Shown: piece by piece, positions 1 through 64,000 of the stretch
Position numbering within the stretch: position 1 is the stretch's first letter
Layout of the letters: the number at the start of each line of letters is the position of its first letter
IMG/VR virus record: IMGVR_UViG_3300043438_001421
Span: 1,126 to 65,125 of that record
Strand: one strand, 5' to 3'
From: a virus
Lineage: Duplodnaviria; Caudoviricetes
DNA: 64,000 nucleotides
Notes under the pieces: generated by a model
What the model was told of the DNA's origin: nothing
Databases searched by the model: none
Seen by the model: the letters and a program-made list of their open reading frames with translations, nothing else
Translations under genes and position numbers: made by a program

Positions 1-88
1 AGCAAATCTCAGGATTCCTTTTCTCCAAAGCCCAACCGCATTTGCAGTCACACATATACGCTTTGACATATGGAGTGAAAGAATTCAT
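1..88 (-). CDS. 5' part of a Cys-rich hypothetical protein (runs off the left edge)
   Basis: Minus-strand ATG at 88 gives MNSFTPYVKAYMCDCKCGWALEKRNPEIC..., open to the window edge; TGATACAAT extended -10 lies 8 nt upstream. Confidence 0.55.
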   Translation of the reverse strand, partial: MNSFTPYVKAYMCDCKCGWALEKRNPEIC

Positions 89-102
89 TTCAAAATATTG
101 TA

Positions 103-429
103 TCAGAATACTGGGTGAGATTCCTCAGGGAGAGAGGACACAGATTCTTTTACCTTAGATTTTAACTTCTGGACTTTGTGGAGAATCAGATATCCGATCA
201 GATCATTTTCTGGATCTTCATCTTCATCATCCTGCCGATTCATAATCCTAGAAAGTTTGTCATCCATACGAACTCTCAAAGCGTCTTCGGCTGTACCCCG
301 ATAAAAGATGTTGACGGGAGAAATGGCTGAATCGCCATACTTCCGGTTTTTCATGATCAACATTTCTTTTATCTCGTCACACACAAAAGCAATAATCTCC
401 TGTGTGCTTGGGGCGCTAGATTGTGACAT
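103..429 (-). CDS. Nucleotide modification associated domain 1 (DUF1599-like) protein
   Basis: KNRKYGDS...LRVRMDDKLSRI...EDPENDLIGYLIL matches the family pattern; start moved to the ATG at 429 (MSQSS), overlapping the upstream gene end. Confidence 0.75.
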   Translation of the reverse strand: MSQSSAPSTQEIIAFVCDEIKEMLIMKNRKYGDSAISPVNIFYRGTAEDALRVRMDDKLSRIMNRQDDEDEDPENDLIGYLILHKVQKLKSKVKESVSSLPEESHPVF

Positions 430-784
430 TCGCCAATCCGCGATTCTTGACATTGCTAATAGTTTCGGCAAGAACAATTGCGTAGTGTTCGATGTCAACA
501 TCTTCAATGATTGCCTTTTCATTCAGCATCACATTGAGGGCTGCGAGAATATGGAGAGCAGCGAATCCGGAACTGATACATCCAGCACCGACTCCGGAAA
601 GCTTGACAGTCTTTGCGAAAGACTTGCCTTCTTCATCTTCATCGACAATTGTAACGTGGTTGTAATATCCATCGGTGATCGTTTCCGTTACGTTAAACGA
701 ATCTCCTGTTGCAGCAAGGAACATGAAAGCATCTTCCAATACTGTACTGATCTCAGGTGTGCTGAGAAAATCTTTAATATCCAT
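416..784 (-). CDS. hypothetical protein
   Basis: Acidic ORF; GGAG RBS before the ATG at 784 (MDIKDF). Confidence 0.65.
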   Translation of the reverse strand: MDIKDFLSTPEISTVLEDAFMFLAATGDSFNVTETITDGYYNHVTIVDEDEEGKSFAKTVKLSGVGAGCISSGFAALHILAALNVMLNEKAIIEDVDIEHYAIVLAETISNVKNRGLANVTI

Positions 785-878
785 TTTTTCCTCCAGTTGT
801 TGGTGGGTTTCAAGCCGGTTGGCTTGGACATACTTTACCACACAGTTCAGAGATAAGTGACGAAAACGCTAATTATAT

Positions 879-1145
879 TCAGAGTTCGGGTAATTGCTTG
901 CGGTCATACCAGATTCTATGAATCTCAAGCTTGTCGTATGCTTCCTCTGACGAGTAGTATACCTTGGCGTAAGCTTTACGGGCGGGCTCATCGAAAGCCT
1001 CGCATCGATCATTCATGCAGATATACAATGCCTTATAGATTTCCGGGGATTCGGTGACATGGATTGCATCAACGAGCTCTAGCTTTTTATTGCAATATGT
1101 GCAGTATTTATCTGAATATGGAAATCCTTGAATAATTTGTCCCAT
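879..1145 (-). CDS. small Zn-ribbon-like hypothetical protein
   Basis: CTYC...CMNDRC cysteine pairs; start probably at the ATG at 1145 (MGQII). Confidence 0.6.
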   Translation of the reverse strand: MGQIIQGFPYSDKYCTYCNKKLELVDAIHVTESPEIYKALYICMNDRCEAFDEPARKAYAKVYYSSEEAYDKLEIHRIWYDRKQLPEL

Positions 1146-1167
1146 TAACTGGCCCCGGAAGAATTGA

Positions 1168-1380
1168 TTAAGATTCATCAAAATACTCCACAAGTCTAGT
1201 TAACTGATCAATAATATTTGGGATGCAATCCAATATGGCATTAATTTCAGCCATATCGTAGTAGCCCCTCTCTTGAATCTCAAGCCACCATGCTGGAGTG
1301 ACAATGCCCTTGTCGTTGTAAACAGCGACGTTCAGCTTGGTGGTGGGCTCCATTTCTTCATCAAAAATTTCTACGGGCAT
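1168..1380 (-). CDS. hypothetical protein
   Basis: 70-aa ORF; TGATACAAT 6 nt upstream of the ATG (leaderless pattern). Confidence 0.65.
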   Translation of the reverse strand: MPVEIFDEEMEPTTKLNVAVYNDKGIVTPAWWLEIQERGYYDMAEINAILDCIPNIIDQLTRLVEYFDES

Positions 1381-1392
1381 TCCGTCATTGTA

Positions 1393-1719
1393 TCAGGAAT
1401 CAGAGATATTTTTCTGCTCTTCTGAAAGATGAGTTATTTCATGGTTAGCCTGCCAAACTTGAACATTGTCAAGACGCTCATCAAGGCGATCAACCTTCTT
1501 GTCGATACCAGTAATTTGGCTGCTAAGGTGACTGAGTAAGGCTTTGTTGTCATTATGCTGGGAAGTATTCTCTTCTCGGAACATTTCTGCCCCAGCCTTC
1601 ATTTTCTCTGACTGCTTCTTGTTGGACTTAACCATTAGGATCAGACTACTACCCGCCGTGATCATTGCTATAGTGATAGGGACTACAACTACCTCCGCTA
1701 TTGAGATGTAATCAGCCAT
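1393..1719 (-). CDS. membrane protein (N-terminal TM helix plus coiled coil), holin-accessory-like
   Basis: Hydrophobic segment VVVVPITIAMITAGSSLILMV followed by heptad-like IDKKVDRLDERLDNV; GGAGG RBS upstream. Confidence 0.7.
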   Translation of the reverse strand: MADYISIAEVVVVPITIAMITAGSSLILMVKSNKKQSEKMKAGAEMFREENTSQHNDNKALLSHLSSQITGIDKKVDRLDERLDNVQVWQANHEITHLSEEQKNISDS

Positions 1720-2164
1720 TATGGTCCTCCAAATTAATTAATGCTAAAGCCTTAATACTCATTAACTAATTATAACTATGGAGGCATTTTAATGCCAGCC
1801 GATGAGTGAGTATACAAAAAAATCCGGGGATCAGGTTGCGAAGCTCTGAAATCGATGGTACTCTCGTTTTAGTTGTAAAACTGTGATCACAGAATGAGTC
1901 TTATAGATTTGGTTTCGCGTACTATAGCACCGAAATCCTTTTTGTGGTTCTCATTTTTTTTTATCGCTGGAAAATTCCTTATATATTATTTATAAAAAAT
2001 ATATTGTTTATAATATATATATCACTGGATATATAGTAATAAGTATGGTATAGAGTCTCATACCACTGGTAGCAATCTCGTATATGCCAGTCACTCATGT
2101 GCTATGCTAGCTCCAAGCCCCTAGGGGACTGGAATCTCCTATAGATTCTATAGACTGGAGAATA
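1720..2164. promoter_or_regulatory. divergent promoter region with AT-rich core and palindromes
   Basis: Gene orientation switches here; minus-strand TGCTATAGT (1921-1929), plus-strand TGCTATGCT (about 2100), very AT-rich 1975-2045, several short inverted repeats. Confidence 0.55.
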
Positions 2165-2554
2165 ATGAAAGAATACTACGAATTCCTTATGTTTGAACTT
2201 AAGGATATTGAAGAGGAATTTGATATTCCTTCTCAAATTGCTCATGAAATTTGTTTACTTCTTAGTTTAGAAAATAACTTCATTCCAGAATCTTTTTTTA
2301 GATTATATCTCTCTAAATTAGGTACAGATTATTCTGTACTGTATAATGCCGCAGCTTATTTTTCTGGAGCCAAATTTTTGAAAATTGAGTGTGACTGCCC
2401 GGAATCTGATAAGATGCTTTGTGATCTTCATTCAGTCAGCGAAAGCGCTTTTTATGAAATCGGTGCAGATGACTTTGCAAACACCACATCCAAGTGGCAG
2501 AAGATCAATCAAAGTATTCAGATGATAAGGACTTCTATATTCAATGATTGTTAA
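2165..2554 (+). CDS. hypothetical protein
   Basis: 129-aa ORF with GGAG RBS, overlapping the def start. Confidence 0.65.
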   Translation: MKEYYEFLMFELKDIEEEFDIPSQIAHEICLLLSLENNFIPESFFRLYLSKLGTDYSVLYNAAAYFSGAKFLKIECDCPESDKMLCDLHSVSESAFYEIGADDFANTTSKWQKINQSIQMIRTSIFNDC

Positions 2555-3065
2555 GTACCCTGATAATAGACTGGATCAAGTATCTGTTTCAGCTTTAGAA
2601 AATCTAACTAAAAATGAGATAGATAATCTTTGCTATGAAATGCGCAAAGAATGCTGGGAAGTAAATGGATTGGGTATTGCAGCCATCCAAATTGGACAGC
2701 CGTATAGAGTCTTCGGGATTTTGAATCCAAATAAAAGAGATCTTATGTGGATGATTGATCCACAAATCAGAAGGTGTTCAGGGAGTATAACTTATACAGA
2801 AGGATGTCTTTCTATCCCCGGATACTTCTGGGATGTTACTAGATACAATAAACTTTCTATCTCCTTTTTTGATTCTAAGGGTGCTAAGCACTACAGAACA
2901 TTCTCAGGAATTCATGCGAGGATTATTCAGCATGAAATGGATCACATCGATGGACTTCTCATTCCAGATCTTATGGATGATGATAAATTTATTAACTTCG
3001 ATAATCACTTTTCTTCAAGCCTTCCAGCATCGGAGTATGATGCTCCAAAGATTAGTGTGATTTAA
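2544..3065 (+). CDS. def: peptide deformylase
   Basis: All three PDF motifs present: GLGIAAIQIG, EGCLSIPG, QHEMDH. Confidence 0.95.
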   Translation: MIVKYPDNRLDQVSVSALENLTKNEIDNLCYEMRKECWEVNGLGIAAIQIGQPYRVFGILNPNKRDLMWMIDPQIRRCSGSITYTEGCLSIPGYFWDVTRYNKLSISFFDSKGAKHYRTFSGIHARIIQHEMDHIDGLLIPDLMDDDKFINFDNHFSSSLPASEYDAPKISVI

Positions 3066-3070
3066 GGTTA

Positions 3071-3144
3071 GGACACTTAGCTCAGTTGGTTAGAGCGTCT
3101 CGTTTACACCGAGAGGGTCGGGGGTTCGAATCCCTCAGTGTCCA
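3071..3144 (+). tRNA. tRNA-Val(TAC)
   Basis: Acceptor GGACACT/AGTGTCC, D-arm TAGCTCAGTTGGTTAGAGC, anticodon arm TCTCG-ttTACac-CGAGA, GGTTCGAATCC T-loop; CCA not encoded. Confidence 0.95.
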
Positions 3145-3146
3145 CT

Positions 3147-4358
3147 ATGAAAATAGGATCAGTTTTCTCAGGAGGTGGCGGTGGAGATTTGGGTTTCAAA
3201 TCTTCCGGACACCAAATAACATTCGGTTGTGAGATCAATGAATATGCTAGATCTGTATTGAGAAAGCATAATCCTGATCTTATAATTTATAACGACATTA
3301 AGGAGATAACTCTTGAAAGATTACTCGCAGACGGAGCAGAAATCCCCGAAGTCATCTTTGGAGGAAGTCCATGCCAAGACTTATCTGTGGCTGGATACCG
3401 TGAAGGATTGGGCGGAGAGCGTAGTGGATTGTTCACTGAGCAATGCAGAGTCGCTGACGAAATCTCTGCCCCGTGGATTGTCTGGGAAAATGTCGTCGGA
3501 GCATTCTCAAGCAATAAAGGAAGAGACTTCGCAGAAGTCCTTTACTACACAACAGGATTCCGTCCTGAAGTTCCAAAGGGAGGATGGAAGAGCGGAGGAG
3601 TCTGTATTGGACCCAAGCGATCAGCCGTTTGGCGCGTGCTTGACGCTCAAGCTTTCGGAGTCCCACAAAGACGCAGAAGAATCTTTCTTGTCGCAGGTCC
3701 TAGAGAGTTGGCGTCCAGAATTATCGACGTTTTATTTGAGCCCGAAAGCAGCGAGCGGAATTCTACGGAGGGCAGAAAAACGGGACAGGAAATTGCCGGA
3801 GAGACTCAAGAGCGCATTGGAACATCTAGCGTCGGAGCTTTAACTGAGATATCTCAGAGCATTCTTGCGAGGTATGGAAGTCGTGGCGATCTAGAGACTG
3901 AAACTTTCATTGTAGAGAAGGTGTGGTCTGGCTCTACGCACAAAGAGGATCTTGCTGCAACTTTAACTGATCCAGCAGGTGGTCAGAGGACAACAAACAT
4001 TGATGGAGCATCTTGGGTAGTGTATGACACTAAACCCTATGTTGCTTTTGATTCAAATTACTCTGGGCAATATTCTATAGTTAATAATGGAGATATTTCT
4101 CCCACCATCAAGCTTGGATCAAATCTCAATGGTCAGCCTCCTGCTATTGGATGCGGGGATATTGTCAGGAGACTCACTCCTCTTGAATGCGAGAGGTTGA
4201 TGGGATGGCCTGATAATTATACTAAAGTTGGATTAGCAGATAATCGTTTTGATGTCAATATCTCAAATAGTCAGAGATATAGGATCTGTGGAAATGGTAT
4301 TGTTTCAAATGTTACATATTGGATTGGTAATCAATTAAATAAGGTTTTAGATGTCTGA
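3147..4358 (+). CDS. C5 cytosine DNA methyltransferase
   Basis: Motif I FSGGGGGDLG, motif IV GSPCQDLS, motif VI ENV, motif VIII QRRRRIF, motif IX RRLTPLECERLMGWP, motif X GNGIV; start set to the ATG after the tRNA. Confidence 0.93.
   Translation: MKIGSVFSGGGGGDLGFKSSGHQITFGCEINEYARSVLRKHNPDLIIYNDIKEITLERLLADGAEIPEVIFGGSPCQDLSVAGYREGLGGERSGLFTEQCRVADEISAPWIVWENVVGAFSSNKGRDFAEVLYYTTGFRPEVPKGGWKSGGVCIGPKRSAVWRVLDAQAFGVPQRRRRIFLVAGPRELASRIIDVLFEPESSERNSTEGRKTGQEIAGETQERIGTSSVGALTEISQSILARYGSRGDLETETFIVEKVWSGSTHKEDLAATLTDPAGGQRTTNIDGASWVVYDTKPYVAFDSNYSGQYSIVNNGDISPTIKLGSNLNGQPPAIGCGDIVRRLTPLECERLMGWPDNYTKVGLADNRFDVNISNSQRYRICGNGIVSNVTYWIGNQLNKVLDV
3313..3843 (+). CDS. overlapping alternative-frame ORF inside the methyltransferase (beta-polypeptide-like); true start uncertain (in-frame ATG at 3490)
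   Basis: 176 open codons in the +1 frame ending LSQVLE...FYLSPKAASGILRRAEKRDRKLPERLKSALE, resembling the LxDxLE...YYLS segment of C5 MTase variable regions. Confidence 0.6.
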   Translation: MKDYSQTEQKSPKSSLEEVHAKTYLWLDTVKDWAESVVDCSLSNAESLTKSLPRGLSGKMSSEHSQAIKEETSQKSFTTQQDSVLKFQREDGRAEESVLDPSDQPFGACLTLKLSESHKDAEESFLSQVLESWRPELSTFYLSPKAASGILRRAEKRDRKLPERLKSALEHLASEL

Positions 4359-4554
4359 AGAAAAACAATATACTTTTAATTTAACTGAAATGGAAGCATT
4401 TTATCTAAATGCAGCTGTAGTGGACTTTTTCCACAAAATGAAGAATGCTGCTGAGCAGGAAGTTGTTGTCCTGTTTATGGATGACAGATACAGAGTAGCT
4501 AAAGACTTGTGGGTAAAAGTTGAAAAGCAGATTCCAGTTGGTGAGTGGAAGTAG
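4351..4554 (+). CDS. hypothetical protein
   Basis: 67-aa ORF overlapping the MTase stop. Confidence 0.6.
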   Translation: MSEEKQYTFNLTEMEAFYLNAAVVDFFHKMKNAAEQEVVVLFMDDRYRVAKDLWVKVEKQIPVGEWK

Positions 4555-4574
4555 TATATGCTAGTATTTTATTG

Positions 4575-4904
4575 ATGGTATATCGCGAGTACATTACTTC
4601 TGATTTATGGAGAATTCGCAAAAGACGTTATTTTGAGACTCATGAAAGAAAATGTAGAGCGTGTAATTCTAAGAAAAAAATTCATCTGCATCATAAGACG
4701 TATAGAAGACTTGGTGAAGAGCGGGACGCTGATTTAGTCCCGCTTTGTCATTCTTGCCATACTGCTCTGCATATACGGCAGAAGAGCACAGGGCAGAATC
4801 TTTGGCGACTGACAGAAGAATTCATTAAGAACAAAAAACGTAGATATAAAAATAGTAGATTAAAAAAACGTCCAACAAACAAACGCAAGCCCCGTACTAG
4901 GTGA
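4575..4904 (+). CDS. HNH endonuclease
   Basis: CRAC...HLHHKTYRRLGEE..DLVPLCHSCHTALH; TGCTAGTAT 7 nt before the ATG at 4575. Confidence 0.85.
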   Translation: MVYREYITSDLWRIRKRRYFETHERKCRACNSKKKIHLHHKTYRRLGEERDADLVPLCHSCHTALHIRQKSTGQNLWRLTEEFIKNKKRRYKNSRLKKRPTNKRKPRTR

Positions 4905-4918
4905 TACAATAGCCTTGT

Positions 4919-5722
4919 ATGATTTATGCCAAGGTAATCGCTGACAGCATCACTGGATCTGGTGATCGTTTAACTACTATGGAAGTTCAGATGCATCGCT
5001 TTGTGCTTGCTGAGTTTAATACGCACAGAGTGTTCTCTAGAAACTCTTCGTCTTCAAGAGCTATCCCCATCAAGAAGCAGATTGATAGAGTCCGGAAAGA
5101 TCCAGCTTTTCCTGTTGCTTGGGGTATTAATCAAGCAGGAATGCAAGCTGAGAGAAATCTCAGCATAAGCCGATCAAGGAAAGCGCGATGGATTTGGAAG
5201 AGAGCTTCTAAGAAGGCTATCAAGAGTGCAAAACTTCTAGATGACTTGGGCGTGCATAAGCAGATTACAAATAGAATTCTTGAACCGTTTATGTGGCATA
5301 CAGTTATTGTGTCATCAACTGACTGGGAAGGATTTTTTGAGCAGAGATGCAACAAGCTTGCTCAGCCGGAGATTAGAGAAGTTGCTTTAGCTATGCAATA
5401 CGCTTATAGCAAATCTGTTCCTGATTTCATTACTACAGGAGAATACCATCTTCCCTATCTGCAGCCAGAAGAATATCGTCTTGACGATAATCTGAAGATG
5501 AAAGCTTGCATTGCCAGATGTGCTAGAGTATCTTACTTAACTCATAATAATGAAAAGTCTCTTCTAAAAGATATTCAATTATTTGAAAAGCTTGTGACGG
5601 CAGATCCGCCACATTGGAGTCCGATGGAACACGTTGCGACTCCTATCACTCCAGATCTTGACGGGAGTGGAAATTTCTCTGGGTTCGCTCAGGTTCGACA
5701 TAATTTACATTTGGTGTTCTAG
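4919..5722 (+). CDS. thyX: FAD-dependent thymidylate synthase (ThyX-like)
   Basis: EFNTHRVFSRNSSSSRAIP, HKQITNRILEP, ARCARVSY and HWSPMEH motifs of phage ThyX. Confidence 0.9.
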   Translation: MIYAKVIADSITGSGDRLTTMEVQMHRFVLAEFNTHRVFSRNSSSSRAIPIKKQIDRVRKDPAFPVAWGINQAGMQAERNLSISRSRKARWIWKRASKKAIKSAKLLDDLGVHKQITNRILEPFMWHTVIVSSTDWEGFFEQRCNKLAQPEIREVALAMQYAYSKSVPDFITTGEYHLPYLQPEEYRLDDNLKMKACIARCARVSYLTHNNEKSLLKDIQLFEKLVTADPPHWSPMEHVATPITPDLDGSGNFSGFAQVRHNLHLVF

Positions 5723-5919
5723 TGGTTGCAAAATCGGTTCTATGTTTAAATAAAAATCATTCAGAGTGCAAGACAGATCATTGCCAGTGTTCATGTCATC
5801 ATGAGCACAATTGTGACTGCTTTGCTTGCAAGATAAGATCTATTAGCTTCGGAGATGTTCCGGGCGGATATAAATCTAATAATGTTAGTTCTTCTTCTAG
5901 AAAGAAGGAAGACTTCTAG
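5722..5919 (+). CDS. small Cys/His-rich protein
   Basis: CLNKNHSECKTDHCQCSCHHEHNCDCFACK; GTG start overlaps the thyX stop. Confidence 0.6.
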   Translation: MVAKSVLCLNKNHSECKTDHCQCSCHHEHNCDCFACKIRSISFGDVPGGYKSNNVSSSSRKKEDF

Positions 5920-6003
5920 GAAGGGTGGCAGAGCGGACGAATGCGTCGGTCTTGAAAACCGTTGTGGGGCAACTCACCGTGGGTTCGAATCCCACCCCTT
6001 CCA
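5919..6003 (+). tRNA. tRNA-Ser(TGA)
   Basis: Acceptor GGAAGGG/CCCTTCC, anticodon CGGT-ctTGAaa-ACCG, long variable arm, GGTTCGAATCC. Confidence 0.9.
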
Positions 6004-6063
6004 CGGGCTTTTTATAATTGATAATGATATACTAGTTATGTTCTTAGGAGGAATATAAAACTT

Positions 6064-7131
6064 ATGAGTTATTATCTTTTAGACAATCCACCAGCATCCC
6101 CTCAGTTCTATCCGTCACGGAAGACTGAATGGAAGGGTGGAATTGTAATTCACACAACAGAAGGCGTCGGAGGATATGACTCAGCAGAGAATACTGCTGC
6201 ATACATCTCACGGCGCTCAAATGCAGGTAGCTATCACGTTATCACCGATCTCAATGGAGCCGTCTGGCTCATGCCGATCACATATACCGCCTACGGCGTT
6301 GCTGCTTCTGGCTACAATAGCACTTGTGTCATGGTGGCACTTGCAGCACGTTCGGCTGATCTTGATCTCGGAAATGGCTACACGCCAACCGAAATTGACT
6401 TTATGGCTAAGGCTATTGTCGATGCTTGGAATGAAGGTGGCTTCGATCCGATGGCTGGCCTTCAGTTTATCGGGGAGAACGTAAAGAACGTTCAAGGGCT
6501 TGCGCATCACGGAGATGTTCAACCGGCAGATCGTTCAGACGCATGGAGTCGTTCATCAAAGCGTGGAGAATTTGACGCTTATCTGCTTCAGAGAATTGCT
6601 GCTCATGCTGGGAATTCTGCTCCACCAGCTCCACCCGTTTTTGTTCCACCGGCTCCTCCGGAGTCTTCGATCTGGAGAGTTGGCTCATCTGGCGATAAAG
6701 TTCGTCAAATTCAACAAATTGTTGGCGTTTCCGCTGATGGAGTCTTCGGCCCTAAAACTGAAGCTGCTGTTCGTCAGTGGCAGTCAAATCTTAAGTTAAA
6801 TGCCGATGGAGTTTGGGGTCCAATGACTGAGGAAGCAACTAATAACCTTTTTGCTTTCCTTGCAAATCTTCCTACTGTCAAAGAGGTCAATCCAAACAAT
6901 GAGTTCCTTCAGGCCCTCTCTAACGCAACAAAGCAAACTCTTCGTCAAGGAAGTACCGGAGATGCAGTTAAGATTGCGCAAACGGCGTTGAATGGCAAAG
7001 GATATCCGCTTGTTGCTGATGGAATTTTTGGTAAAGCAACTGACAGCGCTGTTCGTCGCTTCCAATCATCTCGCGGCCTTACTTACGATGGCATTGTTGG
7101 TCAGCAGACTTGGAATGCCCTTTTATCATAA
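6064..7131 (+). CDS. endolysin: N-acetylmuramoyl-L-alanine amidase with peptidoglycan-binding repeats
   Basis: IVIHTTEG...SYHV...HHGDV..DRSD amidase motifs, Pro-rich linker, repeated DGxFGxxTxxAVRxFQ PG_binding_1 units. Confidence 0.9.
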   Translation: MSYYLLDNPPASPQFYPSRKTEWKGGIVIHTTEGVGGYDSAENTAAYISRRSNAGSYHVITDLNGAVWLMPITYTAYGVAASGYNSTCVMVALAARSADLDLGNGYTPTEIDFMAKAIVDAWNEGGFDPMAGLQFIGENVKNVQGLAHHGDVQPADRSDAWSRSSKRGEFDAYLLQRIAAHAGNSAPPAPPVFVPPAPPESSIWRVGSSGDKVRQIQQIVGVSADGVFGPKTEAAVRQWQSNLKLNADGVWGPMTEEATNNLFAFLANLPTVKEVNPNNEFLQALSNATKQTLRQGSTGDAVKIAQTALNGKGYPLVADGIFGKATDSAVRRFQSSRGLTYDGIVGQQTWNALLS

Positions 7132-7150
7132 GATTATCAATTTGGCAAAG

Positions 7151-7175
7151 AGCGGGGGCGCAAGCCCCCGCTTTC
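7151..7175 (+). terminator. intrinsic terminator-like hairpin
   Basis: AGCGGGGGC-GCAA-GCCCCCGCT followed by TTC, just after the endolysin stop. Confidence 0.75.
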
Positions 7176-7192
7176 TGCTATTATAGAGTGAT

Positions 7193-8068
7193 ATGAACTT
7201 TGATTCGATGACTCTATCAAAAATTCTCGGTAGAGATGAACATAATCTAAATAGTATTTTAGAAGATATGTGTTCTTTTTATAAAGATAAAAATATATTG
7301 ATTACTGGCGCCAATGGGAGCCTTGGTCATGGAATTAGAGATTTTTTATACTCTAACAAAGTTATTTGCAATGTTATCAATACAGATATTTTACTTTATC
7401 CTCAAGATAAAAGTTGGAAATATTTAGATGTCACTAATTTTGATAATGTTGACTCAATTGTATCTGATGATATAGATATCATCTTCCATTTTGCAGCAGA
7501 TAAGCACGCTCCGAAGGGCGAGCTTACTCCGGATACAACAATTGATATCAATCTGAATGGAACTAAAAATCTTATAAATTCTATAAAAAATACTAAGACT
7601 AAGATTGTACTTGCTAGTACTTGTAAATGTTGTAATCCCGAAACTATTTATGGATCTACTAAATTAATTGCAGAAAGATTAATATTAAATTCTGGACATA
7701 ATGTAGCAAGATTTTATAATGTAGTGCAATCTTCTGATAATGTTTTTGAAATTTGGAATAATATTGAAGATCCTTCTAAGCATAAAGTAATGCCATGTAA
7801 TAGATATTTTATTACAATTGATGAGGCAGTTGCTTTGACATTATTTACTGGCATGAGTGAATCTGGACGCTATACGATTTCACCGGGCGAAAGTAGATAC
7901 ATGGTTGATCTGCATTTTGATTTGTATGGAGTGGATGGGGTTGCGGAATTCCCTAGGCGCGGTGACAGAGTTGCTGAGCTTAGACACAGTACGTCGGAAA
8001 ATATTGTCAATATTGATTCATATCCATTTGAGAAAATTTCAAGTGAACACGATGCTTCAATGCAATAG
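7193..8068 (+). CDS. NDP-sugar 4,6-dehydratase, CapD/PglF/PseB-like (Polysacc_synt_2)
   Basis: ILITGANGSLG, FHFAADKHAP, STCKCCNPETIYGSTK, ARFYNV, RYFITIDEA align with family motifs. Confidence 0.85.
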   Translation: MNFDSMTLSKILGRDEHNLNSILEDMCSFYKDKNILITGANGSLGHGIRDFLYSNKVICNVINTDILLYPQDKSWKYLDVTNFDNVDSIVSDDIDIIFHFAADKHAPKGELTPDTTIDINLNGTKNLINSIKNTKTKIVLASTCKCCNPETIYGSTKLIAERLILNSGHNVARFYNVVQSSDNVFEIWNNIEDPSKHKVMPCNRYFITIDEAVALTLFTGMSESGRYTISPGESRYMVDLHFDLYGVDGVAEFPRRGDRVAELRHSTSENIVNIDSYPFEKISSEHDASMQ

Positions 8069-9167
8069 GCCTTCTATAAAAGAAGTAGATATAGAAAAAG
8101 TTAGTGATCAGTTACGTTCTGGAAATCTAGCTCAGGGAGATAAAGTTGCTGAATTAGAGTGGAGAATGTCTAGATTAACAGATAGAGAAAACTCTGCTGC
8201 TTATAGCAGTGCTACTTCTATTTTCGAGGCAATCTTCGCTTATATTGGAGTTGAAGAGGGCGATGAAATTATATTGTCTCCTTTGACTTTTAAGTCTGTT
8301 CCGTATGCAGTCATCAGAGCTGGAGCCACTCCAGTATTTATAGATACAAATGAGTACTATCTTTCTGATTGGAATAAGATTGATTCACTTCTAAATAAAA
8401 ATACAAAAGTTATTATCTCAACAAGCCTCTACGGGATGCCAGATCCGAATTTCGATAGGCTTCTTAAATCATTAGATTACTATCCAGATGTTTGGTTAAT
8501 TGAAGATAATGCTCAGTCAATTGGAGCAAAATATAATAAGACAGATCACATTGGATCTTGGGAATCAAGATCTAATTTTTCTATTTTCTCTTTTTATGCA
8601 ACAAAAAATATAACAGGTGGAGAAGGTGGAGTTGTTGTATTCAATGAAGATACCGATTTTTTTCATTCTTATAGAAATAATGGAATTTGTAAAAACTTTT
8701 TTAACAAAAATTGCGTAGGAACTAATATGAGAATGACTGATATAGAAGCCACTCTCATCCTTTCTCAGCTTGATAGAGTTAAACAAGTTACAGAAACAAG
8801 AAATAATCAGGCCAATATATATCATAATATGTTGAGTATTGAAAACTTACAATTTAAAAATTTAGATAAAAATGCTACTCATGCATATCATCATTATACA
8901 TTGACTTTGCCAAAAAATCTTGATAGATCATATGTGCTTGCTTGTCTTGAGTCATATGGAATTCATGCCGGGATATATTACGAGTACTTGGTTAATTACG
9001 ACAAGAGTTTTACTGCTCCCATCCGAGCTTCGAATACTCCGAATGCTCTGCTACAATCTAAGCAAGCGATATGTCTCCCGCTTGGAGAGACTTTGAGTCA
9101 TTCTGATATAAAGTATATTGCACAAAAGTTTGAGGAGATCATTAATAGTGAATCAACAGCCAACTAA
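8052..9167 (+). CDS. DegT/DnrJ/EryC1/StrS PLP-dependent sugar aminotransferase
   Basis: GDEII..PLTF, IEDNAQSIGA, FSFYATKNITGGEGG (PLP lysine), GTNMRMTDIEA; start at the ATG at 8052. Confidence 0.92.
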   Translation: MLQCNRPSIKEVDIEKVSDQLRSGNLAQGDKVAELEWRMSRLTDRENSAAYSSATSIFEAIFAYIGVEEGDEIILSPLTFKSVPYAVIRAGATPVFIDTNEYYLSDWNKIDSLLNKNTKVIISTSLYGMPDPNFDRLLKSLDYYPDVWLIEDNAQSIGAKYNKTDHIGSWESRSNFSIFSFYATKNITGGEGGVVVFNEDTDFFHSYRNNGICKNFFNKNCVGTNMRMTDIEATLILSQLDRVKQVTETRNNQANIYHNMLSIENLQFKNLDKNATHAYHHYTLTLPKNLDRSYVLACLESYGIHAGIYYEYLVNYDKSFTAPIRASNTPNALLQSKQAICLPLGETLSHSDIKYIAQKFEEIINSESTAN

Positions 9168-9300
9168 TCAGTATGAACAGTTTTTGCGTAATGAAATTCA
9201 ATGTATTAATAGCGCAGGTATAGTGTCAAAAGTCTCTGGATATAATAGATTTAGTGGAGCTGAAATATTCGCAGTCTTGAAGAGGTATTTAGATGACTAA
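9148..9300 (+). CDS. small hypothetical protein
   Basis: GAGGAG RBS then GTG; fills the gap between the aminotransferase and ATP-grasp genes. Confidence 0.45.
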   Translation: MNQQPTNQYEQFLRNEIQCINSAGIVSKVSGYNRFSGAEIFAVLKRYLDD

Positions 9301-10342
9301 AATTCTATTACTTGGATGTGACGGCAATGCTGGTATAAATTATGCTAAATCTATATGGGCATCCGACAAGACTATTGAAATTATTGGTACAGGATTTAGT
9401 AAATATCATATTAATGTAGCTCAAGATGCTGGAATTGACACTCATTTGATAGATCCGAATGAATGGGATCTTGCCAATAAGAAGCAATTTATCTATGATG
9501 CAATTTCTTACGGAGTTGATTTTATCCATGCGCAGCCTGAAGAAGAAGTTCACGATCTATGTCTTATGCAAAATGATGAAAAAATTAGATATAGAACTTT
9601 TGGAAAAAATATAGAAGAGTGGCGTATATTCAATGATAAAGGGCAGACTATGCAAAATAGTTCTATAAAATTTTATTCATTTATGGAAGTTAAAAATACT
9701 CCTAGATTTTTTAATCATTTAATGGCTAAAAATAATACAGTCTGGATCAGAGCTAGAAGCGGGGCTGGGAGCAAGTGGGCTCTTCCTGTCGTCTCGTTTC
9801 AGCAGGCTGAGAACTGGGTAAATTATTTGTCCATTAGTAAAGGCGCTAATCCTCACGACTTCATTCTCTCAGAATATCTACCCGGTAAAGAGTATGCTGT
9901 TCAATTATTCTATATCGATGGAGAGCTTTTCCATTGTCAGGCCAGAGAGAGAGTGGAGCATCACTTTGCCAAGCAGATGGTTTCTGGCCAAAGTTCAACT
10001 CCATCGGTGGCGAAAACTGTTGATAACCCAGAAGTCACATTCTATGCAGATTCATGCGTAATGGACTGCGTAGAAAAACCAAATGGAATTTATGGCGTTG
10101 ATATGAGATACAATAGCGATGATGAGCCAGTTATGACTGAAATAAACTACGGCAGATACTTTACAACAAGTAATTTTTTTGCTAATATTGGAGTAAACAC
10201 TCCATATGAAGAATATTTATATGTAGTCTCTGGAGAGAAGCCGGAGAAAAGAATTGATCAGGTCAAAGATGAGATGTATTGGATTCGAGGACTTGATCAT
10301 GAACCTGTATTGATGGAGACTCTTCCTTATGACTTTAGTTGA
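9293..10342 (+). CDS. ATP-grasp domain protein
   Basis: IRARSGAGSKWA, SEYLPGKEYAV, GIYGVDMR...PVMTEINYGRY ATP-grasp signatures. Confidence 0.85.
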   Translation: MTKILLLGCDGNAGINYAKSIWASDKTIEIIGTGFSKYHINVAQDAGIDTHLIDPNEWDLANKKQFIYDAISYGVDFIHAQPEEEVHDLCLMQNDEKIRYRTFGKNIEEWRIFNDKGQTMQNSSIKFYSFMEVKNTPRFFNHLMAKNNTVWIRARSGAGSKWALPVVSFQQAENWVNYLSISKGANPHDFILSEYLPGKEYAVQLFYIDGELFHCQARERVEHHFAKQMVSGQSSTPSVAKTVDNPEVTFYADSCVMDCVEKPNGIYGVDMRYNSDDEPVMTEINYGRYFTTSNFFANIGVNTPYEEYLYVVSGEKPEKRIDQVKDEMYWIRGLDHEPVLMETLPYDFS

Positions 10343-10886
10343 TGTTACTGTATGCACGACTAGCATTCCGCATAGAAGCGAGATGCTGCAGGAATGCATG
10401 AGGTCTGTTAGAAATCAGACTTGGAAGCCAAAGGCTCATCTTATTGCCATTGACTACGAGCGCGTCGGTGGAGCGAGGACGCTGAACACATTGATTGATG
10501 CTGCCAAGACAGAGTGGGTTGCGCCACTCGCTGACGATGATCTTTTTTATCCACAGTATATCGAAAAGCTTCTTACAAATGCCGGTGACGCTGATATGAT
10601 ATATCCTTGGTGCGAAGTTACTGGAACGAGAAATGGATGGAACCCAAACTCTCTACTTGATATCGAAAGATTAAAGGAAAACAATTACATTCCAGCAACT
10701 GTTTTGCTACGTAAATCGGCTTGGGAAAAGCTCGGAGGCTACCCCGAAGTTGTTTGCGAAGATCATGCGATGTGGCTGAAGATGATTGAGGCCAATATGC
10801 AAATCAAATGCTTACCGGAAATTCTTTGGCAGTATCGTTTTCATGGAAAAAATATAAGCGACGGAAATAGCCACGAGTCTGTATGA
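10329..10886 (+). CDS. glycosyltransferase family 2
   Basis: VTVCTTSIPHR...SV, EWVAPLADDD (DxD), GGY..VCEDHAMW, YRFH. Confidence 0.88.
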   Translation: MTLVDVTVCTTSIPHRSEMLQECMRSVRNQTWKPKAHLIAIDYERVGGARTLNTLIDAAKTEWVAPLADDDLFYPQYIEKLLTNAGDADMIYPWCEVTGTRNGWNPNSLLDIERLKENNYIPATVLLRKSAWEKLGGYPEVVCEDHAMWLKMIEANMQIKCLPEILWQYRFHGKNISDGNSHESV

Positions 10887-11521
10887 TGATTAGCACAGTA
10901 AGCATTATGTCATGTAAACGAACACCTTCTTTTTTAGAAGATACAGTTAAATCAATACCAGATAATCTAAATATTGAAATATTTTATCAAGGCGATGTAA
11001 ATGAAATTTCTTTTGATAATATCAATATAAAGCAAGTAGATTATATTGAAGATGCACACAGAGTTCATCATAATAGCCAATATAACTATGCTTCAACCTT
11101 GATGAATAGCAAAGATGGATTTATAGTTGAAGATGACATTGAGTTTTCTGTAAATTTTTCTAGCCATATGGCTGATTTAAATAATTTACTAGATAATATG
11201 CAATGTAAATATGCGCTAGCAATTTACTCATGTTATAACTGGAGTAAAAAGGGGGCCAGTTTAGTTGACTATCCTGTAGAAGCATTTTATGGAACTCAAG
11301 GTATGATATATGATATCGAAACTGCACGATCATTTGGTAATTTTCTTATGGGCAGGATCGGAGTTGAGCCATATGATTTCGCCCTAAAAACTTACATACA
11401 AGAAGTTGACCCAGATGTCAGATTGCTGGCGACAGGTAGTTCTCTTATTCAACATAGAGGAGATTTGTCAACTGGACTTGGTGTATTTCATAAAGCACCA
11501 AATTTTGTGGATCATCTATGA
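10883..11521 (+). CDS. glycosyltransferase-like protein (GT-A fold)
   Basis: FIVEDDIEFS acidic motif and SLIQHRG..STG C-terminal motif. Confidence 0.65.
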   Translation: MMISTVSIMSCKRTPSFLEDTVKSIPDNLNIEIFYQGDVNEISFDNINIKQVDYIEDAHRVHHNSQYNYASTLMNSKDGFIVEDDIEFSVNFSSHMADLNNLLDNMQCKYALAIYSCYNWSKKGASLVDYPVEAFYGTQGMIYDIETARSFGNFLMGRIGVEPYDFALKTYIQEVDPDVRLLATGSSLIQHRGDLSTGLGVFHKAPNFVDHL

Positions 11522-12153
11522 TATATCCAATTATATTACATCATGATAAATCACTTGAGTATACAAAGTCTTTAGAGACAAATTTATTTGGACGTGAATA
11601 TGATGTCATTGATTCTTCAACTCTTCATACTTCATTTACTCAAAGTTTTAATATAGCTTGCATAAAAGCTTATACACATTTTCTTACTAATAAGTATACT
11701 CACGTTATGATATGTAATAATGACATATCTTTGAATAGTAGTCAGCTCGATATTCTTGATCAAAAAATTGGTGGTATGGATGGAATATTTACGCCTAGCG
11801 CAAATTCGCCGCATCACTCTGTAATGTCAGCGGTTGGATCGGATGATCTGAGAGAAGTTCCTTGGATAGAGTTTATCTGCCCGATTATCTCCTTTAGCGT
11901 TATTGACACAATTGGTCTCCTTGACACAAAGCTCCTTCATGGATGGGGAGTTGAGCTTGATTATTGCTATAGAGCTAGTCTTCAAAATTTTAAAACATAT
12001 TTAGTACAAAATGTCATAGTTCATCACTATGAGCATAGATCTCAAGATAATCATAATGATTATAGACATCATGCGAACTCGGAGATGAACCATGTGCTCA
12101 GGGGTAAGTACGGCGACGGCTGGCAGGAAATTTTGAAATATCCTCAGTGGTAG
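11518..12153 (+). CDS. glycosyltransferase family 2-like protein
   Basis: FTQSFN, ICNNDI, IGLLD..L.HGWGVELDYCYRA, VHH. Confidence 0.8.
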   Translation: MIYPIILHHDKSLEYTKSLETNLFGREYDVIDSSTLHTSFTQSFNIACIKAYTHFLTNKYTHVMICNNDISLNSSQLDILDQKIGGMDGIFTPSANSPHHSVMSAVGSDDLREVPWIEFICPIISFSVIDTIGLLDTKLLHGWGVELDYCYRASLQNFKTYLVQNVIVHHYEHRSQDNHNDYRHHANSEMNHVLRGKYGDGWQEILKYPQW

Positions 12154-12193
12154 TGTGCGATGGCCATACTATGATGCTATCATGCCAAGACTA

Positions 12194-12267
12194 CCGGCAG
12201 TAGCTCAGTTGGTGAGAGCACAAGTCTTATATACTTGCGGTCGGTGGTTCAATCCCACCCTGCCGGA
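12194..12267 (+). tRNA. tRNA-Ile(TAT)
   Basis: Acceptor CCGGCAG/CTGCCGG plus A73, D-arm TAGCTCAGTTGGTGAGAGC, anticodon arm CAAGT-ctTATat-ACTTG, T-arm GGTGG-TTCAATC-CCACC. Confidence 0.88.
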
Positions 12268-12280
12268 CTAAGGAGTTTAT

Positions 12281-12436
12281 ATGTCAGCTTTAGAACCTAC
12301 AAAGGAAGAGATGCAGGACTTAGTTGTTGTCGTTCTCCCAAGAGTCATAGTCGAAGCTATGAATAATATTGAGGGAGAGTTTTATAATGATGAAGTTGTG
12401 GACAAAGCTTTTGCAAAAGCTTTAGAAATGGATTAA
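12281..12436 (+). CDS. 51-aa hypothetical protein (not in the ORF track)
   Basis: AGGAG RBS at 12271; MSALEPTKEEMQDLVVVVLPRVIVEAM...ALEMD*. Confidence 0.6.
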   Translation: MSALEPTKEEMQDLVVVVLPRVIVEAMNNIEGEFYNDEVVDKAFAKALEMD

Positions 12437-12440
12437 TAAT

Positions 12441-12866
12441 ATGCAAACTTTTCTCCCGTCAGATGACTTTGCTCTGTGCGCTATGAGCCTTGATAGACAG
12501 AGGCTTGGTAAGCAAAGAGTTGAGACTTTACAGATCATGCAAACTTTAGCGGGCTTGAGTCGCGGGAAGGGTTGGATCAATCATCCAGCTACGAAAATGT
12601 GGAAAGGGCATGAGGATTATCTAATGCTTTATCAGATTGCTATCTGCCAAGAGTGGACTAGCAGAGGTTATAAAGATACTTGTATGTGGAAAACTTTTGA
12701 TGCCCTTGGCCAGATTGAGTATCCATCAACATACCCAGAGTGGATGGGGGATAACTCAATTCACTCTTCTCATAGAAGCAACTTGCTTCGCAAAGATCCA
12801 GATTTTTATTCACAGTTTGGCTGGCAGGAATCTGATGATCTAGACTATGTATGGCCAGTCCAATAG
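12441..12866 (+). CDS. pyrimidine dimer DNA glycosylase / MSMEG_6728-family protein
   Basis: MQTFLP..DF...LDRQRLGKQRVETLQI, GWINHPA..MW.G, HSSHRSNLLRKDP..Y, YVWP. Confidence 0.88.
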   Translation: MQTFLPSDDFALCAMSLDRQRLGKQRVETLQIMQTLAGLSRGKGWINHPATKMWKGHEDYLMLYQIAICQEWTSRGYKDTCMWKTFDALGQIEYPSTYPEWMGDNSIHSSHRSNLLRKDPDFYSQFGWQESDDLDYVWPVQ

Positions 12867-12877
12867 AAAGAGGTAAT

Positions 12878-13048
12878 ATGCCGAAGTTAAGAGTTTCGAA
12901 GGAAGCACTGCCGGAGTCGGAGTCTTCTGAAATTGATATCTATCCCGATGGCGACAAGAGTCGTCCGAGAGTCGGGGTTTTGAAGATCGATAAGGGCAAG
13001 TCAAATCTTATTTTAGATCCCGGTATTCTTCCGTACCAGAGCTTCTGA
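12878..13048 (+). CDS. hypothetical protein
   Basis: GAGGT RBS before the ATG at 12878. Confidence 0.5.
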   Translation: MPKLRVSKEALPESESSEIDIYPDGDKSRPRVGVLKIDKGKSNLILDPGILPYQSF

Positions 13049-13099
13049 AATCTGATATAATCTACACGTTGCGAACGTGGCGAACTGAATGGAGTAATT

Positions 13100-13423
13100 A
13101 TGGAAGATAGTTGGATTGATAAGCTCGCTGATGAAACTATGGCCTCGATGCCCCAGCCTGAAAAAGAATTTGTTCAAGCTATGATGGACATTGTAGAGCG
13201 TCATGGAAAGCTTGCAAATAATGATGGCAAGGGTATTTGGGTTGGTTATGTTGAAGCGTCTGAAAATGATGTGGCCTCTAGAGGCATTAAGTGCTTGAAC
13301 TGCGCCCACTATGAGGGCGATGGGATGTGTCACATCGTTGTTCAGACAGTTGAGCCGGAAGGTCTTTGCAGACTTGCAGCAATTCCCGATGCGATTGTCC
13401 GTCTTAATGATATGATGTCATAG
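13100..13423 (+). CDS. HiPIP-like 4-Cys (putative Fe-S or metal-binding) protein
   Basis: KCLNCAHY...MCHIV..TVEPEGLCRL has HiPIP-like Cys spacing; own TGATATAAT promoter and downstream hairpin. Confidence 0.7.
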   Translation: MEDSWIDKLADETMASMPQPEKEFVQAMMDIVERHGKLANNDGKGIWVGYVEASENDVASRGIKCLNCAHYEGDGMCHIVVQTVEPEGLCRLAAIPDAIVRLNDMMS

Positions 13424-13461
13424 TCCGAACGAAGCGCGAAATCCGTGTGAAGGCAGTGTTG

Positions 13462-13488
13462 GCGGGGGAGGTTATCTCCCCCGCTCTT
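13462..13488 (+). terminator. terminator-like hairpin
   Basis: GCGGGGGAG-GTTAT-CTCCCCCGC. Confidence 0.65.
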
Positions 13489-13502
13489 AATGGGAGATGT
13501 AA

Positions 13503-14687
13503 ATGTCCGATTCAATAAAAGTATTAGTTTTTTCAGATCAGCAGATTGAGGCATTGAGCTCAGATCTGCTTTCAAGATTTTCTATCGATATCAAGCCTTG
13601 TGATAATTTTGTAAATAAGGCTTTGTCTGAAAATAAACCTAATGTAATTCTTACATTTGGAGTTCTTGAAGACCATCCATCATTGGCTGATCAACCTCTT
13701 TGGATTAGAAAAAAGTGGATTCATATTGATGACTTCACAGTCACTCCAGAGCAAATAGCTTCATTGATTGAAGGATGCTTTGCTTCTCTTTTCCATGATA
13801 CAAGAGAGTTTACTGAGCCATTAGTTTCTATTATTACCCCAACTTTTAATACAAAAAATATATTTTGGCCGTATAGATCTGTCGCTGGTCAGGAGTACAA
13901 GAATATTGAGTGGATCATCTATGATGACGGTTCCGATAGCGAAGACACTATCAACTCAATCAAGCAGATTGCTTCTGTAGACCCTAGGATAAAAGTATTT
14001 TTTGCTGAGCACTCCGGATCAATCGGAGAGGTTAAGCACAATGCCTTTATGCTTGCTGAAGGGGAGATTCTTGTAGAACTTGATCATGATGACGAACTTA
14101 CTCCTTGGTGTGTTTCTTCAATTGTTGAGGCTTTCACCAAATTCCCCGACGCCGGCTTCGCCTACACAGACTGCGCCGAAGTGATTGGCGATGAACACGA
14201 AAATGCATCATACCCTGATGGCTGGGGATTTGGATACGGCAGTTATCGCTCCGAGTTTTGGCGTGGACGGGATTATCTAGTGTCTAACTATCCAGATATT
14301 AACTCCAAGACTATCCGGCATATCGTAGGTGTACCTAATCATGCTAGGGCGTGGAATGCAGCCTTCTACAAGTTAATTGGCGGACACAATAAGAGCCTCT
14401 TTGTCGCTGATGATTATGAGCTTTTGGTTAGAACTTGGCTTTCAACTCCTATGGTTCATATTCGTCGCTTCGGGTATATTCAGTATCATCATGAGAACAA
14501 TACTCAAAAGAAGCGCAATGCTGAAATACAAAATCTTGTTGCTTTGATTCACAGATCATATGAAGATAAAATTCATCAAACATTTTTAGATTTTGAAATT
14601 GACGATTTTATATGGCAAGATGGCGTGCTGAATTGGGGTATTGAGAATCCCGAACAAACTCCCATCACTAACTATGTAATGGATTAA
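13503..14687 (+). CDS. glycosyltransferase family 2 with N-terminal extension
   Basis: PLVSIITPTFN, EWIIYDDGS, VELDHDDEL, ADDYELLVR. Confidence 0.9.
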   Translation: MSDSIKVLVFSDQQIEALSSDLLSRFSIDIKPCDNFVNKALSENKPNVILTFGVLEDHPSLADQPLWIRKKWIHIDDFTVTPEQIASLIEGCFASLFHDTREFTEPLVSIITPTFNTKNIFWPYRSVAGQEYKNIEWIIYDDGSDSEDTINSIKQIASVDPRIKVFFAEHSGSIGEVKHNAFMLAEGEILVELDHDDELTPWCVSSIVEAFTKFPDAGFAYTDCAEVIGDEHENASYPDGWGFGYGSYRSEFWRGRDYLVSNYPDINSKTIRHIVGVPNHARAWNAAFYKLIGGHNKSLFVADDYELLVRTWLSTPMVHIRRFGYIQYHHENNTQKKRNAEIQNLVALIHRSYEDKIHQTFLDFEIDDFIWQDGVLNWGIENPEQTPITNYVMD

Positions 14688-14691
14688 AATT

Positions 14692-14859
14692 ATGAAATTT
14701 GTAAAAGGTAACGCTAATAAGGGCTACTCAGTTGGCCACGATAGAAAAATGCGGGCGCATAATCCCCGATTAGTTATTCCAGAGTCTGAGGTAGTTACTA
14801 GACAGATGACTGAGCAAGACTGGATTCGTTTCTACGAAAATAAACGTAAGACTAAATAA
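14692..14859 (+). CDS. 55-aa basic peptide A (paralog pair; not in the ORF track)
   Basis: MKFVKGNANKGYSVGHDRKMRAHNPRLVIPESEVVTRQMTEQDWIRFYENKRKTK*; clear paralog immediately downstream. Confidence 0.75.
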   Translation: MKFVKGNANKGYSVGHDRKMRAHNPRLVIPESEVVTRQMTEQDWIRFYENKRKTK

Positions 14860-14876
14860 ATTAGTAAGATACTATT

Positions 14877-15044
14877 ATGAGACACATTAAAGGTAGTACG
14901 GGAAAAAAGACATATTGGGTTAGCGGAGGAAAAGCTATCCATAAGCCTCGCCTTCGGGTTGCTCCGTCTAAAGCGTCTACTAGAAAGATGACTGAAGAAG
15001 ACTGGATTCGCTTTTACGAGAATAAGCGTAAGAGGAAGAAGTAA
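14877..15044 (+). CDS. 55-aa basic peptide B (paralog pair; not in the ORF track)
   Basis: MRHIKGSTGKKTYWVSGGKAIHKPRLRVAPSKASTRKMTEEDWIRFYENKRKRKK*. Confidence 0.75.
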   Translation: MRHIKGSTGKKTYWVSGGKAIHKPRLRVAPSKASTRKMTEEDWIRFYENKRKRKK

Positions 15045-15048
15045 TTTA

Positions 15049-15130
15049 GCGGGCGTGGTGGAAATGGTATACACAGGAGGCTTAAAACTTCCCGCCTTTT
15101 GGATTGTGGGTTCGAATCCCACCGCCCGCA
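15049..15130 (+). tRNA. tRNA-Leu(TAA)
   Basis: Acceptor GCGGGCG/CGCCCGC, anticodon GGAGG-ctTAAaa-CTTCC, variable arm, GGTTCGAATCC. Confidence 0.92.
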
Positions 15131-15149
15131 CTTTTCAAAGGAGAAAGCA

Positions 15150-15371
15150 ATGGATATTGTTCAGCAACTAAGAGATCGTGCTTGTCCCTCTGGGCTTCCA
15201 CACACAGGAGATAATCCTGAGGAAGATCATGGTCATACTGATTGTTGGCTTCATCATCAAGCAGCAGATGAGATTGAGCGCCTGCGCTCCGAGCTTGGCC
15301 AGCGTGGTTGTTGTGAGTGGGATTGTCCTAAATGTGGTGCTCACATTTACAGTAAAGTGTTGGATCGATAA
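15150..15371 (+). CDS. hypothetical protein
   Basis: AGGAG RBS; DIVQQLR...AADEIERLR motif common in phage small proteins, C-terminal CPKC. Confidence 0.65.
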   Translation: MDIVQQLRDRACPSGLPHTGDNPEEDHGHTDCWLHHQAADEIERLRSELGQRGCCEWDCPKCGAHIYSKVLDR

Positions 15372-15379
15372 AGTATTTT

Positions 15380-15453
15380 GTCCTTGTAGCTCAGCGGATT
15401 AGAGCGGATGGTTTCTACCCATTAGGTCGGGAGTTCGAATCTCTCCAAGGACG
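15380..15453 (+). tRNA. tRNA-Arg(TCT)
   Basis: Acceptor GTCCTTG/CAAGGAC, anticodon GATGG-ttTCTac-CCATT, GTTCGAATC. Confidence 0.92.
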
Positions 15454-15484
15454 CCTGAAAATATCAAATATGATATAATCATTT

Positions 15485-15889
15485 ATGGCTGGAATTATTG
15501 TAGATATTGATGGAACATTACTCAGTGGCAATAATGGCATTGATAAGACTATTGCTTGGGTTAATGAGAAGTCAAAGAGCTATACTATCTATCTGGTGAC
15601 TGGTAGACCAGAAGAAGATAGAGCCAAAACGACAAGAGCTCTCAAGTCAAATGGCGTCAAATATAATAGGCTCTATATGAATGATAAATATAAAGATCAT
15701 GAGTATACTATGGAGCATAAGAGAAATAAAGCAACAGAGTTATTGAAAGATGACAATATCATATTGGCTGTAGATAATGATCCTGATGCTAGAGCAGTAT
15801 ACTCAAGACTTGGTATCCCAACCAAGAATCCATCAAGCTTGCCGAAGACTGTTGCCAAAATTGAAGGACTATGGCAGGGTTTATTTTAA
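15485..15889 (+). CDS. HAD-family phosphatase (PNKP 3'-phosphatase-like)
   Basis: IVDIDGTL, LVTGRPE, conserved K, AVDNDP HAD motifs I-IV; C-terminus IEGLWQGLF. Confidence 0.88.
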   Translation: MAGIIVDIDGTLLSGNNGIDKTIAWVNEKSKSYTIYLVTGRPEEDRAKTTRALKSNGVKYNRLYMNDKYKDHEYTMEHKRNKATELLKDDNIILAVDNDPDARAVYSRLGIPTKNPSSLPKTVAKIEGLWQGLF

Positions 15890-15906
15890 TCTGATATACT
15901 CCAAAA

Positions 15907-16158
15907 ATGGAACATCCAATCTGCACTATGATGTGTGAGGACTGTGGAAAATTTGCCATTATGCATGAAAATGGTCTGACTATTTTCTTGATTAATAAAG
16001 AGTTTTTTGCTATGTCAAGATGCTTGTTCTGCAATAGAGCTGTTAGAGATAGTATTTCGAAAGAAGTATGTATCTCTCTTTTCTGGGAAAATGTTAAAAT
16101 ATTTAACTTCAACACAGGTGAGCAAATTTTGGACGAAAAGATTTTGGAGAGTATATGA
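15907..16158 (+). CDS. Zn-finger-like hypothetical protein
   Basis: CEDC...CLFC; TGATATACT 6 nt upstream. Confidence 0.65.
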   Translation: MEHPICTMMCEDCGKFAIMHENGLTIFLINKEFFAMSRCLFCNRAVRDSISKEVCISLFWENVKIFNFNTGEQILDEKILESI

Positions 16159-17141
16159 AGCAAGTAGGTTGGTTTAGTCCCCCCGGCATTGGCGACAAAA
16201 TGGGCTACGGCTACGCAGCAGTTATGTTAATCAAAGCCCTTCAGGAGCATGATGTTAAAGTTGCTTATGATAATCGCGAGTCTAAGTGTCATATATCGTT
16301 TATTCAGCCAGAATTTTATAGCGGAAACTTAGATCAATATAGAGTTGGGTATACTCCTTGGGAGTCATCAGTCGTACCAGATAGCTGGAGAGAAACGATG
16401 CCTCAGATGCAGGAAATCTGGACTCCATCTCAATATTGTGTAGATATCTTCGAGGAAAATAATCTTAATAAAATTATTCGCAAAGTTCCTCACGGCATTG
16501 ATCCTGAATTGTGGAAGATTGAAAATAGATACTTAACTGATAAGTTCATCTTCTTTCATGTCGGAGGTCCAACAGCAAGAAAAGGTGGCCAGAGAGTAGT
16601 AGATGCATTTCTAGATTTATTTGATGGCAATGACGATGTAATGTTGATTTTGAAATCAAATGAAGACACAGAATGTCGATTCTATGAAAATGGCGTTGAC
16701 TTTAAGAGCGCAGCAGCTCATCCCCAGATCGTGTCGATTAACTACCAAGTTGCTGTAGAAGATTTAGTTCGTCTGTACAACAGATCTCACTGCCTAGTGT
16801 ATCCTACTAACGGAGAGGGCTTTGGGTTGATTCCTTTTCAGGGGATAGCAACGGGCCTTCCGACTATTGTAACAAATGCGACGGCCTGCGCAGACTTTGC
16901 CGAATTGTCTGTCCCTCTTGATTCAAAGCCATCCAAGGGAGTCGGCATTCACCTTGGAGATTGGGTTGAGCCTGATGCAGATGATCTTCGGGATAAGATG
17001 AGATATGTTTACGACAATTATAACGAAGTCAAAGAGAAAACTTTGGAGTCAGCGAGACTTATCCACAACACTCAAACGTGGTATCACGTCGCTGCTCAGG
17101 TTATCGACATTTTGGGTGAAAAAATCACGCAAATGGCATGA
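16155..17141 (+). CDS. glycosyltransferase family 4 (GT-B)
   Basis: GYTPWESS, WTPSQY, VPHGID, RKG, YPTNGEGFGLIPFQGIATGLPTI. Confidence 0.9.
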   Translation: MKQVGWFSPPGIGDKMGYGYAAVMLIKALQEHDVKVAYDNRESKCHISFIQPEFYSGNLDQYRVGYTPWESSVVPDSWRETMPQMQEIWTPSQYCVDIFEENNLNKIIRKVPHGIDPELWKIENRYLTDKFIFFHVGGPTARKGGQRVVDAFLDLFDGNDDVMLILKSNEDTECRFYENGVDFKSAAAHPQIVSINYQVAVEDLVRLYNRSHCLVYPTNGEGFGLIPFQGIATGLPTIVTNATACADFAELSVPLDSKPSKGVGIHLGDWVEPDADDLRDKMRYVYDNYNEVKEKTLESARLIHNTQTWYHVAAQVIDILGEKITQMA

Positions 17142-17268
17142 TTTTTCGGTAACAACCGATGCTTTGGATGGTATGATCTATATGGGCCCGAAGGACTTAC
17201 TTCGGGCCGAAGAACTACAGGGGCTAGCGCTTTTACAATGAACCGCAGCCCTAACTTTAGGAGGAATT

Positions 17269-19290
17269 ATGAGTGGTAAGGAATTTTTGAGCTTCAAGTT
17301 GTCCGATGATTTTATCTCCGGATATGAGAAGAGAGAGGTTCCTTGGGGATTTCCTATTGGAGCTGGAAATTTTCTTGGGGAGTTAACTTATTTAACTAAG
17401 TACTCTCGTAGGAAGAGCGACGGTTCTAAGGAAAAGTGGTTTGAGACTTGCCGACGTGTGATCGAAGGAACATTCACGATCCAGAAGGATTGGTGTAAGG
17501 AAAGTCGCCTTCCTTGGAATGAGAGGAAGGCGCAGAAGACTGCTCAGGATGCTTATGAGCGCCTGTTCGTGGGCAAGTGGACTCCTCCGGGCCGTGGTCT
17601 TTGGATGATGGGAACTGAATTTGTTCATGCGCAGAAGAACTCTGCTGCTTTGCAAAACTGCTCTTTCCTTTCTACTGAAAGCATTTCTTCTCGCAGCGTA
17701 CATGACGCAGTGTGGCCATTTGTTCGCCTTATGGAGATGTCAATGCTTGGCGTTGGCGTTGGGTTTGATACAAAGGGAGCGGGAAAGCTGGAGATCCATA
17801 AGCCTTTGGACGAAGTGAAGACTTTTATTATTCCAGATTCTCGCGAAGGATGGTACGAATCAGTATCAGTTCTTCTTGAGAGTTATTTCTTTGCTAGTAG
17901 AAATACAGTCGAATTTGACTACAGCGAAATTCGTCCTTCCGGAGAACCTATCAAGGGATTCGGCGGAGTCGCTGCTGGTCCGGGTCCTCTGATTGATCTT
18001 CATAAGACTTTGAAGCAGCAGTTTGAGGGCAGAGAGGGTCAGAAGATTACTTCGACTGACATTGTTGATATTCAGAATAAGATTGGCAAGTGTGTTGTTG
18101 CTGGCAATGTTCGTCGGTCAGCAGAGATTGCACTTGGCGAAATTGATGATCCCGAATTCCTTAACCTCAAAAACTGGGAAGTAAATCCTGAGCGCATGGG
18201 CGCTAATGGATGGGGCCATACTTCTAATAACTCTATCGTCGCAAATGTTGGCGATAACTTCGATGACATCGCAGATCGTATTGCTAACAATGGAGAGCCG
18301 GGCATTGTCTGGCTTGATCTTTGCAGAGAATACGGACGCCTCGTTGATCCAGCGAACAACAAAGATTGGCGTGCTGCTGGAACCAATCCATGCTCAGAGC
18401 AAACTCTTGAATCTGGAGAATGCTGCACTCTTGTTGAGAACTTTATTTCTCGCCACGATTCTCTTGAAGATTTTGGCAAGACGCTTAAGGTTTCATATCT
18501 TTACGCTAAGTCTGTAACACTTCTTCCGACTCATTGGCCTGAGACGAATGCCATTATGCAACGCAATCGCAGAATTGGATGTTCGGTATCTGGGTTGGCG
18601 CATTTTGCTGAAGTTAATGGGTGGACAGAACTTCGTACTTGGCTCAACTCTGGATATGAATATATTCAGCATCTTGATAACTCTTATTCAGAGTGGCTGG
18701 GATGTCGTCAGTCTATCAAGACAACCTCAGTGAAGCCTTCGGGAACAGTGTCTCTGCTCTTCGGAGTGACTCCCGGTGTTCATTGGCCTACTGCTGATGT
18801 CTATATCCGCCGTATGAGGCTTGCGTCTAATGATCCTCTTGTAGAGGCTCTCGCTGAAGCTGGTTACCATACTGAGCCTGATGTTATGGACCCAACGCAC
18901 AGCGTAGTAGTTGAGCTTCCCACAAAGGGTCCTGATGTGAGAACTGAGCGGGAAGTTAGTATGTGGGAGAAGACTGCTCTCGCAATTCTTGCTCAACGCT
19001 ATTGGGCAGATAATCAGGTTTCTGTGACGGTGACATTTAAGGAAGATGAGAAGGATCAAATTGGTCCTCTGCTCAGATCAATTGATGGTCAGTTGAAATC
19101 TGTGTCTATGCTTCCTATCCTTGAGGTCGGAGGAGCCTATGCTCAGATGCCGTATGAGCGCATCGATCTTGATACTTGGGGTAATTCAGTGTCTGGTATT
19201 AAGAAAGTGAAATGGAAGTCGCTTTATTCCGGTAAATCACTTGATGCTGAAGGCGAAAAGTTCTGCAGCAACGATACTTGCGAAATTTAA
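17269..19290 (+). CDS. nrdJ: class II (adenosylcobalamin-dependent) ribonucleotide reductase, monomeric RTPR type
   Basis: PPGRGLW, ALQNC, VVAGNVRRSA, GTNPCSEQ.L...ECCTL, VKPSGTVSLL, C-terminal FCSNDTCEI. Confidence 0.95.
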   Translation: MSGKEFLSFKLSDDFISGYEKREVPWGFPIGAGNFLGELTYLTKYSRRKSDGSKEKWFETCRRVIEGTFTIQKDWCKESRLPWNERKAQKTAQDAYERLFVGKWTPPGRGLWMMGTEFVHAQKNSAALQNCSFLSTESISSRSVHDAVWPFVRLMEMSMLGVGVGFDTKGAGKLEIHKPLDEVKTFIIPDSREGWYESVSVLLESYFFASRNTVEFDYSEIRPSGEPIKGFGGVAAGPGPLIDLHKTLKQQFEGREGQKITSTDIVDIQNKIGKCVVAGNVRRSAEIALGEIDDPEFLNLKNWEVNPERMGANGWGHTSNNSIVANVGDNFDDIADRIANNGEPGIVWLDLCREYGRLVDPANNKDWRAAGTNPCSEQTLESGECCTLVENFISRHDSLEDFGKTLKVSYLYAKSVTLLPTHWPETNAIMQRNRRIGCSVSGLAHFAEVNGWTELRTWLNSGYEYIQHLDNSYSEWLGCRQSIKTTSVKPSGTVSLLFGVTPGVHWPTADVYIRRMRLASNDPLVEALAEAGYHTEPDVMDPTHSVVVELPTKGPDVRTEREVSMWEKTALAILAQRYWADNQVSVTVTFKEDEKDQIGPLLRSIDGQLKSVSMLPILEVGGAYAQMPYERIDLDTWGNSVSGIKKVKWKSLYSGKSLDAEGEKFCSNDTCEI

Positions 19291-19306
19291 TTTACGCTTT
19301 TTGATG

Positions 19307-19334
19307 AAAACCGCTCCTTTTGGGAGCGGTTTTT
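19307..19334 (+). terminator. intrinsic terminator (bidirectional-looking)
   Basis: AAAACCGCTCC-TTTTG-GGAGCGGTTTTT. Confidence 0.85.
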
Positions 19335-19401
19335 GTCATTTTTGAAGTATTTTGGATCTACTTATTGCTTATTAAGTCCATGTCTGTGATAATATTATCA
19401 A

Positions 19402-19737
19402 ATGAGTAAAAAGCTTAAAAAAATAGACTTCGTTGTAGAAGATCTTCGGGGCGTTTGTCTCTGGGAGATGCCTGACGGCACTCTTATTGGCGACGGAGAT
19501 GGGAGATTCTTATCACTTGAAGGTGATCTCAATTCTCCTATCATTGAATCGAAGATGAGAGATGCTGCTGTTGGATACGTTGGAATGCTCGCCTTAGATG
19601 GTGAGCCGATGTGGATTCCCGGTAGCAGAAAGATCACTGACAACGAAGCTGATGATCATACGGAAAGATTTATCGATGGCTATATTCCCGATCCAGTTGA
19701 TTCGGTGAAGCAATTGGCCCGAAAAGGGATGATATGA
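19402..19737 (+). CDS. hypothetical protein upstream of portal
   Basis: 111-aa ORF coupled to the portal (ATGA overlap); leaderless-type promoter upstream. Confidence 0.75.
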   Translation: MSKKLKKIDFVVEDLRGVCLWEMPDGTLIGDGDGRFLSLEGDLNSPIIESKMRDAAVGYVGMLALDGEPMWIPGSRKITDNEADDHTERFIDGYIPDPVDSVKQLARKGMI

Positions 19738-21407
19738 GAAGGATTACTGCAGCTTTAGCTGAAGAGAATACCAGTACTATTGAGATCGATGATATTACTA
19801 GTTCGTACACCGCCGATTTTACTAGAAAAGTTGTTGAGGATAAAGACATCTTCAAGAAGAAGATTGATGTATCCAACCAGTCGAAGCGCGTAAAGAATAA
19901 ATTTTACAAAATCAAGAAAAGATATCAAACAGGCGCTAGCGGAGCTGAGTCTGATTTCGTAGATCCAGAGGTTGTCAACGGGTATGGAATGTTCGATCTT
20001 GTCGAACCTCCATACAATCTTGAGGTGTTGGCTTCTTTGTTTGAAGAGAATGCTATCCATAATGCAACTATCTTGGCTAGAACAATGAATACTGTTGCCT
20101 TGGGATACGTCTGGGAAAACACGTCGAAGAGCAATAAAAGAATCGAAAGAGCCACTACCAAAGAGGGTGAATCACTCTCCAGACTTCGCGACGAGCTCCA
20201 GAAAGAAGAAGAGCGACTTGAATCTATCTTCGATGATCTTAATATTGACGAAGATTTCATCGAAACTCTTATAAAAGTTTGGATTGACTATTTAACCATT
20301 GGTAATGGTTATCTTGAAATTGGTAGAAATAGAAATGGAAGCATTGGTTATATTGGTCATATTCCAGGCGCATATGTAAGAGTTCGTAGAGCTAGAGATG
20401 GCTTTGTTCAAAAGGCTGGACTGAAGTTTACTTTCTTCAGAAACTTCCAAGATTTGGATACGCCAGATCAGATAAACGATGATAAGAATCCTAATGAAAT
20501 AATTCACTTTAAGCAATACACTCCAACGAACACCTACTATGGTGTTCCATCCGCTGTATCAGCGATTAGCTCTATTGTCGGAGATAAGTTTGCTAAAGAA
20601 TATAACATTGATTATTTTGAAAACAAGAGCATTCCCCGTTACGCAATTATCCTGAAAGGTGCCAATCTTTCTCAGAAGTCAAAGCAAGAAGTTGTTAATT
20701 ATTTCAAGAATGAAATCAAGGGCAACAATCACGGAACTCTTTTCGTTCCGCTTCCCGCCACTCTTGGCCGGGATGTAGATATTAAGTTTGAAAAGCTTGA
20801 GAACAATGTTCAGGAAGCTTCTTTCGATAAGTATCGTAAGTCAAATAGAGATGAGATCACAGTTGCGAACAGAGTGCCAGCGCCGAAGATTGGTATTTAT
20901 GATAATGCAAACTTAGCTGTCTCTAGAGATGCTGACAAGACTTTTAAGAATCAAGTTGTTGGACCTGATCAAAAAGTTATCGAGAAGAAGCTCAACAGAA
21001 TTGTAAGAGAGTTCAGCGATAAGAAGCAACTTAAGTTTGCAGAAATCGATGTAATTGATGAGGATCTGCGTTCAAGAATTTGGGATCGTTATCTTCGTAC
21101 AGAGGTTATTACGCCCAATGAGGTCAGAGGCAAGATCGGCATGACTGCCCTTGAATCTGGCGATGCCGTCCTTCCTTATCCAAGTAGGCTTACGAAGGAA
21201 AAGCAAGATTTCGAGATGGGCGTAGCAGAGCAGACTGGAGATCCAATGCCAGACAATGGCGGAGCTCCGGTTGGCAATACTAATGCTCAATCTGCAAGTC
21301 CGCCCAAGTCGGGCCAAGATAGTGCTGCTGGTGAATCATCACCTGCAGATCAAACAACAGGAAGGGCAGAGCGGGGAGCCAATCAAGACTCCAATCCGCC
21401 TGTATAA
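19734..21407 (+). CDS. portal protein (PBSX-like)
   Basis: VEPPYNL..L, GNGYLEI.R, NEIIHFKQY.P...YYGVP, YFENKSIP, VITPNEVR.KIGM. Confidence 0.92.
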   Translation: MRRITAALAEENTSTIEIDDITSSYTADFTRKVVEDKDIFKKKIDVSNQSKRVKNKFYKIKKRYQTGASGAESDFVDPEVVNGYGMFDLVEPPYNLEVLASLFEENAIHNATILARTMNTVALGYVWENTSKSNKRIERATTKEGESLSRLRDELQKEEERLESIFDDLNIDEDFIETLIKVWIDYLTIGNGYLEIGRNRNGSIGYIGHIPGAYVRVRRARDGFVQKAGLKFTFFRNFQDLDTPDQINDDKNPNEIIHFKQYTPTNTYYGVPSAVSAISSIVGDKFAKEYNIDYFENKSIPRYAIILKGANLSQKSKQEVVNYFKNEIKGNNHGTLFVPLPATLGRDVDIKFEKLENNVQEASFDKYRKSNRDEITVANRVPAPKIGIYDNANLAVSRDADKTFKNQVVGPDQKVIEKKLNRIVREFSDKKQLKFAEIDVIDEDLRSRIWDRYLRTEVITPNEVRGKIGMTALESGDAVLPYPSRLTKEKQDFEMGVAEQTGDPMPDNGGAPVGNTNAQSASPPKSGQDSAAGESSPADQTTGRAERGANQDSNPPV

Positions 21408-21418
21408 AGGAGAAGAAA

Positions 21419-21676
21419 ATGCAATATGTAGCTTTTACAGCAGATAAATTAATTAGATCGATTCCATCTAAAATTAAAGGATTTTCAATTGGAGCATCAG
21501 CAGCTTCTGTAGTAAATATTTACGACGGAACAAGTAGCTCTGGGACAATTGTTTTCAATATTGAGATCCCCCAGAATGAGACTGCGATGTTTTCTAACGA
21601 AGGAATTCTTTGCAACACTGGAATATATGTCGATGTGGTATCAGGTTCTGTTAAGGGATCTGTCTTTGTGGAATAG
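21419..21676 (+). CDS. small beta-rich virion protein (decoration or spike-base-like)
   Basis: IYDGTSSSGTIVF...GILCNTGIYVDV; located in the head module. Confidence 0.6.
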   Translation: MQYVAFTADKLIRSIPSKIKGFSIGASAASVVNIYDGTSSSGTIVFNIEIPQNETAMFSNEGILCNTGIYVDVVSGSVKGSVFVE

Positions 21677-21684
21677 GAGATAGA

Positions 21685-22023
21685 ATGGCAGCACCAGCGA
21701 ATTATCCATTATCAATTAGAATTGGCGATACTGAGACGGTATCTGTTACGCTTCAAGATGCCGATGGTGTTGCTATCAACATCACTGGAAGAACCTATTC
21801 AGCGCAGGTTAGAGAGAAGGCAAGTTCTGATTCTGCACTTGCTTCATTTACTTGTTCAGTAGTAAATGCTGCTCAAGGGAAGTTCGCTTGCACCTTGTCG
21901 TCAGCAACTACAACGGCTCTTTCGCCAGCAAATGCCGTATGGGATCTTCAGGAGAATAATGGAGGGGTGATCACAACTTTGATGGCGGGCGAAGCTGTGA
22001 TCTCTAGAGATGTAACTAGATGA
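21685..22023 (+). CDS. fibre adaptor / BppU-N-like protein 1
   Basis: [16 protein letters not shown]...G.F...LSSATT..L...VWDLQ...G...ISRDVT. Confidence 0.7.
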
Positions 22024-25000
22024 GCGATAACGTCACACTTAGGGTAGTTGAATCTCTTGTTCTTCGCCCTAGTGGTGACGGTGTTGTTCTTCAGAAAGTT
22101 GAGCCCGACACAGTTTTTTTGCAACAGAATATTGATGTTGCGATTTTGCGGGTTGATACTGATGATGTAATTATCAGACCTTCTGAAGAAGTTGTCCTTA
22201 AAAAAGATTCTGTTGACATTATTGCTTCAGGAGTTTCTGGTCCTATGGGGCCTCAAGGTGTTCAGGGGCCTCAAGGACCCGGTGGATTTGTTGGGTCCGA
22301 TGGTGCTCAGGGGCCGCAAGGTCCTCAAGGACCTTTTGGTGGTCCACAGGGTACACAAGGTCCTCAAGGCCCGCAAGGCGCTCAGGGATCTCAAGGCCCG
22401 CAAGGATCGCAAGGTTCGACTGGTGTTCAAGGTGCAACTGGCGCTACCGGGGCGACTGGAGCACAAGGTTCTCAGGGGCCTCAAGGAACGCAAGGTCCGC
22501 AGGGTTCTCAGGGTGCTACTGGTTCAATTGGTCTGACTGGCGCTCAAGGAAGTCAAGGCCCGCAAGGAGCACAGGGATCTCAAGGACCTCAAGGAACTCA
22601 GGGTGCTACTGGTTCGCAAGGCGCTACTGGCTCTCAGGGCTCTACTGGTGTGACTGGAGCGCAAGGCGCTCAAGGTCCGCAAGGAGCAATTGGCGCTACA
22701 GGTATTCAAGGAAGTCAGGGTCCTCAAGGCGCTATTGGGGCGACGGGGGCTCAGGGCAATGAAGGCCCTCAGGGTGCTCAAGGACCAAAGGGCTCACAAG
22801 GTGCAACAGGTGCAACTGGGCCTCAAGGTTTTCAGGGTCCACAAGGAGATCAAGGTCCTCAGGGAGCACAATCAACTGTTCAGGGTCCACAAGGAACTCA
22901 AGGCCCTCAGGGGCCTCAAGGCGCACAAGGATCAACTGGTGCAGCCTCTACTGTAGCAGGCCCTCAAGGCCCACAAGGCTCTCAGGGAATTCAGGGCCCT
23001 CAAGGTCCTCAAGGTCCTCAGGGTGCAACTGGAGCTCAGGGGGCGACGGGAGCGCAAGGTTCAACTGGCGCTCAAGGTTCTCAAGGTCCACAGGGACCTC
23101 AAGGATCAACTGGTTCCCAAGGTGCTACTGGATCTCAAGGTGTCATAGGAGATCAAGGTCCTCAAGGTACACAGGGTCCTATTGGAGCAACTGGTCTTAC
23201 TGGAGCGCAAGGTAGTCAAGGCCCTCAAGGCCCTCAAGGCCCTCAAGGCCCTCAAGGCAATCAAGGCCCTCAAGGTTCTACAGGAGCGGAATCCACTGTT
23301 CCCGGACCTCAAGGCGTTCAGGGGCCGCAAGGTTCTCAAGGATCTCAAGGGGCAACTGGCTCGCAAGGAACTCAGGGCCCTCAGGGAAGTGCTGGCGTTC
23401 AAGGGACTCAGGGACCTCAGGGTTCTCAAGGTGTCGCTGGATCGCAAGGTCCTCAAGGACCTGAGGGATCTCAGGGCAGTCAAGGATTTCAGGGCGCAAA
23501 TGGTGCTCAAGGACCCGCTGGTCCTCAGGGATCTCAAGGTTCAACGGGATCACAAGGAAGTCAAGGTCCCCAAGGTCCTGCTGGCGTTCAAGGAACACAG
23601 GGTCCTGAAGGAGCGCAGGGTGCCAATGGTCCTCAGGGCGATCAGGGCCCTCAAGGTGTTGTTGGAGCGCAAGGATCTACTGGTGCCCAAGGTTCGCAAG
23701 GCCCACAAGGCTCTCAGGGTGCGACGGGCGCTCAAGGATCTCAAGGTCCTCAGGGGTCACAAGGCTCTGTTGGTCCACAGGGAGATCAAGGGCCTGTTGG
23801 TTCACAAGGAAGTCAAGGTCCTGCCGGAGTCCAAGGTTCGCAAGGCCCTCAAGGGCCACAAGGTGCTGTCGGCTCCACTGGCGCTCAAGGTGATCAAGGC
23901 CCGATTGGCCCTCAAGGTAATCAGGGGCCTCAGGGTAATGTTGGGGCACAAGGTTCTCAGGGGCCACAGGGCGCATCTGGATCTACTGGTGCTCAGGGAA
24001 GTCAGGGTCCTCAGGGGCCACAAGGTTCTCAGGGTTCCGTTGGTCCTCAAGGTAGTCAAGGTTCATCTGGAGAGCAAGGAGATCAAGGCCCACAAGGACC
24101 TGTTGGCTCACAAGGAAGTCAAGGTCCTTCCGGGCCTCAGGGTAGCCAAGGTCCTCAGGGCATTGGTGGTGATCAAGGTGTTCAAGGACCTCAAGGACCT
24201 AATGGTAGTCAAGGAGCTCAAGGTTTTCAAGGCCCGCAAGGCGCTACTGGCAATACTGGCCCTCAAGGTTTTCAAGGCCCGCAAGGCGCTACTGGCGATA
24301 CTGGCCCGCAAGGTGTTCAAGGCCCGACTGGCCCGCAAGGCGATCAAGGCCCACAAGGCTCTACTGGTTCTACTGGCCCAACTGGCCCCCAAGGTTTTCA
24401 AGGCCCGCAAGGCGATACTGGCCAGCAAGGTTTTCAAGGCCCGACTGGCCCGCAAGGCGATCAAGGCCCACAAGGCTCTACTGGTTCTACTGGCCCAACT
24501 GGCCCACAAGGTTTTCAAGGCTCTACTGGCCTGACTGGCGATACTGGCCCGCAAGGCGATCAAGGCCCACAAGGCTCTACTGGTTCTACTGGCCCAACTG
24601 GCCCACAAGGAACACAAGGTCCTCAAGGACCACAGTCTACTGTAGCAGGTCCTCAAGGAGTACAAGGCGCTCAAGGTCCTCAAGGTCCTCAAGGTCCACA
24701 AGGTGCAACCGGAACGCAAGGAGCGGGCGGGGCGTTGGGGTATTGGGGTTCTTTCTATGACATGACGGATCAGCCATTAGTTTCTACAACTGTTGCCCAA
24801 GTTGTTTCTATTGGATCAACTGCTGATGGAAATGGTGTCACCGTTGAGAGTGGCGATGAGATCACCTTCGCTTATGCCGGCGTCTACAGTCTTACGTTCT
24901 CTATACAGGTAACTAACTATGCAAACTCTGTTGAGAAGTCAATCTTTTGGCTCAAGTTGAATGGATCGGATTATCCAGATTCTGCTACAGAAATGGATCT

Positions 25001-26765
25001 ACAACCTAGGAAAAGTTCATCCGAACCGAATCGTCAAGTCATAACTATCAATTATGTTGCCGAAGCTTCTGATGGTGATGCTGTTCAGGTTTATTGGAGC
25101 GGAACTAGTACTGAACTAAAGGTTGAGTCTCTTCCCGCTGGTACTTCTCCCGTCAGCCCAGCAGTTCCGTCGATTATTTTAACTGCTACTCAGGTTCTTT
25201 ATACTCAGGTTGGTCCTCAAGGATATCAAGGACCTCAGGGTCCTGCTGGTGTTCAGGGCAGTCAAGGGCCGCAAGGTCCGCAGGGTGCTCAGTCTACTGT
25301 TCAAGGCCCACAAGGCGATCAAGGCCCTCAAGGAGCTACCGGATCGCAAGGTGCTCAAGGCCCACAAGGTTCTACTGGCTCACAAGGCAGTCAAGGCCCG
25401 CAAGGCGCTACTGGCTCACAAGGCAGTCAAGGCCCGCAGGGCCCGATTGGCCCGCAAGGCGCTACTGGCTCACAAGGCAGTCAAGGCCCGCAGGGCCCGA
25501 TTGGCCCGCAAGGCGATCAAGGCCCGCAAGGCAGTCAAGGCCCGCAAGGCGCTACTGGCTCACAAGGCAGTCAAGGCCCGCAGGGCCCGATTGGCCCGCA
25601 AGGCGATCAAGGCCCGCAGGGCCCGATTGGCCCGCAAGGCGATCAAGGCCCGCAAGGCGATCAAGGCCCGCAAGGCAGTCAAGGCCCGCAAGGCGATCAA
25701 GGCCCGCAAGGCGATCAAGGCCCGCAAGGCGATCAAGGCCCGCAAGGCAGTCAAGGCCCGCAAGGCGCTACTGGCTCACAAGGCAGTCAAGGCCCGCAGG
25801 GCCCGATTGGCCCGCAAGGCGATCAAGGCCCGCAAGGCAGTCAAGGCCCGCAAGGCGCTACTGGCTCACAAGGCAGTCAAGGCCCGCAAGGATCGCAGGG
25901 CGATGTTGGCCCGATGGGGCCGCAAGGTGCTGCTGGCCTTAATGGATCAGATGGAGCGCAAGGTCCGCAAGGCGCTACTGGCCCGCAAGGTTCTCAAGGT
26001 CCGCAAGGCGCTACTGGCGCTCAAGGAGCTGTTGGCTCCCAAGGTGTTCAAGGCCCACAAGGCCCGCAAGGATCTCAAGGCTCTACTGGATCAACGGGTC
26101 CGACTGGATCTCTTATAGCTTATGCCGGATCTTCTGCGCCATCTGGGTGGCTTTTATGTGATGGCTCTGCGGTATCAAGAAGCACCTATGCCGACCTGTT
26201 TGCAGTAACTTCTACGACTTACGGCGTAGGCAATGGATCAACCACATTCAACCTGCCCGATCTTCGTGGACGTGTTCCTGTCGGCTTAGATAACATGGGC
26301 GGAACAGACGCTGCACGACTTTCTGTTGCAAATACTCTCGGCGGATCAGGTGGAGCTGAAACTCATACGCTAACTTCTTCTGAAATTCCGGCGCATAGCC
26401 ACGCAAATACCCTCGGAAGCAACACAGTTGCCTCAACTTCGCATACGCACACTGAAGGAAATCTTGCCACTGCAATCGGCGCTGTCAATAATGACGCTGG
26501 AACAATCGGGTACGAGTCAGGAACCCCTAGGCCAAACAGTAGAGGCCCTGTTTCTACTACTAACTATGTTGCTACAGGATTAACTATTTACAACGGCGCT
26601 TTTGGCCCTCTTACCTTTAATCACTATACAAGAGCATACGGAACAACAAGTGGCCCGACAGGATCTACTACTGTAAGTATCACAAATGCCAATAATACTG
26701 GCGGCGGCGGGTCACATAATAATATGCAGCCATATATCTTGATCAACTATATTATCAAGACTTAA
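22020..26765 (+). CDS. giant collagen-like fibre protein with internal C1q/BclA-like domain and C-terminal tail-collar domain
   Basis: More than 1000 aa of Gly-X-Y (GPQ/GSQ/GAT); globular insert at about 24730-25205; [20 protein letters not shown]...[14 protein letters not shown] collar and [14 protein letters not shown] end. Confidence 0.9.
25370..25890 (+). repeat. near-perfect tandem 9-bp-unit repeats (GGCCCGCAA/GGCGATCAA/GGCAGTCAA) inside the collagen gene
   Basis: Homogeneous codon usage and repeated multi-unit blocks. Confidence 0.85.
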
Positions 26766-26766
26766 C

Positions 26767-26795
26767 TTGAGTTTTAAGGAGATGATTGTTATCAT
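26767..26795 (+). promoter_or_regulatory. sigma70/SigA-type promoter
   Basis: TTGAGT-17 nt-TATCAT with TG extension, upstream of the second adaptor gene. Confidence 0.6.
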
Positions 26796-26812
26796 TGGTA
26801 GTGAGGTAAAAA

Positions 26813-27277
26813 ATGACTACTATTGTTAATGACGTTTCTGATGTAGGTATTTATAATATTGTGGGGGATCAAGGAACAACCTTTATCCGCCAAATTGTCT
26901 ACAAGAATTCTGCTGGGACTGCGATTAATCTTGGCACTGGCGCTTCTGCTCATATGATGGCTAGAAAGTCGTATCCCGCAACTCTGAAGACTGCGGCCTA
27001 CAGAAGTGATCCTGTTATCTGGATAAGTTCTGACGATCTTCAATACATCGGATCAACACAGGCAATTACTCTCACTCCAGCTACCGGAATAATTAATATT
27101 TCAATCCCGTCATCTTTGATGGGAAGCGTTGAAGCCGGTATATATGATTATGATCTTGAAGTTAGACTTGGAACATCCCCCGGAGTTGGTTCTGCCGGGA
27201 ATATTATTAAAATTATTCGCGGTTTATTTGAAGTAAGACAGCAGATGACGTACTTTAGTGGAGAGTATTATTACTAA
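26813..27277 (+). CDS. fibre adaptor / BppU-N-like protein 2
   Basis: DQGTTF...GTAINL...A.MMAR...G.INISIPSS...GIYDYDLEV...IIRGLFEV; similar to 21685..22023. Confidence 0.7.
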
Positions 27278-29613
27278 TGACTGAGGTTAATCAAACCACT
27301 AACGAAATTACTGTAAGTGGTATTGATACTACAGTTAGTGTTTCCCCCACTGCTGCTGGCCCTAATGTTACTGTTAATCGGGGGGTTCAGGCGATTACTG
27401 TTAGTCCTTCTGCTGTTGCTTCTGAGGCTTCTATTGGCATGGTTGGTCCGCAGGGTCCGCAGGGACCTATTGGTGACGGATCTGCTACTGTTTCTATTGG
27501 GACTACTACGACTGGATCTCCCGGTTCTTCTGCCGTTGTAGTTAATAGCGGAACTTCGACTGCTGCTATTTTAGACTTTACTCTTCCCAGAGGCGCTCAA
27601 GGGTTTCAGGGTCCTCAGGGCCCGCAGGGTGATCAAGGCCCGCAGGGCGCTCCATCATTTATAGAAGGTCCTGTAGGTCCGCAAGGATCGCAAGGTGCAA
27701 CTGGCGCTACTGGGTCGCAGGGGCCTCAGGGCGCTCAGGGCCCAGCGGGAATTGCTGGAGAGCAAGGCCCTCAAGGATTCCAAGGGCCTCAAGGCGCTCA
27801 GGGGCCTCAGGGATATCAGGGGTCTCAAGGGTATCAGGGAGATATGGGTCCACCCGGATTTCAAGGCGCTACTGGCGCTCAAGGCGCTCAAGGTGCCACT
27901 GGTCCTCAAGGCCCTCAAGGCTCGCAAGGCGCTCAGGGGGCCGACTCATTTGCTCCCGGTCCTCAAGGACCTCAGGGTCCTCAAGGACCTTTTGGTATTC
28001 AAGGCTATCAGGGAGAGCAAGGAGTTGTAGGCCCGCCCGGTCCTCAAGGCGATCAAGGCTCTCAAGGTCCGCAAGGTCCTCAGGGAGCGCAGGGTTCAAT
28101 TGGAGCGCAAGGCTCTCAGGGGCCTCAAGGACCAGAAGGATCTCAGGGATTTCAAGGTGTTCCGGGGCCGCAAGGTGATCAGGGATCGCAGGGGCCTCAA
28201 GGTCCTCAGGGAGCACAGGGTCCTCAAGGTCCTCAAGGTCCTCAAGGTCCTCAAGGAGATCAAGGACCTCAATCTACTGTTCAAGGACCTCAAGGAACCC
28301 AAGGTCCGCAAGGCCCGCAGGGCGCTACTGGCCCGCAAGGCGCTCAAGGCCCGCAGGGCGATGTTGGTCCGATGGGGCCGCAAGGCGCTGCTGGCCTTAA
28401 TGGATCAGATGGCCCGCAAGGCCCGCAAGGTCCACAAGGCCCTCAATCAACTGTTCAAGGCCCGCAGGGCCCGCAAGGCCCGCAGGGAACTCAAGGCCCT
28501 CAAGGCCCGCAAGGAACTCAAGGCCCACAAGGTGCCGGAGTTCCAGTAAGTGGAACACAAGGACAGATTATTGTTAAAAACAGTGCCACAAATTATGACA
28601 CTGTTTGGTCTAATAATTATGCTGGGTTTAAAAACTTTTTAATGAACGGAGATTTTCGCATTAATCAACGCGGATGGACATCTTCGACGGCATCTGGCAC
28701 ATATGGATTTGATCGCTGGAAACAGAGCAATGTTGGTGGCACAGTCACCATGACTCCGCAAAACTTTACGGTTGGATCTGGTCCTTCTTCTGATCATCAG
28801 CCGCAAAGATTTTTGAGAATTGTCACAAGCGGTCAATCCTCTACGAATAATGCCATTGTGGTTCAGGGCATTGAGGATGTTCGACTTCTTGCCGGAAAGA
28901 CTGTAACTGTTTCTTTTTGGGCCAAGTCTGGCTCCAGTACTCCGAGAGTTGCAGTTCAGTTTGAGCAGAATTATGGATCTGGCGGGAGCCCTAGTGCTTC
29001 CACTTACACCTCAGTGAGCTATGGAAGTATCTTATCAACAAGCTGGCAGCGTTTTACTGTAACACTTGCAATTCCATCAATTTCCGGGAAGACAATCGGA
29101 ACTACTGCAAATACTTCATATACTGCTTTATCATTGATTGTATCTAATGGTTCAGACGGAACGATTGGCATTCAAAACAATACTTTTGATTTCTGGGGTG
29201 TTCAGGTAGAAGAAGGATCGTATGCATCTTCATTTGAGGAGCGTCCTCTTCAGCTAGAGCTTGCAATGTGTCAAAGATATTATTATCGCCAAAATGGTAC
29301 TACGGGGAGCAGTTATGAGCATTTTGGAATTCCGGGTGTAGTCGCTGTATCAGGTAATGCTAACCGTAATGGTTGGCAAGTCCCTGTTCCTCCAAGAAGA
29401 GCAGTTGTTTCTGCTGATGTATCAAGTAGTAGTATAGATGTTTATGATGGTGGTGGCCCGTATGCCCTTACTATAACAAATATTTATCATATAGCTGGAA
29501 ATACTCAGATTGGCTTTGATGGGACTTTTACTGGCGGGTCAGTAGGGAGACCTTCTATTCCTCTGTTTAGAAATACATCAGGAGCTTTCATCGCTTTCAA
29601 TGTAGACTTCTAA
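27277..29613 (+). CDS. collagen-like fibre protein with C-terminal carbohydrate-binding-like domain
   Basis: About 310 aa of Gly-X-Y; [15 protein letters not shown]...[29 protein letters not shown]...ELAMCQRYY. Confidence 0.88.
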
Positions 29614-29615
29614 AA

Positions 29616-29644
29616 TTGACTTTATGTAGTATCTGATATACAAT
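29616..29644 (+). promoter_or_regulatory. sigma70/SigA-type promoter for head genes
   Basis: TTGACT-17 nt-TACAAT followed by a GGAGG RBS. Confidence 0.7.
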
Positions 29645-29659
29645 TACAAGATTGGAGGC

Positions 29660-32263
29660 ATGACGATGCACTCAGCGGACTTAAATTTTACTTTCCCGTT
29701 TCAAAAAATTAATCAAGAGCAGCGAATCGTAACTGGTATTGCTACAGCCGATAACGTGGATCTTGCAGATGATATTGTTAACTTTGACGCCTCAGTTGAG
29801 GCTTTCTCTAATTGGGTGGGGAACATTCGAGAAATGCACTCTCCTATCGCAGTTGGAAAGCTTGTTGATTGGAAGTCAGTTCCGGTTGAACATAACGGCC
29901 AAATGTATCGTGGCATCGAAGTTTCCGTTTATATCTCTAAGGGTGCCGAGAATACTTGGCAGAAGATCCTTGATGGAACACTTCGTGGCTTTTCTATCGG
30001 TGGCATGGTTCAGGATAGGAAGACTAGGTTTATGGAAAAACTTGGGCGGAATATTAATGAAATTGTTCGTTATACTCTTGGTGAGCTTAGTGTTGTTGAT
30101 AATCCATGTAATCCTGCTGGAATGTTCGCTATGATCAAGAGTGTTGATGGCCAACTTGAGTATGTTGGCGAAAATCTTCAAGATGTTTTTTATTGTGAAG
30201 ATGACAAGTACGCTTCTGTTGGCGCAGATAGCGCTTGCCCTGCTTGCTCTGAGGAAATGGTTATCATTGGTCGGACAGAGACATTTGATAGTGTGCAAAT
30301 AAATAAGTTTATATCTTATTATGAAGATATTATGACGAAAGCTCTTTCCGATATTAATACTGTCCCCACTGACGCTATGGCCGCAGAGGCTCGTCGTGGT
30401 CTTGAGTGGAGAAGAGAATTTAATCGTGGCGGAACTGCTGTAGGTGTTGCTAGAGCTAGAGATATTATGAATAAAGATAGACTTAGTATCTCAACTGTTC
30501 GCAGAATGCACTCATTCTTTTCCCGCCATGAAGTTGATAAGCAGGGCAAGGGCTTCACTCCGGGAGATGGTTATCCTAGCGCCGGACGGATCGCTTGGGC
30601 TTTGTGGGGCGGAGATCCCGGTCAGACTTGGGCGCGCGCCATCACTAATAGAATTAAGGCTATGGAAAAGGCTGTCGGTACTGATGTCGAAGGAATGACT
30701 GTCGATGGGCCTTCTGAGATGATCTCGGAGACTACTAAGGCTGCAGCGAAGCGCGGAGATTTTGTTTCTTGGAATTCTTCTGGCGGAACTGCGCGGGGCA
30801 AGGTTGTGCGAGTTGAGAGAAGCGGAGAGATCGACGTTCCGAATTCAGACTTTAGTGTAGCGGGAACTTCGGAAGATCCTGCTCTTTTGATCCAGATTTG
30901 GAGGGAGGGCTCTGAAGGATGGGCTGCTACCGATACTTTTGTTGGCCATAAGTCTTCGACTGTAAGAGCAATTGCTGATCTTGATAAGTCTGTTGACACT
31001 GCTCAAATTGGTGAGGGTGGCGGTGGCATTAAAAATCCCGCTCAAGGCAATGAATTAGATTTTATTATTGGAAAAGTTGTGGTTGAGCGTGACGGAGAGT
31101 TCTGCGTCATGTCTGAAGATGGCTCTAGGAGCTTTGGTTGTTATCCTTCTGAGCGAGAGGCTAATAGCAGACTCGCTGAAGTTGAAAGTTTCAAAGAAAT
31201 GAATAAGGCTACTACTAAGCGCGAAGATGGAGAAGATTTTCCTGCCGCCGCTTTCGCCTATGTTCCAGATCCTGAGTCGCCTTCTACATGGAAGCTGCGT
31301 CTTTGGGACAGTCTTGATGAAAAAGAGACTGTTGCACAAGTTTCCCGCGCCGTTTCGGCTTTAAGCCCTTCCGGTTTTCGGGGAAATAGAGTTCAGATTC
31401 CCGCAGAGGATCTTGCTTCTGTTAAAGCAAAAGTTCGTGCAGCTTGGCGTCAGGTTAATGGACCTGATCGTGAGTTGCCTGCAATTCTGAAGAGAGATAA
31501 CTCCAATTATTTGGAAGACATCATAGAGAAAGGAGGCACAGATTCTATGAATTTGCAAGAAAATGAAATTAATGATAATGTAAATACTATGTCGGAAGAT
31601 TTAACGGAAACACAAAAGCAGAGCATCCTGTCGAAGATGGGAGAATTTATTTTTGGTAAGCAAGAGTCAATTGAAAAGGCTCAGACTATCGAAGTAAATA
31701 CTGCTAATGGCAACTTTAGAGTTGTCACTGATGGTTCTATGGCAAATCCTCCGCAGGTTGTTCTCAACATGGTCGATGTCGGCGCTGTTGAAGAAAAAGC
31801 TGGCCATATGGGCATGGATGAAGAAATGAAGTCATCCGGCGAAGATATGGTAGGAAAGTCTGAAGATGCTGGTACAGAAGAGGCTGCAACTGACGTTGTA
31901 GAAAAGTCTGAATCAGTTGATTCGGTTGATGAAGGAGAAGAAATGGATTTTGAAAAGGTACTTGAAGGCCTGAGCAATCTCCTTGACGAGAAGCTTGAGA
32001 AGGTAAAGGCAGAAATTACAGCAGAGGTTGACGGGAAGATCGAGTCCATCGAAAAGTCCGTTTCTGAGGTAAAGGAATCAGCCGAGGAAATCTCAAGCGA
32101 TCTTGAAAAGGTTGCTAACTCAGGTGCAGAGAAGAAGTCAGCTGATGTAGAAGCTGATGTTGTTGAAGAAGAGGTTCTCGAAAAGAGCGCCGATTCTGAA
32201 GGTTTCTGGGGCGGAATTTTTGTTCCCGTCGCAGTTGCTAAAGTTTTAGGCTACGATTCATAA
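29660..32263 (+). CDS. prohead protease fused to several accessory domains and a C-terminal acidic scaffold
   Basis: HK97-type protease motifs IREMH, GFSIGG, ELSVVDNPCN in aa 1-160; acidic coiled-coil C-terminus directly before the capsid gene. Confidence 0.9.
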   Translation: MTMHSADLNFTFPFQKINQEQRIVTGIATADNVDLADDIVNFDASVEAFSNWVGNIREMHSPIAVGKLVDWKSVPVEHNGQMYRGIEVSVYISKGAENTWQKILDGTLRGFSIGGMVQDRKTRFMEKLGRNINEIVRYTLGELSVVDNPCNPAGMFAMIKSVDGQLEYVGENLQDVFYCEDDKYASVGADSACPACSEEMVIIGRTETFDSVQINKFISYYEDIMTKALSDINTVPTDAMAAEARRGLEWRREFNRGGTAVGVARARDIMNKDRLSISTVRRMHSFFSRHEVDKQGKGFTPGDGYPSAGRIAWALWGGDPGQTWARAITNRIKAMEKAVGTDVEGMTVDGPSEMISETTKAAAKRGDFVSWNSSGGTARGKVVRVERSGEIDVPNSDFSVAGTSEDPALLIQIWREGSEGWAATDTFVGHKSSTVRAIADLDKSVDTAQIGEGGGGIKNPAQGNELDFIIGKVVVERDGEFCVMSEDGSRSFGCYPSEREANSRLAEVESFKEMNKATTKREDGEDFPAAAFAYVPDPESPSTWKLRLWDSLDEKETVAQVSRAVSALSPSGFRGNRVQIPAEDLASVKAKVRAAWRQVNGPDRELPAILKRDNSNYLEDIIEKGGTDSMNLQENEINDNVNTMSEDLTETQKQSILSKMGEFIFGKQESIEKAQTIEVNTANGNFRVVTDGSMANPPQVVLNMVDVGAVEEKAGHMGMDEEMKSSGEDMVGKSEDAGTEEAATDVVEKSESVDSVDEGEEMDFEKVLEGLSNLLDEKLEKVKAEITAEVDGKIESIEKSVSEVKESAEEISSDLEKVANSGAEKKSADVEADVVEEEVLEKSADSEGFWGGIFVPVAVAKVLGYDS

Positions 32264-32277
32264 CTAGGAGGTGAATA

Positions 32278-33300
32278 ATGAGCAGCAAAGATTTATTAGA
32301 AAAGGTAATTAATACTACTCAGATTGGCGCCGGTTCAGGCGGTATTCTGAATGCAAAGCAGGCAAATCGTTTTATCGATTTTGTTTTCGATCAATCTGTC
32401 CTTATGAAGACGGCTCGCATCGTTCGTATGAACGAGCCAACCATCGACATTGATAAGGTTGATATCGGCCAGCGCATTATGCGCAAGGCTACTGAAGGTA
32501 CGGATGATGGCAGCAATGCTGATCCCACTTTCACGAAGATTTCTATGACCACCGTTAAGCTTCGCCTTGATTGGGAGCTTACCACTGAGGGTCTGGAAGA
32601 CAATATTGAAGGTGACTCTCTGGAAGACCATGTAGCATCGCTTATGGCCCGCCAGACTGCAAATGATCTTGAGGATCTTTTGATTCACGGTGATACCTCG
32701 GAGACTGGCCTTCCGTTGATTAAGGCTCTTAATGGCTTCCGTAAGCTTGCTAGAGCCAATGGCGTTGTTGTAGACGCCGCTGGTGCAAACCTCACTCGCG
32801 CAGTATTTGATGCAGCGCTTCGTGATATGCCCAATAAGTACCTGCAGCGTCGGTCACAGCTTGCGTTCTCAACGTCAAGCTCGTTGCTTCAGGATTATAT
32901 TCACAGTCTTACTCTTGATGTTGCCGCTAATGGTGGCCCTTCTGCTGGTTCTGTTCTTGGCGATGCTATCGTCAATCAGGGCCTTGGTGGAGGTCAGGGT
33001 GGCGGTGCTGGTACGGCTTATGTCGCTGGCATTCGTCCATTCGGTATCCCGCTTCTTGAGATTCCTCTTTACGAGGAGACTGAGACTGGCTCATACACCG
33101 CTGCTACTGGTCAGCATGGTGTTGTTGAACTTACGTTCCCGCAGAACCGCATCGTCGGTATGCAGCGTGACATTGTTGTCTATCGTGAGTTTAAGCCCAA
33201 GAAGGATGCTATTGAGTACACTCAGTTCATTCGGGTTGCTTGTCAGATCGAAAATGCCGCTGCTTACGTTCACGTTCGCAACGTCAAGGTTCGTTCATAG
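32278..33300 (+). CDS. major capsid protein (HK97 fold)
   Basis: GGILNAKQANRFID, LEDNIEG..LEDH...MARQTANDLEDL.IHGD; strong RBS; terminator follows. Confidence 0.92.
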   Translation: MSSKDLLEKVINTTQIGAGSGGILNAKQANRFIDFVFDQSVLMKTARIVRMNEPTIDIDKVDIGQRIMRKATEGTDDGSNADPTFTKISMTTVKLRLDWELTTEGLEDNIEGDSLEDHVASLMARQTANDLEDLLIHGDTSETGLPLIKALNGFRKLARANGVVVDAAGANLTRAVFDAALRDMPNKYLQRRSQLAFSTSSSLLQDYIHSLTLDVAANGGPSAGSVLGDAIVNQGLGGGQGGGAGTAYVAGIRPFGIPLLEIPLYEETETGSYTAATGQHGVVELTFPQNRIVGMQRDIVVYREFKPKKDAIEYTQFIRVACQIENAAAYVHVRNVKVRS

Positions 33301-33327
33301 TAGTTAGTCACAATTTGTGATATGATT

Positions 33328-33353
33328 ATGCCGGGGAGAAATCCCCGGCATTT
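33328..33353 (+). terminator. terminator hairpin after the capsid gene
   Basis: ATGCCGGGGA-GAAA-TCCCCGGCAT-TT. Confidence 0.75.
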
Positions 33354-33373
33354 ATCATTTTAAGGAGAATTGT

Positions 33374-33718
33374 ATGCCCCCTGCAAAGAAATCGCTTACA
33401 GAGGAAAATACGGGGCAATCAGAGGAGTCTGAGAGCACTGTCGCTAGTAAGCCAGCAAGGAAGATTGTGAAGAAAGTTGAAGTTTCTGATCTTCATGTAG
33501 AAGATTCTAATGATCCTATTTCCAAAATTAATCAAGAACAGGTCATGGTTTACATGAAGAGTGGTTATTCGTATTCTTCTCCGGAAGTCTCGTTTACCAG
33601 AGATAAGCCTTTTCGTCTGATGAACCCTATTGACGCTGCAAGGTTAATTAGTAGCATGGATTATCGTTTTGCATATGCAAATAAAGAGCAGGTTGAAGAG
33701 TTCTATTCGCTTGGTTAA
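33374..33718 (+). CDS. hypothetical virion-associated protein
   Basis: AGGAG RBS; located between capsid and adaptor genes. Confidence 0.7.
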   Translation: MPPAKKSLTEENTGQSEESESTVASKPARKIVKKVEVSDLHVEDSNDPISKINQEQVMVYMKSGYSYSSPEVSFTRDKPFRLMNPIDAARLISSMDYRFAYANKEQVEEFYSLG

Positions 33719-33745
33719 AAAACGTGATGGTGTTATACTTTTCAT

Positions 33746-34621
33746 ATGAACACTTATTCTCCTTACAATGCTGTAACAGAGAGCTTCACATATCCAAGCG
33801 CCCCAGACGCAGGCACCGCTACTGCCACCGTATATTATGACTTAGGAGACACTGTTGTTGCTGCAACAGCTCCTACGCTGGTTAGCGGAAACAATTATTC
33901 GATCACAATTGCCGACGATCTCATGGGAGCTGCTGGAGTTTATAGAATCAAATGGTCTTGTAATATTTCTACAACCCCTTTTTACGCTTACACAGAGTTC
34001 AAGATTGAGGATACCTATGTATCCAGCGAAAGCTTTTTCTCTGAATTTCCTGAATACGATCTCCCCCAGTATACCTCTAGATTTGCTTCAGTTGAGAAGG
34101 TAGCTAGGCGCATTATTGATACTTATACAGGCCAGGATTTTCAGTTTATAAAAAACAAGACTTATAAGTATGATGGAAATGATAGATCAGTACTCTATCT
34201 TGGTTCCCGCCTTAACTCTTTCACTAGCGTTCTTGTGGATGATACAGATTATACAACTGCTGTCCGAGTTGATTTTAGATCAAAGTATTATTTGAAAACC
34301 ATCTATCCGGCTCCAAGTATTGAGGAATCTAACACGGAAGACATTAGGGCAAAAGTTTTCCCCAAGAACTCTACTGTATATGTAACTGGAGACTGGGGTT
34401 GGCTGAGTGTCCCTTGGGAGATCCAGCAGGCCTGCTCTCTTCTTATTTCTGATTTGCTCAATGATGTCAAGAGAGAAAATCGTCGCTATGGAATTAAACG
34501 AATAGAGCAAGATTCTCATAGAATTGAGTTTGATACGTCAATCTTCAATTCGACTGGGAATATCGATGTCGATACATTGCTTATGGACTTTGTGGTTTGG
34601 ACGATGGATTATGTCACCTGA
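33746..34621 (+). CDS. head-to-tail adaptor
   Basis: ARRIIDTYTGQDF, VTGDWGWLSVPWEIQQACSLL, TGNIDVDTLL. Confidence 0.8.
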   Translation: MNTYSPYNAVTESFTYPSAPDAGTATATVYYDLGDTVVAATAPTLVSGNNYSITIADDLMGAAGVYRIKWSCNISTTPFYAYTEFKIEDTYVSSESFFSEFPEYDLPQYTSRFASVEKVARRIIDTYTGQDFQFIKNKTYKYDGNDRSVLYLGSRLNSFTSVLVDDTDYTTAVRVDFRSKYYLKTIYPAPSIEESNTEDIRAKVFPKNSTVYVTGDWGWLSVPWEIQQACSLLISDLLNDVKRENRRYGIKRIEQDSHRIEFDTSIFNSTGNIDVDTLLMDFVVWTMDYVT

Positions 34622-34991
34622 GCGATCTTATATAAGGTTTGCCCACAAGGTAGATCTTTATACTAAAATTACAACTAAGAACGATATGGGTCAGAATAAG
34701 GCAGGGTGGAATATTTCTGTAAATGGTCAGAGATGTTCCTATGTTCCTTCTGGTTCAAGTACTGCTATTCGCATCACTCCTTCGGTGGAGGAAGCTGATT
34801 ATTTTACTGTCTACTTCCCTCATGACGCCGATGTCAATTATTCAACAAGATTTAAGGATTTGCGGGTAATTGTCGGGGAAGAAATTATTGAGCCTAAATG
34901 GATGCAGGTAATCCAGATTGACAAGCATATCTCCTTCACAGGCCATCTTCAGCATTTGCAGGTTAAATTGAAGAGCGTGATCGAACCATGA
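34611..34991 (+). CDS. head-to-tail stopper / closure protein
   Basis: Synteny and beta-rich 126-aa size; start at the ATG at 34611. Confidence 0.65.
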   Translation: MSPERSYIRFAHKVDLYTKITTKNDMGQNKAGWNISVNGQRCSYVPSGSSTAIRITPSVEEADYFTVYFPHDADVNYSTRFKDLRVIVGEEIIEPKWMQVIQIDKHISFTGHLQHLQVKLKSVIEP

Positions 34992-35395
34992 GTGTGGAGA
35001 ATATCAAAGCGATAGAAAGAGCTTCGGAGAAGATCATCGCCTCAGAGCGAAAGTATAAAGTCAGGAATGTTCAGATTACTTTTGTGCTTTATGCTGCTAT
35101 AAGAAGAAATCTTTCTCAAGCGATTGGCGATAAAAGCAAGCATTTTATCGTGAAAATTGAGCCGGGCGTTGGCTATATGAAGGTTGTTTTGAAGCCTAAG
35201 GATGCTGTTGGCTCTTATATTTATTGGGGCACAAAGAGGCATAGTATTTCATCTTCAGAGCCAATGCCTATTGGTAATAGTAGATTTGCTAGAAATGTGA
35301 GTCATCCCGGAACGGACTCTATGAAGCAAAAGATTGATGGTGCCGTAAGGAAATCTTTGGCGGAGGTACGAATGGTTATGAAGGTGATGAGATGA
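34988..35395 (+). CDS. neck / HK97 gp10-like protein
   Basis: YIYWGTKRH.I...FARNVSHPGT motif. Confidence 0.7.
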   Translation: MSVENIKAIERASEKIIASERKYKVRNVQITFVLYAAIRRNLSQAIGDKSKHFIVKIEPGVGYMKVVLKPKDAVGSYIYWGTKRHSISSSEPMPIGNSRFARNVSHPGTDSMKQKIDGAVRKSLAEVRMVMKVMR

Positions 35396-35799
35396 TTGCC
35401 GTAGACATTAATCCTGTATTGACAGCCTATCTTGTATCTCAGGGATATCGTGATATAGAGATAACCCCGTTAACTGGGTATGGAGATTCTCCTGCTCCCT
35501 TTATCACTTGGGAAGAGTCTGTTGCCACAAGGAACTCAGAGCAGTACTGGCTCAGAGATTCTGTCTTGACATATTATGTATATGATACAGATTTGTCTAG
35601 GGCTAGAGATATAGCTAAGGATATTGAAGATTTCCTTCACGTTGGAGATCTAATATCAACCATCAAGATTGATATGACAAATCCTACGTATAGGCTTTGC
35701 TGGTGCAGGATGGCTAGTGGCGATATGTTCGCCCCTCTTGAGAGGGATGGCTTTGCCAGTATAGTAAGATCTTTCGAAGTTGGCTTTGTTGAACTTTGA
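35392..35799 (+). CDS. tail terminator-like protein
   Basis: Synteny; APFITW, YYVYD...ARDIA. Confidence 0.65.
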   Translation: MIAVDINPVLTAYLVSQGYRDIEITPLTGYGDSPAPFITWEESVATRNSEQYWLRDSVLTYYVYDTDLSRARDIAKDIEDFLHVGDLISTIKIDMTNPTYRLCWCRMASGDMFAPLERDGFASIVRSFEVGFVEL

Positions 35800-35828
35800 T
35801 TGCTTTATAAGAAATGTGAGGATATCCT

Positions 35829-36020
35829 ATGTATAGAGCAATAACTTATATTGGTAAAGGCTCTGGCAAGGTAGTAAGATTTAAAAATAAGGTCTATGAA
35901 TTTGAGTGGCAAAAATCCTTAGGGATTGGAAATCGCTCAGATGAAGTTGAGTTTGATCATGCAATGAGAATTGCTAAGAGAAAAACTAAAAAAGGTAAAA
36001 AGCTATTTATTTTGGAATAG
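35829..36020 (+). CDS. small basic hypothetical protein
   Basis: 63-aa ORF between the terminator and tail tube genes. Confidence 0.6.
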   Translation: MYRAITYIGKGSGKVVRFKNKVYEFEWQKSLGIGNRSDEVEFDHAMRIAKRKTKKGKKLFILE

Positions 36021-36030
36021 GAGGAAAAAA

Positions 36031-36576
36031 ATGGCAGTAACATTTTCGAACATTATCACTGGTGAAGGCATCCTTTCGATTGGTAACACTGTTGGCACGG
36101 TATCTGATATCGGCGCCACTCAAGACGGTGCTGAAATCGCTTGGGAACCTGACATGGTTGACATCGAAATCGATCAGTTCGGTGACGCAGCTCGCGTTAT
36201 CGTTTCAAAGATCAAGGTTTCGATCAAGACAAAGCTCGCTGAAGCTACCCTTGAGAACCTTGCTTACTCATGGAACCTGCAGACCTCTGGCCCTGAGTCA
36301 GAGCTCACGTATGGTGGAGCAAGCACGACTCTTCGTATGGGTATTCAGTCAGTCTATCCCGTAGAGCGTGCAATTACTCTTGTAGGTAACGCTCCCGGCA
36401 CAAGTGGCACAGTCACTAAGACTCGTACTTATAGCTGCGGCAGAGTTATTCAGTACAGCTCTTCATCACATATGCTGAAGCGTGCTGAGAATGCAGCTTA
36501 TCCTGTCGATTTCCGTATTCTCCCAAACCCGGCAAACACGGGTCAGGAATACGGCACCATTGTCGATCAGATCTGA
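36031..36576 (+). CDS. major tail (tube) protein
   Basis: GGAGG RBS; DIGATQDGAEIAWEPDMVDIEIDQ, LAEATLENL, FRILP. Confidence 0.88.
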   Translation: MAVTFSNIITGEGILSIGNTVGTVSDIGATQDGAEIAWEPDMVDIEIDQFGDAARVIVSKIKVSIKTKLAEATLENLAYSWNLQTSGPESELTYGGASTTLRMGIQSVYPVERAITLVGNAPGTSGTVTKTRTYSCGRVIQYSSSSHMLKRAENAAYPVDFRILPNPANTGQEYGTIVDQI

Positions 36577-36604
36577 TAATTAAGTTAAAACACATTCACA
36601 CTTT

Positions 36605-36631
36605 GAGGGACAGAGCAATCTGTCCCTCTTT
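36605..36631 (+). terminator. terminator hairpin after the tail tube gene
   Basis: GAGGGACAGA-GCAA-TCTGTCCCTC-TTT. Confidence 0.75.
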
Positions 36632-36668
36632 GTGTTATAATGTGCATTGACCTTACAGGAGTGTGTTT

Positions 36669-36965
36669 ATGGCTAAGATTAATAATATTCGTCCGGGAGT
36701 TGAAGTTTCTTTCTCAGATAAGACGAGAACGATTTACCCGGTTTCCCTTCGTCAGCTTCGAAAGCTGAATGCAGTTATGAAGGAAATGGAAAATTCTGAA
36801 GATGATGACAAGTCAGTAGATCTCATGGTTGAGGCTGCTCAGGTTATCCTTTCTGCTATTGAGCCCGAAATCGCTGATGATCCTGAACTTGTGGAAGATC
36901 TTCTTGATATCAAGTCATTCAATCAGCTTATTTCTGCTGCAATGGGGACTGACCCAAACGCATAG
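36669..36965 (+). CDS. tail assembly chaperone (gpG-like)
   Basis: Position between tail tube and tape measure; ends ...GTDPNA* with an in-frame slippery heptamer. Confidence 0.85.
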   Translation: MAKINNIRPGVEVSFSDKTRTIYPVSLRQLRKLNAVMKEMENSEDDDKSVDLMVEAAQVILSAIEPEIADDPELVEDLLDIKSFNQLISAAMGTDPNA

Positions 36966-37369
36966 GCGGGGGAGGTGACGGAGAAGATGTCACCTTTGAT
37001 GATATACCCCTAACTTTGCTTGAGCAGGAAGTTTTCTGCGAATGTGGTTCTTGGAAGAACTTCCTTGATTTAGAAGAGTCTTTGTCTCTTGACGAGCTTA
37101 TCGTTCTTTACGAAGCTACCGTTGAGAGGCAGTCTCGCGCATTGAAGTCGATGGCGGCTGCTGCGGGGGCCGAGATATCTGATGATCAGTCAGCGATCCA
37201 GTATATCTACTCTGATTCAGATTCGGAGAAGTCTGAGGAGCGGAGTTATAGACCTGCTGCGTTAATTGATCCGAAGGTTGGTGGAGAGGTAACTCCGGCT
37301 TTTGGTGAAAGTGAAGTATATAAGTTGCCTATAAATCTTGGTTATTCTATAATTGAGGGTGAGCAATAA
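36953..37369 (+). CDS. tail assembly chaperone -1 frameshift extension (gpT-like)
   Basis: C CCA AAC (36953-36959) fits X XXY YYZ; the -1 frame is open from there to 37369. Confidence 0.8.
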   Translation, partial: PKRIGGGGDGEDVTFDDIPLTLLEQEVFCECGSWKNFLDLEESLSLDELIVLYEATVERQSRALKSMAAAAGAEISDDQSAIQYIYSDSDSEKSEERSYRPAALIDPKVGGEVTPAFGESEVYKLPINLGYSIIEGEQ

Positions 37370-37396
37370 TCCGAAAGGATTAAGTGAGTGTGAGAT

Positions 37397-40300
37397 ATGG
37401 CCGTAGGTGCTACCGGACAAGATGAGACAATTAAGATTGGCGTCCAGACAAGCATTGTTGGCGTTAAAGAAAGCATTGATAAGCTCAAGGATCTTAGTAG
37501 ACAACTTACAGCTATTGATAAGCAGCTTAGATCTGGCTTAGATTCATCATCTCTAACCAAGCAGTTTGGTGATATTGCCAAACAATTTGAGAAGGTAACG
37601 AAAACCGTTACAACTGGTAGCGCTGAATCTCAGAAGTCTATAGAAAAAATAACTGCTCAGGTTAATAAGCTTAATGCTGAAATGGCTAAGGTTCAGAAGT
37701 CTAAGGGTATTGGTTTTGTAGGAAATCAACAAGATCTTAAGGCAATGAAAGCCTATAAAGATAGACTTGACACAGTTGGGCACGCCGTTATGGCTCAGCC
37801 GAAAAATTTCGGTATGGCTATTCAAAATATCCGCAGATTTAGACAAGATATGCATGATACCTCTAAGGTGGGTATTGCAACTGCCGCAAGTTTGAGGGCA
37901 ATTGATGGTGGACCTCCTGCTTTTATGCAGGCGTTAAATAATTCTCAAAAGCTTAAACTTAGCCTTGGCGTTGTTAGGGAAAACCTTACGGCTGTGGCCC
38001 TTCAGTTCCGGAGTCAAGCTAAGGATATGCAGTGGGTTGGCCGTCAGATGGCCGAAGGTATTACCCTGCCCATTGTTGGCTTGGGTACGATGGCTGTTAG
38101 ATCTTTTATGGCGGTTCAGTCTGAGATGATTCAGTTGCAGAAGGTTACTGAGTTCGGATTCGGCAAATCGAAAGAAGACGCTGATGCCTTTTATGATTCT
38201 CTAGTAAATGGCGCCGATGGCATTAGAGAGATGTCTAGAGAGTTTGGTGTTAGCAGGAAGGCCTCTACTGGTCTTTTCAAAGATGTCGCTGCTCTTGGTA
38301 TTGATAGTGAACAGGGTATTAAGAGTTTCTCTAGAGCTGTAAGTGAAATTGGTATGGTTGGAGAAGTTGATACAGATACAGCTATGCAGTTTTTCAGGAC
38401 TATGAATGCTATTTTCGTTGATGGCGAAGTTGATACTGGGGGGCTTGAAAAGACTAGAGATCTTATGGCTCAGATGAGTGCTGTGGCTGATGAGACTTCC
38501 TTGCAGCTTAAAGATCTTGCTGCAGCATTCCCGGAAGTTGCTCCTGTCATGGAGAAGATGGGGTTCAGCGCCGGTGGCGTTGCCGCTGCTTTGGCTGGTA
38601 TGTATAAGCGTGGTATTCCTGCTACTGAAGCTGCTCACGGTTTGAAGTTCGCTTTACAAAGACTTGTTTCGCCTACCAAAGACTCTGCAGAACTTATCAA
38701 GAAGATGGGCTTTTCATTCTTTGATGCTGGGGGGAATGTTAAAAAAGCGGATATCGAGGTTATGGCTTTAGCTAAAAATCTAAGTGAAATGAGCGCCGAA
38801 CAAGCAAGCAAAGCCCTTGGTGAACTTTTCGGATTGCGTCAAACAGCGAGAATGCAATCATTTTTTCAAGATGTAAATATCGGCAGACAAGAGCTCGAAA
38901 AGCTTGAAAGAACAGGCCGGGGGGCTTCTGAGATGACCTCCGATTATGCCAGAGGTCTTGTTGCGTCAGGTGAATTTGCTGGTGCAGCATTGAAGCCGAT
39001 GGATAGATATAATAGAGCTCTTGAGGAAATTAAGAAAGATCCTACTACTGGTATTAAAAGGCTTAAGGCTAGTTTTGATGATTTCAAGGTAGGGCTTGGA
39101 GCAGCTATAGCTCCCGCACTCATCAGAGTGGGGGAGATTGTTATGAAGATTTTAGATCTCTTTAATAAGTTACCTAATTCTATCCAGCTTTCGATTGTCG
39201 GTGCAGCAGTGTTTCTTGCAGCGTTGGCTCCTATAATGATAATCCTTGCACAAATGCAACACGCATTTGTTACTTTAGGCAGTGTGGCATTGCGAGCTTT
39301 GCCTAAGTTGGCTCCAAACTTTACCGCTGGTAGGGCTATAGGATCGATAGGGGCGGGTCAGAGTACTGCTGTTCAGACTGGTAATAAATTTACTGCAGTA
39401 CACGGGCTCAAAGATAGATTTAGATATGCCCTTGGTATGCCCACTTCGGCTGAGAAGGCTGTTTCGGCTGCTGGGGGTGCTGCCAAGACCGGCTCTTTGG
39501 GGCCGGAGACTGCTGCTACCGGAGCTCTTACTACTGCAAAAGATAATTTGACAGTCGCTTCAAATAGGCTTGCTGCTGCAGAGGCAAGGGAAGCTGCTGC
39601 TCATCAAGGGACTACGACGGCGGTAGCCACTCAGGCTACTGCTACGGAAGCAGCGTCGAAGAAGGCGGTAGCCTCTCAAGTTGCCGCTACACAAGCAGCG
39701 TCGAAAAAAAATGCAGCTGCTGCCATGACTCCACTTCAACAAATGCAACAAGCTAGAAGAAAAATTGATGAGAATAACAAGAAAATTCTTCAAAGCGGAG
39801 GGTTCAAGCCTACTGGAGCTAAGTTTGGCGGGGCGTATACGAAGAATGGAAAGTTTGCAGCTGCAGCAGAAGCAGACGCGTATCTTAAAGAGCATCTTGC
39901 TAGGCAAAAAGCTGCAGAAAAAGTTAGAGCTAATGCTCAAAGAAATCAAGATAATTTGCGTAAGTATAACGCAGTTAGAGCAGAAAAAAGTACAGCTAGC
40001 GCTGTGGCTGCACAGAGGGCAAAGGATGCAGCGGCTGCTAACAAGGCTTCTGCTGCGCAAGCGGCGGTTGCCAGCAGAGCTGCTTCTGCGCAAAATATTC
40101 AGAATGTAAGAAAAGTTTTGGGTCCTACAGCGGCATCAAGTGCTCCTACCGCTGTTGCTGGCGCTAGCGCTGGTCAGGTTGCTATGGTTAATGCAATAAG
40201 GGCGAGGGAAGCGGCTAGGCTTGCACAGATTGCGCAAGCTGCGCAACCTCCTGTTCCTCCTATTCCGCCTGCGGTTAAGACTCCGCTTATTGCTGCGGGC

Positions 40301-43300
40301 GCTGCGGATAAGACGAGCGCCATCTTCAAGTCTTTGTGGTTATCTGCTAGTACTACATTCTTTTCTCCTATTGGCAATGCTGCTGGTAAAACAACAGAAA
40401 AGCTTAAAAAGATGGCTAAGGCAGCAAAACTTTCGTCAGCCGGTCAGGCTGTTTCTGGAGGATTTGCTGCTACTGCTGGAGCGTTTACGAAGGGGCGCAA
40501 AGGCGGTCTTGGAGGCGATGCTGCCAATCTGGCTGTCATGGCGAGTTACGGTAAATTCGGCAAGATTTTCGGTAATCTTGGAGTCATGTTTGGGAAGTTT
40601 ACTGGCGCTGTTAAAATTGGTGGTGGGCCTATTGGTAAAATTCTGACTTTGCTTCTTAGATTTAATAAGATCACAGTTATCTTAACTATTGTCGCAGGAG
40701 CAATTGCTTTTGTTGTCATGATGTTTAAGGGCATGAAGACAAACTGGGAAGCTGTTATGGCTAAGATCCAGCCTGGAATTGATGCTATAAAGGCTGCTTT
40801 TGGAAGATTGAAAGAAACTTTTGCTGGCGTTTTTGAAAAGATGATGGGCATTTTTGGCCAGCTTGGCTCTGGGGCGGAAGAGGGCGCAGGGGCAGCAAGC
40901 GCTTTTGAGGGTATTGGTGGAATTATCGGTACAGTCTTTGAGGGTATTGCTTCGGCTATAGATTTTGTCGGCACTGTTATTGGGTTTATTTGGCCGTTCT
41001 TTGAAAGAACGGCGTATATAGTAAAGAATACTGTCGGTTTTATTGCAGCCCTTTTCAAGGGAGAGTGGTCACAGGCGTTTATGTTTGCTCTGGCTACAGT
41101 TTATGAGTGGGCTAGACCTGTTTTGATAGCTTTTGATATTGTGGTAAAGGGTATAGCTCAGGCGCTTTCTACTATTCTAGGCTTAATGTCTAAAATTCCT
41201 TTTGTTGGCAATAGTATCAAGGGCGCTGCAGAAGCGGTGGAGGCTTTTTCTGATACCGGCATTGTCGGGATGTTGGATGATAAACTTAGAACCGGACTTG
41301 GCGGTGTATTTGGTCCGGGAACTACAGGCCCAGCGAAGAAAGAGGCGAAGAAGGCTGGTGGCGAAGTAGGCGAGACTCTTGGTGAAGCAATTAACTCTGG
41401 AGCTGGTGACGCTGCTGATGGTGAAAGTTGGGTCAAAAAGTGGACTGATAAGGTCGTTTCTGTTCTTGAAAAAGAGCTTGATAAAATCAGAAAGAGCGCT
41501 ACTGATGCACTAGAGAAAACTCATGAGGCAGCATTAAAAGTTTATGATGACAGAATTAAGGCTATTGAAGACCAAGAAAAAGCCGAAGAGAAGCTCTATA
41601 AGACCGAGGAATATCTTTCCAAGAAGCGTGATCTTCTTGCTAAGAGAAATATTGACAATCAAAATTATCAAAAAGAAAAAGCCCTTGCTATTTATGAAGG
41701 AAGATATAATGACGCGAGAATGCTTGATATTCAGGAGCGAGTTAATAAAGAAGCATACGCCAAAGACCTCACTGATATTGAAGATTCAAGAGCTAAAGAT
41801 TTACTTAAGGAAACCAGAGATAACTTAAAAGATCTAATCAATTTAGAGAAAGATGCTGCTAAAGAGAGATTTGATATTCAGAAGAAAATCTTGGAAGCTT
41901 ATCTTGATCAAATATTGGAGATGACTCCGCTTACTGTCGGTGAGATGCAGTCTGCTATGGATCGCATTAATCAAGTTTTAAGTAATGTTGGCGCTGCTTG
42001 GCCGGAGTATGCGCAAGGCGCTATGGATGTGTTTGCTGAAGTGTTCAGGAAGTCGAATTCTGAGATAGTTAATGAGTTCAGGAAGTCTGGCGAAGATGCT
42101 GTTCTTGATTGGGTTGCCGGTTTTGTTAGCACTGATGCCCTTGCTGCTATTAAAGCAGAGCTTAGCAAGAGCGGTGGCGGTGGTGGTGGCGGTGGCGGTG
42201 GCGGTGATGGCACTGGTGGCGGTGATGGCGCTACTCCTGATGGAGCTCCGGCTCCGCCCAGTGAGCTTGAGACTAGTCAGTCTAAATATTCTAAAGCAAA
42301 TGCACAAGCTGCTAACGAAGAGGAGCTCGCTATAATCAATGTGCTCAAAGCTCAAATAGCCTTGGGGGACGCTAGAAATAAAGATAATCCTTTATATGAG
42401 AAGGCGATGAAGCAGAGAATTGTAGATCTTGGGCGTGAAACTGGAGCGTTTATGACTGCAAAGGAGGCTGAGCAAGCGTTGAGAAGCAACAACTATATGC
42501 TTGAGGACCAATATAATACTGGTATCACAAAAATGTGGAAGGAGAACCTCGATAAAAGACATCAGGAATACGAAAAATATAATTTTGATTTAGCAAGTTC
42601 TGCTTACTCATTCCAGAATAAGCAATTTGGCGCAATCAAAAAAACTACTGAAGAGGTTAAATATTATAAGACTCAAGAAGGCGAGCATTGGTTTGAGATA
42701 AACGGTAAAATTGTTAATTCGTTTGGGCAAACTGCTAAGTTCCTTGTAGATAAGAATGGAAATACTACCAAAACTTTGATTGATCAAAATGGTAGATTAA
42801 TGACTACAACTGAAGAAAGTTTTAAATCAGCTCAAGAAGTTCTTGACGCTATGACAGAAAGAAACATTAAACCCGGAACAGCTGCTGCTCAATTATATGT
42901 AAATAAAATCAATGAACTTGGATATGCTGTCGTAACTCTTCCCGGTGGGAAAACTATTGTGATTGATGTTGACACGGCGAAAGCGTTGAATAAATTTAAG
43001 GCTCTTGAGAAATTTTTGAAGGCAAATGGCGGCGGTATGTTGGGTCTGGAAGAAATTATGCAACTCGGTAGAGGCGAAGATGTCTTAGGGCTGAATACGC
43101 AAACTAGAGTGACTCAGTTTGGAACATTTTATTGGTCTGGTAACGAGTGGGTCCACGCTGGCTATGCTTCTGGTGGCTTGGTTAAAGCGCAGAAAGATGG
43201 CATTATTGCCAATATTGGCGAAGGTGGCTTCGATGAATACGTTATCACCACAGACCCGAAATATCGTGCGTCAAACTTGGGCTACTTGTCTGCTGCTGCT

Positions 43301-43576
43301 TCTAGGCTTGGGGTGAAGATGGCATCAGGAGCTGCGATTAAAGCAGCTTCTGGTGGGATGTTTACTAGTCGTGGAGCGTCAGGGTCTAGCGCAGAATATG
43401 CTTCAGGTATGGGCGGGGACGTTTATATCAATGTTGACACCTTTATTGGTGAAGAAGAATGGTTTGCTTCTATGGCTAGCAAATATAATATGAAAACTGT
43501 TCCCCGCCAAAGAAAGATTGAAGGACAGCAGAAAAGAGTGGTATCATCTTATAATGACAGGTACAGGTTACGATGA
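37397..43576 (+). CDS. tape measure protein
   Basis: 2059 aa, Ala/Gly-rich helical; TP901-type core (MQWVGRQMAEGITLPI), C-terminal GGLV...IGEGG.DEYVI. Confidence 0.93.
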   Translation: MAVGATGQDETIKIGVQTSIVGVKESIDKLKDLSRQLTAIDKQLRSGLDSSSLTKQFGDIAKQFEKVTKTVTTGSAESQKSIEKITAQVNKLNAEMAKVQKSKGIGFVGNQQDLKAMKAYKDRLDTVGHAVMAQPKNFGMAIQNIRRFRQDMHDTSKVGIATAASLRAIDGGPPAFMQALNNSQKLKLSLGVVRENLTAVALQFRSQAKDMQWVGRQMAEGITLPIVGLGTMAVRSFMAVQSEMIQLQKVTEFGFGKSKEDADAFYDSLVNGADGIREMSREFGVSRKASTGLFKDVAALGIDSEQGIKSFSRAVSEIGMVGEVDTDTAMQFFRTMNAIFVDGEVDTGGLEKTRDLMAQMSAVADETSLQLKDLAAAFPEVAPVMEKMGFSAGGVAAALAGMYKRGIPATEAAHGLKFALQRLVSPTKDSAELIKKMGFSFFDAGGNVKKADIEVMALAKNLSEMSAEQASKALGELFGLRQTARMQSFFQDVNIGRQELEKLERTGRGASEMTSDYARGLVASGEFAGAALKPMDRYNRALEEIKKDPTTGIKRLKASFDDFKVGLGAAIAPALIRVGEIVMKILDLFNKLPNSIQLSIVGAAVFLAALAPIMIILAQMQHAFVTLGSVALRALPKLAPNFTAGRAIGSIGAGQSTAVQTGNKFTAVHGLKDRFRYALGMPTSAEKAVSAAGGAAKTGSLGPETAATGALTTAKDNLTVASNRLAAAEAREAAAHQGTTTAVATQATATEAASKKAVASQVAATQAASKKNAAAAMTPLQQMQQARRKIDENNKKILQSGGFKPTGAKFGGAYTKNGKFAAAAEADAYLKEHLARQKAAEKVRANAQRNQDNLRKYNAVRAEKSTASAVAAQRAKDAAAANKASAAQAAVASRAASAQNIQNVRKVLGPTAASSAPTAVAGASAGQVAMVNAIRAREAARLAQIAQAAQPPVPPIPPAVKTPLIAAGAADKTSAIFKSLWLSASTTFFSPIGNAAGKTTEKLKKMAKAAKLSSAGQAVSGGFAATAGAFTKGRKGGLGGDAANLAVMASYGKFGKIFGNLGVMFGKFTGAVKIGGGPIGKILTLLLRFNKITVILTIVAGAIAFVVMMFKGMKTNWEAVMAKIQPGIDAIKAAFGRLKETFAGVFEKMMGIFGQLGSGAEEGAGAASAFEGIGGIIGTVFEGIASAIDFVGTVIGFIWPFFERTAYIVKNTVGFIAALFKGEWSQAFMFALATVYEWARPVLIAFDIVVKGIAQALSTILGLMSKIPFVGNSIKGAAEAVEAFSDTGIVGMLDDKLRTGLGGVFGPGTTGPAKKEAKKAGGEVGETLGEAINSGAGDAADGESWVKKWTDKVVSVLEKELDKIRKSATDALEKTHEAALKVYDDRIKAIEDQEKAEEKLYKTEEYLSKKRDLLAKRNIDNQNYQKEKALAIYEGRYNDARMLDIQERVNKEAYAKDLTDIEDSRAKDLLKETRDNLKDLINLEKDAAKERFDIQKKILEAYLDQILEMTPLTVGEMQSAMDRINQVLSNVGAAWPEYAQGAMDVFAEVFRKSNSEIVNEFRKSGEDAVLDWVAGFVSTDALAAIKAELSKSGGGGGGGGGGGDGTGGGDGATPDGAPAPPSELETSQSKYSKANAQAANEEELAIINVLKAQIALGDARNKDNPLYEKAMKQRIVDLGRETGAFMTAKEAEQALRSNNYMLEDQYNTGITKMWKENLDKRHQEYEKYNFDLASSAYSFQNKQFGAIKKTTEEVKYYKTQEGEHWFEINGKIVNSFGQTAKFLVDKNGNTTKTLIDQNGRLMTTTEESFKSAQEVLDAMTERNIKPGTAAAQLYVNKINELGYAVVTLPGGKTIVIDVDTAKALNKFKALEKFLKANGGGMLGLEEIMQLGRGEDVLGLNTQTRVTQFGTFYWSGNEWVHAGYASGGLVKAQKDGIIANIGEGGFDEYVITTDPKYRASNLGYLSAAASRLGVKMASGAAIKAASGGMFTSRGASGSSAEYASGMGGDVYINVDTFIGEEEWFASMASKYNMKTVPRQRKIEGQQKRVVSSYNDRYRLR

Positions 43577-43989
43577 CTTCAGGTAATACACTATTTTTCC
43601 CCGCAGCAATTTGGATCGATAATGTTCCCCTCACAGATCAGGGACGGGCTCCGATTCAGCGTTCTCGCGATGAAAGATTCACTACTACAGAACTTGCCAA
43701 TGGGACTCGTAAGCGTTATACCAAAGCTGTGAAGCATACGTTTTCTACTAGTTGGACGTATCTCGCTGATGATGATCTCTGCAATATTGACGGTTATGCC
43801 TCTAGGGCTACTATGCTTGATCTTTTTGGCGACACAGAAGGCTCACACATTTTGAGGTTTTTCTATCAAAATGGGAAGTGGGAGGAGTTTACTGTTTTCG
43901 TCAACTCTTATCAAGAAACGCTGGTGAGGAGAGATCCTCAGTCCGGCAATTTTATTTGGGAGCTTTCTGTGGAGTTTGAAGAGTCATGA
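43573..43989 (+). CDS. distal tail / minor tail protein
   Basis: Directly after the TMP; LANGTRKRY..AVKHTFSTSW. Confidence 0.75.
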   Translation: MTSGNTLFFPAAIWIDNVPLTDQGRAPIQRSRDERFTTTELANGTRKRYTKAVKHTFSTSWTYLADDDLCNIDGYASRATMLDLFGDTEGSHILRFFYQNGKWEEFTVFVNSYQETLVRRDPQSGNFIWELSVEFEES

Positions 43990-46900
43990 TCCCTATTTCA
44001 GAGGATCTTGGAGAAGAGATTCAGAGTGATAGTCAGAATGTAAAGCCGGTTGTGAAGGCGTGGATGTCTGATATTCGTTATCTTGAGAATGTCAAAACTT
44101 ATACAAGCAGTCATACTTATAACAAGCAGATTCTTGATAGAAGTCCGAATGTTTATGTAAGATTTGATAAGACTGATTACAATGTTTCTACTCAAACGAG
44201 AAATTGCCTCCTAGCCAACGATGGCGCTGGAAAGATTATTGTTCAAATGCCATCTCATGGTCTTTCTGCGGGTGCAGCGATTTGCTTTAGCAGTGATGGC
44301 TCTATGCCTAGTGAAATAGGTGTTGGAGATCTGAAAACAAAATATACTTATTATGTGCAAAATCCAGCCGGAGGAGCTAGCGCACATTATTTTTATCTTA
44401 ATACGTCAAGAGCAAATGCCTTGGCAGGAGATCTTGGCAGTCGTGTTTCAGTGGCCGGAACTTCTGGGGCCACTGGCATACCAGTCACCATTAGTATTGC
44501 AAATCCAGCGGTTTTCACAACTTCCGGTGCTCATGGCTACAGTAATGGAGATGCTGTTGTTGTAAAAAGTTTTAGTAGCCCTAGTCCAAGTGGACTTACT
44601 ATGACTGTCGATTCTCCATTGACTGTTTATTATGTGCAAAATGCTACTACTACAACCTTCAACCTCAATACTAGCGCCTCTAATGCTGTATTAAATAGTT
44701 TGGAGGGACGTGTTGCTACAACCGGATCGTCTAGTACTAAGTATGTTTATGCTGTTCACAAGGGAACTAGCCAAACCTACGGCGGACATAGGGTAAAAGA
44801 TCATGGGGCGCTTGGTCTTGATATTGCTTATGGAGCGAGCACCGCTGGAGCTCCTGTTTATACCTCTGATTTTGGTACTACTTTTCAGTCAAGATCAATT
44901 ACTGACAAGGCTATTGAGATTATTGAAGAAAATCGACTGGTCGATATGTTTGAGAGAGATCCTATTGGGACTAAGGTTTGTACGATTGAATTAACTCCGT
45001 CTCCTTTTACAGCAGCAGCAATTTTCACTTGCGCTAATCACGGTCTGTCTGTCGGAGATCCTCTAGTGTTAAATACAACTGGAGTCCTCCCGACTCTGCA
45101 GTATTTTAATAGCGCTGTTTGGGCTACAGTTAATCCAAATGAGATTTTGTATGTAAATACAGTGACTAGTGCAAATACATTTACTTTGAGAAGATATCGA
45201 TACAATTATTACGAAATAGACACTCCACTAAGAGCTCTTGCTCCTCAAAGCGGTGTGCATAGTTTTAGTATTATAAAAGATATTGGCAACTTTAACTCTA
45301 CGGGCTCTGATAGTTATAATCAAGATATGGAGTATTATTCGTGGCGTCCTTCGTATAAGACAAATATATATACGGGTCGTGCCTATTCTGTCCCTGATGC
45401 TGCATACGAGGGGGCTATCTGGTGGGCTGGTGGAGCAGACTTTTTTGAAACAAACCCCGCATATGTAACTACAAATCTGAGATGTCTAGATCACTTTGTA
45501 GATTGGCGTCAGCCCGAACTAGAGGGTAATGGCGCGATTGTGAGATATATAGATGAAAATAATTACATATATTGTCGTGGTTTGCAAAGTACTAGTACAA
45601 ATAGTATTGCAATATATAAGGTTGTGGATGGGATAACTACGCTAGCTGGTGGTGTAAACAGCACTTATTTGAATGATAGTAATTACTATAGATTTCAAGC
45701 AGATTATAATACATTTACTATATATAATATGGGAGAGTTTGAGCCTATAAATACTACTAATCCAGTATCCACTATACTGTCTGTATATATTGATGATCCA
45801 ATATTTCGAACTGAAAATGCAACCAGCGTTGGATTGATATCATTTTCAATGTTTGAGCTTTATGGAATCGCTCCATATGATCCTAAATTGATGGCGTATT
45901 ATTTTGCAGCCTATGGTTATAACTATATTATTGGATCTCATTATTTTAATAGTGCAGAATATTGCTATGCATCAACAGCTTTACCATTAAATAAAACTGC
46001 GCAATTTCAAACATTAAATAATCAATCAAATTTTACATATTCATTTTTATTTGATAAAGTTAGCTTTCCTGCTTCCAACCAAACTATTTTTTGGCTTGGC
46101 AACAACGCTAGAAATACTGCTATCAAAATTACGTCTTTTCTTTTCGGAGATCAAGAGCTTTTAAGAGTTAGGGTCTTCAATACCGCTGGCACCCAATACA
46201 TATTGGACTCTACTCCAGATCCGCTAACTTATGGACAGATGAATCATATCGCCATAATTAAAAATGGTACTAGACTTTCTTTGTTTATTGATGGCGAAGA
46301 AAACGCATATATAACATTACCATCGAATTTTGTTATGAGAGATATAGTAACAGGGAACACTCCTTATCTAGTTTTTGGTGGTGGCTATGATAGCGGTATT
46401 AGTGGAGAATCCGGATACCAGTTATTGACGGGAAAGATTTCTGAGTTTGCTGTATTTGATTATGCTTTTAATCAAGATGATATAGATAGTTTATATTATT
46501 CTATTGAAAATGAAGCTACACTGAATGCGTCTACATCAGATAACTATTACAATGCCGAGTGCATTATTGACGGTATTCAAGAAGAAACATATCTTTATGC
46601 ATTTGCAAATATGCAAAATTATTTGGGAAGAACAATTAAAACTAATAATTATTCTTATGTTGTTAATCCAGTATTTGATGATAACGTCTTTTCTAATATC
46701 GAAGATAATTACGGTTGGATGTCAAGAGTCCAATCTGATTTTTCGGGTATATTTGATTACCAAGAAGATTTTGTAAAAGTGTCGTTTGATTCAATAAGAT
46801 GTAATAAAATTTTTATTTCTACTGGATATATGAATGGCGGAATTTATACTTTTGATTATTTTATAACAAAGAGTGACAATACTATTATTGAAGGAGCAAA

Positions 46901-49529
46901 GGGATTCGACACATTTGAGGATAAATCATATACATATATAACATCTTCCGATCTTGGCTTAGAAGATAATGAGTATCTGGACATTATCGCTATAAAAATT
47001 ATTCCAACTTCAACTGTCAATGCCTATGATTACGCTCATATTTATACTATAAATCCGATCTGGGAAGTCGATTTAAGCGATTATGTTGTCTCTTTTAATA
47101 TAGATAAGATTAGAGACAACTTTGACGCCTCCTTGCCTATTGGGGCTACTGCTGCAAATAATGGATCAATAAGTTTTGATAATACAGATCTTGTATTTAA
47201 CCCATATGGCAACACTCTTTATGGAGATTATGTAAATCCAGATACGAAATTTTTTATCTATCTTAAGCATGAAATCAGCAAGACTCAGCAGACAGAGATT
47301 ATTCCTTTAGCTGAAGAAATGTATGCTGATACTTGGAATTTTGATACATCTTCTATGACCGCCGATGTTCAAATTAGAGATTATTCAAAATTTTTGCAGG
47401 AAGAAAATATTAAGGGATATATTTCCCAAGGTCTGTGTGCTGGTAGAAGTATTAGAGATATTATGTTATCAAGCGGCTTCCCGGCGAGGAAGATATTTTA
47501 TTACGACAAATTTTATGAAACAATTTTCTTTGACGATCCGGTTCTTTTCATACCATTCTTTGAGGGCCAGAATGAAATTGATGCTTCAAACTTAAGCACC
47601 GGCACGATGGCATTTTCTGACGAATGTCAATATGTTTACGCGTTAGATACAAGCCCATCATTAGGAAAGTCTGGTTCTTCTATCGTCTATTCAGATATCC
47701 TTAGCGCTCAAGATGATTCGGAAAGAATATCCGATGATCTTGCGATCAAAACATTTAATTCGGTATACCGTACCGGATCTTATAATCCAAACGGCGATCT
47801 TGTTTTGTATAAATATAGTGATAATGCAAGATGGAATGAGGCAGGGTCTGGGACGAGTTTTTCTGGAGCTTACTATGTCAGAGATCCAGACGATCTTTCT
47901 GCCGGAACTTATTATACTTTAGCGGCGTATCAAGGTGTCTCTGATAAAAGAGGTATTAAGGTTGAAGTCCAAAAGTCTGTATCAGATAATACAAAGTTGA
48001 TATTTAGACTTTCTGCTATTAATTTTAGCGGAACTTCCTATTCTACTGTGTCAAATCCAGTCCCAATTAGCCAGTCTCACTTGATCCATGTCACTATCCC
48101 CACTGCAACTAGTTTGAAGTTTTATCTTGATGGAGAAATTGTAGGTACAATTAATCCTACAAATATCTATGTTCCGTCTCCAAGTGAATTTGTTATTTCT
48201 ACACAAGGAGATACTTTTGTTTCTAACTTCTCTTATTTTGCAGACGTACTTTCCGCGGAAAGAATACGTCAACATTATGAAGTTTCATTTTTCTCTATTA
48301 TACCTACATTTAAATATCTTTATGCAAAAGATTCAACATATTGGGATGCCATGTTGACAATTGCAACTGCTGATTTAGGTATGTTCTATATTGATGAATA
48401 TGGAAATTTCAGGTATGAATACAGAAATGCTTTACATCAAGAGGGAAATAGTAGATACCAAACAAGTCAATATACATTTGCCGATGATGTTAATATCATT
48501 TCTGGATCTGTTACGTCTGAAGTTCAGACGAATAAGATAAACTTGAAGGTAAATAAGACTACATTTAACGCATCAGAATCAGGAGCTCTCTGGTCTGCTG
48601 AGTCAAATGAATCTCTTGCGATAACTTCGGTTGTTTCAAATGTTACTCCAAATAGCTCTTCAATTCAATTGAAAAATACTTCTAATCCCCTCTTGCTTCC
48701 ATCTGGTTATGTCAAGATTAATAATGAAATTATTAAGTATAATAGTATTGTCAACAATACTTTGACAAATATTCAGAGGGCTCAATTTGGTACGCAAGTT
48801 GGGTGGCATTTGCCGGGAGATCGCGCGAGAGAAGCAAGATTTTATAACGTCGATTATAGTGATAGTCCTGCTGTGGTAGTTTACTATCCGTTTTTGACGA
48901 CAGAATTGTTTGATGAGACGGCAACTATTGATTACTATGCTGTTAATGCTTTTTCCGCTCAAATTGTTGTGTCAGCTAACGATCCCGGCCCTACTTCTTA
49001 CATAGAAGATGGCGTTGAGTATTATTACTTTCAGGACAGAGCCAAAACAAATTACATTGTCCTTGAGGGCACGAACCCATTAAATGGCGACAGCAATTTC
49101 TTCAGAGTCGCTGGCGTCCCTACCGTGACGCAACAGAGCAAGGAGACTGTTACCTCGTATTCTGCGGAGATTGAGTCTAATATACGGAAGTATAGGCTCA
49201 AAGAGCTTGATATTGACAATGAGTTTATTTCCAATAAAATTTACGCCCAGATTGTTGCAGATCATATTATTGGTTATTTTGCAGATCCGGTTAGAATCTT
49301 GAATGTAGAAATTCTTGGAGTGCCTCAACTTCAACTTGGCGATTTGGTGACAATTGAAAAATTCGATGACATTGGCATAGCCAATACAGATTTTTGGACA
49401 ATTCAAAGTACAATCAGCTATGATGGCGGGATTCAGCAGAGCTTGATGCTTCGCGAGTATTCTGCTACAATTGATCCACCCGAACTTTTGTTTACCGAAG
49501 ACGGAGGATCAGAATTTAGTATTCTATAA
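43986..49529 (+). CDS. large tail tip / minor tail protein with LamG-like and repeated beta-domains
   Basis: 1847 aa; HIAIIKNG.RLSLFIDG and GKISEFAVFDYAF LamG motifs; GMFYIDEYGNFRY; GVPQLQLGDLVTI. Confidence 0.85.
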   Translation: MIPISEDLGEEIQSDSQNVKPVVKAWMSDIRYLENVKTYTSSHTYNKQILDRSPNVYVRFDKTDYNVSTQTRNCLLANDGAGKIIVQMPSHGLSAGAAICFSSDGSMPSEIGVGDLKTKYTYYVQNPAGGASAHYFYLNTSRANALAGDLGSRVSVAGTSGATGIPVTISIANPAVFTTSGAHGYSNGDAVVVKSFSSPSPSGLTMTVDSPLTVYYVQNATTTTFNLNTSASNAVLNSLEGRVATTGSSSTKYVYAVHKGTSQTYGGHRVKDHGALGLDIAYGASTAGAPVYTSDFGTTFQSRSITDKAIEIIEENRLVDMFERDPIGTKVCTIELTPSPFTAAAIFTCANHGLSVGDPLVLNTTGVLPTLQYFNSAVWATVNPNEILYVNTVTSANTFTLRRYRYNYYEIDTPLRALAPQSGVHSFSIIKDIGNFNSTGSDSYNQDMEYYSWRPSYKTNIYTGRAYSVPDAAYEGAIWWAGGADFFETNPAYVTTNLRCLDHFVDWRQPELEGNGAIVRYIDENNYIYCRGLQSTSTNSIAIYKVVDGITTLAGGVNSTYLNDSNYYRFQADYNTFTIYNMGEFEPINTTNPVSTILSVYIDDPIFRTENATSVGLISFSMFELYGIAPYDPKLMAYYFAAYGYNYIIGSHYFNSAEYCYASTALPLNKTAQFQTLNNQSNFTYSFLFDKVSFPASNQTIFWLGNNARNTAIKITSFLFGDQELLRVRVFNTAGTQYILDSTPDPLTYGQMNHIAIIKNGTRLSLFIDGEENAYITLPSNFVMRDIVTGNTPYLVFGGGYDSGISGESGYQLLTGKISEFAVFDYAFNQDDIDSLYYSIENEATLNASTSDNYYNAECIIDGIQEETYLYAFANMQNYLGRTIKTNNYSYVVNPVFDDNVFSNIEDNYGWMSRVQSDFSGIFDYQEDFVKVSFDSIRCNKIFISTGYMNGGIYTFDYFITKSDNTIIEGAKGFDTFEDKSYTYITSSDLGLEDNEYLDIIAIKIIPTSTVNAYDYAHIYTINPIWEVDLSDYVVSFNIDKIRDNFDASLPIGATAANNGSISFDNTDLVFNPYGNTLYGDYVNPDTKFFIYLKHEISKTQQTEIIPLAEEMYADTWNFDTSSMTADVQIRDYSKFLQEENIKGYISQGLCAGRSIRDIMLSSGFPARKIFYYDKFYETIFFDDPVLFIPFFEGQNEIDASNLSTGTMAFSDECQYVYALDTSPSLGKSGSSIVYSDILSAQDDSERISDDLAIKTFNSVYRTGSYNPNGDLVLYKYSDNARWNEAGSGTSFSGAYYVRDPDDLSAGTYYTLAAYQGVSDKRGIKVEVQKSVSDNTKLIFRLSAINFSGTSYSTVSNPVPISQSHLIHVTIPTATSLKFYLDGEIVGTINPTNIYVPSPSEFVISTQGDTFVSNFSYFADVLSAERIRQHYEVSFFSIIPTFKYLYAKDSTYWDAMLTIATADLGMFYIDEYGNFRYEYRNALHQEGNSRYQTSQYTFADDVNIISGSVTSEVQTNKINLKVNKTTFNASESGALWSAESNESLAITSVVSNVTPNSSSIQLKNTSNPLLLPSGYVKINNEIIKYNSIVNNTLTNIQRAQFGTQVGWHLPGDRAREARFYNVDYSDSPAVVVYYPFLTTELFDETATIDYYAVNAFSAQIVVSANDPGPTSYIEDGVEYYYFQDRAKTNYIVLEGTNPLNGDSNFFRVAGVPTVTQQSKETVTSYSAEIESNIRKYRLKELDIDNEFISNKIYAQIVADHIIGYFADPVRILNVEILGVPQLQLGDLVTIEKFDDIGIANTDFWTIQSTISYDGGIQQSLMLREYSATIDPPELLFTEDGGSEFSIL

Positions 49530-49537
49530 GGAGAGTA

Positions 49538-50077
49538 ATGTCAGAATTTAAATTTGTGCAATGGGGCAAGGGTACGCCGGTTGATTACCAGAGACTTAAT
49601 GCTATGATGCTTAATGAGCAATATCTAAAAGATATTGTAGATAATGTGCCAAAAGGAACTTTGGCTTGGAAGACAGCAAGCGCAGTAACTATTGATCCAA
49701 GTGGCGGTTACCAGCAAGTAACTGGCTTTACTAATATCGTGTTCGATGTTGAAGAGGATAGACTTACTTCGTTTGAATTTAATCCCGGAACTATGACAAC
49801 AGATGTTGCGTGTCAATTTAGGATAAGATTTGTTGTCGATGGAGTCGCAGTTTTAGAGTCCGGTGGCGGAGGTATGGGGGCTTTGACAGGTGGAACCGGA
49901 TATTTTGCATCGTCTCCCGCTGTGTATATACCGTCTCCAGCCCTTTCGAAAGGGACTCACTCTGTATCTGTTGAGATTATTGCTGATGGCGGGATTACAA
50001 CATTGAGACTTGGAAATGTTGGCACAATTACTCTCAAAGTGGAAGATGTTGGTAAGTTTATTCCCGCTTCGTCATGA
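49538..50077 (+). CDS. minor tail-associated protein
   Basis: W..GTPVDYQRLNAM N-terminus followed by a beta-sandwich. Confidence 0.65.
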   Translation: MSEFKFVQWGKGTPVDYQRLNAMMLNEQYLKDIVDNVPKGTLAWKTASAVTIDPSGGYQQVTGFTNIVFDVEEDRLTSFEFNPGTMTTDVACQFRIRFVVDGVAVLESGGGGMGALTGGTGYFASSPAVYIPSPALSKGTHSVSVEIIADGGITTLRLGNVGTITLKVEDVGKFIPASS

Positions 50078-50532
50078 GTTTAGCATCTAGAAGAAATAGT
50101 ATTTCTTGGGGTCGCGATAACTTTGGGAGTAAAAACCCAAACTTCAATGGTGGCCGTTATGTTGACGATAAAGGATATATTAGGGTGCTACAACCTGAAC
50201 ACCCTTTCAGCAACAGCGGCTATGTTTATGAGCATAGACTGGTCTTGGAGAAGCAGCTTGGTCGCATTCTCCAGACTTGGGAAACTGTTCATCATATAAA
50301 TGAGATAAAGATTGATAATAGGCCGAATAATTTGTACCTCACGACTATCCCTGAGCATAGCGCCATTCATCGTGAGGGCAAGAAGCAAAGCAAAGAGCGT
50401 AGGAAGAAGACTGGCCAGTTGGCCAAAGAGCGCGCCAAGACAGGAAAAAGAACAAAGGGTGGTAAGTTTGTGAAAACTTCCGAGGAAGGTGCTACACTTG
50501 AATCTAATGAACAAGAAAGTAGTGTTGAATGA
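50074..50532 (+). CDS. HNH homing endonuclease (HNH_3 type)
   Basis: NPNFNGGR..D.KGYI, GYVYEHRLVLE..LGR, VHHINEIKIDNRPNNL. Confidence 0.88.
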   Translation: MSLASRRNSISWGRDNFGSKNPNFNGGRYVDDKGYIRVLQPEHPFSNSGYVYEHRLVLEKQLGRILQTWETVHHINEIKIDNRPNNLYLTTIPEHSAIHREGKKQSKERRKKTGQLAKERAKTGKRTKGGKFVKTSEEGATLESNEQESSVE

Positions 50533-51767
50533 AACAATTTAAATACGAGGGGGACGATTCTCTGAATCTTCCCAACTTGGATGGGAAGGAATATAGCCCT
50601 CCCAAGAAAGAAACTACGATTAAAGCTCCGTCATCCTTGAAGCCTAGCGTCGATTGGGACGGAGAGGAAGTTCAGGTTACTTCAGAGGTTTATAGCGAGC
50701 CTGTGAGAGATTGGGATCAACTCCTTGTTGAGCTTGGTTATGATCCAGAACTTTATGAAATTATTGAGCCAGTTAAGCTTTCTTCATGGGATGCTCCTGC
50801 AGGCGAAGGCGAGACGAAGCGATTGTATTCTTACAAGGTCGGGATCAGAGCCAAGCGTGTTACGCAATACCGTGACGAAGACTACAAGGATCTTGTGACG
50901 CTTATCAAGAAGCATCGCCCGATGTCCGACAAGCAGGCCTCAGGAGATGCTACGTTTGTCGTATGCCTTTCTGATTGGCAGATTGGCAAGGCAGATGGTG
51001 ATGGAACAGATGGCACAATTGGCAGGATTCTTGATATGATTGAGGGTGTCACGGAGCGTATTCGTGAACTTCAAAAGTCAGGTAGAAAGATGAAGACGCT
51101 CGTTGTTGCGGGAATTGGTGATATGGTGGAAAACTGCGAAGGGCATTATGCTACGCAGACTTTCACTGTTCAGCTCAATCGTCGTCAGCAAGTACGCGTG
51201 CTTCGCAGGCTTCTGACTAAGGCGATTACTTCTTGGGCGAAGATGTTCAATGAAGTTATTGTCTTGGCGGTTCCCGGAAATCATGGCGAGAACAGAAATG
51301 GATCAGGAAAGTCCTTTACTACAAGGGGAGACAATGATGACGTTGCTGCTTTCGAGATGGTTGCTGAGATTCTTTCTGCAAATCAAGAGGCTTATGGCCA
51401 TGTAAGATTCATCATTCCTGAAGACGAGATTTCTGTCGTCGTTGAGGTGAGTGATACCTATCTTGGCTTCGCTCATGGCCATGTGACAAGCAATGGGTCT
51501 GATCCTCAAAAGAAGATCAAGGAATGGTGGAAGTCTCAAACTTTTACTAACAATCCTATCGGCCATGTAAACATTTTGATTACGGGCCATTACCATCATT
51601 TTTCGGTCATTGAACATGATAATGATAAGATTCATATGCAGTGCCCCGCTATGGATGGTGGAAGTGAATGGTTTAAGGATCTAACTGGTGTCGATTCCCG
51701 TCCGGGAACTTTGACATTTGTTATTGATAAGTCAGAACGTCCCTATAGGGACTTAGAAGTCATCTGA
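50529..51767 (+). CDS. calcineurin-like metallophosphoesterase (Mre11-like nuclease)
   Basis: SDWQIGK, GDMVE, PGNHGE, AHGH, GHYHH. Confidence 0.87.
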   Translation: MKQFKYEGDDSLNLPNLDGKEYSPPKKETTIKAPSSLKPSVDWDGEEVQVTSEVYSEPVRDWDQLLVELGYDPELYEIIEPVKLSSWDAPAGEGETKRLYSYKVGIRAKRVTQYRDEDYKDLVTLIKKHRPMSDKQASGDATFVVCLSDWQIGKADGDGTDGTIGRILDMIEGVTERIRELQKSGRKMKTLVVAGIGDMVENCEGHYATQTFTVQLNRRQQVRVLRRLLTKAITSWAKMFNEVIVLAVPGNHGENRNGSGKSFTTRGDNDDVAAFEMVAEILSANQEAYGHVRFIIPEDEISVVVEVSDTYLGFAHGHVTSNGSDPQKKIKEWWKSQTFTNNPIGHVNILITGHYHHFSVIEHDNDKIHMQCPAMDGGSEWFKDLTGVDSRPGTLTFVIDKSERPYRDLEVI

Positions 51768-51780
51768 GGAGGTGAATTAT

Positions 51781-52086
51781 ATGGGTAATGTTGGAGTTGC
51801 AGCTTTAGCTGGTCTTATTGTTCCTTTCTTTATTTCTTTCTTGAAGAATACAGATTGGTCATCGAAGACTAAGCAAATTGTTTCGGTTGCTGTTTCCCTT
51901 GTTGTGGCAGTTGGTATTACTGCCGTTGACAATGGTGTCAATCTTGGTGATTGGAAGCAGCTTGTAGCGAATCTTGCAGTTATCTTCACAGTTGCTCAGG
52001 TGTTCTACCAGCAGTATTTCGGTGGGACGGCTGTGAATGCAAAGCTTGAAAGTATTGGTGTTGGTTCTACGAAGGTAGGAGTTTGA
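51781..52086 (+). CDS. holin
   Basis: Three hydrophobic segments, about 100 aa, GGAGG RBS. Confidence 0.7.
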   Translation: MGNVGVAALAGLIVPFFISFLKNTDWSSKTKQIVSVAVSLVVAVGITAVDNGVNLGDWKQLVANLAVIFTVAQVFYQQYFGGTAVNAKLESIGVGSTKVGV

Positions 52087-52277
52087 TGTTAACTTTTCAG
52101 CTTAAATGCAAAAGATGTGGAGGCTTCCTCTATGAAGAAGAAGTTTTCTATGATCAGAATGATGTGCGAACTATGCAAATAGGTTGCTATATATGTTCTC
52201 ATAAGGGATATATGAAGGAAAAGGGCTGGAATGAGTTCAAGCTTAAGTTAGCGAAGGCTTTGAAGGTCCGTGTCTGA
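52086..52277 (+). CDS. Zn-ribbon protein
   Basis: CKRCGG...CYICSH. Confidence 0.7.
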   Translation: MLTFQLKCKRCGGFLYEEEVFYDQNDVRTMQIGCYICSHKGYMKEKGWNEFKLKLAKALKVRV

Positions 52278-52731
52278 TCAATCTTCCTTGTTGAAGATTA
52301 GAATCGGAAGGTTTTATGAAACTTCTGATGGCTCTGCTGTGAGGGTTATAAAGGTTAATTGGATGAAAAATCTCGTTATAGCCGTCAATTATAACTCTCA
52401 CAGCAATGAGTCATTTCGTCTTGATGAGGCTAGGAAGACTTTTTCCCCTCTATTTAAGATAGGGGAAGTTGCCAAAATGTTTGGGAAGAAAAATTCCACT
52501 ATACGAAAGTATGAAAGCTTAGGCTTGCTTCCCAAGGCAAAAAAAATTTCCCTGAATGGGAGCGGGAAGAATTGGACTAGGGTATACTCACTAAGTGACA
52601 TTGAAATCCTAGCCGAGTTCTTTGATAGTAGGAATCCTGCTGGAAGACCTGCTAGGACTAATGTCGCTGGAATTAACCGTGAAGCTATCAAGGATAAACT
52701 TGATGCTCTATATATGAGAGGTAAAAGATAA
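52270..52731 (+). CDS. MerR-like HTH DNA-binding protein
   Basis: FKIGEVAKMFGKKNSTIRKYESLGLLP...RVYSLSDI. Confidence 0.85.
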   Translation: MSDQSSLLKIRIGRFYETSDGSAVRVIKVNWMKNLVIAVNYNSHSNESFRLDEARKTFSPLFKIGEVAKMFGKKNSTIRKYESLGLLPKAKKISLNGSGKNWTRVYSLSDIEILAEFFDSRNPAGRPARTNVAGINREAIKDKLDALYMRGKR

Positions 52732-52958
52732 TGGCAAACCTTGTGCCGGAGAATGACGAGCAGAATACTATTTGGTGCTCTGTTGGGATTACTAGAAATC
52801 TAGGAAATTATGAATCGCTTCGTATTGATGCCGGTTCTCGTATCACTATTGATCCTTCTAGTGATAAGGATGAAGCTTGGAAGAATCTTTGGGAAGATGT
52901 TCAGGCTCAGATTGAAGCTCAGCTCCTTGATGCTGATCGGGGATTGGCCGAAGGCTGA
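52731..52958 (+). CDS. hypothetical protein of a type common in actinophages
   Basis: SVGITRNLGNYESLRIDAG motif. Confidence 0.7.
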   Translation: MANLVPENDEQNTIWCSVGITRNLGNYESLRIDAGSRITIDPSSDKDEAWKNLWEDVQAQIEAQLLDADRGLAEG

Positions 52959-53269
52959 TGTCCCGGAATCTCAAAAAGGTTCATTGGACTAAAGATGCTT
53001 TGTGCAAGTTTGATAAAAAGTTCACATCGTTTCATAGGGATGATGTGCTTGAAGCAAAAAGTATCTGCGAAGAATGTACGGTAAGGATTCCGTGTATAAT
53101 GGCTAACGCCGAGGTAGATGGAACATTTATCGCTGCAGGTTTATCTAAATTTGATCGTTTAATTTTACAGTGGAAGAGAGTTGAAGACGAAAATGAATCA
53201 ATCTTCGGAGAAGATTCTTTCTATATTTCAGTCGTCATGCGACGAGAACGGGAAGCTCTTTCTCCCTGA
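52958..53269 (+). CDS. whiB: WhiB-like Fe-S transcription factor (divergent)
   Basis: W...ALC...EAKSICEECTVRIPC four-Cys pattern; GxWGG turn replaced by FIAAG. Confidence 0.75.
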   Translation: MSRNLKKVHWTKDALCKFDKKFTSFHRDDVLEAKSICEECTVRIPCIMANAEVDGTFIAAGLSKFDRLILQWKRVEDENESIFGEDSFYISVVMRREREALSP

Positions 53270-53516
53270 TCCCCGTCAAGATGATATTATAAAGAGTCTT
53301 GTTGACTATTATTCTAAGTACTATTCGTTGGATGTACTGGAACAGTGTATATTGGAATATGTGAAGCATACTCAAGACCCAATTCTTGTGTATAACTTTG
53401 CATTGGACAGCAGTAAGATCAGGGAGAAAGTTTTGGACTTCCGTAAATCGAAGGAAAGCTTTGATCGTCTCGTAAAGGAGACGGAACAGAGGATGCGTGA
53501 GTTTGATGAATTATGA
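53193..53516 (+). CDS. hypothetical protein upstream of the helicase
   Basis: Helical 107-aa ORF coupled to dnaB. Confidence 0.65.
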   Translation: MNQSSEKILSIFQSSCDENGKLFLPDPRQDDIIKSLVDYYSKYYSLDVLEQCILEYVKHTQDPILVYNFALDSSKIREKVLDFRKSKESFDRLVKETEQRMREFDEL

Positions 53517-54732
53517 ATTGAATTTGCTTAACAGCATTATCAAGTCTGGTGATGTCACCTCTTGTGTTGAGCAGGGTGTGGATCACGTATTTGCTGAATA
53601 TGCTGATGTGTGGAACTTCATTCTTGATTTCAATAACGAGTATGGCCAAGCTCCTTCGAAGGATGTTGTAAAGACAAACTTTAAGGGCTTTGAGTTCTTC
53701 ACTGCCGAGTCTCCTCTTCAGTTTTATATTGATGATGCAAAGAGGCAGAGTTTGGGTCGTGGTGTTCGTGGTGCGTTGTTCAAGGCGTCTGAGGCGCTGA
53801 AGAATGGCGATGATCCAGCGAAGATCTTGACTTTGATTCAGAATGAATCTGCTCAGCTTATTCGTGATTCGGGTCGTTTGAAGGACTCTAATATTGCTGA
53901 TTACTCTGAGCGTGCCGATGTTTTGAAGGATCGGATTCAGAATCCGGATCATAAGATTGTCGGGGTTACGAGTGGCATCAAGGTTATTGATGCTCACTTC
54001 GGAGGCTTTCAGCCCGGTGACTTTGTTGTTGTAATTGGCTGGACTGGTGTTGGTAAGTCAGCGTTGACTAGATTGATGGCTGCTAATGCTTGGCGTGCTG
54101 GATATGTTCCTCTTATCGTATCTCTTGAGATGGATAGGCTTCAGGAAGAGTTCCGCATGGATACAATCCTTAACGCAGGCGAAGTCTTCACTAATACTCA
54201 ATTGACAAATGGCAAAGGTATTTCCCTTGATAAATATGAGGGATGGGCTAAGTCAACATTTGAGGGTAAGCCTCCGATTCATCTAGTGACTTCGGATGGT
54301 ATTGAGACTGCGGATCAGCATTTTGTTCAATCTAAGATTGAGCAGTATAAGCCTGATCTTGTTATCCTTGATTACCATACGCTTTTCGATGATGCTAACA
54401 AGGGTGGTTCGGAAACTGAGCGTGCTAAGAATTTGTCGAAGGCCTTTAAGAGAATGGCTGTTCGTAATCGTGTTCCGATTCTTGATGTGTCGGGCGTGAC
54501 TATGGATGACGGCCATGATGAGCGTCCTCCGGAACTTAGCGAGATCGCTTGGAGCAAGCAGCTTTCTTATGACGCTGATATGGTGCTTTCTGTGCATCGT
54601 TCTGCGGGCAGTGATGTTTTTCAGGTAGTTACTCGCAAAACTAGGCGCTGTGCCCCGTTTGCATTTTATTTGCGCTGGAATCTTGATTCCGGAGAATGGA
54701 AGGAGATTTATGAACACGAAGCGACGGAGTAG
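53497..54732 (+). CDS. dnaB: DnaB-like replicative helicase
   Basis: Walker A GWTGVGKS, SLEM, ILDY, IAWSKQLSYDAD. Confidence 0.92.
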   Translation: MSLMNYELNLLNSIIKSGDVTSCVEQGVDHVFAEYADVWNFILDFNNEYGQAPSKDVVKTNFKGFEFFTAESPLQFYIDDAKRQSLGRGVRGALFKASEALKNGDDPAKILTLIQNESAQLIRDSGRLKDSNIADYSERADVLKDRIQNPDHKIVGVTSGIKVIDAHFGGFQPGDFVVVIGWTGVGKSALTRLMAANAWRAGYVPLIVSLEMDRLQEEFRMDTILNAGEVFTNTQLTNGKGISLDKYEGWAKSTFEGKPPIHLVTSDGIETADQHFVQSKIEQYKPDLVILDYHTLFDDANKGGSETERAKNLSKAFKRMAVRNRVPILDVSGVTMDDGHDERPPELSEIAWSKQLSYDADMVLSVHRSAGSDVFQVVTRKTRRCAPFAFYLRWNLDSGEWKEIYEHEATE

Positions 54733-54910
54733 AAGGCCTGTCCATGTGATTAATGGTACTGCTATTGATCAGGAGACGATCATTCGTCAGCGATCTTGCA
54801 TTGAAGATTATGTGAGAGAAAACTCTGGCAAGCAATTCCGCAAGACTAACGTCAAGTGGAATATGAACGATCAAGGTCATTTCGACTTTACTATCGAATT
54901 CTATGCTTGA
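54710..54910 (+). CDS. hypothetical protein
   Basis: AGGAG RBS before the ATG at 54710; lies between helicase and primase. Confidence 0.65.
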   Translation: MNTKRRSRRPVHVINGTAIDQETIIRQRSCIEDYVRENSGKQFRKTNVKWNMNDQGHFDFTIEFYA

Positions 54911-55820
54911 TATCACGTCATATGTAGAGAGCAAGGGTATCCAAGTTATGAGGGATGATGGCTCAGAGCTTGCTTGCTACTGTCCATTCCATACAAATAT
55001 GGATACACCTGCCTTCTATATTAATAAGTCAACTGGACTTTGGATATGTTTCAATCCTTCCTGCGGGAAGACTGGATCTATCAGAGACTTGATGAGCTTT
55101 TTTGGCGATCATGGAAAGATAGTTAGAGACTATTCGTTAGATGATATTGAGAAAAATCTTATGTATAGTGAAAGTATATATGAGGATAATAGTTGGGATG
55201 AGGCTCTTGAGTCCATTATGATCTCATACCCGGAGGATTTGGAGAAGGTTAAGTATCTAACTGACAGAGGTTTTTCTGAAAAAACTTTGTCATACTTTGA
55301 TATTGCCTATTCAGATTCGAAGCGTAGGATTGTGATCCCGGCTAGGAATGAAAAGCATAAGGTCATTGGATTCATCGGACGTGCGGTTAATCCCGACATT
55401 CAGCCGAAGTATCTGTATTCGAAAGGGTTTCCCAGAAAAGATATTTTATTTAACTTGAACAATGCTAAGCGATATGATTCGTGTATCATTGTTGAGGGTA
55501 GCCTTGATGCTATGAAAGTTCATCAAGCTGGATTCCCTAATGTTGTTTCATCCCTAGGAGCCACTATTACTGATGGTCATATGCTCCTGCTTAGTAAATA
55601 TTTTGATAAGATCGTTATATTTTCTGATAACGATGTCGCTGGATATGCTATGCGAGATCAGATCATATCTAAGTGCTACGGAAAGGATTTGCGAATAATT
55701 GAGTTCCAAGATCCTGACTGCAAAGATCCGGGAGAAATGACTGAAAATCAGATCTCTGATCATATAGACAAATCTATAGACTATTTTACATGGAGTTTTG
55801 AAAATGTTTTTTCGCATTAA
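54903..55820 (+). CDS. dnaG: DNA primase (DnaG-like)
   Basis: CPFH...CFNPSC zinc-binding domain, GFIGR..PKYLYS, TOPRIM VEGSLD and DND.AG. Confidence 0.92.
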   Translation: MLDITSYVESKGIQVMRDDGSELACYCPFHTNMDTPAFYINKSTGLWICFNPSCGKTGSIRDLMSFFGDHGKIVRDYSLDDIEKNLMYSESIYEDNSWDEALESIMISYPEDLEKVKYLTDRGFSEKTLSYFDIAYSDSKRRIVIPARNEKHKVIGFIGRAVNPDIQPKYLYSKGFPRKDILFNLNNAKRYDSCIIVEGSLDAMKVHQAGFPNVVSSLGATITDGHMLLLSKYFDKIVIFSDNDVAGYAMRDQIISKCYGKDLRIIEFQDPDCKDPGEMTENQISDHIDKSIDYFTWSFENVFSH

Positions 55821-55980
55821 GAAATTAACAGCAGATATAATTGAGCTCGAAGTTGGGGAGGAAGCCCTCACGTCGATAGTATTACTCACTCTTGACGAGG
55901 TTTCGCAACTTCGCGATATGCTCAAGTTTATTCCCACTCTCCCCGTAGCGGGTGAGGTGGATCGATGGTATACTAGCTAG
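55804..55980 (+). CDS. small hypothetical protein
   Basis: GGAG upstream of the ATG; overlaps the primase end. Confidence 0.45.
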   Translation: MFFRIKKLTADIIELEVGEEALTSIVLLTLDEVSQLRDMLKFIPTLPVAGEVDRWYTS

Positions 55981-56046
55981 TGCGCCAGTGTGCGCTTAGT
56001 TAACCACATAATGTACGTTTATAACGTCGAAAGGTAAAGGTAAAAA

Positions 56047-56712
56047 ATGAGTATGTTCAAGACTCTTTCTGATCTCAGGAAGAACACAATTGAAAATAAG
56101 GGCTCTGGTGGCCCGCAGGATGGTGAAAGAGTACAGCGGTATTTCACTGTAAAGTCCGGAGAATCTTTTCTCATCCGCTTCCGTCAGGAGTTGACTGAGG
56201 ATTCGCAGAATTATTCTGAGGATGCTGGTGTCGCTCATGTTGTTTCTGTTCACACGAACCCGAATGATTTCCGTAAGAGTGCAGTTTGCACAGGTGATCA
56301 TGAGGAGTTTGGTTATCGCTGCTTTGGTTGCGAGCAAGTTGTTCGTGATCGTGGCTGGAAGGCCAAGCAGCATCTTCTTGTGAATGTTGCTGTTTACAAT
56401 GCCGAGGATGATGTTTGGGAACCGCGTGTTCTTGATCAAAAGTTCACGGGTGCTCATGTTGCTGAAACTATTGTTACTTTCGCTACTGAGTATGGAACGA
56501 TTCTTGATCGTGATTTCAAGATTTCTCGTACTGGTCAGAAGCAGCAGACAAAGTACAACCTCATTCCCCTTGCACCTAAGGATGCGAATGAAAGCATTGC
56601 AAGTCTTCCGATGCACGATTTGACTCGCGTGTATCGAATCATGAATCCTGCTGAACAGGCCGGTTTCTATATTGCCGAAGACGATTCTTCTAGCTCTAAC
56701 GACTGGAAGTAG
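56047..56712 (+). CDS. single-stranded DNA-binding protein (gp32-like)
   Basis: IRFRQELTED, H...C...CFGC, KISRTGQKQQTKYNL, acidic tail ending in W; typical replication-block position. Confidence 0.8.
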   Translation: MSMFKTLSDLRKNTIENKGSGGPQDGERVQRYFTVKSGESFLIRFRQELTEDSQNYSEDAGVAHVVSVHTNPNDFRKSAVCTGDHEEFGYRCFGCEQVVRDRGWKAKQHLLVNVAVYNAEDDVWEPRVLDQKFTGAHVAETIVTFATEYGTILDRDFKISRTGQKQQTKYNLIPLAPKDANESIASLPMHDLTRVYRIMNPAEQAGFYIAEDDSSSSNDWK

Positions 56713-56725
56713 GGTCTGCTCTTGT

Positions 56726-56754
56726 AATTGGGGCCGGAGTTTCCGGCCCCAATT
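56726..56754 (+). terminator. hairpin after ssb
   Basis: AATTGGGGCCGGA-GTT-TCCGGCCCCAATT. Confidence 0.7.
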
Positions 56755-56778
56755 CCTGACTGTATAAGGATATGTGAT

Positions 56779-57306
56779 TTGATAATTCTTGATATTGACG
56801 GAGTGGTAGCTGATATGTTTGGGGAACTTGATTTAGTTCTCCAAGAAGCAGGTTATCCGGCACACCATTGGGAAAAATGGCAGGGGTATCATTGGAGCGA
56901 GATTTATCCTGATATTGATAGGGATGTTCTTGATCTGTTTTTGAAGAATCCATTGTTGGCTAAGAACGCTAAGGCGTTTGAGGATGCTTGGTATTGGACT
57001 AATCATTACAGTTCTCAGTACGACATAATGTATTTGACTGCTAGAGATCCTGCTTTGACTCAGGTTACTTGGAACTGGTTCTTTGAGTGGGATATTCCGG
57101 CAGACTTTGTTGTGTTCGAAAAGAATAAGCCTGAGTTCCTCAGTCAAATTCAAGTTTCTGTTTATGTAGATGATTATCCTGATATGGTGAGGGAGTCTAG
57201 AGACTTGGGCATTAATGCTTTTCTTTTGAATCGTCCGTATAATATGAATGCAGATATTGATCCTGAGTTTCGGATTAATTCTTTGTGGGATATCAAATGC
57301 GTGTAA
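56779..57306 (+). CDS. 5'(3')-deoxyribonucleotidase (HAD, NT5C-like)
   Basis: ILDIDGVVAD, YLTAR, VYVDDYP, LLNRPYN; start probably the TTG at 56779. Confidence 0.85.
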   Translation: MIILDIDGVVADMFGELDLVLQEAGYPAHHWEKWQGYHWSEIYPDIDRDVLDLFLKNPLLAKNAKAFEDAWYWTNHYSSQYDIMYLTARDPALTQVTWNWFFEWDIPADFVVFEKNKPEFLSQIQVSVYVDDYPDMVRESRDLGINAFLLNRPYNMNADIDPEFRINSLWDIKCV

Positions 57307-57662
57307 TTGTTGCTGGCTCAAGGCACAGCAAGATAAATAAGGTTGCAGTCACAACTTTTCTCAATGGTCTTTACGTGGAGTATAAAGATAATCTTTGCAT
57401 TATTTTTTATGGCGAAGATTATATCTCCGACATTGTTGAGGAGTGGGTGCATAAAACATGGCCGGGGTCTAACTCAAAGAACTGCTTCAATTTGGAGTGG
57501 GTCATAAAGCATTGGTCTGGCGATGATGTGCAAGACATAGGCAATTCTATTGTCAAAGAATCAAAACCTGATTTAGCGTTTTTGTTTGGCTATGATCAGT
57601 ATGAAGTTCACAGAGCTTTGCGCTATGCGGAGGTTCCTACTTTTGTTGTGGAGAAATTATGA
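57297..57662 (+). CDS. SLOG/YspA-like (DUF2493-like) protein, divergent
   Basis: MRVIVAGSR N-terminus, ...KPDLAFLF. Confidence 0.6.
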   Translation: MRVIVAGSRHSKINKVAVTTFLNGLYVEYKDNLCIIFYGEDYISDIVEEWVHKTWPGSNSKNCFNLEWVIKHWSGDDVQDIGNSIVKESKPDLAFLFGYDQYEVHRALRYAEVPTFVVEKL

Positions 57663-58141
57663 GTGAGTTGTTGGTGAGCCGTCCCTCTTGGGATGAGTAC
57701 TTCCTTAATCTAGCGAAGGCTACTTCTCAGAGGTCAACCTGCCCAAGCCGAAAGGTTGGCAGTGTTATTATAAATCCTGAAACTAATCAGGTGATTTCTA
57801 TGGGATATAACGGTTCCCCTAGGGGAACGGCACATTGTGGCCCAGAATGCCTTACAAGGGAATCTGGGGGCGGATGGAGGAAGTGTAGAGCCATCCACGC
57901 TGAGCTTAATGCGGTGGTTTCTGCTGCTATGAATGGTGTGAGCACAAATGGTGCTACTATGTACTTGACTACAACGCCATGCGTTTTCTGTTCAAGGATT
58001 TTGATTAACGCCGGAATCAAGAAGGTGATTGCTCTCACGTTTTATCCACAAATGGAGGCGATTGAGCTCTTGCAGGAAGGTGGTATTGATGTTTATGTTG
58101 TCGAAGGGGATACGATCCCCCCTATTTTCATGGAGGCTTGA
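57659..58141 (+). CDS. dCMP deaminase
   Basis: RPSWDEYF, RSTC..RKVG, GYNG.P.G..HC, IHAELNA, PCVFC. Confidence 0.93.
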   Translation: MSELLVSRPSWDEYFLNLAKATSQRSTCPSRKVGSVIINPETNQVISMGYNGSPRGTAHCGPECLTRESGGGWRKCRAIHAELNAVVSAAMNGVSTNGATMYLTTTPCVFCSRILINAGIKKVIALTFYPQMEAIELLQEGGIDVYVVEGDTIPPIFMEA

Positions 58142-58347
58142 TGTATACTTCTAAGGTTCACAAAACGCAGAGTGCGGAGATTACCTTTTCCGAAGAGGAT
58201 TATAATAATTGGAAGTGGGATAATCCCGATGCGAAGCATACTCATGAGAAATATGTCGAAGAGATCGCTCTCGCTTTGATCGATGAAGATTCTTTTTGGG
58301 TTAATGATTCGATTGATATCGTCTGCATCTTACACGGAAGAGACTAA
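58141..58347 (+). CDS. hypothetical protein
   Basis: GGAGG RBS, TGATG coupling to the deaminase. Confidence 0.6.
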   Translation: MYTSKVHKTQSAEITFSEEDYNNWKWDNPDAKHTHEKYVEEIALALIDEDSFWVNDSIDIVCILHGRD

Positions 58348-58353
58348 GGCCTG

Positions 58354-61300
58354 ATGGCAGAATTTACGCATTTGCACAATCATAGTGAGTACTCGCTTCT
58401 TGATGGCATGACAACGCCTGAAGAGATGGCTAGCATTGTCAGTACTAATGGTCAGATTGCAGCAGCAATTACTGATCACGGCACTATGGGCGGGTTTATT
58501 AGATTTCAGAAAGCTTGCAAGCAGCAGGGCGTCAAGCCAATCTTTGGTGTTGAGGCTTACTTTGTCGATGATGTTTCGATGGATGATGAGACTAACAAGG
58601 CTGAGCGCTTTCATTTAATCTTGCTTGCGAAGAATGACAAGGGTCTTGAGAATCTTTTCCGTATTAACAATGTCGCATGGACTGAGCAGTTCTACTATAA
58701 GCCCCGTATTGACTTCAATAATCTTGAGCAGTATGGCGAGGGTCTTATTTGTCTTTCCGGTTGCATGGGAAGCGCTTTGTCTCAGGCTATTTTGAATGGT
58801 GATGAAAAACGTGCTGATCAGCTTCTTGGCAAATTCCAGGGCATCTTCAAGGACGATTATTATCTTGAGGTTCAGCCTCATAATCCTCCTGAGCTTAATG
58901 CCAAGCTTATTGATTACGGTGACTCGTACAATATTCCCATCGTTGGTACGCTTGATTGTCATTTCCCGACAAAGCAGGATGCCGGTGTTGAGGAAGTTCT
59001 CCTTGCTATTGGTCAGAACTCTTCGATGAACGCTGCGCAGAAACGTCATCATGCTTGCGGTGTTCATGATCTGATTGAGAAGATGGATTTGCTTTATCCT
59101 GAGCGCAGACTTTCTTTCAAGGATTTGCCGTTGTATCTGATGGATGCCCATGAGGTGCTTGAGCATTTCAATGATGCCGGAATTACTCGTCTTGATATCC
59201 TAGAGAATACTATGGAGATCGCTGAGAAGTGTAATGCCGAAATCAAGATGAACAATATGTTCCTTCCTTCTTATACGAAGGATATCAAGGTCGATATGTC
59301 GTCTAATGACTATCTTCGGGACGTGGCGTTCTTTATGTTGCAACAGAAGGGGTTCGCTAGTGATCAGGTTTATGTTGATCGCCTTGAGGAAGAACTTACT
59401 GTCATTGCAGGAAAGAATTTCTCTGACTACTTTTTGGTCCTTTGGGATCTTATCAGTTGGGCTGATAGTGACGGCATTGCCCGTGGGCCTGCCCGTGGTA
59501 GCGCTGGTGGATCTCTATTGTCTTATGTTCTTGGTATTACGAATATCGATCCGGTCAAGCATGGACTTCTCTTTTTTCGGTTTATCAATCCTGAAAGAAA
59601 CGATTTCCCGGATATCGACTTGGATTTCGAAGATCGTCGTCGCGATGAAGCGAAGGAGTATCTGAGAAATAGGTGGGGCGGAGAGAATGTTGCTGGTATC
59701 TCTGCTTACGGCACGTTCCAACCTAAGGGTTCGATTAAGGCTGTCGCTAGCGCTTTCGCTGTTCCTTATACTGAGGCTAATGCTATCTCTCCTATGTTCG
59801 AAACTTTCGAAGAGTATAAGGAGAAGGACGGACTTGCGAAGTTTAGGAAGAAGAATCCTGACGTTATAAAGGTTGCAGAGAGGCTTGCGGGTCGTTACAA
59901 GAACGCTTCTGCTCATGCTGCTGGTGTTGTGGTTTCCAATGTGCCTCTTGAGACTATCGTCCCAATTGAGGTTCGTGAGGAGGCTGGTACTAAGAGAAAG
60001 ATTAACGTAGTTGCATATGATAAAGATGAGACAGGTGAATTTGGCCTCATTAAATTTGATGCTCTTGGCGTTCGTGCGATCACAGTTATCAAAGATACTA
60101 TTGCTGCAATCAAAGAGAGAACGGGTAGAGACGTCTCAGAAGATAGTCTTAATATTGACAATCCAGATAGCAGAGTCTTTGCCGAGTTTACCGCTGGTAA
60201 TGTCATCGGCATCTTCCAAGCGGAAGGGGCTGGCTATGCTGCTCTCATTGGTGAAATGGGAGTGTCTAGTTTTAATGATTTGGCCGTTTCGAATGCTCTA
60301 GTTCGTCCGGGGTCTTATGTCACTCAGGGCAAGAAGTACCTTGCTCGTCGTGATGGGACTGAGATGACTACTTACGATCACCCTATTCTTGAGGGCATTC
60401 TTGGCGAGACTTATGGCACGTTTATCTTTGAAGAGCAGGTCATGAAGATCGCCGTGGAGCTTGCTGGTTTCTCTTGGGCTAAGGCAGATCGTCTTCGAAA
60501 GATTATCTCTAAGAAAAAAGATATAGCTGATTTCGATAAGTATAAGGAGGAGTTTGTCGCTGGTGCTTCTCAGTACATTAGCGCCTCCAAGGCTAAGGCT
60601 TTGTGGGCGGATATTGAGAAAGCATCTCTTTATATGTTCAACAAGTCTCATGCTACAGCGTATTCTCTTGTCTCGTATCAGACCATGTGGCTCAAGGTTA
60701 ATTATCCAGTAGAGTTCATTTGGGCAACTCTTTCCAATGAAACTGAGGGCGAGAAGATCACGACGTATCTTTTTGAGGCTCAGAGGATCGGGATTGAGAT
60801 TCTTGGTCCTGATGTCAACAAATCTAGTGCAGCGTTCTCTCTTGATGGTGATGCGCTTAGGTTTGGCCTTAGCAATATTGCTGGGTGTGGCGCTGCTGCT
60901 GTCAATGAGATTATGACTAAGAGGCCTTTTGATGATTACGATCACTTTGTAAATACTGTTGCTCGTTCTAAGGTCAAGGTTAACAACTTAGAAGCTCTTC
61001 AGAAGGTTGGCGCTTTTGATAGCATCGGTTTCGATTCTCCTTATGAGTCTCGTCGTTACTTCGGTCCACTTCTTAATTATCCAGTAACTATGAATGATAA
61101 GTCTCCGTTTGATGAGATCATCATGCCTTGTAATCTCGCTCAGGATACGAAGGAGGAGGTCAATCTTTATATTGTTCGTGGTGTTGTTAAGTCTACGAAG
61201 CGTACTCCTAAGTATTTCCGGGCTGAGATTGAGGATTCGACTGGTGTTGTTTCTTCTTTTGCTAATGGTGATGCTGTGATCAATAAGCGTGATTATGTGA

Positions 61301-61779
61301 TTGCTATTGTTGGTGATCAGACGATTCATCATATTGAGGATTTCAATGAGATTGAGACTGGTAAGTCTGATTCTAAGTTCTCGAAGTTTCTTCGGGGTCA
61401 GATCGATGGTGATCCGATGGATGAGTTCAGTTTCTTGTATGATCTTGGTGTTAAGCGCGAGATTGTCCCTAATGGGAAGTCAGCTACTCTTGCGTATTTG
61501 ATTAATACTGTTAGGTTTAAGACTCGTACTGATAGGGATATGTGTTCGTCGTATTTCTATATTCCTGATCAGGGTTGGGTGAAGACTGTTATGTTTGGTG
61601 AAGGTGTTATGGCAAATGATTCTGAGTTGAAGCGTTCGTTTGAGTGGAAGTTGATTAAGACTGTTCGTGGTAAAAATGATCTTCTTTCGCTTTCTCATGT
61701 CATTTCTGCTGAGAAGTGGTGTAAGATGAACTTGGTTGATATTGAAGAAGAAAGGTTGAAAGCCAATGCTAGTAGTTAA
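58354..61779 (+). CDS. dnaE: DNA polymerase III alpha subunit (DnaE-like)
   Basis: HLHNHSEYSLLDG, AITDHG, GPARGSAGGSL, FPDIDLDF, HAAGVV, FNKSHATAY; no intein seen. Confidence 0.95.
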   Translation: MAEFTHLHNHSEYSLLDGMTTPEEMASIVSTNGQIAAAITDHGTMGGFIRFQKACKQQGVKPIFGVEAYFVDDVSMDDETNKAERFHLILLAKNDKGLENLFRINNVAWTEQFYYKPRIDFNNLEQYGEGLICLSGCMGSALSQAILNGDEKRADQLLGKFQGIFKDDYYLEVQPHNPPELNAKLIDYGDSYNIPIVGTLDCHFPTKQDAGVEEVLLAIGQNSSMNAAQKRHHACGVHDLIEKMDLLYPERRLSFKDLPLYLMDAHEVLEHFNDAGITRLDILENTMEIAEKCNAEIKMNNMFLPSYTKDIKVDMSSNDYLRDVAFFMLQQKGFASDQVYVDRLEEELTVIAGKNFSDYFLVLWDLISWADSDGIARGPARGSAGGSLLSYVLGITNIDPVKHGLLFFRFINPERNDFPDIDLDFEDRRRDEAKEYLRNRWGGENVAGISAYGTFQPKGSIKAVASAFAVPYTEANAISPMFETFEEYKEKDGLAKFRKKNPDVIKVAERLAGRYKNASAHAAGVVVSNVPLETIVPIEVREEAGTKRKINVVAYDKDETGEFGLIKFDALGVRAITVIKDTIAAIKERTGRDVSEDSLNIDNPDSRVFAEFTAGNVIGIFQAEGAGYAALIGEMGVSSFNDLAVSNALVRPGSYVTQGKKYLARRDGTEMTTYDHPILEGILGETYGTFIFEEQVMKIAVELAGFSWAKADRLRKIISKKKDIADFDKYKEEFVAGASQYISASKAKALWADIEKASLYMFNKSHATAYSLVSYQTMWLKVNYPVEFIWATLSNETEGEKITTYLFEAQRIGIEILGPDVNKSSAAFSLDGDALRFGLSNIAGCGAAAVNEIMTKRPFDDYDHFVNTVARSKVKVNNLEALQKVGAFDSIGFDSPYESRRYFGPLLNYPVTMNDKSPFDEIIMPCNLAQDTKEEVNLYIVRGVVKSTKRTPKYFRAEIEDSTGVVSSFANGDAVINKRDYVIAIVGDQTIHHIEDFNEIETGKSDSKFSKFLRGQIDGDPMDEFSFLYDLGVKREIVPNGKSATLAYLINTVRFKTRTDRDMCSSYFYIPDQGWVKTVMFGEGVMANDSELKRSFEWKLIKTVRGKNDLLSLSHVISAEKWCKMNLVDIEEERLKANASS

Positions 61780-62728
61780 GGGTGGGGAGAAAATCCCTGT
61801 TCCAGAAGTTATTCCGACTCCATCTTTTGGGTTGAATTATATCCTTGGTGGTGGTCTGTGGAGTGGCCGTTATCATATTGTTTGGGGTAATCCTCAGGCT
61901 GGTAAGTCCACGATGTGCTTTCATGCTGCTGCAGAGGCTCAGAAGCTTGGTTATACGCCGGTTATTATTGATGCGGAGGGTTCTTCGACTGATGAGTGGA
62001 TGGAACATTGCGGTATTGATACTACGAACCGTATTGTAATTCGCTCTACGATCCTTGAGGATATCCTCAGTGTTATCATGCCGATGTTCCGGGACAAGGA
62101 TGCTAAGTATTTCTTTATCTTCGATTCGATTAATACTATTGTCATGGAGCAGTTTTATAAGAATGATGATGGCGTTGGTGGTATCGGCATTTATGCTCGT
62201 TCTCAGGGCGTCCTTATTCAGAAGGTTGCTGATCAGCTGATTTCCGGTGTCAATCATTGTGTCGTCTTTATTGCTCAGCAGACGATTGCTGCTAAGGGCC
62301 AGTACTTTGTTACTCAAGGCAAGTATGGCAATGCTGCTTTCCATTGGGCTACGAATATTATTCGACTCAATGCTGGCGAAGCTTCTGCCGATCTTGATCG
62401 TGATGATGATGAGCGCATTGTAGGACGTAAGGTGACTTGGCGTATCGATAAGTCTAAGCAGAAGTCGGTTCAGGGCACTAAGGGTGACTATTGGTTCTCT
62501 CCTCATAGCGCTGAGATCGATCATAACAAGGAAGCTTTCCATCTTGCGGTTCGTCATGGCTTGATCGCTAAGAAGGGCGCTTGGTTTGAGTATGGTGGCG
62601 AGAGGTATCATGGATCTGATAAACTTATTAAAGCCCTTTCGCAAGAAGATATGGATCAGATTTTCGCTGATCTTGAGAGTATCGAATTGATTTTCGAAAC
62701 TGAGGACGTAAGTTCCAGTGAGAGGTGA
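61766..62728 (+). CDS. recA: RecA-like recombinase
   Basis: PTPSFGLN..LGGG, Walker A GNPQAGKST, IDAEG, FDSI, KKGAWFEY. Confidence 0.88.
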   Translation: MLVVKGGEKIPVPEVIPTPSFGLNYILGGGLWSGRYHIVWGNPQAGKSTMCFHAAAEAQKLGYTPVIIDAEGSSTDEWMEHCGIDTTNRIVIRSTILEDILSVIMPMFRDKDAKYFFIFDSINTIVMEQFYKNDDGVGGIGIYARSQGVLIQKVADQLISGVNHCVVFIAQQTIAAKGQYFVTQGKYGNAAFHWATNIIRLNAGEASADLDRDDDERIVGRKVTWRIDKSKQKSVQGTKGDYWFSPHSAEIDHNKEAFHLAVRHGLIAKKGAWFEYGGERYHGSDKLIKALSQEDMDQIFADLESIELIFETEDVSSSER

Positions 62729-62999
62729 GAAGAGAGAGGCTGCGTTAGATGGTGCCAAACTTGTTAAGAATAGTGGTAGGGGTTTTCGCAAGGGTGATGC
62801 TGTCCTTGATGGAGATTGGCTCATTGATTATAAACATAATGAGTTTTCTTTTACTCTTAAGTCAACTGCTTGGTCAAAACATTGCAAGGATGCTTGGAAT
62901 GACGGGCACTACAGCCCCGCAATTAAGGTCATTTTTGGAGATGGAAGAATGGTTGCAATCATCGATTGGGACGAATTCATCGAACTCAAGGACAAGTAG
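62718..62999 (+). CDS. Holliday junction resolvase-like PD-(D/E)xK protein
   Basis: KNSGRG.RKGDA....LIDYK. Confidence 0.75.
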   Translation: MRGEKREAALDGAKLVKNSGRGFRKGDAVLDGDWLIDYKHNEFSFTLKSTAWSKHCKDAWNDGHYSPAIKVIFGDGRMVAIIDWDEFIELKDK

Positions 63000-63252
63000 C
63001 TCGGAAGATATCTTTAAGGATTGCGAGCCTTGCTTTTGTATGGTTTCGGAAGATGATGAGAACTTTTGTGGTGAACTTGCAGTGAAGGCTATGAATATGC
63101 CTTTTAATATTCCTGATATGCCTATGTGTGAACATCACTATGAAATGTTTGCGAATTGGACTCATGAGGATACGATTGGTGAACTTGTTGAAATGATGAC
63201 GGAGGAAGAAAGTATGAATAACTTGAAGGAGGAATTGGATGACGATCTCTAG
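62941..63252 (+). CDS. acidic Cys-containing hypothetical protein (start uncertain)
   Basis: CFC...FCG...MCEHH in the 3' part of the long track ORF; its 5' part overlaps the resolvase. Confidence 0.5.
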   Translation: MEEWLQSSIGTNSSNSRTSSSEDIFKDCEPCFCMVSEDDENFCGELAVKAMNMPFNIPDMPMCEHHYEMFANWTHEDTIGELVEMMTEEESMNNLKEELDDDL

Positions 63253-63601
63253 AGCTAGGGAAATGTCGGATGGAGATGTTGAGGTTGATCTTGATGAGAT
63301 TGCCGGAGCTTTGAGTGCAGAGGAGTATCGAGAGTTTAGTGATTGTATGGCTATTGTTCAGCGTGTCCTTGATCAGCCCAATGCTATGATGGGCTCTGAG
63401 GCGCTTATTCACGCAGCCAAGCTTGCTGCTTTGAGAACTAAGCTTGGTGCTAGGGCTCAGTATTACAAGACTTCGGAGAAGTCTATTCTCCAGCGTAGAC
63501 GGAAGGATTTGCTTATGTTGATGTTTACTGCTTTGGAGGAGAATATTAATACTCTGAAGCTTCTTGGTAAGATTGAGTCGGGGATGTCGAATAATCGATG
63601 A
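63239..63601 (+). CDS. hypothetical helical protein
   Basis: GGAGG RBS; typical position before the Cas4-like gene. Confidence 0.7.
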   Translation: MTISRAREMSDGDVEVDLDEIAGALSAEEYREFSDCMAIVQRVLDQPNAMMGSEALIHAAKLAALRTKLGARAQYYKTSEKSILQRRRKDLLMLMFTALEENINTLKLLGKIESGMSNNR

Positions 63602-64000
63602 AAGCTCTTATTAAGAATTTGAAGTCTATGCAACCTGAGCCTAAGAAGCCTAAGAAGCTCCCTGAGGTGACTCCTGAGGATAATCTCAATCTTGAGAAGT
63701 CTTTGGTTGATGCTATTTCAAGTAACCTTGAAGCCTCTAATGGTAGTTTTTGGAAGCAGAGCAATAGCTTTGCGCCTTCTAGTACTAATCAGTGTCCTCG
63801 TTATGCGGTGTATCGCTTTCGTGGGTATCAGCAAGAGATCTCTTTTCTTGGTCAAACGAGGAGACTTTTTGATCTTGGCAATAGGATTGAGGATGCTGTT
63901 GGTCAGATGTTTACTGATCTCGGTATTCTTGTGGATTCTCAGGTTGAGATGAATATTCATGATCCGGCTCCTGTTCGTGGTTATATCGATTTTATTATCG
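63598..64000 (+). CDS. Cas4-like / PD-(D/E)xK exonuclease (truncated by the window end)
   Basis: ATG at 63598: MKALIKNLK...SFAPSSTNQCPRY...FDLGNRIED...PVRGYIDFII, open to the edge. Confidence 0.8.
   Translation, partial: MKALIKNLKSMQPEPKKPKKLPEVTPEDNLNLEKSLVDAISSNLEASNGSFWKQSNSFAPSSTNQCPRYAVYRFRGYQQEISFLGQTRRLFDLGNRIEDAVGQMFTDLGILVDSQVEMNIHDPAPVRGYIDFII

Follow-up and report, generated by a model that had tools for sequence, protein, structure and literature searches.

C5 cytosine methyltransferases are among the best-studied enzyme families, and M.EcoHK31I was reportedly described as an alpha/beta member by Lee, Kam and Shaw in 1995. Long same-strand overlapping genes are, to our knowledge, held to be rare in bacteria and phages, with few cases well supported. 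In M.EcoHK31I (E. coli HK31, YGGCCR), as described in the accessible parts of two publications, the beta polypeptide is nested in the alpha gene in another frame, activity requires association of both chains, and motif IX lies in beta and is absent from alpha (PMC2836561, PMC3404938). In M.AquI, alpha comprises motifs I-VIII with a portion of the variable region, and beta the remainder together with motifs IX-X (accessible part of PMC3404938).

The locus considered here lies in a 64,000-nucleotide stretch of viral DNA, which we call the window. As in M.EcoHK31I, a candidate second polypeptide lies wholly inside a methyltransferase gene, in another frame (3313-3843 in 3147-4358). A sequence-only reading of the window had likened the two systems, and the likeness, drawn from described layout rather than from sequence, holds for that nested, out-of-frame arrangement. 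It fails on content because motif IX here is in frame 0: the large chain does not lack this motif, and the nested chain carries a post-motif-VIII element in its place. We count as a further likeness that the small chain of M.EcoHK31I, in the partial description available, forms the small-domain side of the enzyme. M.EcoHK31I is presented there as a single enzyme, whereas the present layout recurs across many phyla and their phages, in thousands of protein clusters. The division seen in M.AquI does not apply to the window either, as its frame 0 runs unbroken through motif X. A similar split does occur elsewhere: in two relatives (L011 and L155), and likewise in P0123 and others from the databases, frame 0 ends past motif VIII, but in the relatives, unlike M.AquI, the second chain begins some 90-140 codons into the first gene. 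E. coli Dcm has the same ten motifs, all in one frame. We found no prior description of the nested gene in the literature covered, outside of which fall most subscription journals and supplements, and the conserved frame transitions reported in the accessible part of PMC3711429 include none in cytosine methyltransferases.

The methyltransferase gene and its nested frame

The open reading frame that encloses the nested frame likely starts at ATG 3147, immediately 3′ of a tRNA-Val gene (Table 1). Its frame-0 product matches Pfam PF00145 with 146.4 bits (cut-off 22; E 1.8e-42), residues 1-398 aligning with positions 1-323 of the 324 in the profile and hence over its full length; it also matches TIGR00675 with 140.4 bits (cut-off 100.65; E 9.9e-41) and, in a profile search of the PDB, M.HhaI (E 3.8e-53). 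All ten motifs, motif I among them, are present in frame 0, named here by the standard nomenclature. With a full-length PF00145 match and the catalytic motifs in place, the product is a C5 DNA cytosine methyltransferase, and motifs IX and X are both retained in the main frame, just as the sequence-only reading had held.

Past motif VIII, the frame-0 linker is free in sequence apart from a VLFE.E motif (3729-3746), and its reading frame stays open. The LFE motif is also retained in relatives from Bacteroidota in which the nested ORF is absent. AlphaFold2 models residues 1-200 and 340-403 of the frame-0 protein with confidence, while nearly all of 200-340 falls below a pLDDT of 50. Because confidence is low over the whole of that stretch and not over the linker alone, linker and recognition region are indistinguishable in the model, which gives no sign of a missing piece.

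The 176-codon stop-free frame noticed in the earlier reading is present as claimed, from TTG 3313 to the TAA ending at 3843. It is offset by +1 from the methyltransferase (3313 mod 3 = 1; 3147 mod 3 = 0), its span takes in the PCQ, ENV and QRRRR of frame 0, and its product ends in ...FYLSPKAASGILRRAEKRDRKLPERLKSALEHLASEL. In the AlphaFold2 model, secondary structure is absent from residues 1-120 (block pLDDT 48-69); residues 141-176 reach pLDDT 92-98, with helices at 144-156 and 163-174, and the domain by itself is a basic helical hairpin (RRAEKRGK). Judged on the window alone, the open +1 frame is mildly unusual: the probability of a stop-free run of 120 codons, with frame-0 synonymous codons resampled, is 0.07.

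Table 1. Features of the methyltransferase locus, in window coordinates
Feature	Position	Strand	Remarks
tRNA-Val	3071-3145		ends directly before ATG 3147
ORF enclosing the nested frame	3138..4358	+	from the open reading frame list
Frame-0 gene, C5 DNA cytosine methyltransferase, 403 aa	3147..4358	+	matches PF00145, TIGR00675, M.HhaI
Shine-Dalgarno-like AAGGAG	3300-3305	+	7 nt 5′ of TTG 3313; reads Lys-Glu in frame 0
+1-frame stop upstream of nested ORF, TAA	3307-3309	+	
Nested ORF, TTG start, 176 codons + TAA (3841-3843)	3313..3843	+	frame +1
Nested N-terminal part, about 118 aa	3313..3666	+	sequence not constrained in +1 frame, merely stop-free; predicted disordered
Motif IV, PCQ (within GGSPCQDLS)	3369-3377	+	frame 0
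Motif VI, ENV (within WENV)	3486-3494	+	frame 0
Motif VIII, QRRRR (QxRxR)	3666-3680	+	frame 0
Nested conserved C-terminal domain, 58 aa, ...SFLSQVLE...FYLSPKAASGILRRAEKRDRKLPERLKSALE...	3667..3840	+	selection on +1 frame
Frame-0 linker PRELASRIIDVLFEPESSERNSTEGRKTGQEIAGETQERIGTSSVGAL	3702..3850	+	frame 0; overlaps nested domain
Motif IX, RRLTPLECERLMGWPDNYT	about 4167-4223	+	frame 0
Motif X, GNG	4290-4298	+	frame 0

Constraint on the two frames among relatives

Relatives were picked solely by homology of the frame-0 protein. In 164 of 166 homologous loci, the +1 frame is stop-free from 10 codons before ENV to 50 codons past QxRxR, an interval in which resampling of frame-0 synonymous codons predicts 2.65 stops (median probability of none, 0.047). 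The converse holds as well: where the +1 frame is constrained, 162 of 164 loci have no frame-0 stop, against 2.18 predicted by resampling synonymous codons of the +1 frame (median P 0.107). Loci within one lineage are not independent, and p-values computed over loci are inflated to that extent. In +1 the frame stays open for a median of 154 codons, and in +2 for 30 (n = 172). Since 164 of 166 relatives are open and none of 13 Dcm-type control genes is, the open +1 frame is far beyond chance. The sequence-only reading had named interruption of this frame in close homologs as an outcome that would count against a second polypeptide, and the count came out in the polypeptide's favor.

Constraint falls on complementary segments in the two frames. 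Among 64 loci less than 60% identical, amino-acid identity between ENV and motif VIII is 0.567 in frame 0, 0.311 in +1 and 0.305 in +2, and over the same segment the +1 frame has no stops, compared with 2.16 per sequence in +2. After motif VIII the +1 frame ranks first at 0.475, ahead of frame 0 (0.245) and +2 (0.243), and variability peaks at the third +1 codon position (0.621 vs 0.453 and 0.387). The +1 consensus there reads YYLS.KA..GILRRA.KRGK.LP. Substitutions thus place selection on the +1 frame for approximately 50 codons past motif VIII, where frame 0 is only kept open, and together with the stop avoidance they show selection on both frames. The nested stop follows QxRxR at a variable distance, 52-83 codons in most loci.

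The nested ORFs also carry start signals of their own. Starts are ATG, GTG or TTG, the first being ATG in 102 of 164 loci and lying at most 7 codons from the upstream stop in 137. A Shine-Dalgarno match of at least 5 nt accompanies 65 of the 164 first starts, compared with 609 of 8318 control out-of-frame NTG triplets (binomial p 4e-31, over loci that are not independent). In the nearest relatives (L007, L008, L009, L010 and L013), a start with a Shine-Dalgarno-like site lies 57-58 codons 5′ of ENV.

The same domain is found in other arrangements, some of them in-frame fusions with the enzyme. Both of the loci whose +1 frame is closed, L134 and L149, are from Bacteroidota, and in each the domain sits in frame 0 after motif X as a C-terminal fusion; the domain profile matches a 485-aa frame in a Bacteroidota fusion genome with E 4e-14. 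Genome censuses, which scored at most 15 candidates per genome and so give lower bounds, found the domain in at least 3 of 401 sampled Bacteroidota genomes, always in frames of 453-485 aa, and in at least 3 Gammaproteobacteria (401 sampled, 400 scored), always in nested frames of 141-186 aa. In L011 and L155, it is the +1 frame that continues into the recognition region and motifs IX-X, frame 0 having ended past motif VIII. P0123, P0092 and P0076 are among the database proteins with this architecture; these two loci and some of the database proteins could be sequencing frameshifts. In L008 and L009 the frame breaks within the recognition region. No partner for the domain other than a methyltransferase was seen in the architectures examined.

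The nested layout is widespread. A tblastn search with the conserved peptide found matches in 114 phage records, the domain profile matches 4541 protein clusters at 50% identity, and the layout extends over Proteobacteria, Firmicutes, Actinobacteria and other phyla, as well as their phages. The relatives with a hidden frame include coliphage P1, where the nested ORF lies at about 66710-67201 of NC_005856. Of 5426 complete E. coli genomes, 517 carry the P1 dmt gene; among the matches listed, E. coli dmt loci are annotated only as Dam family methyltransferase. The annotated records that we examined, that of P1 included, have a single methyltransferase gene over this DNA.

The nested chain as candidate partner and adaptor

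We suggest that the gene at 3147-4358 is read in two frames to give two proteins. Frame 0 would yield a full-length C5 cytosine methyltransferase in which about 50 residues past motif VIII serve as a linker of free sequence. TTG 3313, placed behind AAGGAG, would provide an independent start for a 176-residue +1 protein, whose first 120 or so residues would form a disordered, unconstrained leader and whose last 55 or so a small conserved helical domain. Most likely this domain binds the methyltransferase as a beta-like partner chain, supplying in trans the post-motif-VIII element that begins the small DNA-recognition domain in Dcm-like enzymes. A separately translated partner of this kind is, in our judgment, the probable explanation of the locus. 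We infer that the nested ORF is translated, that its product binds the enzyme, completing the small domain, and that the domain is needed in methylation.

Two comparisons bear on this proposal. A predicted complex of the frame-0 protein with the nested C-terminal domain had an ipSAE of 0.58, with individual runs between 0.57 and 0.62 and the best of 3 controls at 0.00; at least 67% of contacts agreed between runs, and partner pLDDT was at least 75. The mark that it passes was also passed by 58 of 80 complexes with solved structures and by 2 of 110 mismatched pairs, although passes at or below 0.60 account for just 7 of those 80 yet for both of the mismatches, and these benchmark counts hold only roughly, since alignments of our own were used. 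We take this as weak support for association of the two chains. The sequence-only reading had also remarked on a resemblance to the segment that follows motif VIII in single-chain enzymes. An hhalign comparison weakly supports this, placing the domain on residues 309-342 of E. coli Dcm, immediately past motif VIII (E 0.011 against one sequence; E 7.3e-4, probability 26%, against a 13-sequence profile). Pfam, PHROGs and NCBIfam hold no family that matches the nested protein or its database copies, and a domain profile search of PDB sequences returned only chance-level matches (E 0.25 and 1.1). The AlphaFold2 model, compared with 48,161 PDB representatives, reached a best Z of 3.9, and since all of its matches are generic helical hairpins, a fold assignment does not follow. 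A helix-turn-helix regulator was considered, and nothing was found in its support.

Many of the nested proteins begin with a peptide resembling the beta-clamp-binding consensus, QLxLF as given in the accessible part of PMC4549789. A QLxLF-like motif (Q..[LMIV]F, Q..[LM].F or QL.[LMIF][FLW]) occurs within the first 20 residues, on the disordered leader, in 61 of 164 nested ORFs but in only 8 of 1155 other ORFs of the same DNA. Given the frame-0 protein and codon usage, 2.3 matches to the strict pattern are expected and 43 are observed; for the QL-type pattern the figures are 1.0 and 42. The nested protein of the window, which begins MKDYSQTEQKSP (MKDYSQTEQKSPKSS), matches none of the patterns, and about 100 of the 164 relatives likewise have no such motif. 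These counts suggest that the nested chain may tether the enzyme to the replication clamp in the motif-bearing relatives. DNMT1, according to the accessible part of PMC9690074, couples methylation to replication through a PCNA-binding motif, and the putative nested clamp motif is comparable. We speculate, tentatively, that the nested protein is a replisome adaptor, made up of a clamp peptide, a disordered tether that would owe its sequence to the catalytic motifs it overlaps, and a domain that docks on the enzyme and completes it; phages and prophages would then methylate DNA at the replication fork, in a bacterial counterpart of DNMT1 on PCNA. The adaptor is a possibility to which we give rather less than even credence. 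A nested start 70-120 codons before the conserved domain is explained by the tether idea alone. In the literature covered, to which most subscription journals do not belong, we found no clamp link for bacterial C5 methyltransferases.

Alternative explanations and implications for the family

It might be argued that there is no second protein, and that what looks like +1 conservation is imposed on the DNA by the motifs of frame 0, by codon bias or by some nucleic-acid element. Echoes of frame 0 are plainly visible (PCQ appears as A/V-K/R-T, WENV as GK(M/T)S and GVPQRRRR as ESPNDA), and from ENV to motif VIII the +1 frame is conserved no better than +2. Past motif VIII, however, substitutions follow a +1 three-base periodicity while frame 0 is conserved as poorly as +2, stops are avoided beyond the level that codon usage and the frame-0 protein impose, the peptide recurs in frame and free of overlap in Bacteroidota enzymes, and +1 stops are present in all 13 Dcm-type genes, which share the same motifs. 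We therefore reject a pure echo, to which we assign a negligible probability. Programmed ribosomal frameshifting, in which a +1 shift after motif VIII leads either to a stop (a truncated enzyme with a conserved tail) or to a shift back, has in its favor that the conserved peptide is located where single-chain enzymes have their post-motif-VIII segment and that in L011 and L155 a single +1 shift would restore a canonical single chain. Yet the +1 frame is open far upstream of the junction and has a start and Shine-Dalgarno site at its 5′ end, neither of which a shift product needs, and frame 0, open through the junction in 162 of 164 loci, has no stop or recognizable pause signal there. Moreover, SLSQ(I/V)LE in +1 and, in frame 0, the motif VIII strand (V/I)F(V/L)VA are both conserved and are read from the same nucleotides, so that they cannot both stand in one chain, and the variable position of the nested stop means that a site for shifting back is not fixed. 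Independent start signals, upstream openness and the lack of a junction stop lead us to reject frameshifting as highly improbable.

A real, separate protein could instead have another job, as a regulator of expression, a DNA-binding or anti-defense factor, or a clamp adaptor with no catalytic role. The frame-0 protein already has all ten motifs, the isolated domain is a basic hairpin with no relative detected in the PDB, and the clamp-binding-like N-termini point to recruitment rather than catalysis. Set against this, the domain is fused in frame to a methyltransferase in two other architectures and was seen with no other partner, the nested ORF is missing exactly where the fusion occurs, and the complex prediction passes, if weakly. 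We regard a job apart from the enzyme as unlikely, and favor a partner chain that supplies the post-motif-VIII element in trans.

Whatever the function of its product, dual coding of the methyltransferase gene, as the sequence-only reading proposed, is strongly supported by four kinds of comparative evidence: stop avoidance in both frames, substitutions that switch frame, start and Shine-Dalgarno signals, and the in-frame occurrence of the domain elsewhere. Among relatives in phages and bacteria, a hidden gene appears to have escaped annotation thousands of times. Should the nested chain prove necessary, activity could be lost when genes of this family are cloned or recoded, codon optimization would silently remove a subunit, and methylome predictions and database annotations for these enzymes would be incomplete. 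The clamp motif, for its part, would make directly testable a long-standing question, that of a coupling between DNA methylation in bacteria and the replication fork.

The methyltransferase gene and the frame within it

The window takes in the greater part of a 65-kb IMG/VR virus record (estimated completeness 63%). Its genes include those for a portal protein, a tail fibre, a ribonucleotide reductase, a DnaE-type polymerase, a DnaB-like helicase, a primase, and a RecA-like protein. The ATG at 3147 is the likely start of its C5 methyltransferase and lies directly after a tRNA-Val gene, which ends two bases upstream. The sequence-only reading proposed that this gene codes twice, in frame 0 and in a nested +1 frame of 176 codons; we find that open frame where it was placed, inside the methyltransferase ORF (see Table).

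Table. Features of the window and their coordinates
Feature	Position	Strand	Remarks
Presumed peptide deformylase	2544-3065		methyltransferase neighbour; motifs EGCLS, HEMDH, by eye
tRNA-Val, anticodon TAC	3071-3145		
C5 DNA cytosine methyltransferase	ORF 3138-4358, likely start ATG 3147	+	Pfam PF00145, E 1.8e-42, whole profile
Shine-Dalgarno-like AAGGAG	3300-3305	+	7 nt upstream of nested TTG
+1-frame stop	3307-3309	+	just ahead of nested TTG 3313
Nested ORF, offset +1, 176 codons	TTG 3313 to TAA 3841-3843	+	inside methyltransferase ORF
Presumed HNH-type protein	4545-4904		methyltransferase neighbour; CxxC...HH...CxxCH, by eye
Presumed ThyX-like thymidylate synthase	4919-5722		methyltransferase neighbour; motifs, by eye
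tRNA-Ser, anticodon TGA	5919-6004		
tRNA-Ile, anticodon TAT	12194-12268		
tRNA-Leu, anticodon TAA	15049-15131		
tRNA-Arg, anticodon TCT	15380-15455		
1581-aa ORF	22020-26765		region of the window's G+C maximum, 0.49-0.53
450-aa ORF	23182-24534		within 1581-aa ORF, same strand, other frame
302-aa ORF	25210-26118		within 1581-aa ORF, same strand, other frame
Exonuclease gene	50529-51764		counted with phage replication set
Phage's own replication set	53497-62725		DnaB-like helicase, DnaG-like primase, 1141-aa DnaE-type Pol III alpha, RecA-like protein

The anticodons of all five tRNA genes read A-ending codons. The ORFs overlapping within the 1581-aa ORF may be a chance product of G+C-rich or repetitive sequence, or a further overlap.

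Conservation and selection in the two frames

Homology in frame 0 was the sole criterion for gathering relatives, which gave 6 + 80 loci from viruses and 80 from genomes; with the window included and one locus consisting of a 3′ end only (L012) excluded, the set comprises 166 loci with a G+C content of 0.31 to 0.71. Across a region set by frame-0 landmarks, from 10 codons before the ENV of motif VI to 50 codons after the QxRxR of motif VIII, +1 stops are absent from 164 of the 166 loci, against 2.65 stops predicted when frame-0 synonymous codons are resampled with each locus's own usage (median probability of none, 0.047). Each of 13 Dcm-type control genes contains 1-7 such stops, and none is open. 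The median open length around motif VIII is 154 codons in the +1 frame versus 30 in the +2 frame (n = 172, including six annotated phage loci).

A tblastn search with the nested frame's final 52 codons matched 114 phage records, 107 of them with at least 80% of the peptide covered, and the hosts of these phages include Vibrio, Mycobacterium, Escherichia, Streptococcus, Ruminococcus, and Caulobacter. When distant phages are aligned at the DNA level, the nested-peptide stretch is the only part of the gene that can be aligned. Eight matched records were inspected for their annotation over the match. In all six with one spanning CDS (P1 dmt, Omega gp127, Javan105, MW202796, MG592417, PV036431), the match is offset +1 from the annotated methyltransferase; in Thibault the nested-frame tail is annotated as hypothetical gp104, and in Schatzie the methyltransferase gene is a misc_feature with an HNH insertion. 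Schatzie and Thibault (L004 and L189) are relatives of Mycobacterium phage Omega with an HNH endonuclease gene inserted in the methyltransferase; in Omega (L005, 1505-2809) a single stop separates the two same-frame CDS annotated for the enzyme, gp127 (end 2248) and gp128 (start 2255). The P1 dmt locus (L003, NC_005856, 2162-2653) has a 163-codon open +1 frame ending ...RYFLSSKACAGILRRGEKRRKSLPPLLQMALQSVAKA, which was not found among the NC_005856 features listed. P1 dmt DNA is present in 517 of 5426 complete E. coli genomes, annotated only as Dam family methyltransferase among the matches listed.

Selection was compared in 64 loci whose nested tails, the conserved C-terminal part of the +1 ORF, share less than 60% identity. 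Over the 49 aligned codons past motif VIII, the +1 frame is the best conserved at the amino-acid level, with an identity of 0.475 against 0.245 for frame 0 and 0.243 for +2; between ENV and motif VIII the pattern is reversed (frame 0, 0.567; +1, 0.311; +2, 0.305). Past motif VIII, nucleotide divergence peaks at +1 codon position 3 (0.621 versus 0.453 and 0.387), which is the signature of protein-coding selection on the +1 frame. Across the stretch constrained in +1, frame 0 lacks a stop in 162 of 164 loci, against an expectation of 2.18 stops; each frame stays open across the other's constrained stretch. At two sites the same nucleotides are conserved in both frames: +1 SLSQ(I/V)LE overlies the motif VIII strand (V/I)F(V/L)VA, and +1 YYLS overlies frame-0 VLFE.

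Candidate start signals were surveyed in the 164 loci whose +1 frame is open. Measured from the upstream stop, the first ATG, GTG, or TTG comes after a median of 4 codons and, in 137 loci, after no more than 7. This first codon is ATG in 102 loci, compared with 32% of control out-of-frame NTG triplets, and a Shine-Dalgarno match 5 nt or longer precedes it in 65, compared with 609 of 8318 controls. The starts fall about 9-13, 17-19, 50, or 57-58 codons ahead of ENV, the last class being common to the window and its nearest relatives. A frameshift fusion joining frame 0 to +1 is unlikely, because the open +1 frame begins well before the junction and has start signals at its 5′ end, the junction nucleotides are conserved in both frames, and the distance to the nested stop varies.

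The putative nested protein and its domain

AlphaFold2, given 65 aligned nested ORFs, predicts no secondary structure for residues 1-120 (block pLDDT 48-69) and helices at 144-156 and 163-174 within a confident tail (residues 141-176, pLDDT 92-98). The nested protein had no match in family libraries, PDB sequences, or PDB folds. The sequence-only reading likened the end of the +1 frame to the segment that normally follows motif VIII; hhalign agrees on position, setting the domain on E. coli Dcm 309-342, directly past motif VIII (E 0.011, single sequence), and the likeness is weak in strength (E 7.3e-4, probability 26%, against a 13-sequence Dcm profile). Complex prediction for the frame-0 protein with the 58-residue nested tail returned "weak support", with an ipSAE of 0.58 (runs 0.57-0.62; best of 3 controls, 0.00), at least 67% contact agreement between runs, and partner pLDDT of at least 75. 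Among solved complexes, 58 of 80 reached the scoring mark, as did 2 of 110 mismatched pairs; only 7 of the 80, and both passing mismatches, reached it at 0.60 or less. These counts apply only roughly here given the custom alignments.

Nested ORFs frequently begin MQLTLF, MQLGLF, MQLNLF, MQLDIF, MQSTLF, or similar, and the beta-clamp-binding consensus is given as QLxLF in PMC4549789. With patterns set in advance, a clamp-like motif occurs in the first 25 residues of 45 of the 164 nested ORFs, versus 9 of 372 windows from the same ORF bodies and 1.5% of shuffled N-termini. From the frame-0 protein and codon usage one would expect the strict pattern in 2.3 loci and QL.[LMIF][FLW] in 1.0; they are seen in 43 and 42, with the excess present in all three start-position classes; within the first 20 residues, 61 of 164 nested ORFs match, versus 8 of 1155 other ORFs of at least 120 aa in the same DNA. 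A pattern scan of the N-terminus of the window's nested protein, which starts MKDYSQTEQKSP, gave no clamp-motif match; the aligned place in its relatives reads QTTLF (L013), QMVLPF (L010), or QTESLF (L008, L009).

Of the 166 loci, only L134 (Chryseobacterium) and L149 (Bacteroidales) have +1 stops, and both carry the same domain (...DILQ...VPEKFYLSPQACRGILRRK...) in frame 0, C-terminal and past motif X; the domain profile matches the fused copy at E 4e-14 in a 485-aa frame. At least 3 of 401 sampled Bacteroidota genomes have the domain, all in methyltransferase frames of 453-485 aa, and so do at least 3 Gammaproteobacteria (401 sampled, 400 scored), all in nested frames of 141-186 aa. Conserved among the Bacteroidota fusions (L134 = L176, L149, L191, L192) is an N-L-N-A-K-L-Y-L-F-D-like stretch past motif X, about 25 residues ahead of the domain; hydrophobic LF peptide, linker, and domain follow one another in the order seen in the nested proteins.

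A third architecture has the +1 frame continuing through the recognition region and motifs IX-X, with frame 0 ending past motif VIII (L011, a close relative of the window; L155; database proteins P0123, P0092, P0076, P0125); single cases may be sequencing frameshifts. In two other close relatives, L008 (2953-3477) and L009 (2684-3358), motifs I-VIII and motifs IX-X do not share a frame; the breaks fall in the recognition region and may reflect sequencing error, a genuine split, or decay. Among 1.84 billion representative proteins the domain profile matches 4541 clusters, 3782 at E ≤1e-10, mainly short unnamed proteins; a separate search gave 4800 proteins at E ≤1e-5, "hypothetical protein" wherever named.

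Two proposed chains from one gene

The layout, a second chain nested in another frame, is shared with M.EcoHK31I, whose beta chain is encoded within the alpha gene (PMC2836561, PMC3404938). There, motif IX is on the beta chain, whereas in the window it is in frame 0, and we therefore do not class the window gene as of that type; relatives whose +1 frame continues into motifs IX-X resemble M.AquI. We found no prior description of this nested methyltransferase gene in the literature searched, a body with most subscription journals outside its scope.

The simplest account of these patterns is that the methyltransferase gene yields two separately translated proteins. One would be a methyltransferase with a sequence-free linker past motif VIII, and the other a nested chain whose conserved tail would work with the methyltransferase, probably by supplying the first element of the small domain in trans. 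The long unconstrained leader of the nested chain is best explained as a tether, and the N-terminal motifs suggest the clamp as its target for about a third of the family, the window not among them. Each enzyme has one copy of the domain, be it nested, a C-terminal fusion, or in one run with motifs IX-X, and we regard this complementary distribution as the strongest argument that the domain would share a function with the enzyme.

What the first reader, a model, noticed from the sequence alone, without database searches (positions are those of the whole stretch)
15863..15889. HAD phosphatase ends with a copy of the scaffold motif: possible capsid cargo-loading tag
Seen: the stand-alone HAD enzyme has a tail beyond its fold ending ...TVAK-IEGLWQGLF*, and the protease/scaffold polyprotein 16 kb away has ...LEKSADSEGFWGGIF (32198-32221) near its C-terminus. 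Both fit E-G-[LF]-W-x-G-[LI]-F and are preceded by a hydrophobic-x-K site. Known: scaffold and protease C-termini bind the inner face of HK97-fold coats, and encapsulins load cargo through short terminal peptides. Inference: the phage appends a scaffold-mimicking peptide to unrelated enzymes to package them into the head, possibly for ejection (for example DNA/RNA end-healing against host nucleases). I know of no description of this motif as a tag; with only two instances, chance similarity is possible.
Basis: inference. Interest (0 to 1): 0.8.

Follow-up and report, generated by a model that had tools for sequence, protein, structure and literature searches.

The report
Scaffold-like tail on a phage phosphatase
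A small phage phosphatase ends in a short peptide copied from the end of the phage's head-scaffolding protein, and comparison with related phages suggests this peptide is a reusable address label that loads enzymes into the virus head.

Summary
The 134-aa HAD phosphatase (15485-15889) ends in EGLWQGLF. The protease-scaffold polyprotein (29660-32263) carries EGFWGGIF 13 residues from its end. These are the only two matches in six frames; about 7.6e-5 are expected by chance.

Both copies are conserved:
- All 80 related scaffolds keep the element.
- 26 of 30 HAD homologues keep the tail at the extreme C-terminus, with synonymous codon changes.
- AlphaFold places the tail outside the HAD fold.

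The strongest support is comparative:
- 43 of 81 longer relatives have this HAD domain fused to prohead proteases or portals.
- The same kind of tail (K-x-W-x-G-..-F) ends free-standing copies of two other unrelated domains, phrog_2859 and DUF5872, and a Cys-rich protein. These occur in phages of the same capsid family.
- In this window the phrog_2859 domain sits inside the scaffold polyprotein instead.

Best reading (about 0.57): a modular C-terminal capsid-loading tag derived from the scaffold's end. Binding, packaging, cleavage and ejection are inferred, not shown. In this genome only the HAD carries the tag. This would be a new variant of known capsid-targeting and cargo-loading peptides.

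The parts
15485..15889 (+). Stand-alone cap-less HAD phosphatase, 134 aa. Catalytic motifs are D7-x-D9-G-T11, T39-G-R, K79 and D97-N-D99.
   Evidence: ORF. Pfam Acid_phosphat_B 5.5e-7 and Hydrolase_3 2.7e-6. phrog_415 'polynucleotide kinase' 7.6e-13. AF2 mean pLDDT 91.4. Foldseek finds Nir2 LNS2, the T4 Pnkp 3'-phosphatase and Pnkp1. The motif residues are invariant or nearly invariant in alignment A1.
15845..15886 (+). C-terminal extension beyond the fold (K121-F134). It is a linker K-T-V-A-K-I plus the tag E-G-L-W-Q-G-L-F (15863-15886).
   Evidence: pLDDT is about 45-51 with no secondary structure from residue 121. The tail is conserved in 26 of 30 homologues. Glycine, phenylalanine and leucine codons vary synonymously, and TAA, TGA and TAG stops all fall at the same position. 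Fused homologues and 3 of 30 stand-alone homologues lack it.
29660..32263 (+). Head maturation protease / cargo / scaffold polyprotein, 867 aa. It contains an XkdF-type protease (aa 7-213), a phrog_2859 domain (aa 229-336), an Hva1_TUDOR domain (aa 366-412), a phrog_19463 region (aa 514-652), and an acidic scaffold region.
32177..32260 (+). Conserved C-terminal element of the scaffold, L-E-K-S-A-D-S-E-G-F-W-G-G-I-F-V-P-x6-L-G-Y-D-S. Its core is at 32198-32221.
   Evidence: All 80 related polyproteins end with [FIV]W-x-x-x-[FY] followed by ...G-Y-x-[SQ]. The W-G-G-R-F core persists in Streptomyces phage Faust and in G008/G009.
32278..33300 (+). Major capsid protein (phrog_1623 family). It is the presumed target of the scaffold end and of the tag.
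   Evidence: 54% identical to the annotated MCPs of Streptomyces phages. phrog_1623 at 3e-84. The same MCP family is present in G001, G007, G008, G009 and G010, which carry tagged proteins.
19734..21407 (+). Portal protein (head module context).
   Evidence: Pfam Phage_portal 8e-28.

Best explanation
The gene encodes an intact, cap-less HAD phosphatase whose fold resembles the PNKP 3'-phosphatase and LNS2 domains. It has a 14-residue disordered C-terminal extension. The last eight residues copy the core of the conserved C-terminal element of the phage's own protease-scaffold polyprotein.

Most likely the extension is a capsid-loading tag. During procapsid assembly it occupies the site that normally receives the scaffold's C-terminal F-W-G-G-I-F element, most probably on the inner face of the coat protein. 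A few copies of the enzyme are thereby enclosed. The hydrophobic-x-K just upstream of the tag may be a prohead-protease cleavage site that later frees the enzyme inside the head. From there it could leave with the DNA and act early in the next host, for example on 3'-phosphate ends.

The tag would be the non-covalent alternative to what many other phages do covalently, which is to fuse the same HAD domain to the prohead protease or portal.

Shown here: the motif, its conservation in both proteins, its position outside the fold, the fusions, and the same type of tail on other protein families. Inferred: binding partner, packaging, cleavage, ejection and substrate.
For: 1. Motif identity and rarity.
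2. The scaffold element is conserved in 80 of 80 related polyproteins, while the rest of the scaffold region varies. The core is kept in Streptomyces phage Faust and in G007/G008/G009.
3. The HAD tail is kept in 26 of 30 homologues down to 46% identity, always at the extreme C-terminus except for one protein with 5 extra residues. Selection acts at the protein level.
4. The tail lies outside the fold: AF2 gives pLDDT above 90 for the core and about 45-51 for residues 121-134. P0045 has about 70 extra residues between fold and tail.
5. Domain fusions. Of the 150 best representatives from a profile search (1911 hits at E<=1e-3), 81 are longer than 175 aa. Of these, 33 carry Peptidase_S78, 7 Peptidase_S78_2, 1 ClpP and 2 Phage_portal. 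A tail-less stand-alone HAD lies between terminase and portal in L116.
6. The tail regex hits 10 of 69 short representatives but only 1 of 81 long ones, and that one is not fused to a head protein.
7. The same kind of tail occurs on other families. In G006, K.{0,6}W.G.{1,2}F occurs 4 times in 12,313 aa, all in the last 24 residues: two HAD paralogues, a phrog_2859-domain protein, and a 411-aa Cys-rich acidic protein ending KKSVWGGTFLPN. Only 3 internal hits were seen in 126,744 aa of five other genomes.
8. Of the 120 best stand-alone phrog_2859 homologues (1166 at E<=1e-5), 95 end in such a tail. Four end in ...EKSFWGGFF-type sequences behind an acidic linker. In this window and in G001, G002 and G004 the same domain is internal to the scaffold polyprotein and has no tail of its own.
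9. The complete genomes G008 and G009 have a scaffold ending ...QKS[IL]WGGRF..., plus adjacent phrog_2859 and DUF5872 proteins with K-x-W-x-G-..-F tails. They share the MCP family of the window.
10. Background rate: excluding scaffolds and HADs, 1 of 569 predicted ORFs in five genomes has the motif in its last 20 residues. So do 2 of 3690 stop-to-stop ORFs in 110 loci.
Against: - The gene is not in the head module. It follows tRNA-Arg and lies among glycosyltransferase and ribonucleotide-reductase genes. In G006 the tagged genes also sit among sugar-modifying genes.
- Only the first half of the scaffold element is copied. The V-P...L-G-Y-x-S half is missing.
- The residues flanking W differ from the scaffold's: L/F-W-Q/E in the HAD versus F-W-G in the scaffold. 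In the four genome or sample pairs found, both motifs are almost constant, so no covariation could be shown.
- In this genome and in G001, G002, G004 and G005, no protein other than the HAD and the scaffold carries the tag. G002 (complete) and G005 lack the HAD altogether.
- In the quick tree the fused HADs cluster apart from the mostly stand-alone clade, so the fusions are relatives and not orthologues.
- 59 of 69 short representatives lack the tail.
- No cultured phage carrying this tagged HAD was found, so no virion proteome bears on it.
Confidence: 0.57

Rival explanations
1. The tail is head-related but does not bind the coat. It would be a docking or substrate signal for the XkdF-type prohead protease, or a contact for scaffold or portal. 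The enzyme is then recruited or processed through another head component.
For: The tails and the scaffold element are regularly preceded by hydrophobic-x-K. The coat N-terminus has L-L-E-K-V. Nothing here identifies which partner binds the motif.
Against: C-terminal ends of scaffolds bind coat protein in the solved cases read here: the 80alpha scaffold and SaPI1 CpmB (PMC5644958, passages read). The K lies at a variable distance from W, 2 to 9 residues, and is absent in a few tails.
Confidence: 0.15
2. The HAD is a cytoplasmic or membrane-associated metabolic phosphatase acting on a sugar phosphate, lipid phosphate or nucleotide. It would belong to the glycosylation / nucleotide-metabolism gene block. 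Its W/F-rich tail would be an interfacial membrane anchor or a contact for another enzyme, and the likeness to the scaffold would be convergent.
For: The gene neighbours are glycosyltransferases and a class II ribonucleotide reductase. The same kind of neighbourhood is seen in G006. The top structural matches include the lipid phosphatases Nir2 LNS2 and lipin/Pah.
Against: The same tail is at the end of the scaffold, which is not a membrane protein. It also ends domains that elsewhere are internal parts of protease-scaffold polyproteins. The HAD family is repeatedly fused to head proteins. Eight residues with two glycines make a weak anchor.
Confidence: 0.17
3. The two octapeptides are alike by chance and the tail has no specific function.
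For: There are only two instances in this genome, and the pattern was defined after the fact.
Against: 0 of 2000 shuffles gave two core matches. Both copies are conserved across many relatives with synonymous codon changes. The tryptophan is invariant in the tails of 40 aligned phrog_2859 proteins.
Confidence: 0.03

Closest known systems
Encapsulin cargo-loading (targeting) peptides
   Same: A short, disordered, C-terminal peptide on otherwise unrelated enzymes directs them into an HK97-fold shell (listing and abstracts seen, e.g. PMC7925596). Ferritin-like cargo also appears here, fused to prohead proteases together with the HAD domain.
   Different: Here the shell is a real phage capsid with a protease-scaffold. 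The peptide copies the scaffold's own end. The sequence (K-x-[FLV]W-x-G-x-F) is unlike the encapsulin peptides as I recall them, which I did not test. Binding is not shown.
SaPI1 CpmB versus phage 80alpha scaffolding protein
   Same: A second protein carries a copy of the scaffold's C-terminal coat-binding motif (RIIK helix-and-hook) and binds the coat in the same way (PMC5644958, passages read).
   Different: CpmB is an alternative scaffold of a satellite that changes capsid size. Here the copy sits on enzymes encoded by the phage itself, so the presumed purpose is loading cargo.
Capsid targeting sequences of T4 IPIII and P1 DarB
   Same: Short terminal signals put non-structural proteins, including anti-restriction factors, into the head for delivery with the DNA. 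They can also carry foreign proteins (PMC9024508, passages read).
   Different: Those signals are N-terminal, are not copies of the scaffold end, and have been shown experimentally.
HK97 protease C-terminal encapsidation tail (Duda, Oh and Hendrix 2013, J Mol Biol)
   Same: As I recall it, the protease is drawn into the prohead by its C-terminal region. The many HAD-Peptidase_S78 fusions found here would ride in on that.
   Different: The paper is not held. I saw only its citation, so this is recall. The window's protease is XkdF-type with a fused scaffold.
Polyvalent proteins and MuF-fused toxins
   Same: Effector domains are packaged by covalent fusion to head proteins (PMC5512222, passages read; PMC5576092, listing only).
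   Different: A whole-word search of PMC5512222 for HAD, phosphatase and ferritin found no such domain. The case here is the non-covalent, tagged form.
T4 / Pnkp1-type polynucleotide 3'-phosphatase domain
   Same: Cap-less HAD fold. The closest sequence and fold matches include T4 Pnkp and Pnkp1.
   Different: There is no kinase domain. Identity is only 16-21% to the solved structures and 28-37% to annotated phage PNKs. The substrate is unknown.

Membership tests
HAD superfamily phosphatase | Motif I D-x-D-x-T, motif II S/T, motif III K, and the motif IV acidic pair | tested here: met
   D7-I-D9-G-T11, T39, K79 and D97-N-D99 are present in the sequence. They are invariant or at least 90% conserved in A1.
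HAD superfamily phosphatase | Rossmann-like HAD core fold | tested here: met
   AF2 gives pLDDT 91.4 and pTM 0.84. Foldseek gives probability 1.00 to HAD domains (9jz1, 5uj0, 4xru), with TM 0.65-0.74 on the query.
Polynucleotide kinase-phosphatase (PNKP) | P-loop 5'-kinase domain joined to the phosphatase | tested here: not met
   The protein is 134 aa and is the HAD domain alone. Only one distant relative, P0074, carries a P-loop kinase-like domain.
Polynucleotide kinase-phosphatase (PNKP) | 3'-phosphatase activity on DNA or RNA ends | not testable with these tools
   Only the similarity is known.
Capsid-targeting / cargo-loading peptide | Short terminal peptide outside the cargo's fold | tested here: met
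   Searches show low pLDDT for the tails. Searches show linkers or insertions between fold and tail.
Capsid-targeting / cargo-loading peptide | The same peptide is found on unrelated cargo proteins of phages with the same shell | tested here: met
   HAD, phrog_2859, DUF5872 and a Cys-rich protein carry it. The MCP family is shared. Within this window only the HAD carries it.
Capsid-targeting / cargo-loading peptide | The peptide binds the inner face of the shell | not testable with these tools
   This needs a binding assay or a procapsid structure.
Capsid-targeting / cargo-loading peptide | The peptide is necessary and sufficient for enclosure of a protein | not testable with these tools
   This needs co-expression or phage genetics.
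Scaffold C-terminus mimic (CpmB-like) | The C-terminus is similar in sequence to the scaffold's conserved C-terminal element | tested here: met
   The only local BLASTP similarity between the G006 411-aa protein and the window polyprotein is this element.
Scaffold C-terminus mimic (CpmB-like) | Acts as an alternative scaffold that redirects capsid size | not tested
   Nothing in the sequence suggests this. The protein is a globular enzyme.

The most novel reading that the evidence does not exclude
A large clade of mostly uncultured phages shares this coat family and an XkdF-type protease-scaffold, and probably infects actinobacteria. These phages may use one transferable C-terminal address peptide (hydrophobic-x-K, a few residues, then [FLV]-W-x-G-x(1-2)-F) taken from the scaffold's coat-binding end. 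It would load a changeable set of free-standing cargo proteins into the head: HAD phosphatases, phrog_2859 and DUF5872 domain proteins, and Cys-rich proteins. Sister lineages carry the same domains, plus ferritin-like domains, covalently inside protease or portal polyproteins. This would be a natural phage counterpart of encapsulin cargo loading. It would also be a visible intermediate between scaffold-coat recognition and cargo-loading peptides.
Probability: 0.4. Interest if true: 0.85.

Novelty: new variant of a known kind. Interest (0 to 1): 0.72.

Why it matters
If the tag works as proposed, several things follow.
- It gives a simple sequence rule for predicting which phage proteins travel inside the head and reach the next host before any gene is expressed. 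That class of proteins is hard to find without virion proteomics.
- It applies to more than a thousand database proteins.
- It offers a short natural peptide for loading foreign proteins into HK97-fold capsids.
- It links three things usually treated apart: scaffold-coat recognition, covalent 'polyvalent' head cargo, and encapsulin cargo-loading peptides. The ferritin-like domains found fused to prohead proteases are part of that link.
- It poses a concrete question: what does a packaged PNKP-like or LNS2-like phosphatase do on entry?

Tried and rejected
- Complex prediction (coat alignment A2 plus HAD residues 96-134 from A1) returned 'no answer' with score 0.00, and the controls were not run. 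This is neither for nor against binding.
- The covariation test failed for lack of variation. The window, G001 (L002/L034), G007, and two same-sample pairs (L004/L010, L005/L019) all have [SG]FWGG[IVM]F in the scaffold and G[FL]W[QE]G[LI]F in the HAD.
- I tried to find the scaffolds that go with divergent tails. P0081 and P0134 gave no viral-contig relatives. The metagenome scan with P0150 gave only contigs of at most 2.5 kb. The 39.6-kb viral contig G006 is a fragment without a coat gene of this family.
- A word-based search for longer forms of the HAD found none. The exhaustive profile search later showed many.
- A PSSM built from scaffold motifs alone recovered scaffolds and one HAD. Its other hits were WhiB-like proteins, whose G-V-W-G-G I recall (no tool here tested it) as part of the WhiB-like fold, and a conserved internal W-R-G-E..W motif. 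I treat both as false positives.
- Looking for a cultured model: Actinomycetia phage DSL-LC01 has the phrog_2859 domain in 'capsid maturation protease' genes, but it has no HAD and no W-G-G tail on the ORFs read. In the first 50 kb of Streptomyces phage Faust only the scaffold has the tail. Its 'hydrolase' at the syntenic place is not a HAD. The remaining 80 kb of Faust were not scanned.
- The tree of 144 HAD cores is the quick version, because the careful search did not finish. It is poorly resolved, with 62 of 141 inner branches open. I use it only to say that fused and stand-alone forms mostly separate.
- Literature. No paper in the library holds 'haloacid dehalogenase' together with 'maturation protease', 'capsid' and 'phage' (0 papers). 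A looser search gave none with the HAD term. The searches found no description of this tag. Papers outside the library, and supplements, were not seen.
- Several minus-strand references that I gave were shifted by one codon, so the first Met was dropped and the stop included. This does not affect the family matches.

Full report
**What is in the sequence.**
The ORF at 15485-15889 (+) encodes 134 residues ending ...NPSSLPKTVAKIEGLWQGLF*. The ORF at 29660-32263 (+) encodes 867 residues ending ...VLEKSADSEGFWGGIFVPVAVAKVLGYDS*. It is followed at 32278 by the major capsid protein gene.

- A six-frame scan finds E-G-[LF]-W-x-G-[LI]-F only at 15863-15886 and 32198-32221.
- From the composition of the 74 predicted proteins, 7.6e-5 strict and 0.014 core matches are expected. 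None of 2000 shuffles gave two core matches.
- The window covers all but 1125 bases of a 65,125-base viral contig. Scanning that contig adds no further tagged gene.

**Identity of the two proteins.**
The small protein is a HAD phosphatase.
- Pfam gives Acid_phosphat_B and Hydrolase_3, with weak HAD_PNKP.
- PHROGs give phrog_415/505 'polynucleotide kinase'.
- By sequence it is weakly related to the Pnkp1 phosphatase domain.
- Catalytic residues D7, D9, T39, K79, D97 and D99 are conserved.
- The AlphaFold model is confident (mean pLDDT 91.4) for residues 1-120. Residues 121-134 are unstructured, with pLDDT about 45-51.
- The fold has no cap and is closest to Nir2 LNS2, the T4 Pnkp 3'-phosphatase, Pnkp1 and lipin/Pah.

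The large protein is a head maturation protease of the XkdF type (Peptidase_S78_2; phrog_9427 at 2e-64). After the protease come a phrog_2859 domain (aa 229-336), an Hva1_TUDOR domain, a phrog_19463 region and an acidic scaffold-like tail.

The coat protein is 54% identical to the coat proteins of Streptomyces phages of the Stanwilliamsviridae. Gene order in Streptomyces phage Faust matches the window: ThyX, tRNAs, glycosyltransferases, RNR, portal, protease, coat, tail genes, helicase, primase, DnaE.

**Conservation of the scaffold element.**
In 80 viral-contig loci with a related coat gene, the upstream ORF always ends in the same roughly 25-residue element. It reads K-S, a few residues, [FIV]-W-x-x-x-[FY]-[VLI]-[PD], six residues, then G-Y-x-[SQ]. 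The preceding acidic region varies freely. The close clade reads [SG]FWGG[IVR]F. More distant ones read SFW[NS]N[IVM]Y. Faust ends ...KKSKGSTWGGRFLGLSDLQN. The W-x-G/N-x-F/Y core is therefore the most conserved part of these scaffolds. By analogy with solved scaffold ends, it is their likely coat-binding piece (80alpha SP and CpmB, PMC5644958, passages read). That last step is inference.

**Conservation of the HAD tail.**
- Of 30 database homologues (46-97% identical), 26 end in [FLV]W-x-[GDN]-[LI]-F. One has F in place of W, and three stop right after the fold.
- The viral-contig orthologues L001-L005 and L109 keep the tail.
- Their DNA shows synonymous changes in the glycine, phenylalanine and leucine codons. 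Three different stop codons fall at the same position, so selection acts on the peptide.
- Very divergent stand-alone HADs (25-50% identical to one another) still end in K-x(1-3)-[FLVMA]W-x-G-[ILM]-F.
- One (P0045) has about 70 extra residues between fold and tail. One (P0081) ends KKDVWGGTFLPRNGIGMI.

**The HAD family is head-associated elsewhere.**
A profile search of 1.84 billion representatives gave 1911 hits at E<=1e-3.
- Of the best 150, 81 are longer than 175 aa.
- Of those 81, 33 also carry Peptidase_S78, 7 Peptidase_S78_2, 1 ClpP and 2 Phage_portal. That makes 43 of 81 fused to head-assembly proteins.
- 6 of the 81 also carry a ferritin-like domain.
- Single cases carry zeta-toxin-like kinase, NUDIX or GNAT domains.
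- Viral contigs show the same architectures.
- In L116 a tail-less stand-alone HAD lies between terminase and portal, upstream of a protease-coat fusion.
- The tail regex hits 10 of 69 short and 1 of 81 long representatives. Fused forms go straight from the fold into a linker.
- In a quick, poorly resolved tree, the fused forms cluster apart from a mostly stand-alone clade that holds the tailed forms. The tail label needs at least three changes across well-supported branches.

**The same tail on other protein families.**
This is the most telling result.

In the 39.6-kb viral contig G006, the pattern K.{0,6}W.G.{1,2}F occurs four times in 12,313 residues. Each occurrence is in the last 24 residues of a protein:
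- HAD1: ...TLKKGAWEGMFI
- HAD2: ...SLTKIGWTGYTF
- a 121-aa phrog_2859-domain protein: ...RIKKDWEGSAFSFESPS
- a 411-aa Cys-rich acidic protein: ...IKKSVWGGTFLPN

Five other genomes gave three internal hits in 126,744 residues.

Stand-alone phrog_2859 proteins are abundant, with 1166 at E<=1e-5. Of the best 120, 95 end in W-x-[GDN]-x(1-2)-[FIY], typically ...EKVWQGSPFSFKGE. Four end in ...IEKSFWGGFF-type sequences behind a 25-residue acidic linker, which is the scaffold motif itself. The tryptophan is invariant in 40 aligned members. The AlphaFold model loses confidence from about residue 111.

In this window, and in G001, G002 and G004, the same domain is internal to the scaffold polyprotein. 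There it aligns only to the domain part of the profile, not to the tail.

Two complete genomes with terminal repeats, G008 and G009, have the window's coat family. Each has a 432-436-aa protease-scaffold (phrog_9427 at 3e-111) ending ...QKS[IL]WGGRFL... Each also has two adjacent small genes. One is a phrog_2859 protein, which in G008 carries two tandem tails. The other is a DUF5872 protein ending ...TKSVWDGSMFDT... or ...DNFWNGFLK.

The domain is thus either inside the tagged polyprotein or free with its own tag.

**Background.**
Excluding scaffolds and HADs, 1 of 569 predicted ORFs in five genomes has the motif in its last 20 residues. So do 2 of 3690 stop-to-stop ORFs in 110 loci.

**Interpretation.**
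The simplest account is that the tail is a modular capsid-loading tag derived from the scaffold's C-terminal recognition element, and that the HAD is a head cargo. The recurrent hydrophobic-x-K before the motif, in tails and scaffolds alike, fits a protease site that would release the cargo. The coat N-terminus reads L-L-E-K-V. This cleavage idea is weak evidence. What the enzyme does is open. The cap-less fold suggests a macromolecular or lipid substrate, and the PNKP likeness makes 3'-end healing plausible.

**Points against.**
- The gene sits among tRNA, glycosyltransferase and RNR genes, not in the head module.
- Only half of the scaffold element is copied.
- No covariation could be shown.
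- Relatives with the same scaffold motif can lack the HAD.
- No other protein in this genome is tagged.
- No cultured phage with the tagged HAD was found.

**What is known.**
Known relatives of the idea are:
- the N-terminal capsid-targeting sequences of T4 IPIII and P1 DarB (PMC9024508, passages read);
- SaPI1 CpmB copying the 80alpha scaffold end;
- encapsulin targeting peptides (abstracts seen);
- covalent head-cargo fusions (PMC5512222, passages read, with no HAD, phosphatase or ferritin mentioned).

Searches of the held library found no description of this tag or of HAD-prohead protease fusions. Duda et al. 2013 could not be read. I therefore rate this as a new variant of a known kind. 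It is well supported by comparative evidence and untested by experiment.

Noticed in passing
L117:2443-4560, L121:2788-4557; proteins P0050, P0056, P0061, P0100, P0147, P0166: Ferritin-like (Dps-type) domains are fused, together with the HAD domain, to Peptidase_S78 prohead proteases (one, P0050, has no protease match). This is a ferritin cargo apparently built into phage heads, reminiscent of encapsulin cargo.
   Followed up: partly
window 30344-30667 (polyprotein aa 229-336): The phrog_2859 domain (R-G-L-x-W-R...G-G-T-x-V-G-V-A-R-A...S-F-F-x-R-H-E-V-D-K) is internal to the scaffold polyprotein here. In over a thousand database entries it is a free 120-aa protein with a W-x-G-S-x-F tail. In cultured Roseobacter, Synechococcus and Vibrio phages it lies under genes annotated as capsid, portal or protease. 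Its function is unknown.
   Followed up: partly
L222:15035-15466 (G008 35035-35466, minus strand): The phrog_2859 protein of G008 carries two tandem copies of the tail...EKIWEGSAFSL... and ...GKSLWDGSAFRFTKH.
   Followed up: no
G001 51138-51407, G004 14346-14615, G002 20067-20387: Small four-cysteine proteins with a G-[VL]-W-G-G motif look like WhiB-type regulators. I name them from recall, not from a family search. Together with the coat's likeness to Streptomyces phages and the synteny with phage Faust, this points to an actinobacterial host. No homologue was found in the window's contig.
   Followed up: partly
window 3071-3145, 5919-6004, 12194-12268, 15049-15131, 15380-15455: There are five tRNA genes: Val-TAC, Ser-TGA, Ile-TAT, Leu-TAA and Arg-TCT. 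The HAD gene starts 30 bases after tRNA-Arg.
   Followed up: no
window 14692-14859 and 14877-15044: Two adjacent 55-aa paralogous ORFs both end ...MTE[QE]DWIRFYENKRK..., just upstream of tRNA-Leu.
   Followed up: no
window 22020-26765 and 27277-29613: Two very large proteins (1581 and 778 aa) are rich in collagen-like G-P-Q triplets. They lie between portal and protease and are presumably fibres (Pfam Collagen 9e-160 for the first; sequence of the second).
   Followed up: no
window 31600-32200 (scaffold region) and 32278-32310 (coat N-terminus): Hydrophobic-E/x-K-[SVA] strings recur: IEKS, VEKS, LEKV, AEKK, LEKS in the scaffold, and LLEKV at the coat N-terminus. They may be prohead-protease cleavage sites.
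   Followed up: no
L135:9332-10567 (G006, minus strand): A 411-aa protein combines an N-terminal C-x-x-C...A-I-C-K-F-W-V-I-P module (also seen at the end of the HAD-containing proteins P0043 and P0054), a very Cys-rich stretch, an acidic run, and the tail KKSVWGGTFLPN. It has no family match.
   Followed up: partly
window 56728-57306: A second HAD-type enzyme, an NT5C 5'-nucleotidase (Pfam 2e-7), has no scaffold-like tail.
   Followed up: no

Follow-up and report, generated by a model that had tools for sequence, protein, structure and literature searches.

A phage head polyprotein with exchangeable domains suggests a self-cutting protease that leaves small proteins in the head

Internal head proteins are known mainly from T4, P1, P22 and the giant phages, and to our knowledge the way in which new head passengers are recruited is poorly understood. 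The HK97 protease is packaged into the capsid by way of its C-terminal part and breaks the internal scaffold domain into fragments. In T4, gp21 cleaves after Glu, and lambda C/Nu3, P2 gpO and Mu I/Z are protease-scaffold fusions or nested pairs. In encapsulins, a short C-terminal cargo-loading peptide docks an enzyme or a ferritin-like protein inside an HK97-fold shell. The HK97 capsid protein is cleaved at K103/S104 (PMC10275583). For the T4 internal proteins and the Dar proteins of P1, one account (PMC9024508) describes a short targeting signal, trimming by the prohead protease, retention in the head and injection, and adds that some internal head proteins of this type defeat restriction. 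For SPN3US gp245 and phiKZ, a single prohead protease is described as acting on many head-internal proteins that carry a short motif, with propeptides cut at several places (PMC10052503).

Here we analyse a stretch of 64,000 nt (the window) from a phage of the Caudoviricetes that is described as marine (IMG/VR record IMGVR_UViG_3300043438_001421). The major capsid protein (MCP) gene of this phage begins 15 nt past the stop codon of an open reading frame that encodes, from N- to C-terminus, an assemblin-fold serine protease, a zinc ribbon, four small folded domains (D1 to D4), an acidic coiled-coil scaffold and a conserved C-terminal tail (Table 1). Translation probably begins at its third codon (ATG 29666), which is preceded by GGAGG 7 nt upstream and gives a product of 865 aa, the length of many homologs. 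No DNA near-identical to the window was found among cultured phages, and no cultured phage with this domain cassette was found; a sequence search of the PDB (E up to 1) gave no sensible match. The literature searched, from which subscription journals are excepted, held no protease-cargo-scaffold polyprotein and no report of the cassette-type DUFs as head cargo. The polyprotein is a real and apparently undescribed variant of two themes, the protease-scaffold fusion and the internal head protein, and its sequence suggests a self-cutting protease that leaves small proteins in the head.

Table 1. Features of the polyprotein locus and related genes, with nucleotide positions in the window; a slash marks the candidate cleavage point.
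Feature	Residues (aa)	Position (nt)	Strand	Remarks
HAD-family phosphatase, 134 aa		15485..15889	+	14 kb upstream of polyprotein; shares scaffold tail motif
Portal protein gene		19734..21407	+	phrog_12, E 3e-55; marker of head module
Polyprotein ORF, 867 aa		29660..32263	+	directly upstream of major capsid gene
Prohead serine protease domain	1-160	29660..30139	+	phrog_9427; ends M-I-K/S (K160) inside disordered segment 151-171
Zinc ribbon (C179, D182, C193, C196) and helix	161-227	30140..30340	+	ends M-T-K/A (K227)
D1, basic five-helix domain	228-337	30341..30670	+	phrog_2859; ends M-E-K/A (K337)
Disordered acidic linker peptide	338-360	30671..30739	+	between the K337 and K360 sites; pLDDT <50 over 340-361
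D2, Hva1-type Tudor / SH3-like barrel	361-443	30740..30988	+	PF11160; ends L-D-K/S (K443)
29-aa disordered peptide	444-472	30989..31075	+	between the K443 and K472 sites; mimics MCP N-terminus
D3, small beta-hairpin and helix, two Cys	473-516	31076..31207	+	ends M-N-K/A (K516)
D4, AFAYVPD...PSTWKL domain	517-624	31208..31531	+	phrog_19463; ends I-E-K/G (K624)
Acidic scaffold region	625-867	31532..32260	+	many Phi-E-K/S sites
Internal AGGAGG, ATG 31547 (M630) 10 nt later		31532..31549	+	possible nested start, 238-aa product
Internal AAGGAG, then ATG 31943 (M762)		31928..31945	+	possible nested start, 106-aa core scaffold
Scaffold long helix	764-820	31949-32119	+	AlphaFold2 model
Conserved tail	843-867	32186-32260	+	G-F-W-G-G-I-F at nt 32201-32221, aa 848-854
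Major capsid protein, 340 aa, no delta domain		32278..33300	+	phrog_1623, E 3e-84

The locus resembles HK97 gp4/gp5 in that a serine protease of the same fold class lies just upstream of the capsid gene and in that Lys is followed by a small residue. However, HK97 has a short, free-standing protease and carries its scaffold as the delta domain of the capsid protein. In the window, protease and scaffold form one chain with four extra folded domains between them, and the capsid propeptide is 9 aa long at most. Like the protease-scaffold fusions and nested pairs, the locus joins an N-terminal protease in frame to a C-terminal scaffold that is acidic and helical, and internal starts are possible. 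The 430-aa protease-scaffold protein gp49 of the cultured Streptomyces phage MindFlayer has the same protease, zinc ribbon and tail motif, and the capsid protein of that phage begins with E-L-I-E-K/V; unlike the window protein, basal family members of 400-450 aa such as gp49 are without cargo domains. The T4 and P1 internal proteins are separate genes with N-terminal signals, while here most of the putative cargo is strung on the protease-scaffold chain, the signal of the HAD phosphatase is C-terminal and the candidate site is Lys. With cargo inside one open reading frame and a C-terminal HAD signal, the system does not belong to the T4-type internal head proteins, though it may work alike. 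The giant phages differ in having dozens of separate genes, cleavage after Glu and no polyprotein layout. To encapsulins the locus is linked by its putative C-terminal docking peptide and by ferritin-like cargo in orthologs, although the shell here is the capsid of a DNA-packaging virus and the peptide motif is another.

The protease matches phrog_9427 over residues 7-213 (E 2e-64). Against Pfam Peptidase_S78_2 (PF14550) the window protein scores 21.2 bits, under the cut-off of 24, and two relatives exceed the cut-off of 21 for PF04586 (P0068 with 23.5 bits, P0109 with 26.0 bits). The predicted structure superposes on T4 gp21 (5jbl) with a VIA Z of 13.1 and an rmsd of 3.1 over 132 aa (Foldseek probability 1.0, E 1.7e-3), and also matches the VZV protease (VIA Z 7.2). 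Judged from this model, the domain is an assemblin-fold prohead serine protease (HK97 gp4/XkdF type), the fold being one that herpesvirus assemblin shares with T4 gp21. All aligned family members (133/133) have H60 and S112, which are the putative catalytic pair, assigned by position rather than by superposition. The family counts 263 representatives with an E cut-off of 1e-30 and 1081 when it is relaxed to 1e-10, and the best 150 have a median length of 447 aa. Proteins of the window lineage reach 800-1090 aa, and this growth is accounted for by the variable cassette. The initial annotation had placed a Cys knuckle (about residues 176-205) among the cargo. Cysteines 179, 193 and 196 are indeed present, but they are part of a zinc ribbon, a feature of the conserved core rather than of the variable cargo: MindFlayer gp49 has it, and 84 of 87 proteins of the lineage match its regular-expression pattern.

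It had further been proposed that a recurring Lys site marks the domain boundaries, continues in the scaffold and reappears at the capsid N-terminus. Every lysine named is where it was said to be: K160, K227, K337, K360, K443, K472, K516, K624, K673, K749, K799, K842 and K9 of the MCP. The following residue, given as Ser or Ala, turned out to be looser, with V, M, I, R and G also found. The pattern [MILVT]xK[SAGV], which was picked post hoc, occurs 17 times in the polyprotein versus 4.9 +/- 2.1 times in shuffled sequences, and 0/5000 shuffles reach 17. With [MILVF]xK[SAG], 12 occurrences compare with 3.4 expected (z 4.8), and the 17 other open reading frames of the window combined hold 51 versus 39.5 expected; within the window, the enrichment is specific to the polyprotein. 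Across 134 family representatives with pairwise identity of no more than 50%, Phi-x-K-[SAG] occurs 1195 times versus 303 expected (z 57). In the capsid protein, the first 9 residues end in L-L-E-K/V and form a candidate short propeptide, whose K9 is invariant in an alignment of 44 sequences (94 distinct MCP N-termini were listed).

The location of the sites also fits with processing between folded units. In the AlphaFold2 model, segments with pLDDT <50 comprise residues 151-171, 340-361, 444-469, 511-517 and 612-648, plus further ones in the scaffold. All five interdomain linkers of this kind (5/5) have a site on or beside them, and 340-361 and 444-469 are bracketed at both ends. Although low-pLDDT segments make up 31% of the residues, 12/17 motif sites lie in them or at most 3 aa away (binomial P 1e-3), compared with 10/35 for other lysines. 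The candidate sites are at domain edges, with none inside a folded domain. K227 is located in a predicted helix outside the disordered linkers, and K781, K799 and K817 of the scaffold are likewise helical. Two further observations concern individual groups of sites. K160 closes the protease fold, and its conservation could be structural. Phi-x-K-[SA] in the scaffold could partly mirror coiled-coil composition; counter to this, the scaffold is depleted in E, and the one associated with the other type of protease described below has no K enrichment.

Comparison with orthologs bears on both the sites and the domains between them. The joint lysines are kept amid variable neighbours, K160 in 62/62 aligned sequences, K227 in 58/60, K360 in 38/38, K443 in 38/42, K472 in 20/21 and K516 in 29/37, while the residue after K472 varies. 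Between the K360 and K443 sites, the Tudor domain is exchanged for DUF5824 in orthologs; a deletion of D4 runs from M-S-K to I-N-K, after which a ferritin follows directly; and ferritin/Dps and a DnaJ-type zinc finger are gained, lost or swapped at joint lysines. A census of patterns found 22 domain orders in 87 proteins of the lineage, and D3 is missing from some orthologs. The idea of a modular cassette flanked by a protease and a scaffold that are both conserved is borne out, and swaps and deletions begin or end at joint lysines. Sites lying off the domain boundaries in orthologs would have spoken against it; the Tudor/DUF5824 swap and the D4 deletion, both at lysines, did not refute the idea. 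An automated breakpoint test placed 18/112 breakpoints within 2 aa of a site versus 9% at random, and 51/112 within 5 aa versus 19%, which is an enrichment of about twofold only. This test is weak and noisy, as unrelated domains are pressed against each other in a global alignment.

The same three domains also occur in proteins with another protease at the N-terminus (190-kb phage, L004), where the joint carries Phi-x-K in 0/6 cases for D4, 0/5 for D1 and 1/9 for Tudor, with E or D instead. In contrast, this lineage has K at the same joints in 13/13, 42/42 and 18/18 distinct sequence contexts, respectively; sequences within a class are related, so that these counts are not independent, and the other-protease class is a single shallow clade. 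The L004 capsid protein has no obvious propeptide with a site after E. A class with XkdF at the C-terminus (P0105-like, L006) made a poor control, as it proved to be another kind of head protein that does not adjoin the capsid gene; its joints are mixed, in that D1 and D4 have K followed by Q, A or E and Tudor is mostly not preceded by K. Taken together, conservation, enrichment, position in predicted disordered linkers and covariation with the type of protease point to cleavage after Lys. It could still be that only the scaffold and the capsid N-terminus are cut and that the middle stays one multi-domain protein, with the lysines kept for recombination, solubility or docking. Deletions that span one M-[SN]-K to the next exactly are what recombination between short M-x-K-A repeats would give, and the helical K227 and the variable residue after K472 would also suit an uncut middle. 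We consider this very improbable, given that family-wide K is the only strongly enriched of the 20 residues at the site position, that E or D takes its place where the protease differs, and that the sites bracket the disordered linkers precisely.

The cassette domains themselves are small. D1, first noted for its IAWALWGGD segment, matches phrog_2859 over residues 229-336 (E 9e-33), has a pI of 10.8 and carries invariant R-H-E-x-D and P-S-x-G-R-x-A-W motifs. Its AlphaFold2 model is confident (pLDDT 95) and has 62 matches in BFVD. No known fold was recognised with Foldseek against the PDB (best E 1.4) or with VIA-align against 48,161 chains (best Z 5.3), a null result that is no proof of a new fold. 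D2 is a member of Hva1_TUDOR (PF11160) both by its score (residues 366-412, 27.4 bits versus a gathering cut-off of 24.1) and by its SH3-like barrel, as residues 360-445 of the predicted structure match Tudor, KOW and chromo barrels at Z 6-6.8. The peptide that follows it resembles a capsid-protein N-terminus, S-V-D-T-A-Q-I-G-E-G-G-G-G-I-K (E 1e-3). D4 matches phrog_19463 over residues 514-652 (E 3e-26; pLDDT about 86), and its comparison with DUF6582 (PF20223) gave an hhalign probability of 7.8% (E 0.0044, 48 columns) and an Atlas neighbour value of 0.83. Where anything is known of the cassette domains other than D1, they are small modules of nucleic-acid-binding or metal-binding type.

These domains raise the question of whether they are passengers or parts of the assembly machinery. 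If the latter, they would be cut out but serve only assembly, as core filler, size control, chaperone or transient DNA-free scaffold, and would then be degraded or expelled, so that mature heads carry no cargo and deliver nothing. Propeptides and scaffolds generally exit the head after cleavage (PMC10052503). D1 and D4 are found in or beside scaffold-type genes of phages with a different layout, namely gp38 of Salmonella phage 9NA, within which D4 lies, genes 23-24 of Vibrio phage 1.027.O, and protease-capsid fusions of Roseobacter and Synechococcus phages, where they stand N-terminally; this would fit an assembly role. In other phages, D1 also occurs in fusions with portals, capsid proteins, HAD enzymes and ParB-like proteins. 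In addition, profile and fold searches gave no recognisable sign of effector activity in any cassette domain. However, close relatives exchange, lose and reorder the domains freely, which would be unusual for parts essential to assembly, and neither ferritin/Dps nor HAD enzymes have an evident assembly role. Since the sites are at domain edges and not within folds, the domains would also be released intact. A role in assembly only is unlikely in our judgement.

With its C-terminal acidic helical scaffold, its conserved tail and an adjoining capsid gene without a delta domain, the locus has the architecture of a protease-scaffold fusion. The scaffold fragments are acidic (pI 4.0-4.3), and the tail motif, Phi-W-x-G-x-F, is found in 105/134 family representatives. 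In all six frames of the window, it occurs only twice, both times at a C-terminus. The second copy is that of the HAD phosphatase, which ends in V-A-K/I-E-G-L-W-Q-G-L-F (motif at nt 15866-15886) and had been described as a tagged enzyme. That description holds: G-L-W-Q-G-L-F is the same motif as residues 848-854 of the polyprotein, and 25/30 HAD homologs terminate exactly in it.

We regard it as rather probable that the gene product is a self-processing head-assembly polyprotein consisting of protease, zinc ribbon, variable cassette, acidic coiled-coil scaffold and conserved tail. By their conservation and by analogy with other scaffolds, the scaffold and tail motif would bind the inner face of the capsid, so that the whole chain is built into the procapsid. 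The protease, concentrated inside, would then cut after Lys in Phi-x-K before S, A or G and sometimes V or M: behind its own domain, on either side of the disordered linkers, repeatedly within the scaffold and behind K9 of the MCP. The scaffold would thereby become peptides of 9-60 aa able to escape from the shell. At 5-12 kDa, the folded domains (D1, Tudor, D3 and D4) would be too large to exit easily and would thus stay beside the DNA as internal head proteins, as may Dps/ferritin, DUF5824, the DnaJ-type zinc finger, DUF6582 and DUF6321 in relatives. The HAD phosphatase, with the same tail behind a Phi-x-K site, may enter through the same docking. The retained domains are most likely DNA-associated passengers rather than enzymes, with genome condensation or protection, or entry into the cell with the genome, as candidate roles.

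How many chains would carry cargo depends on the use of internal starts. In lambda C/Nu3, the scaffold is nested and the full-length protease chain is the minor product. In the window, strong Shine-Dalgarno (SD) words with an in-frame ATG stand at both M630 and M762, and these two may be conserved ribosome-binding sites of scaffold genes nested in the frame. Such pairs recur at matching positions of loci that are 40-44% identical and use different words (AAGGAG versus GGAGG), and column 762 of the alignment holds M in 54 of the 62 sequences and V in the other 8. The open reading frame might thus mainly consist of nested genes, with most translation from M630 (238 aa) or M762 (106 aa) making scaffold and the full-length chain as a minor product. 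On the other hand, GGAGG is not specific to starts in this genome (53 copies on the + strand), E/G-rich coding sequence makes SD words likely by composition, and Met is present at the second position in only 67/134 representatives. We give this arrangement a substantial chance, if somewhat less than an even one. If the internal starts are used, most scaffold molecules may carry no cargo; this would alter the stoichiometry of the self-processing polyprotein that we favour, without excluding it.

The comparison suggests a simple rule, namely that anything between two Phi-x-K joints, or bearing the C-terminal tail, should reach the head. At the scale of the family, about a quarter of the best 150 representatives have extra domains: 39/150 are at least 500 aa long, and many carry DUF6582, DUF6321, ferritin, ChaB or Tudor. 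Together, the rule and this scale would explain where DUF5824, DUF6582, DUF6321, DUF5872, ChaB and D1 are located. Lys cleavage is invisible in ordinary tryptic digests, which may be why such processing went unnoticed. Ferritin/Dps as a head passenger makes a concrete link between virus capsids and encapsulins. Delivery of the cassette domains into the host would go further, on what the sequence offers. In that less probable case, the heads of phages across this widespread protease family would be addressable containers: a Lys-specific protease would free small proteins from an exchangeable string (Dps/ferritin, Tudor, zinc fingers and the fold-orphan D1), a universal C-terminal Phi-W-x-G-x-F behind Phi-x-K would load free enzymes such as the HAD phosphatase, and the passengers would travel with the DNA into the next cell. 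If true, this would be an encapsulin-like cargo system within a virus and a natural, programmable two-route means of protein delivery.

The protein encoded ahead of the major capsid gene is a prohead protease followed by several small domains and an acidic scaffold, and on these parts the AlphaFold2 model and the sequence profiles concur (see the table). The model, for which 84 homologs served as input, has a mean pLDDT of 68 and a low pTM, as expected for a beads-on-a-string chain; pLDDT falls below 50 at residues 151-171, 340-361, 444-469, 511-517, 612-648, 666-673, 702-761 and 819-848. The protease has the fold of T4 gp21 (VIA Z 13.1, rmsd 3.1 over 132 aa) and also that of the herpesvirus assemblins (Z 6-7.2), with H60 and S112 invariant in 133 of 133 members of its family. 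Translation likely starts at ATG 29666, the third codon of the ORF.

Coordinates of the head genes, the parts of the polyprotein and related loci (nucleotide positions in the window unless a locus is named; aa, residues of the polyprotein; a slash after K marks the putative cut)
Feature	Position	Remarks
HAD phosphatase	15485-15889	134 aa; tail motif forms the last residues, preceded by V-A-K/
Portal	19734-21407	first gene in order of the head module
Collagen-like fibre genes (two)	22020-26765, 27277-29613	G-x-x repeats; between portal and protease ORF
Polyprotein ORF	29660-32263 (+)	867 aa
Protease	aa 6-150	phrog_9427, E 2e-64
Zinc ribbon and helix	aa 172-230	cysteines C179, C193, C196
D1 (domain with I-A-W-A-L-W-G-G-D)	aa 238-340	five helices, basic, pI 10.8
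Hva1-type Tudor barrel	aa 362-443	
D3 (small two-Cys domain)	aa 470-513	
D4 (domain with A-F-A-Y-V-P-D and P-S-T-W-K-L)	aa 518-611	phrog_19463
Acidic region	aa 625-867	includes a long helix (764-820) and a 25-aa tail
Shine-Dalgarno and in-frame ATG	31532-31549	M630; would give a 238-aa product
Shine-Dalgarno and in-frame ATG	31928-31945	M762; would give a 106-aa product
Major capsid protein	32278-33300	340 aa; begins 15 nt past the polyprotein ORF
Polyprotein of a 190-kb phage	L004:3001-5607	868 aa; D1, Tudor and D4 behind a different, unclassified protease, phrog_16951

The IMG/VR record (65,125 bp) has an estimated completeness of 63%, and the window covers 64 kb; contigs bearing relatives are about 90-100 kb. 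The collagen-like fibre genes are very long and have a G+C content of 57% versus about 43% in the rest of the window. The TTG start listed for a major-tail-protein-like ORF (35971-36576) is probably wrong, and ATG 36031, with GGAGG 6 nt upstream, suits the start of a 181-aa product. Auxiliary genes at 2544-3065, 4919-5722 and 7193-14687 encode a peptide deformylase, ThyX, a cluster of sugar-modifying enzymes and glycosyltransferases, an aminotransferase and an ATP-grasp enzyme.

The initial annotation had proposed that the chain cleaves itself at lysine sites on its domain borders (x-K/S, A or G), and each site that it named is found at the residue given, including K160, K227, K337, K360, K443, K472, K516 and K624. 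The motif occurs 17 times versus 4.9 in shuffled sequences, a count that 0 of 5000 shuffles reached for a pattern picked after the sequence had been seen. A stricter pattern gives 12 copies against 3.4 expected, and 51 against 39.5 in 17 other ORFs of the window pooled. The low-confidence segments, whose boundaries were defined independently of the motif, hold 31% of the residues, and yet 12 of the 17 sites lie within them or at most 3 aa away (P 1e-3), compared with 10 of 35 other lysines; K227 and three sites of the scaffold depart from this, falling in predicted helices. All five interdomain linkers contain a site. Two of them, 340-361 and 444-469, have one at either end and look as if they would be trimmed out themselves.

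Among 62 aligned proteins that share protease and tail, lysine is almost invariant at the joints while P2 and P3 vary. Lysine is kept at K160 (62/62), K227 (58/60), K360 (38/38), K443 (38/42), K472 (20/21), K516 (29/37), K799 (61/62), K826 (62/62) and K842 (62/62). Orthologs have also exchanged whole domains: DUF5824 takes the place of Tudor exactly from K360/ to K443/, and a deletion of D4 spans M-S-K/ to the next I-N-K/, after which a ferritin/Dps domain follows directly. Elsewhere D3 is lost, a DnaJ-type zinc finger is inserted past K443, or the order of D1 and the zinc ribbon is changed, and an approximate pattern census counts 22 domain orders among 87 proteins. The expectation that orthologs gain or lose domains exactly at the sites holds for these swaps and deletions, but much more weakly in an automated test, where breakpoints fell at most 2 aa from a site in 18 of 112 cases versus 9% at random, and at most 5 aa away in 51 of 112 versus 19%, because aligning unrelated domains globally smears their borders.

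The protease family is large; with a limit of E 1e-30 it has 263 representatives. Among the best 150, the median length is 447 aa and 39 have at least 500 aa, many of the long ones with DUF6582, DUF6321, ferritin, DUF5872, ChaB or Tudor. Across 134 representatives, Phi-x-K-[SAG] was counted 1195 times versus 303 expected; of 20 residues tried at the lysine position, only K is strongly enriched there, and E is depleted. As a natural control, proteins with the other protease, found in the 190-kb phage, have Phi-x-K in 0 of 6 distinct contexts at the D4 joint, 0 of 5 at D1 and 1 of 9 at Tudor, with E or D instead, for example V-L-E/A-V-T-K-R-E versus M-N-K/A-T-T-K-R-E in the window lineage. The joint residue thus covaries with the protease type, a contrast that counts as a single evolutionary observation since the other-protease class is one shallow clade.

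The capsid protein begins M-S-S-K-D-L-L-E-K/V-I-N-T-T-Q-I-G-A-G-S-G-G-I-L, with K9 invariant, a motif also present, as E-L-I-E-K/V, in cultured Streptomyces phage MindFlayer of the BE cluster. A copy stands directly past K443 of the polyprotein (S-V-D-T-A-Q-I-G-E-G-G-G-G-I-K), a likeness picked up independently by a genome search (E 1e-3), and the pattern census finds the copy in 54 of 87 lineage proteins. The matching stretches are 30980-31075 in the polyprotein and 32293-32350 in the capsid gene. The copy might serve the protease as an extended recognition sequence, or act as a decoy for the capsid N-arm.

At the other end, the tail motif Phi-W-x-G-x-F is present in 105 of 134 protease family representatives, and the six frames of the window hold just two copies, in the polyprotein and at the C-terminus of the HAD phosphatase. 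The enzyme had been described as tagged, and indeed its C-terminus copies the scaffold tail motif behind Phi-x-K and keeps it in homologs: among 30 (46-97% identical), the motif is exactly terminal in 25, five residues from the end in one and an F-F variant in another, and three shorter proteins have no motif. Within the scaffold, both Shine-Dalgarno and ATG pairs, each with a strong Shine-Dalgarno word, recur at corresponding places in loci just 40-44% identical, with differing words. This hints at nested scaffold genes starting at M630 and M762, in which case protease and cargo would be borne by only a minor share of the scaffold molecules.

Fold searches with D1 gave no match among solved structures and 62 among predicted viral structures, where its fusion partners are prohead proteases, XkdF-type proteins, portals, a capsid fragment, HAD-like proteins, ParB/Srx and Dps. 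Modelled alone, D1 reaches a pLDDT of 95. Its five-helix fold is a confident prediction, and R-H-E-x-D and P-S-x-G-R-x-A-W...W-G-G-D are invariant in 26 diverse sequences (window 30341-30670); the polar residues conserved in this cluster may form a site for binding or catalysis. HAD-like domains are joined to D1-containing head proteins in other phages. D1 is N-terminal in protease-capsid fusions of the cultured phages Roseobacter CRP-811 and Synechococcus S-CBS1 and S-CBS3, and in Vibrio phage 1.027.O it opens a separate gene immediately upstream of the scaffold gene. D4 lies within gp38 of Salmonella phage 9NA, immediately upstream of the head genes. Given this placement, the domains are head-module parts in many lineages. 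The scaffold-like 9NA gp38 (L002:5650-6906) starts G-V-T-K-P-A-H-E-G-A-N-A-L-M-L-K/S, resembling the last protease strands (V-V-D-N-P-C-N-P-A-G-M-F-A-M-I-K/S), and D4 comes next, preceded by L-N-K/A; this start looks like a relic of a lost protease.

We infer that the tail and scaffold would bring the polyprotein chain into the procapsid, where the protease would cut after lysine at Phi-x-K before a small residue. The scaffold would then fall into pieces of 9-60 aa able to leave, while the folded domains of 5-12 kDa would stay with the DNA, possibly for delivery or as effectors, and the HAD enzyme would get in through the same tail. Cleavage at K103/S104 of HK97 is a precedent documented in the text cited (PMC10275583), and head passengers that are targeted and protease-trimmed are described for T4 and P1 (PMC9024508). 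Our incomplete coverage of the literature yielded no description of such a cassette. We rate it as a new variation on two themes already known, internal head proteins and the fusion of protease with scaffold.
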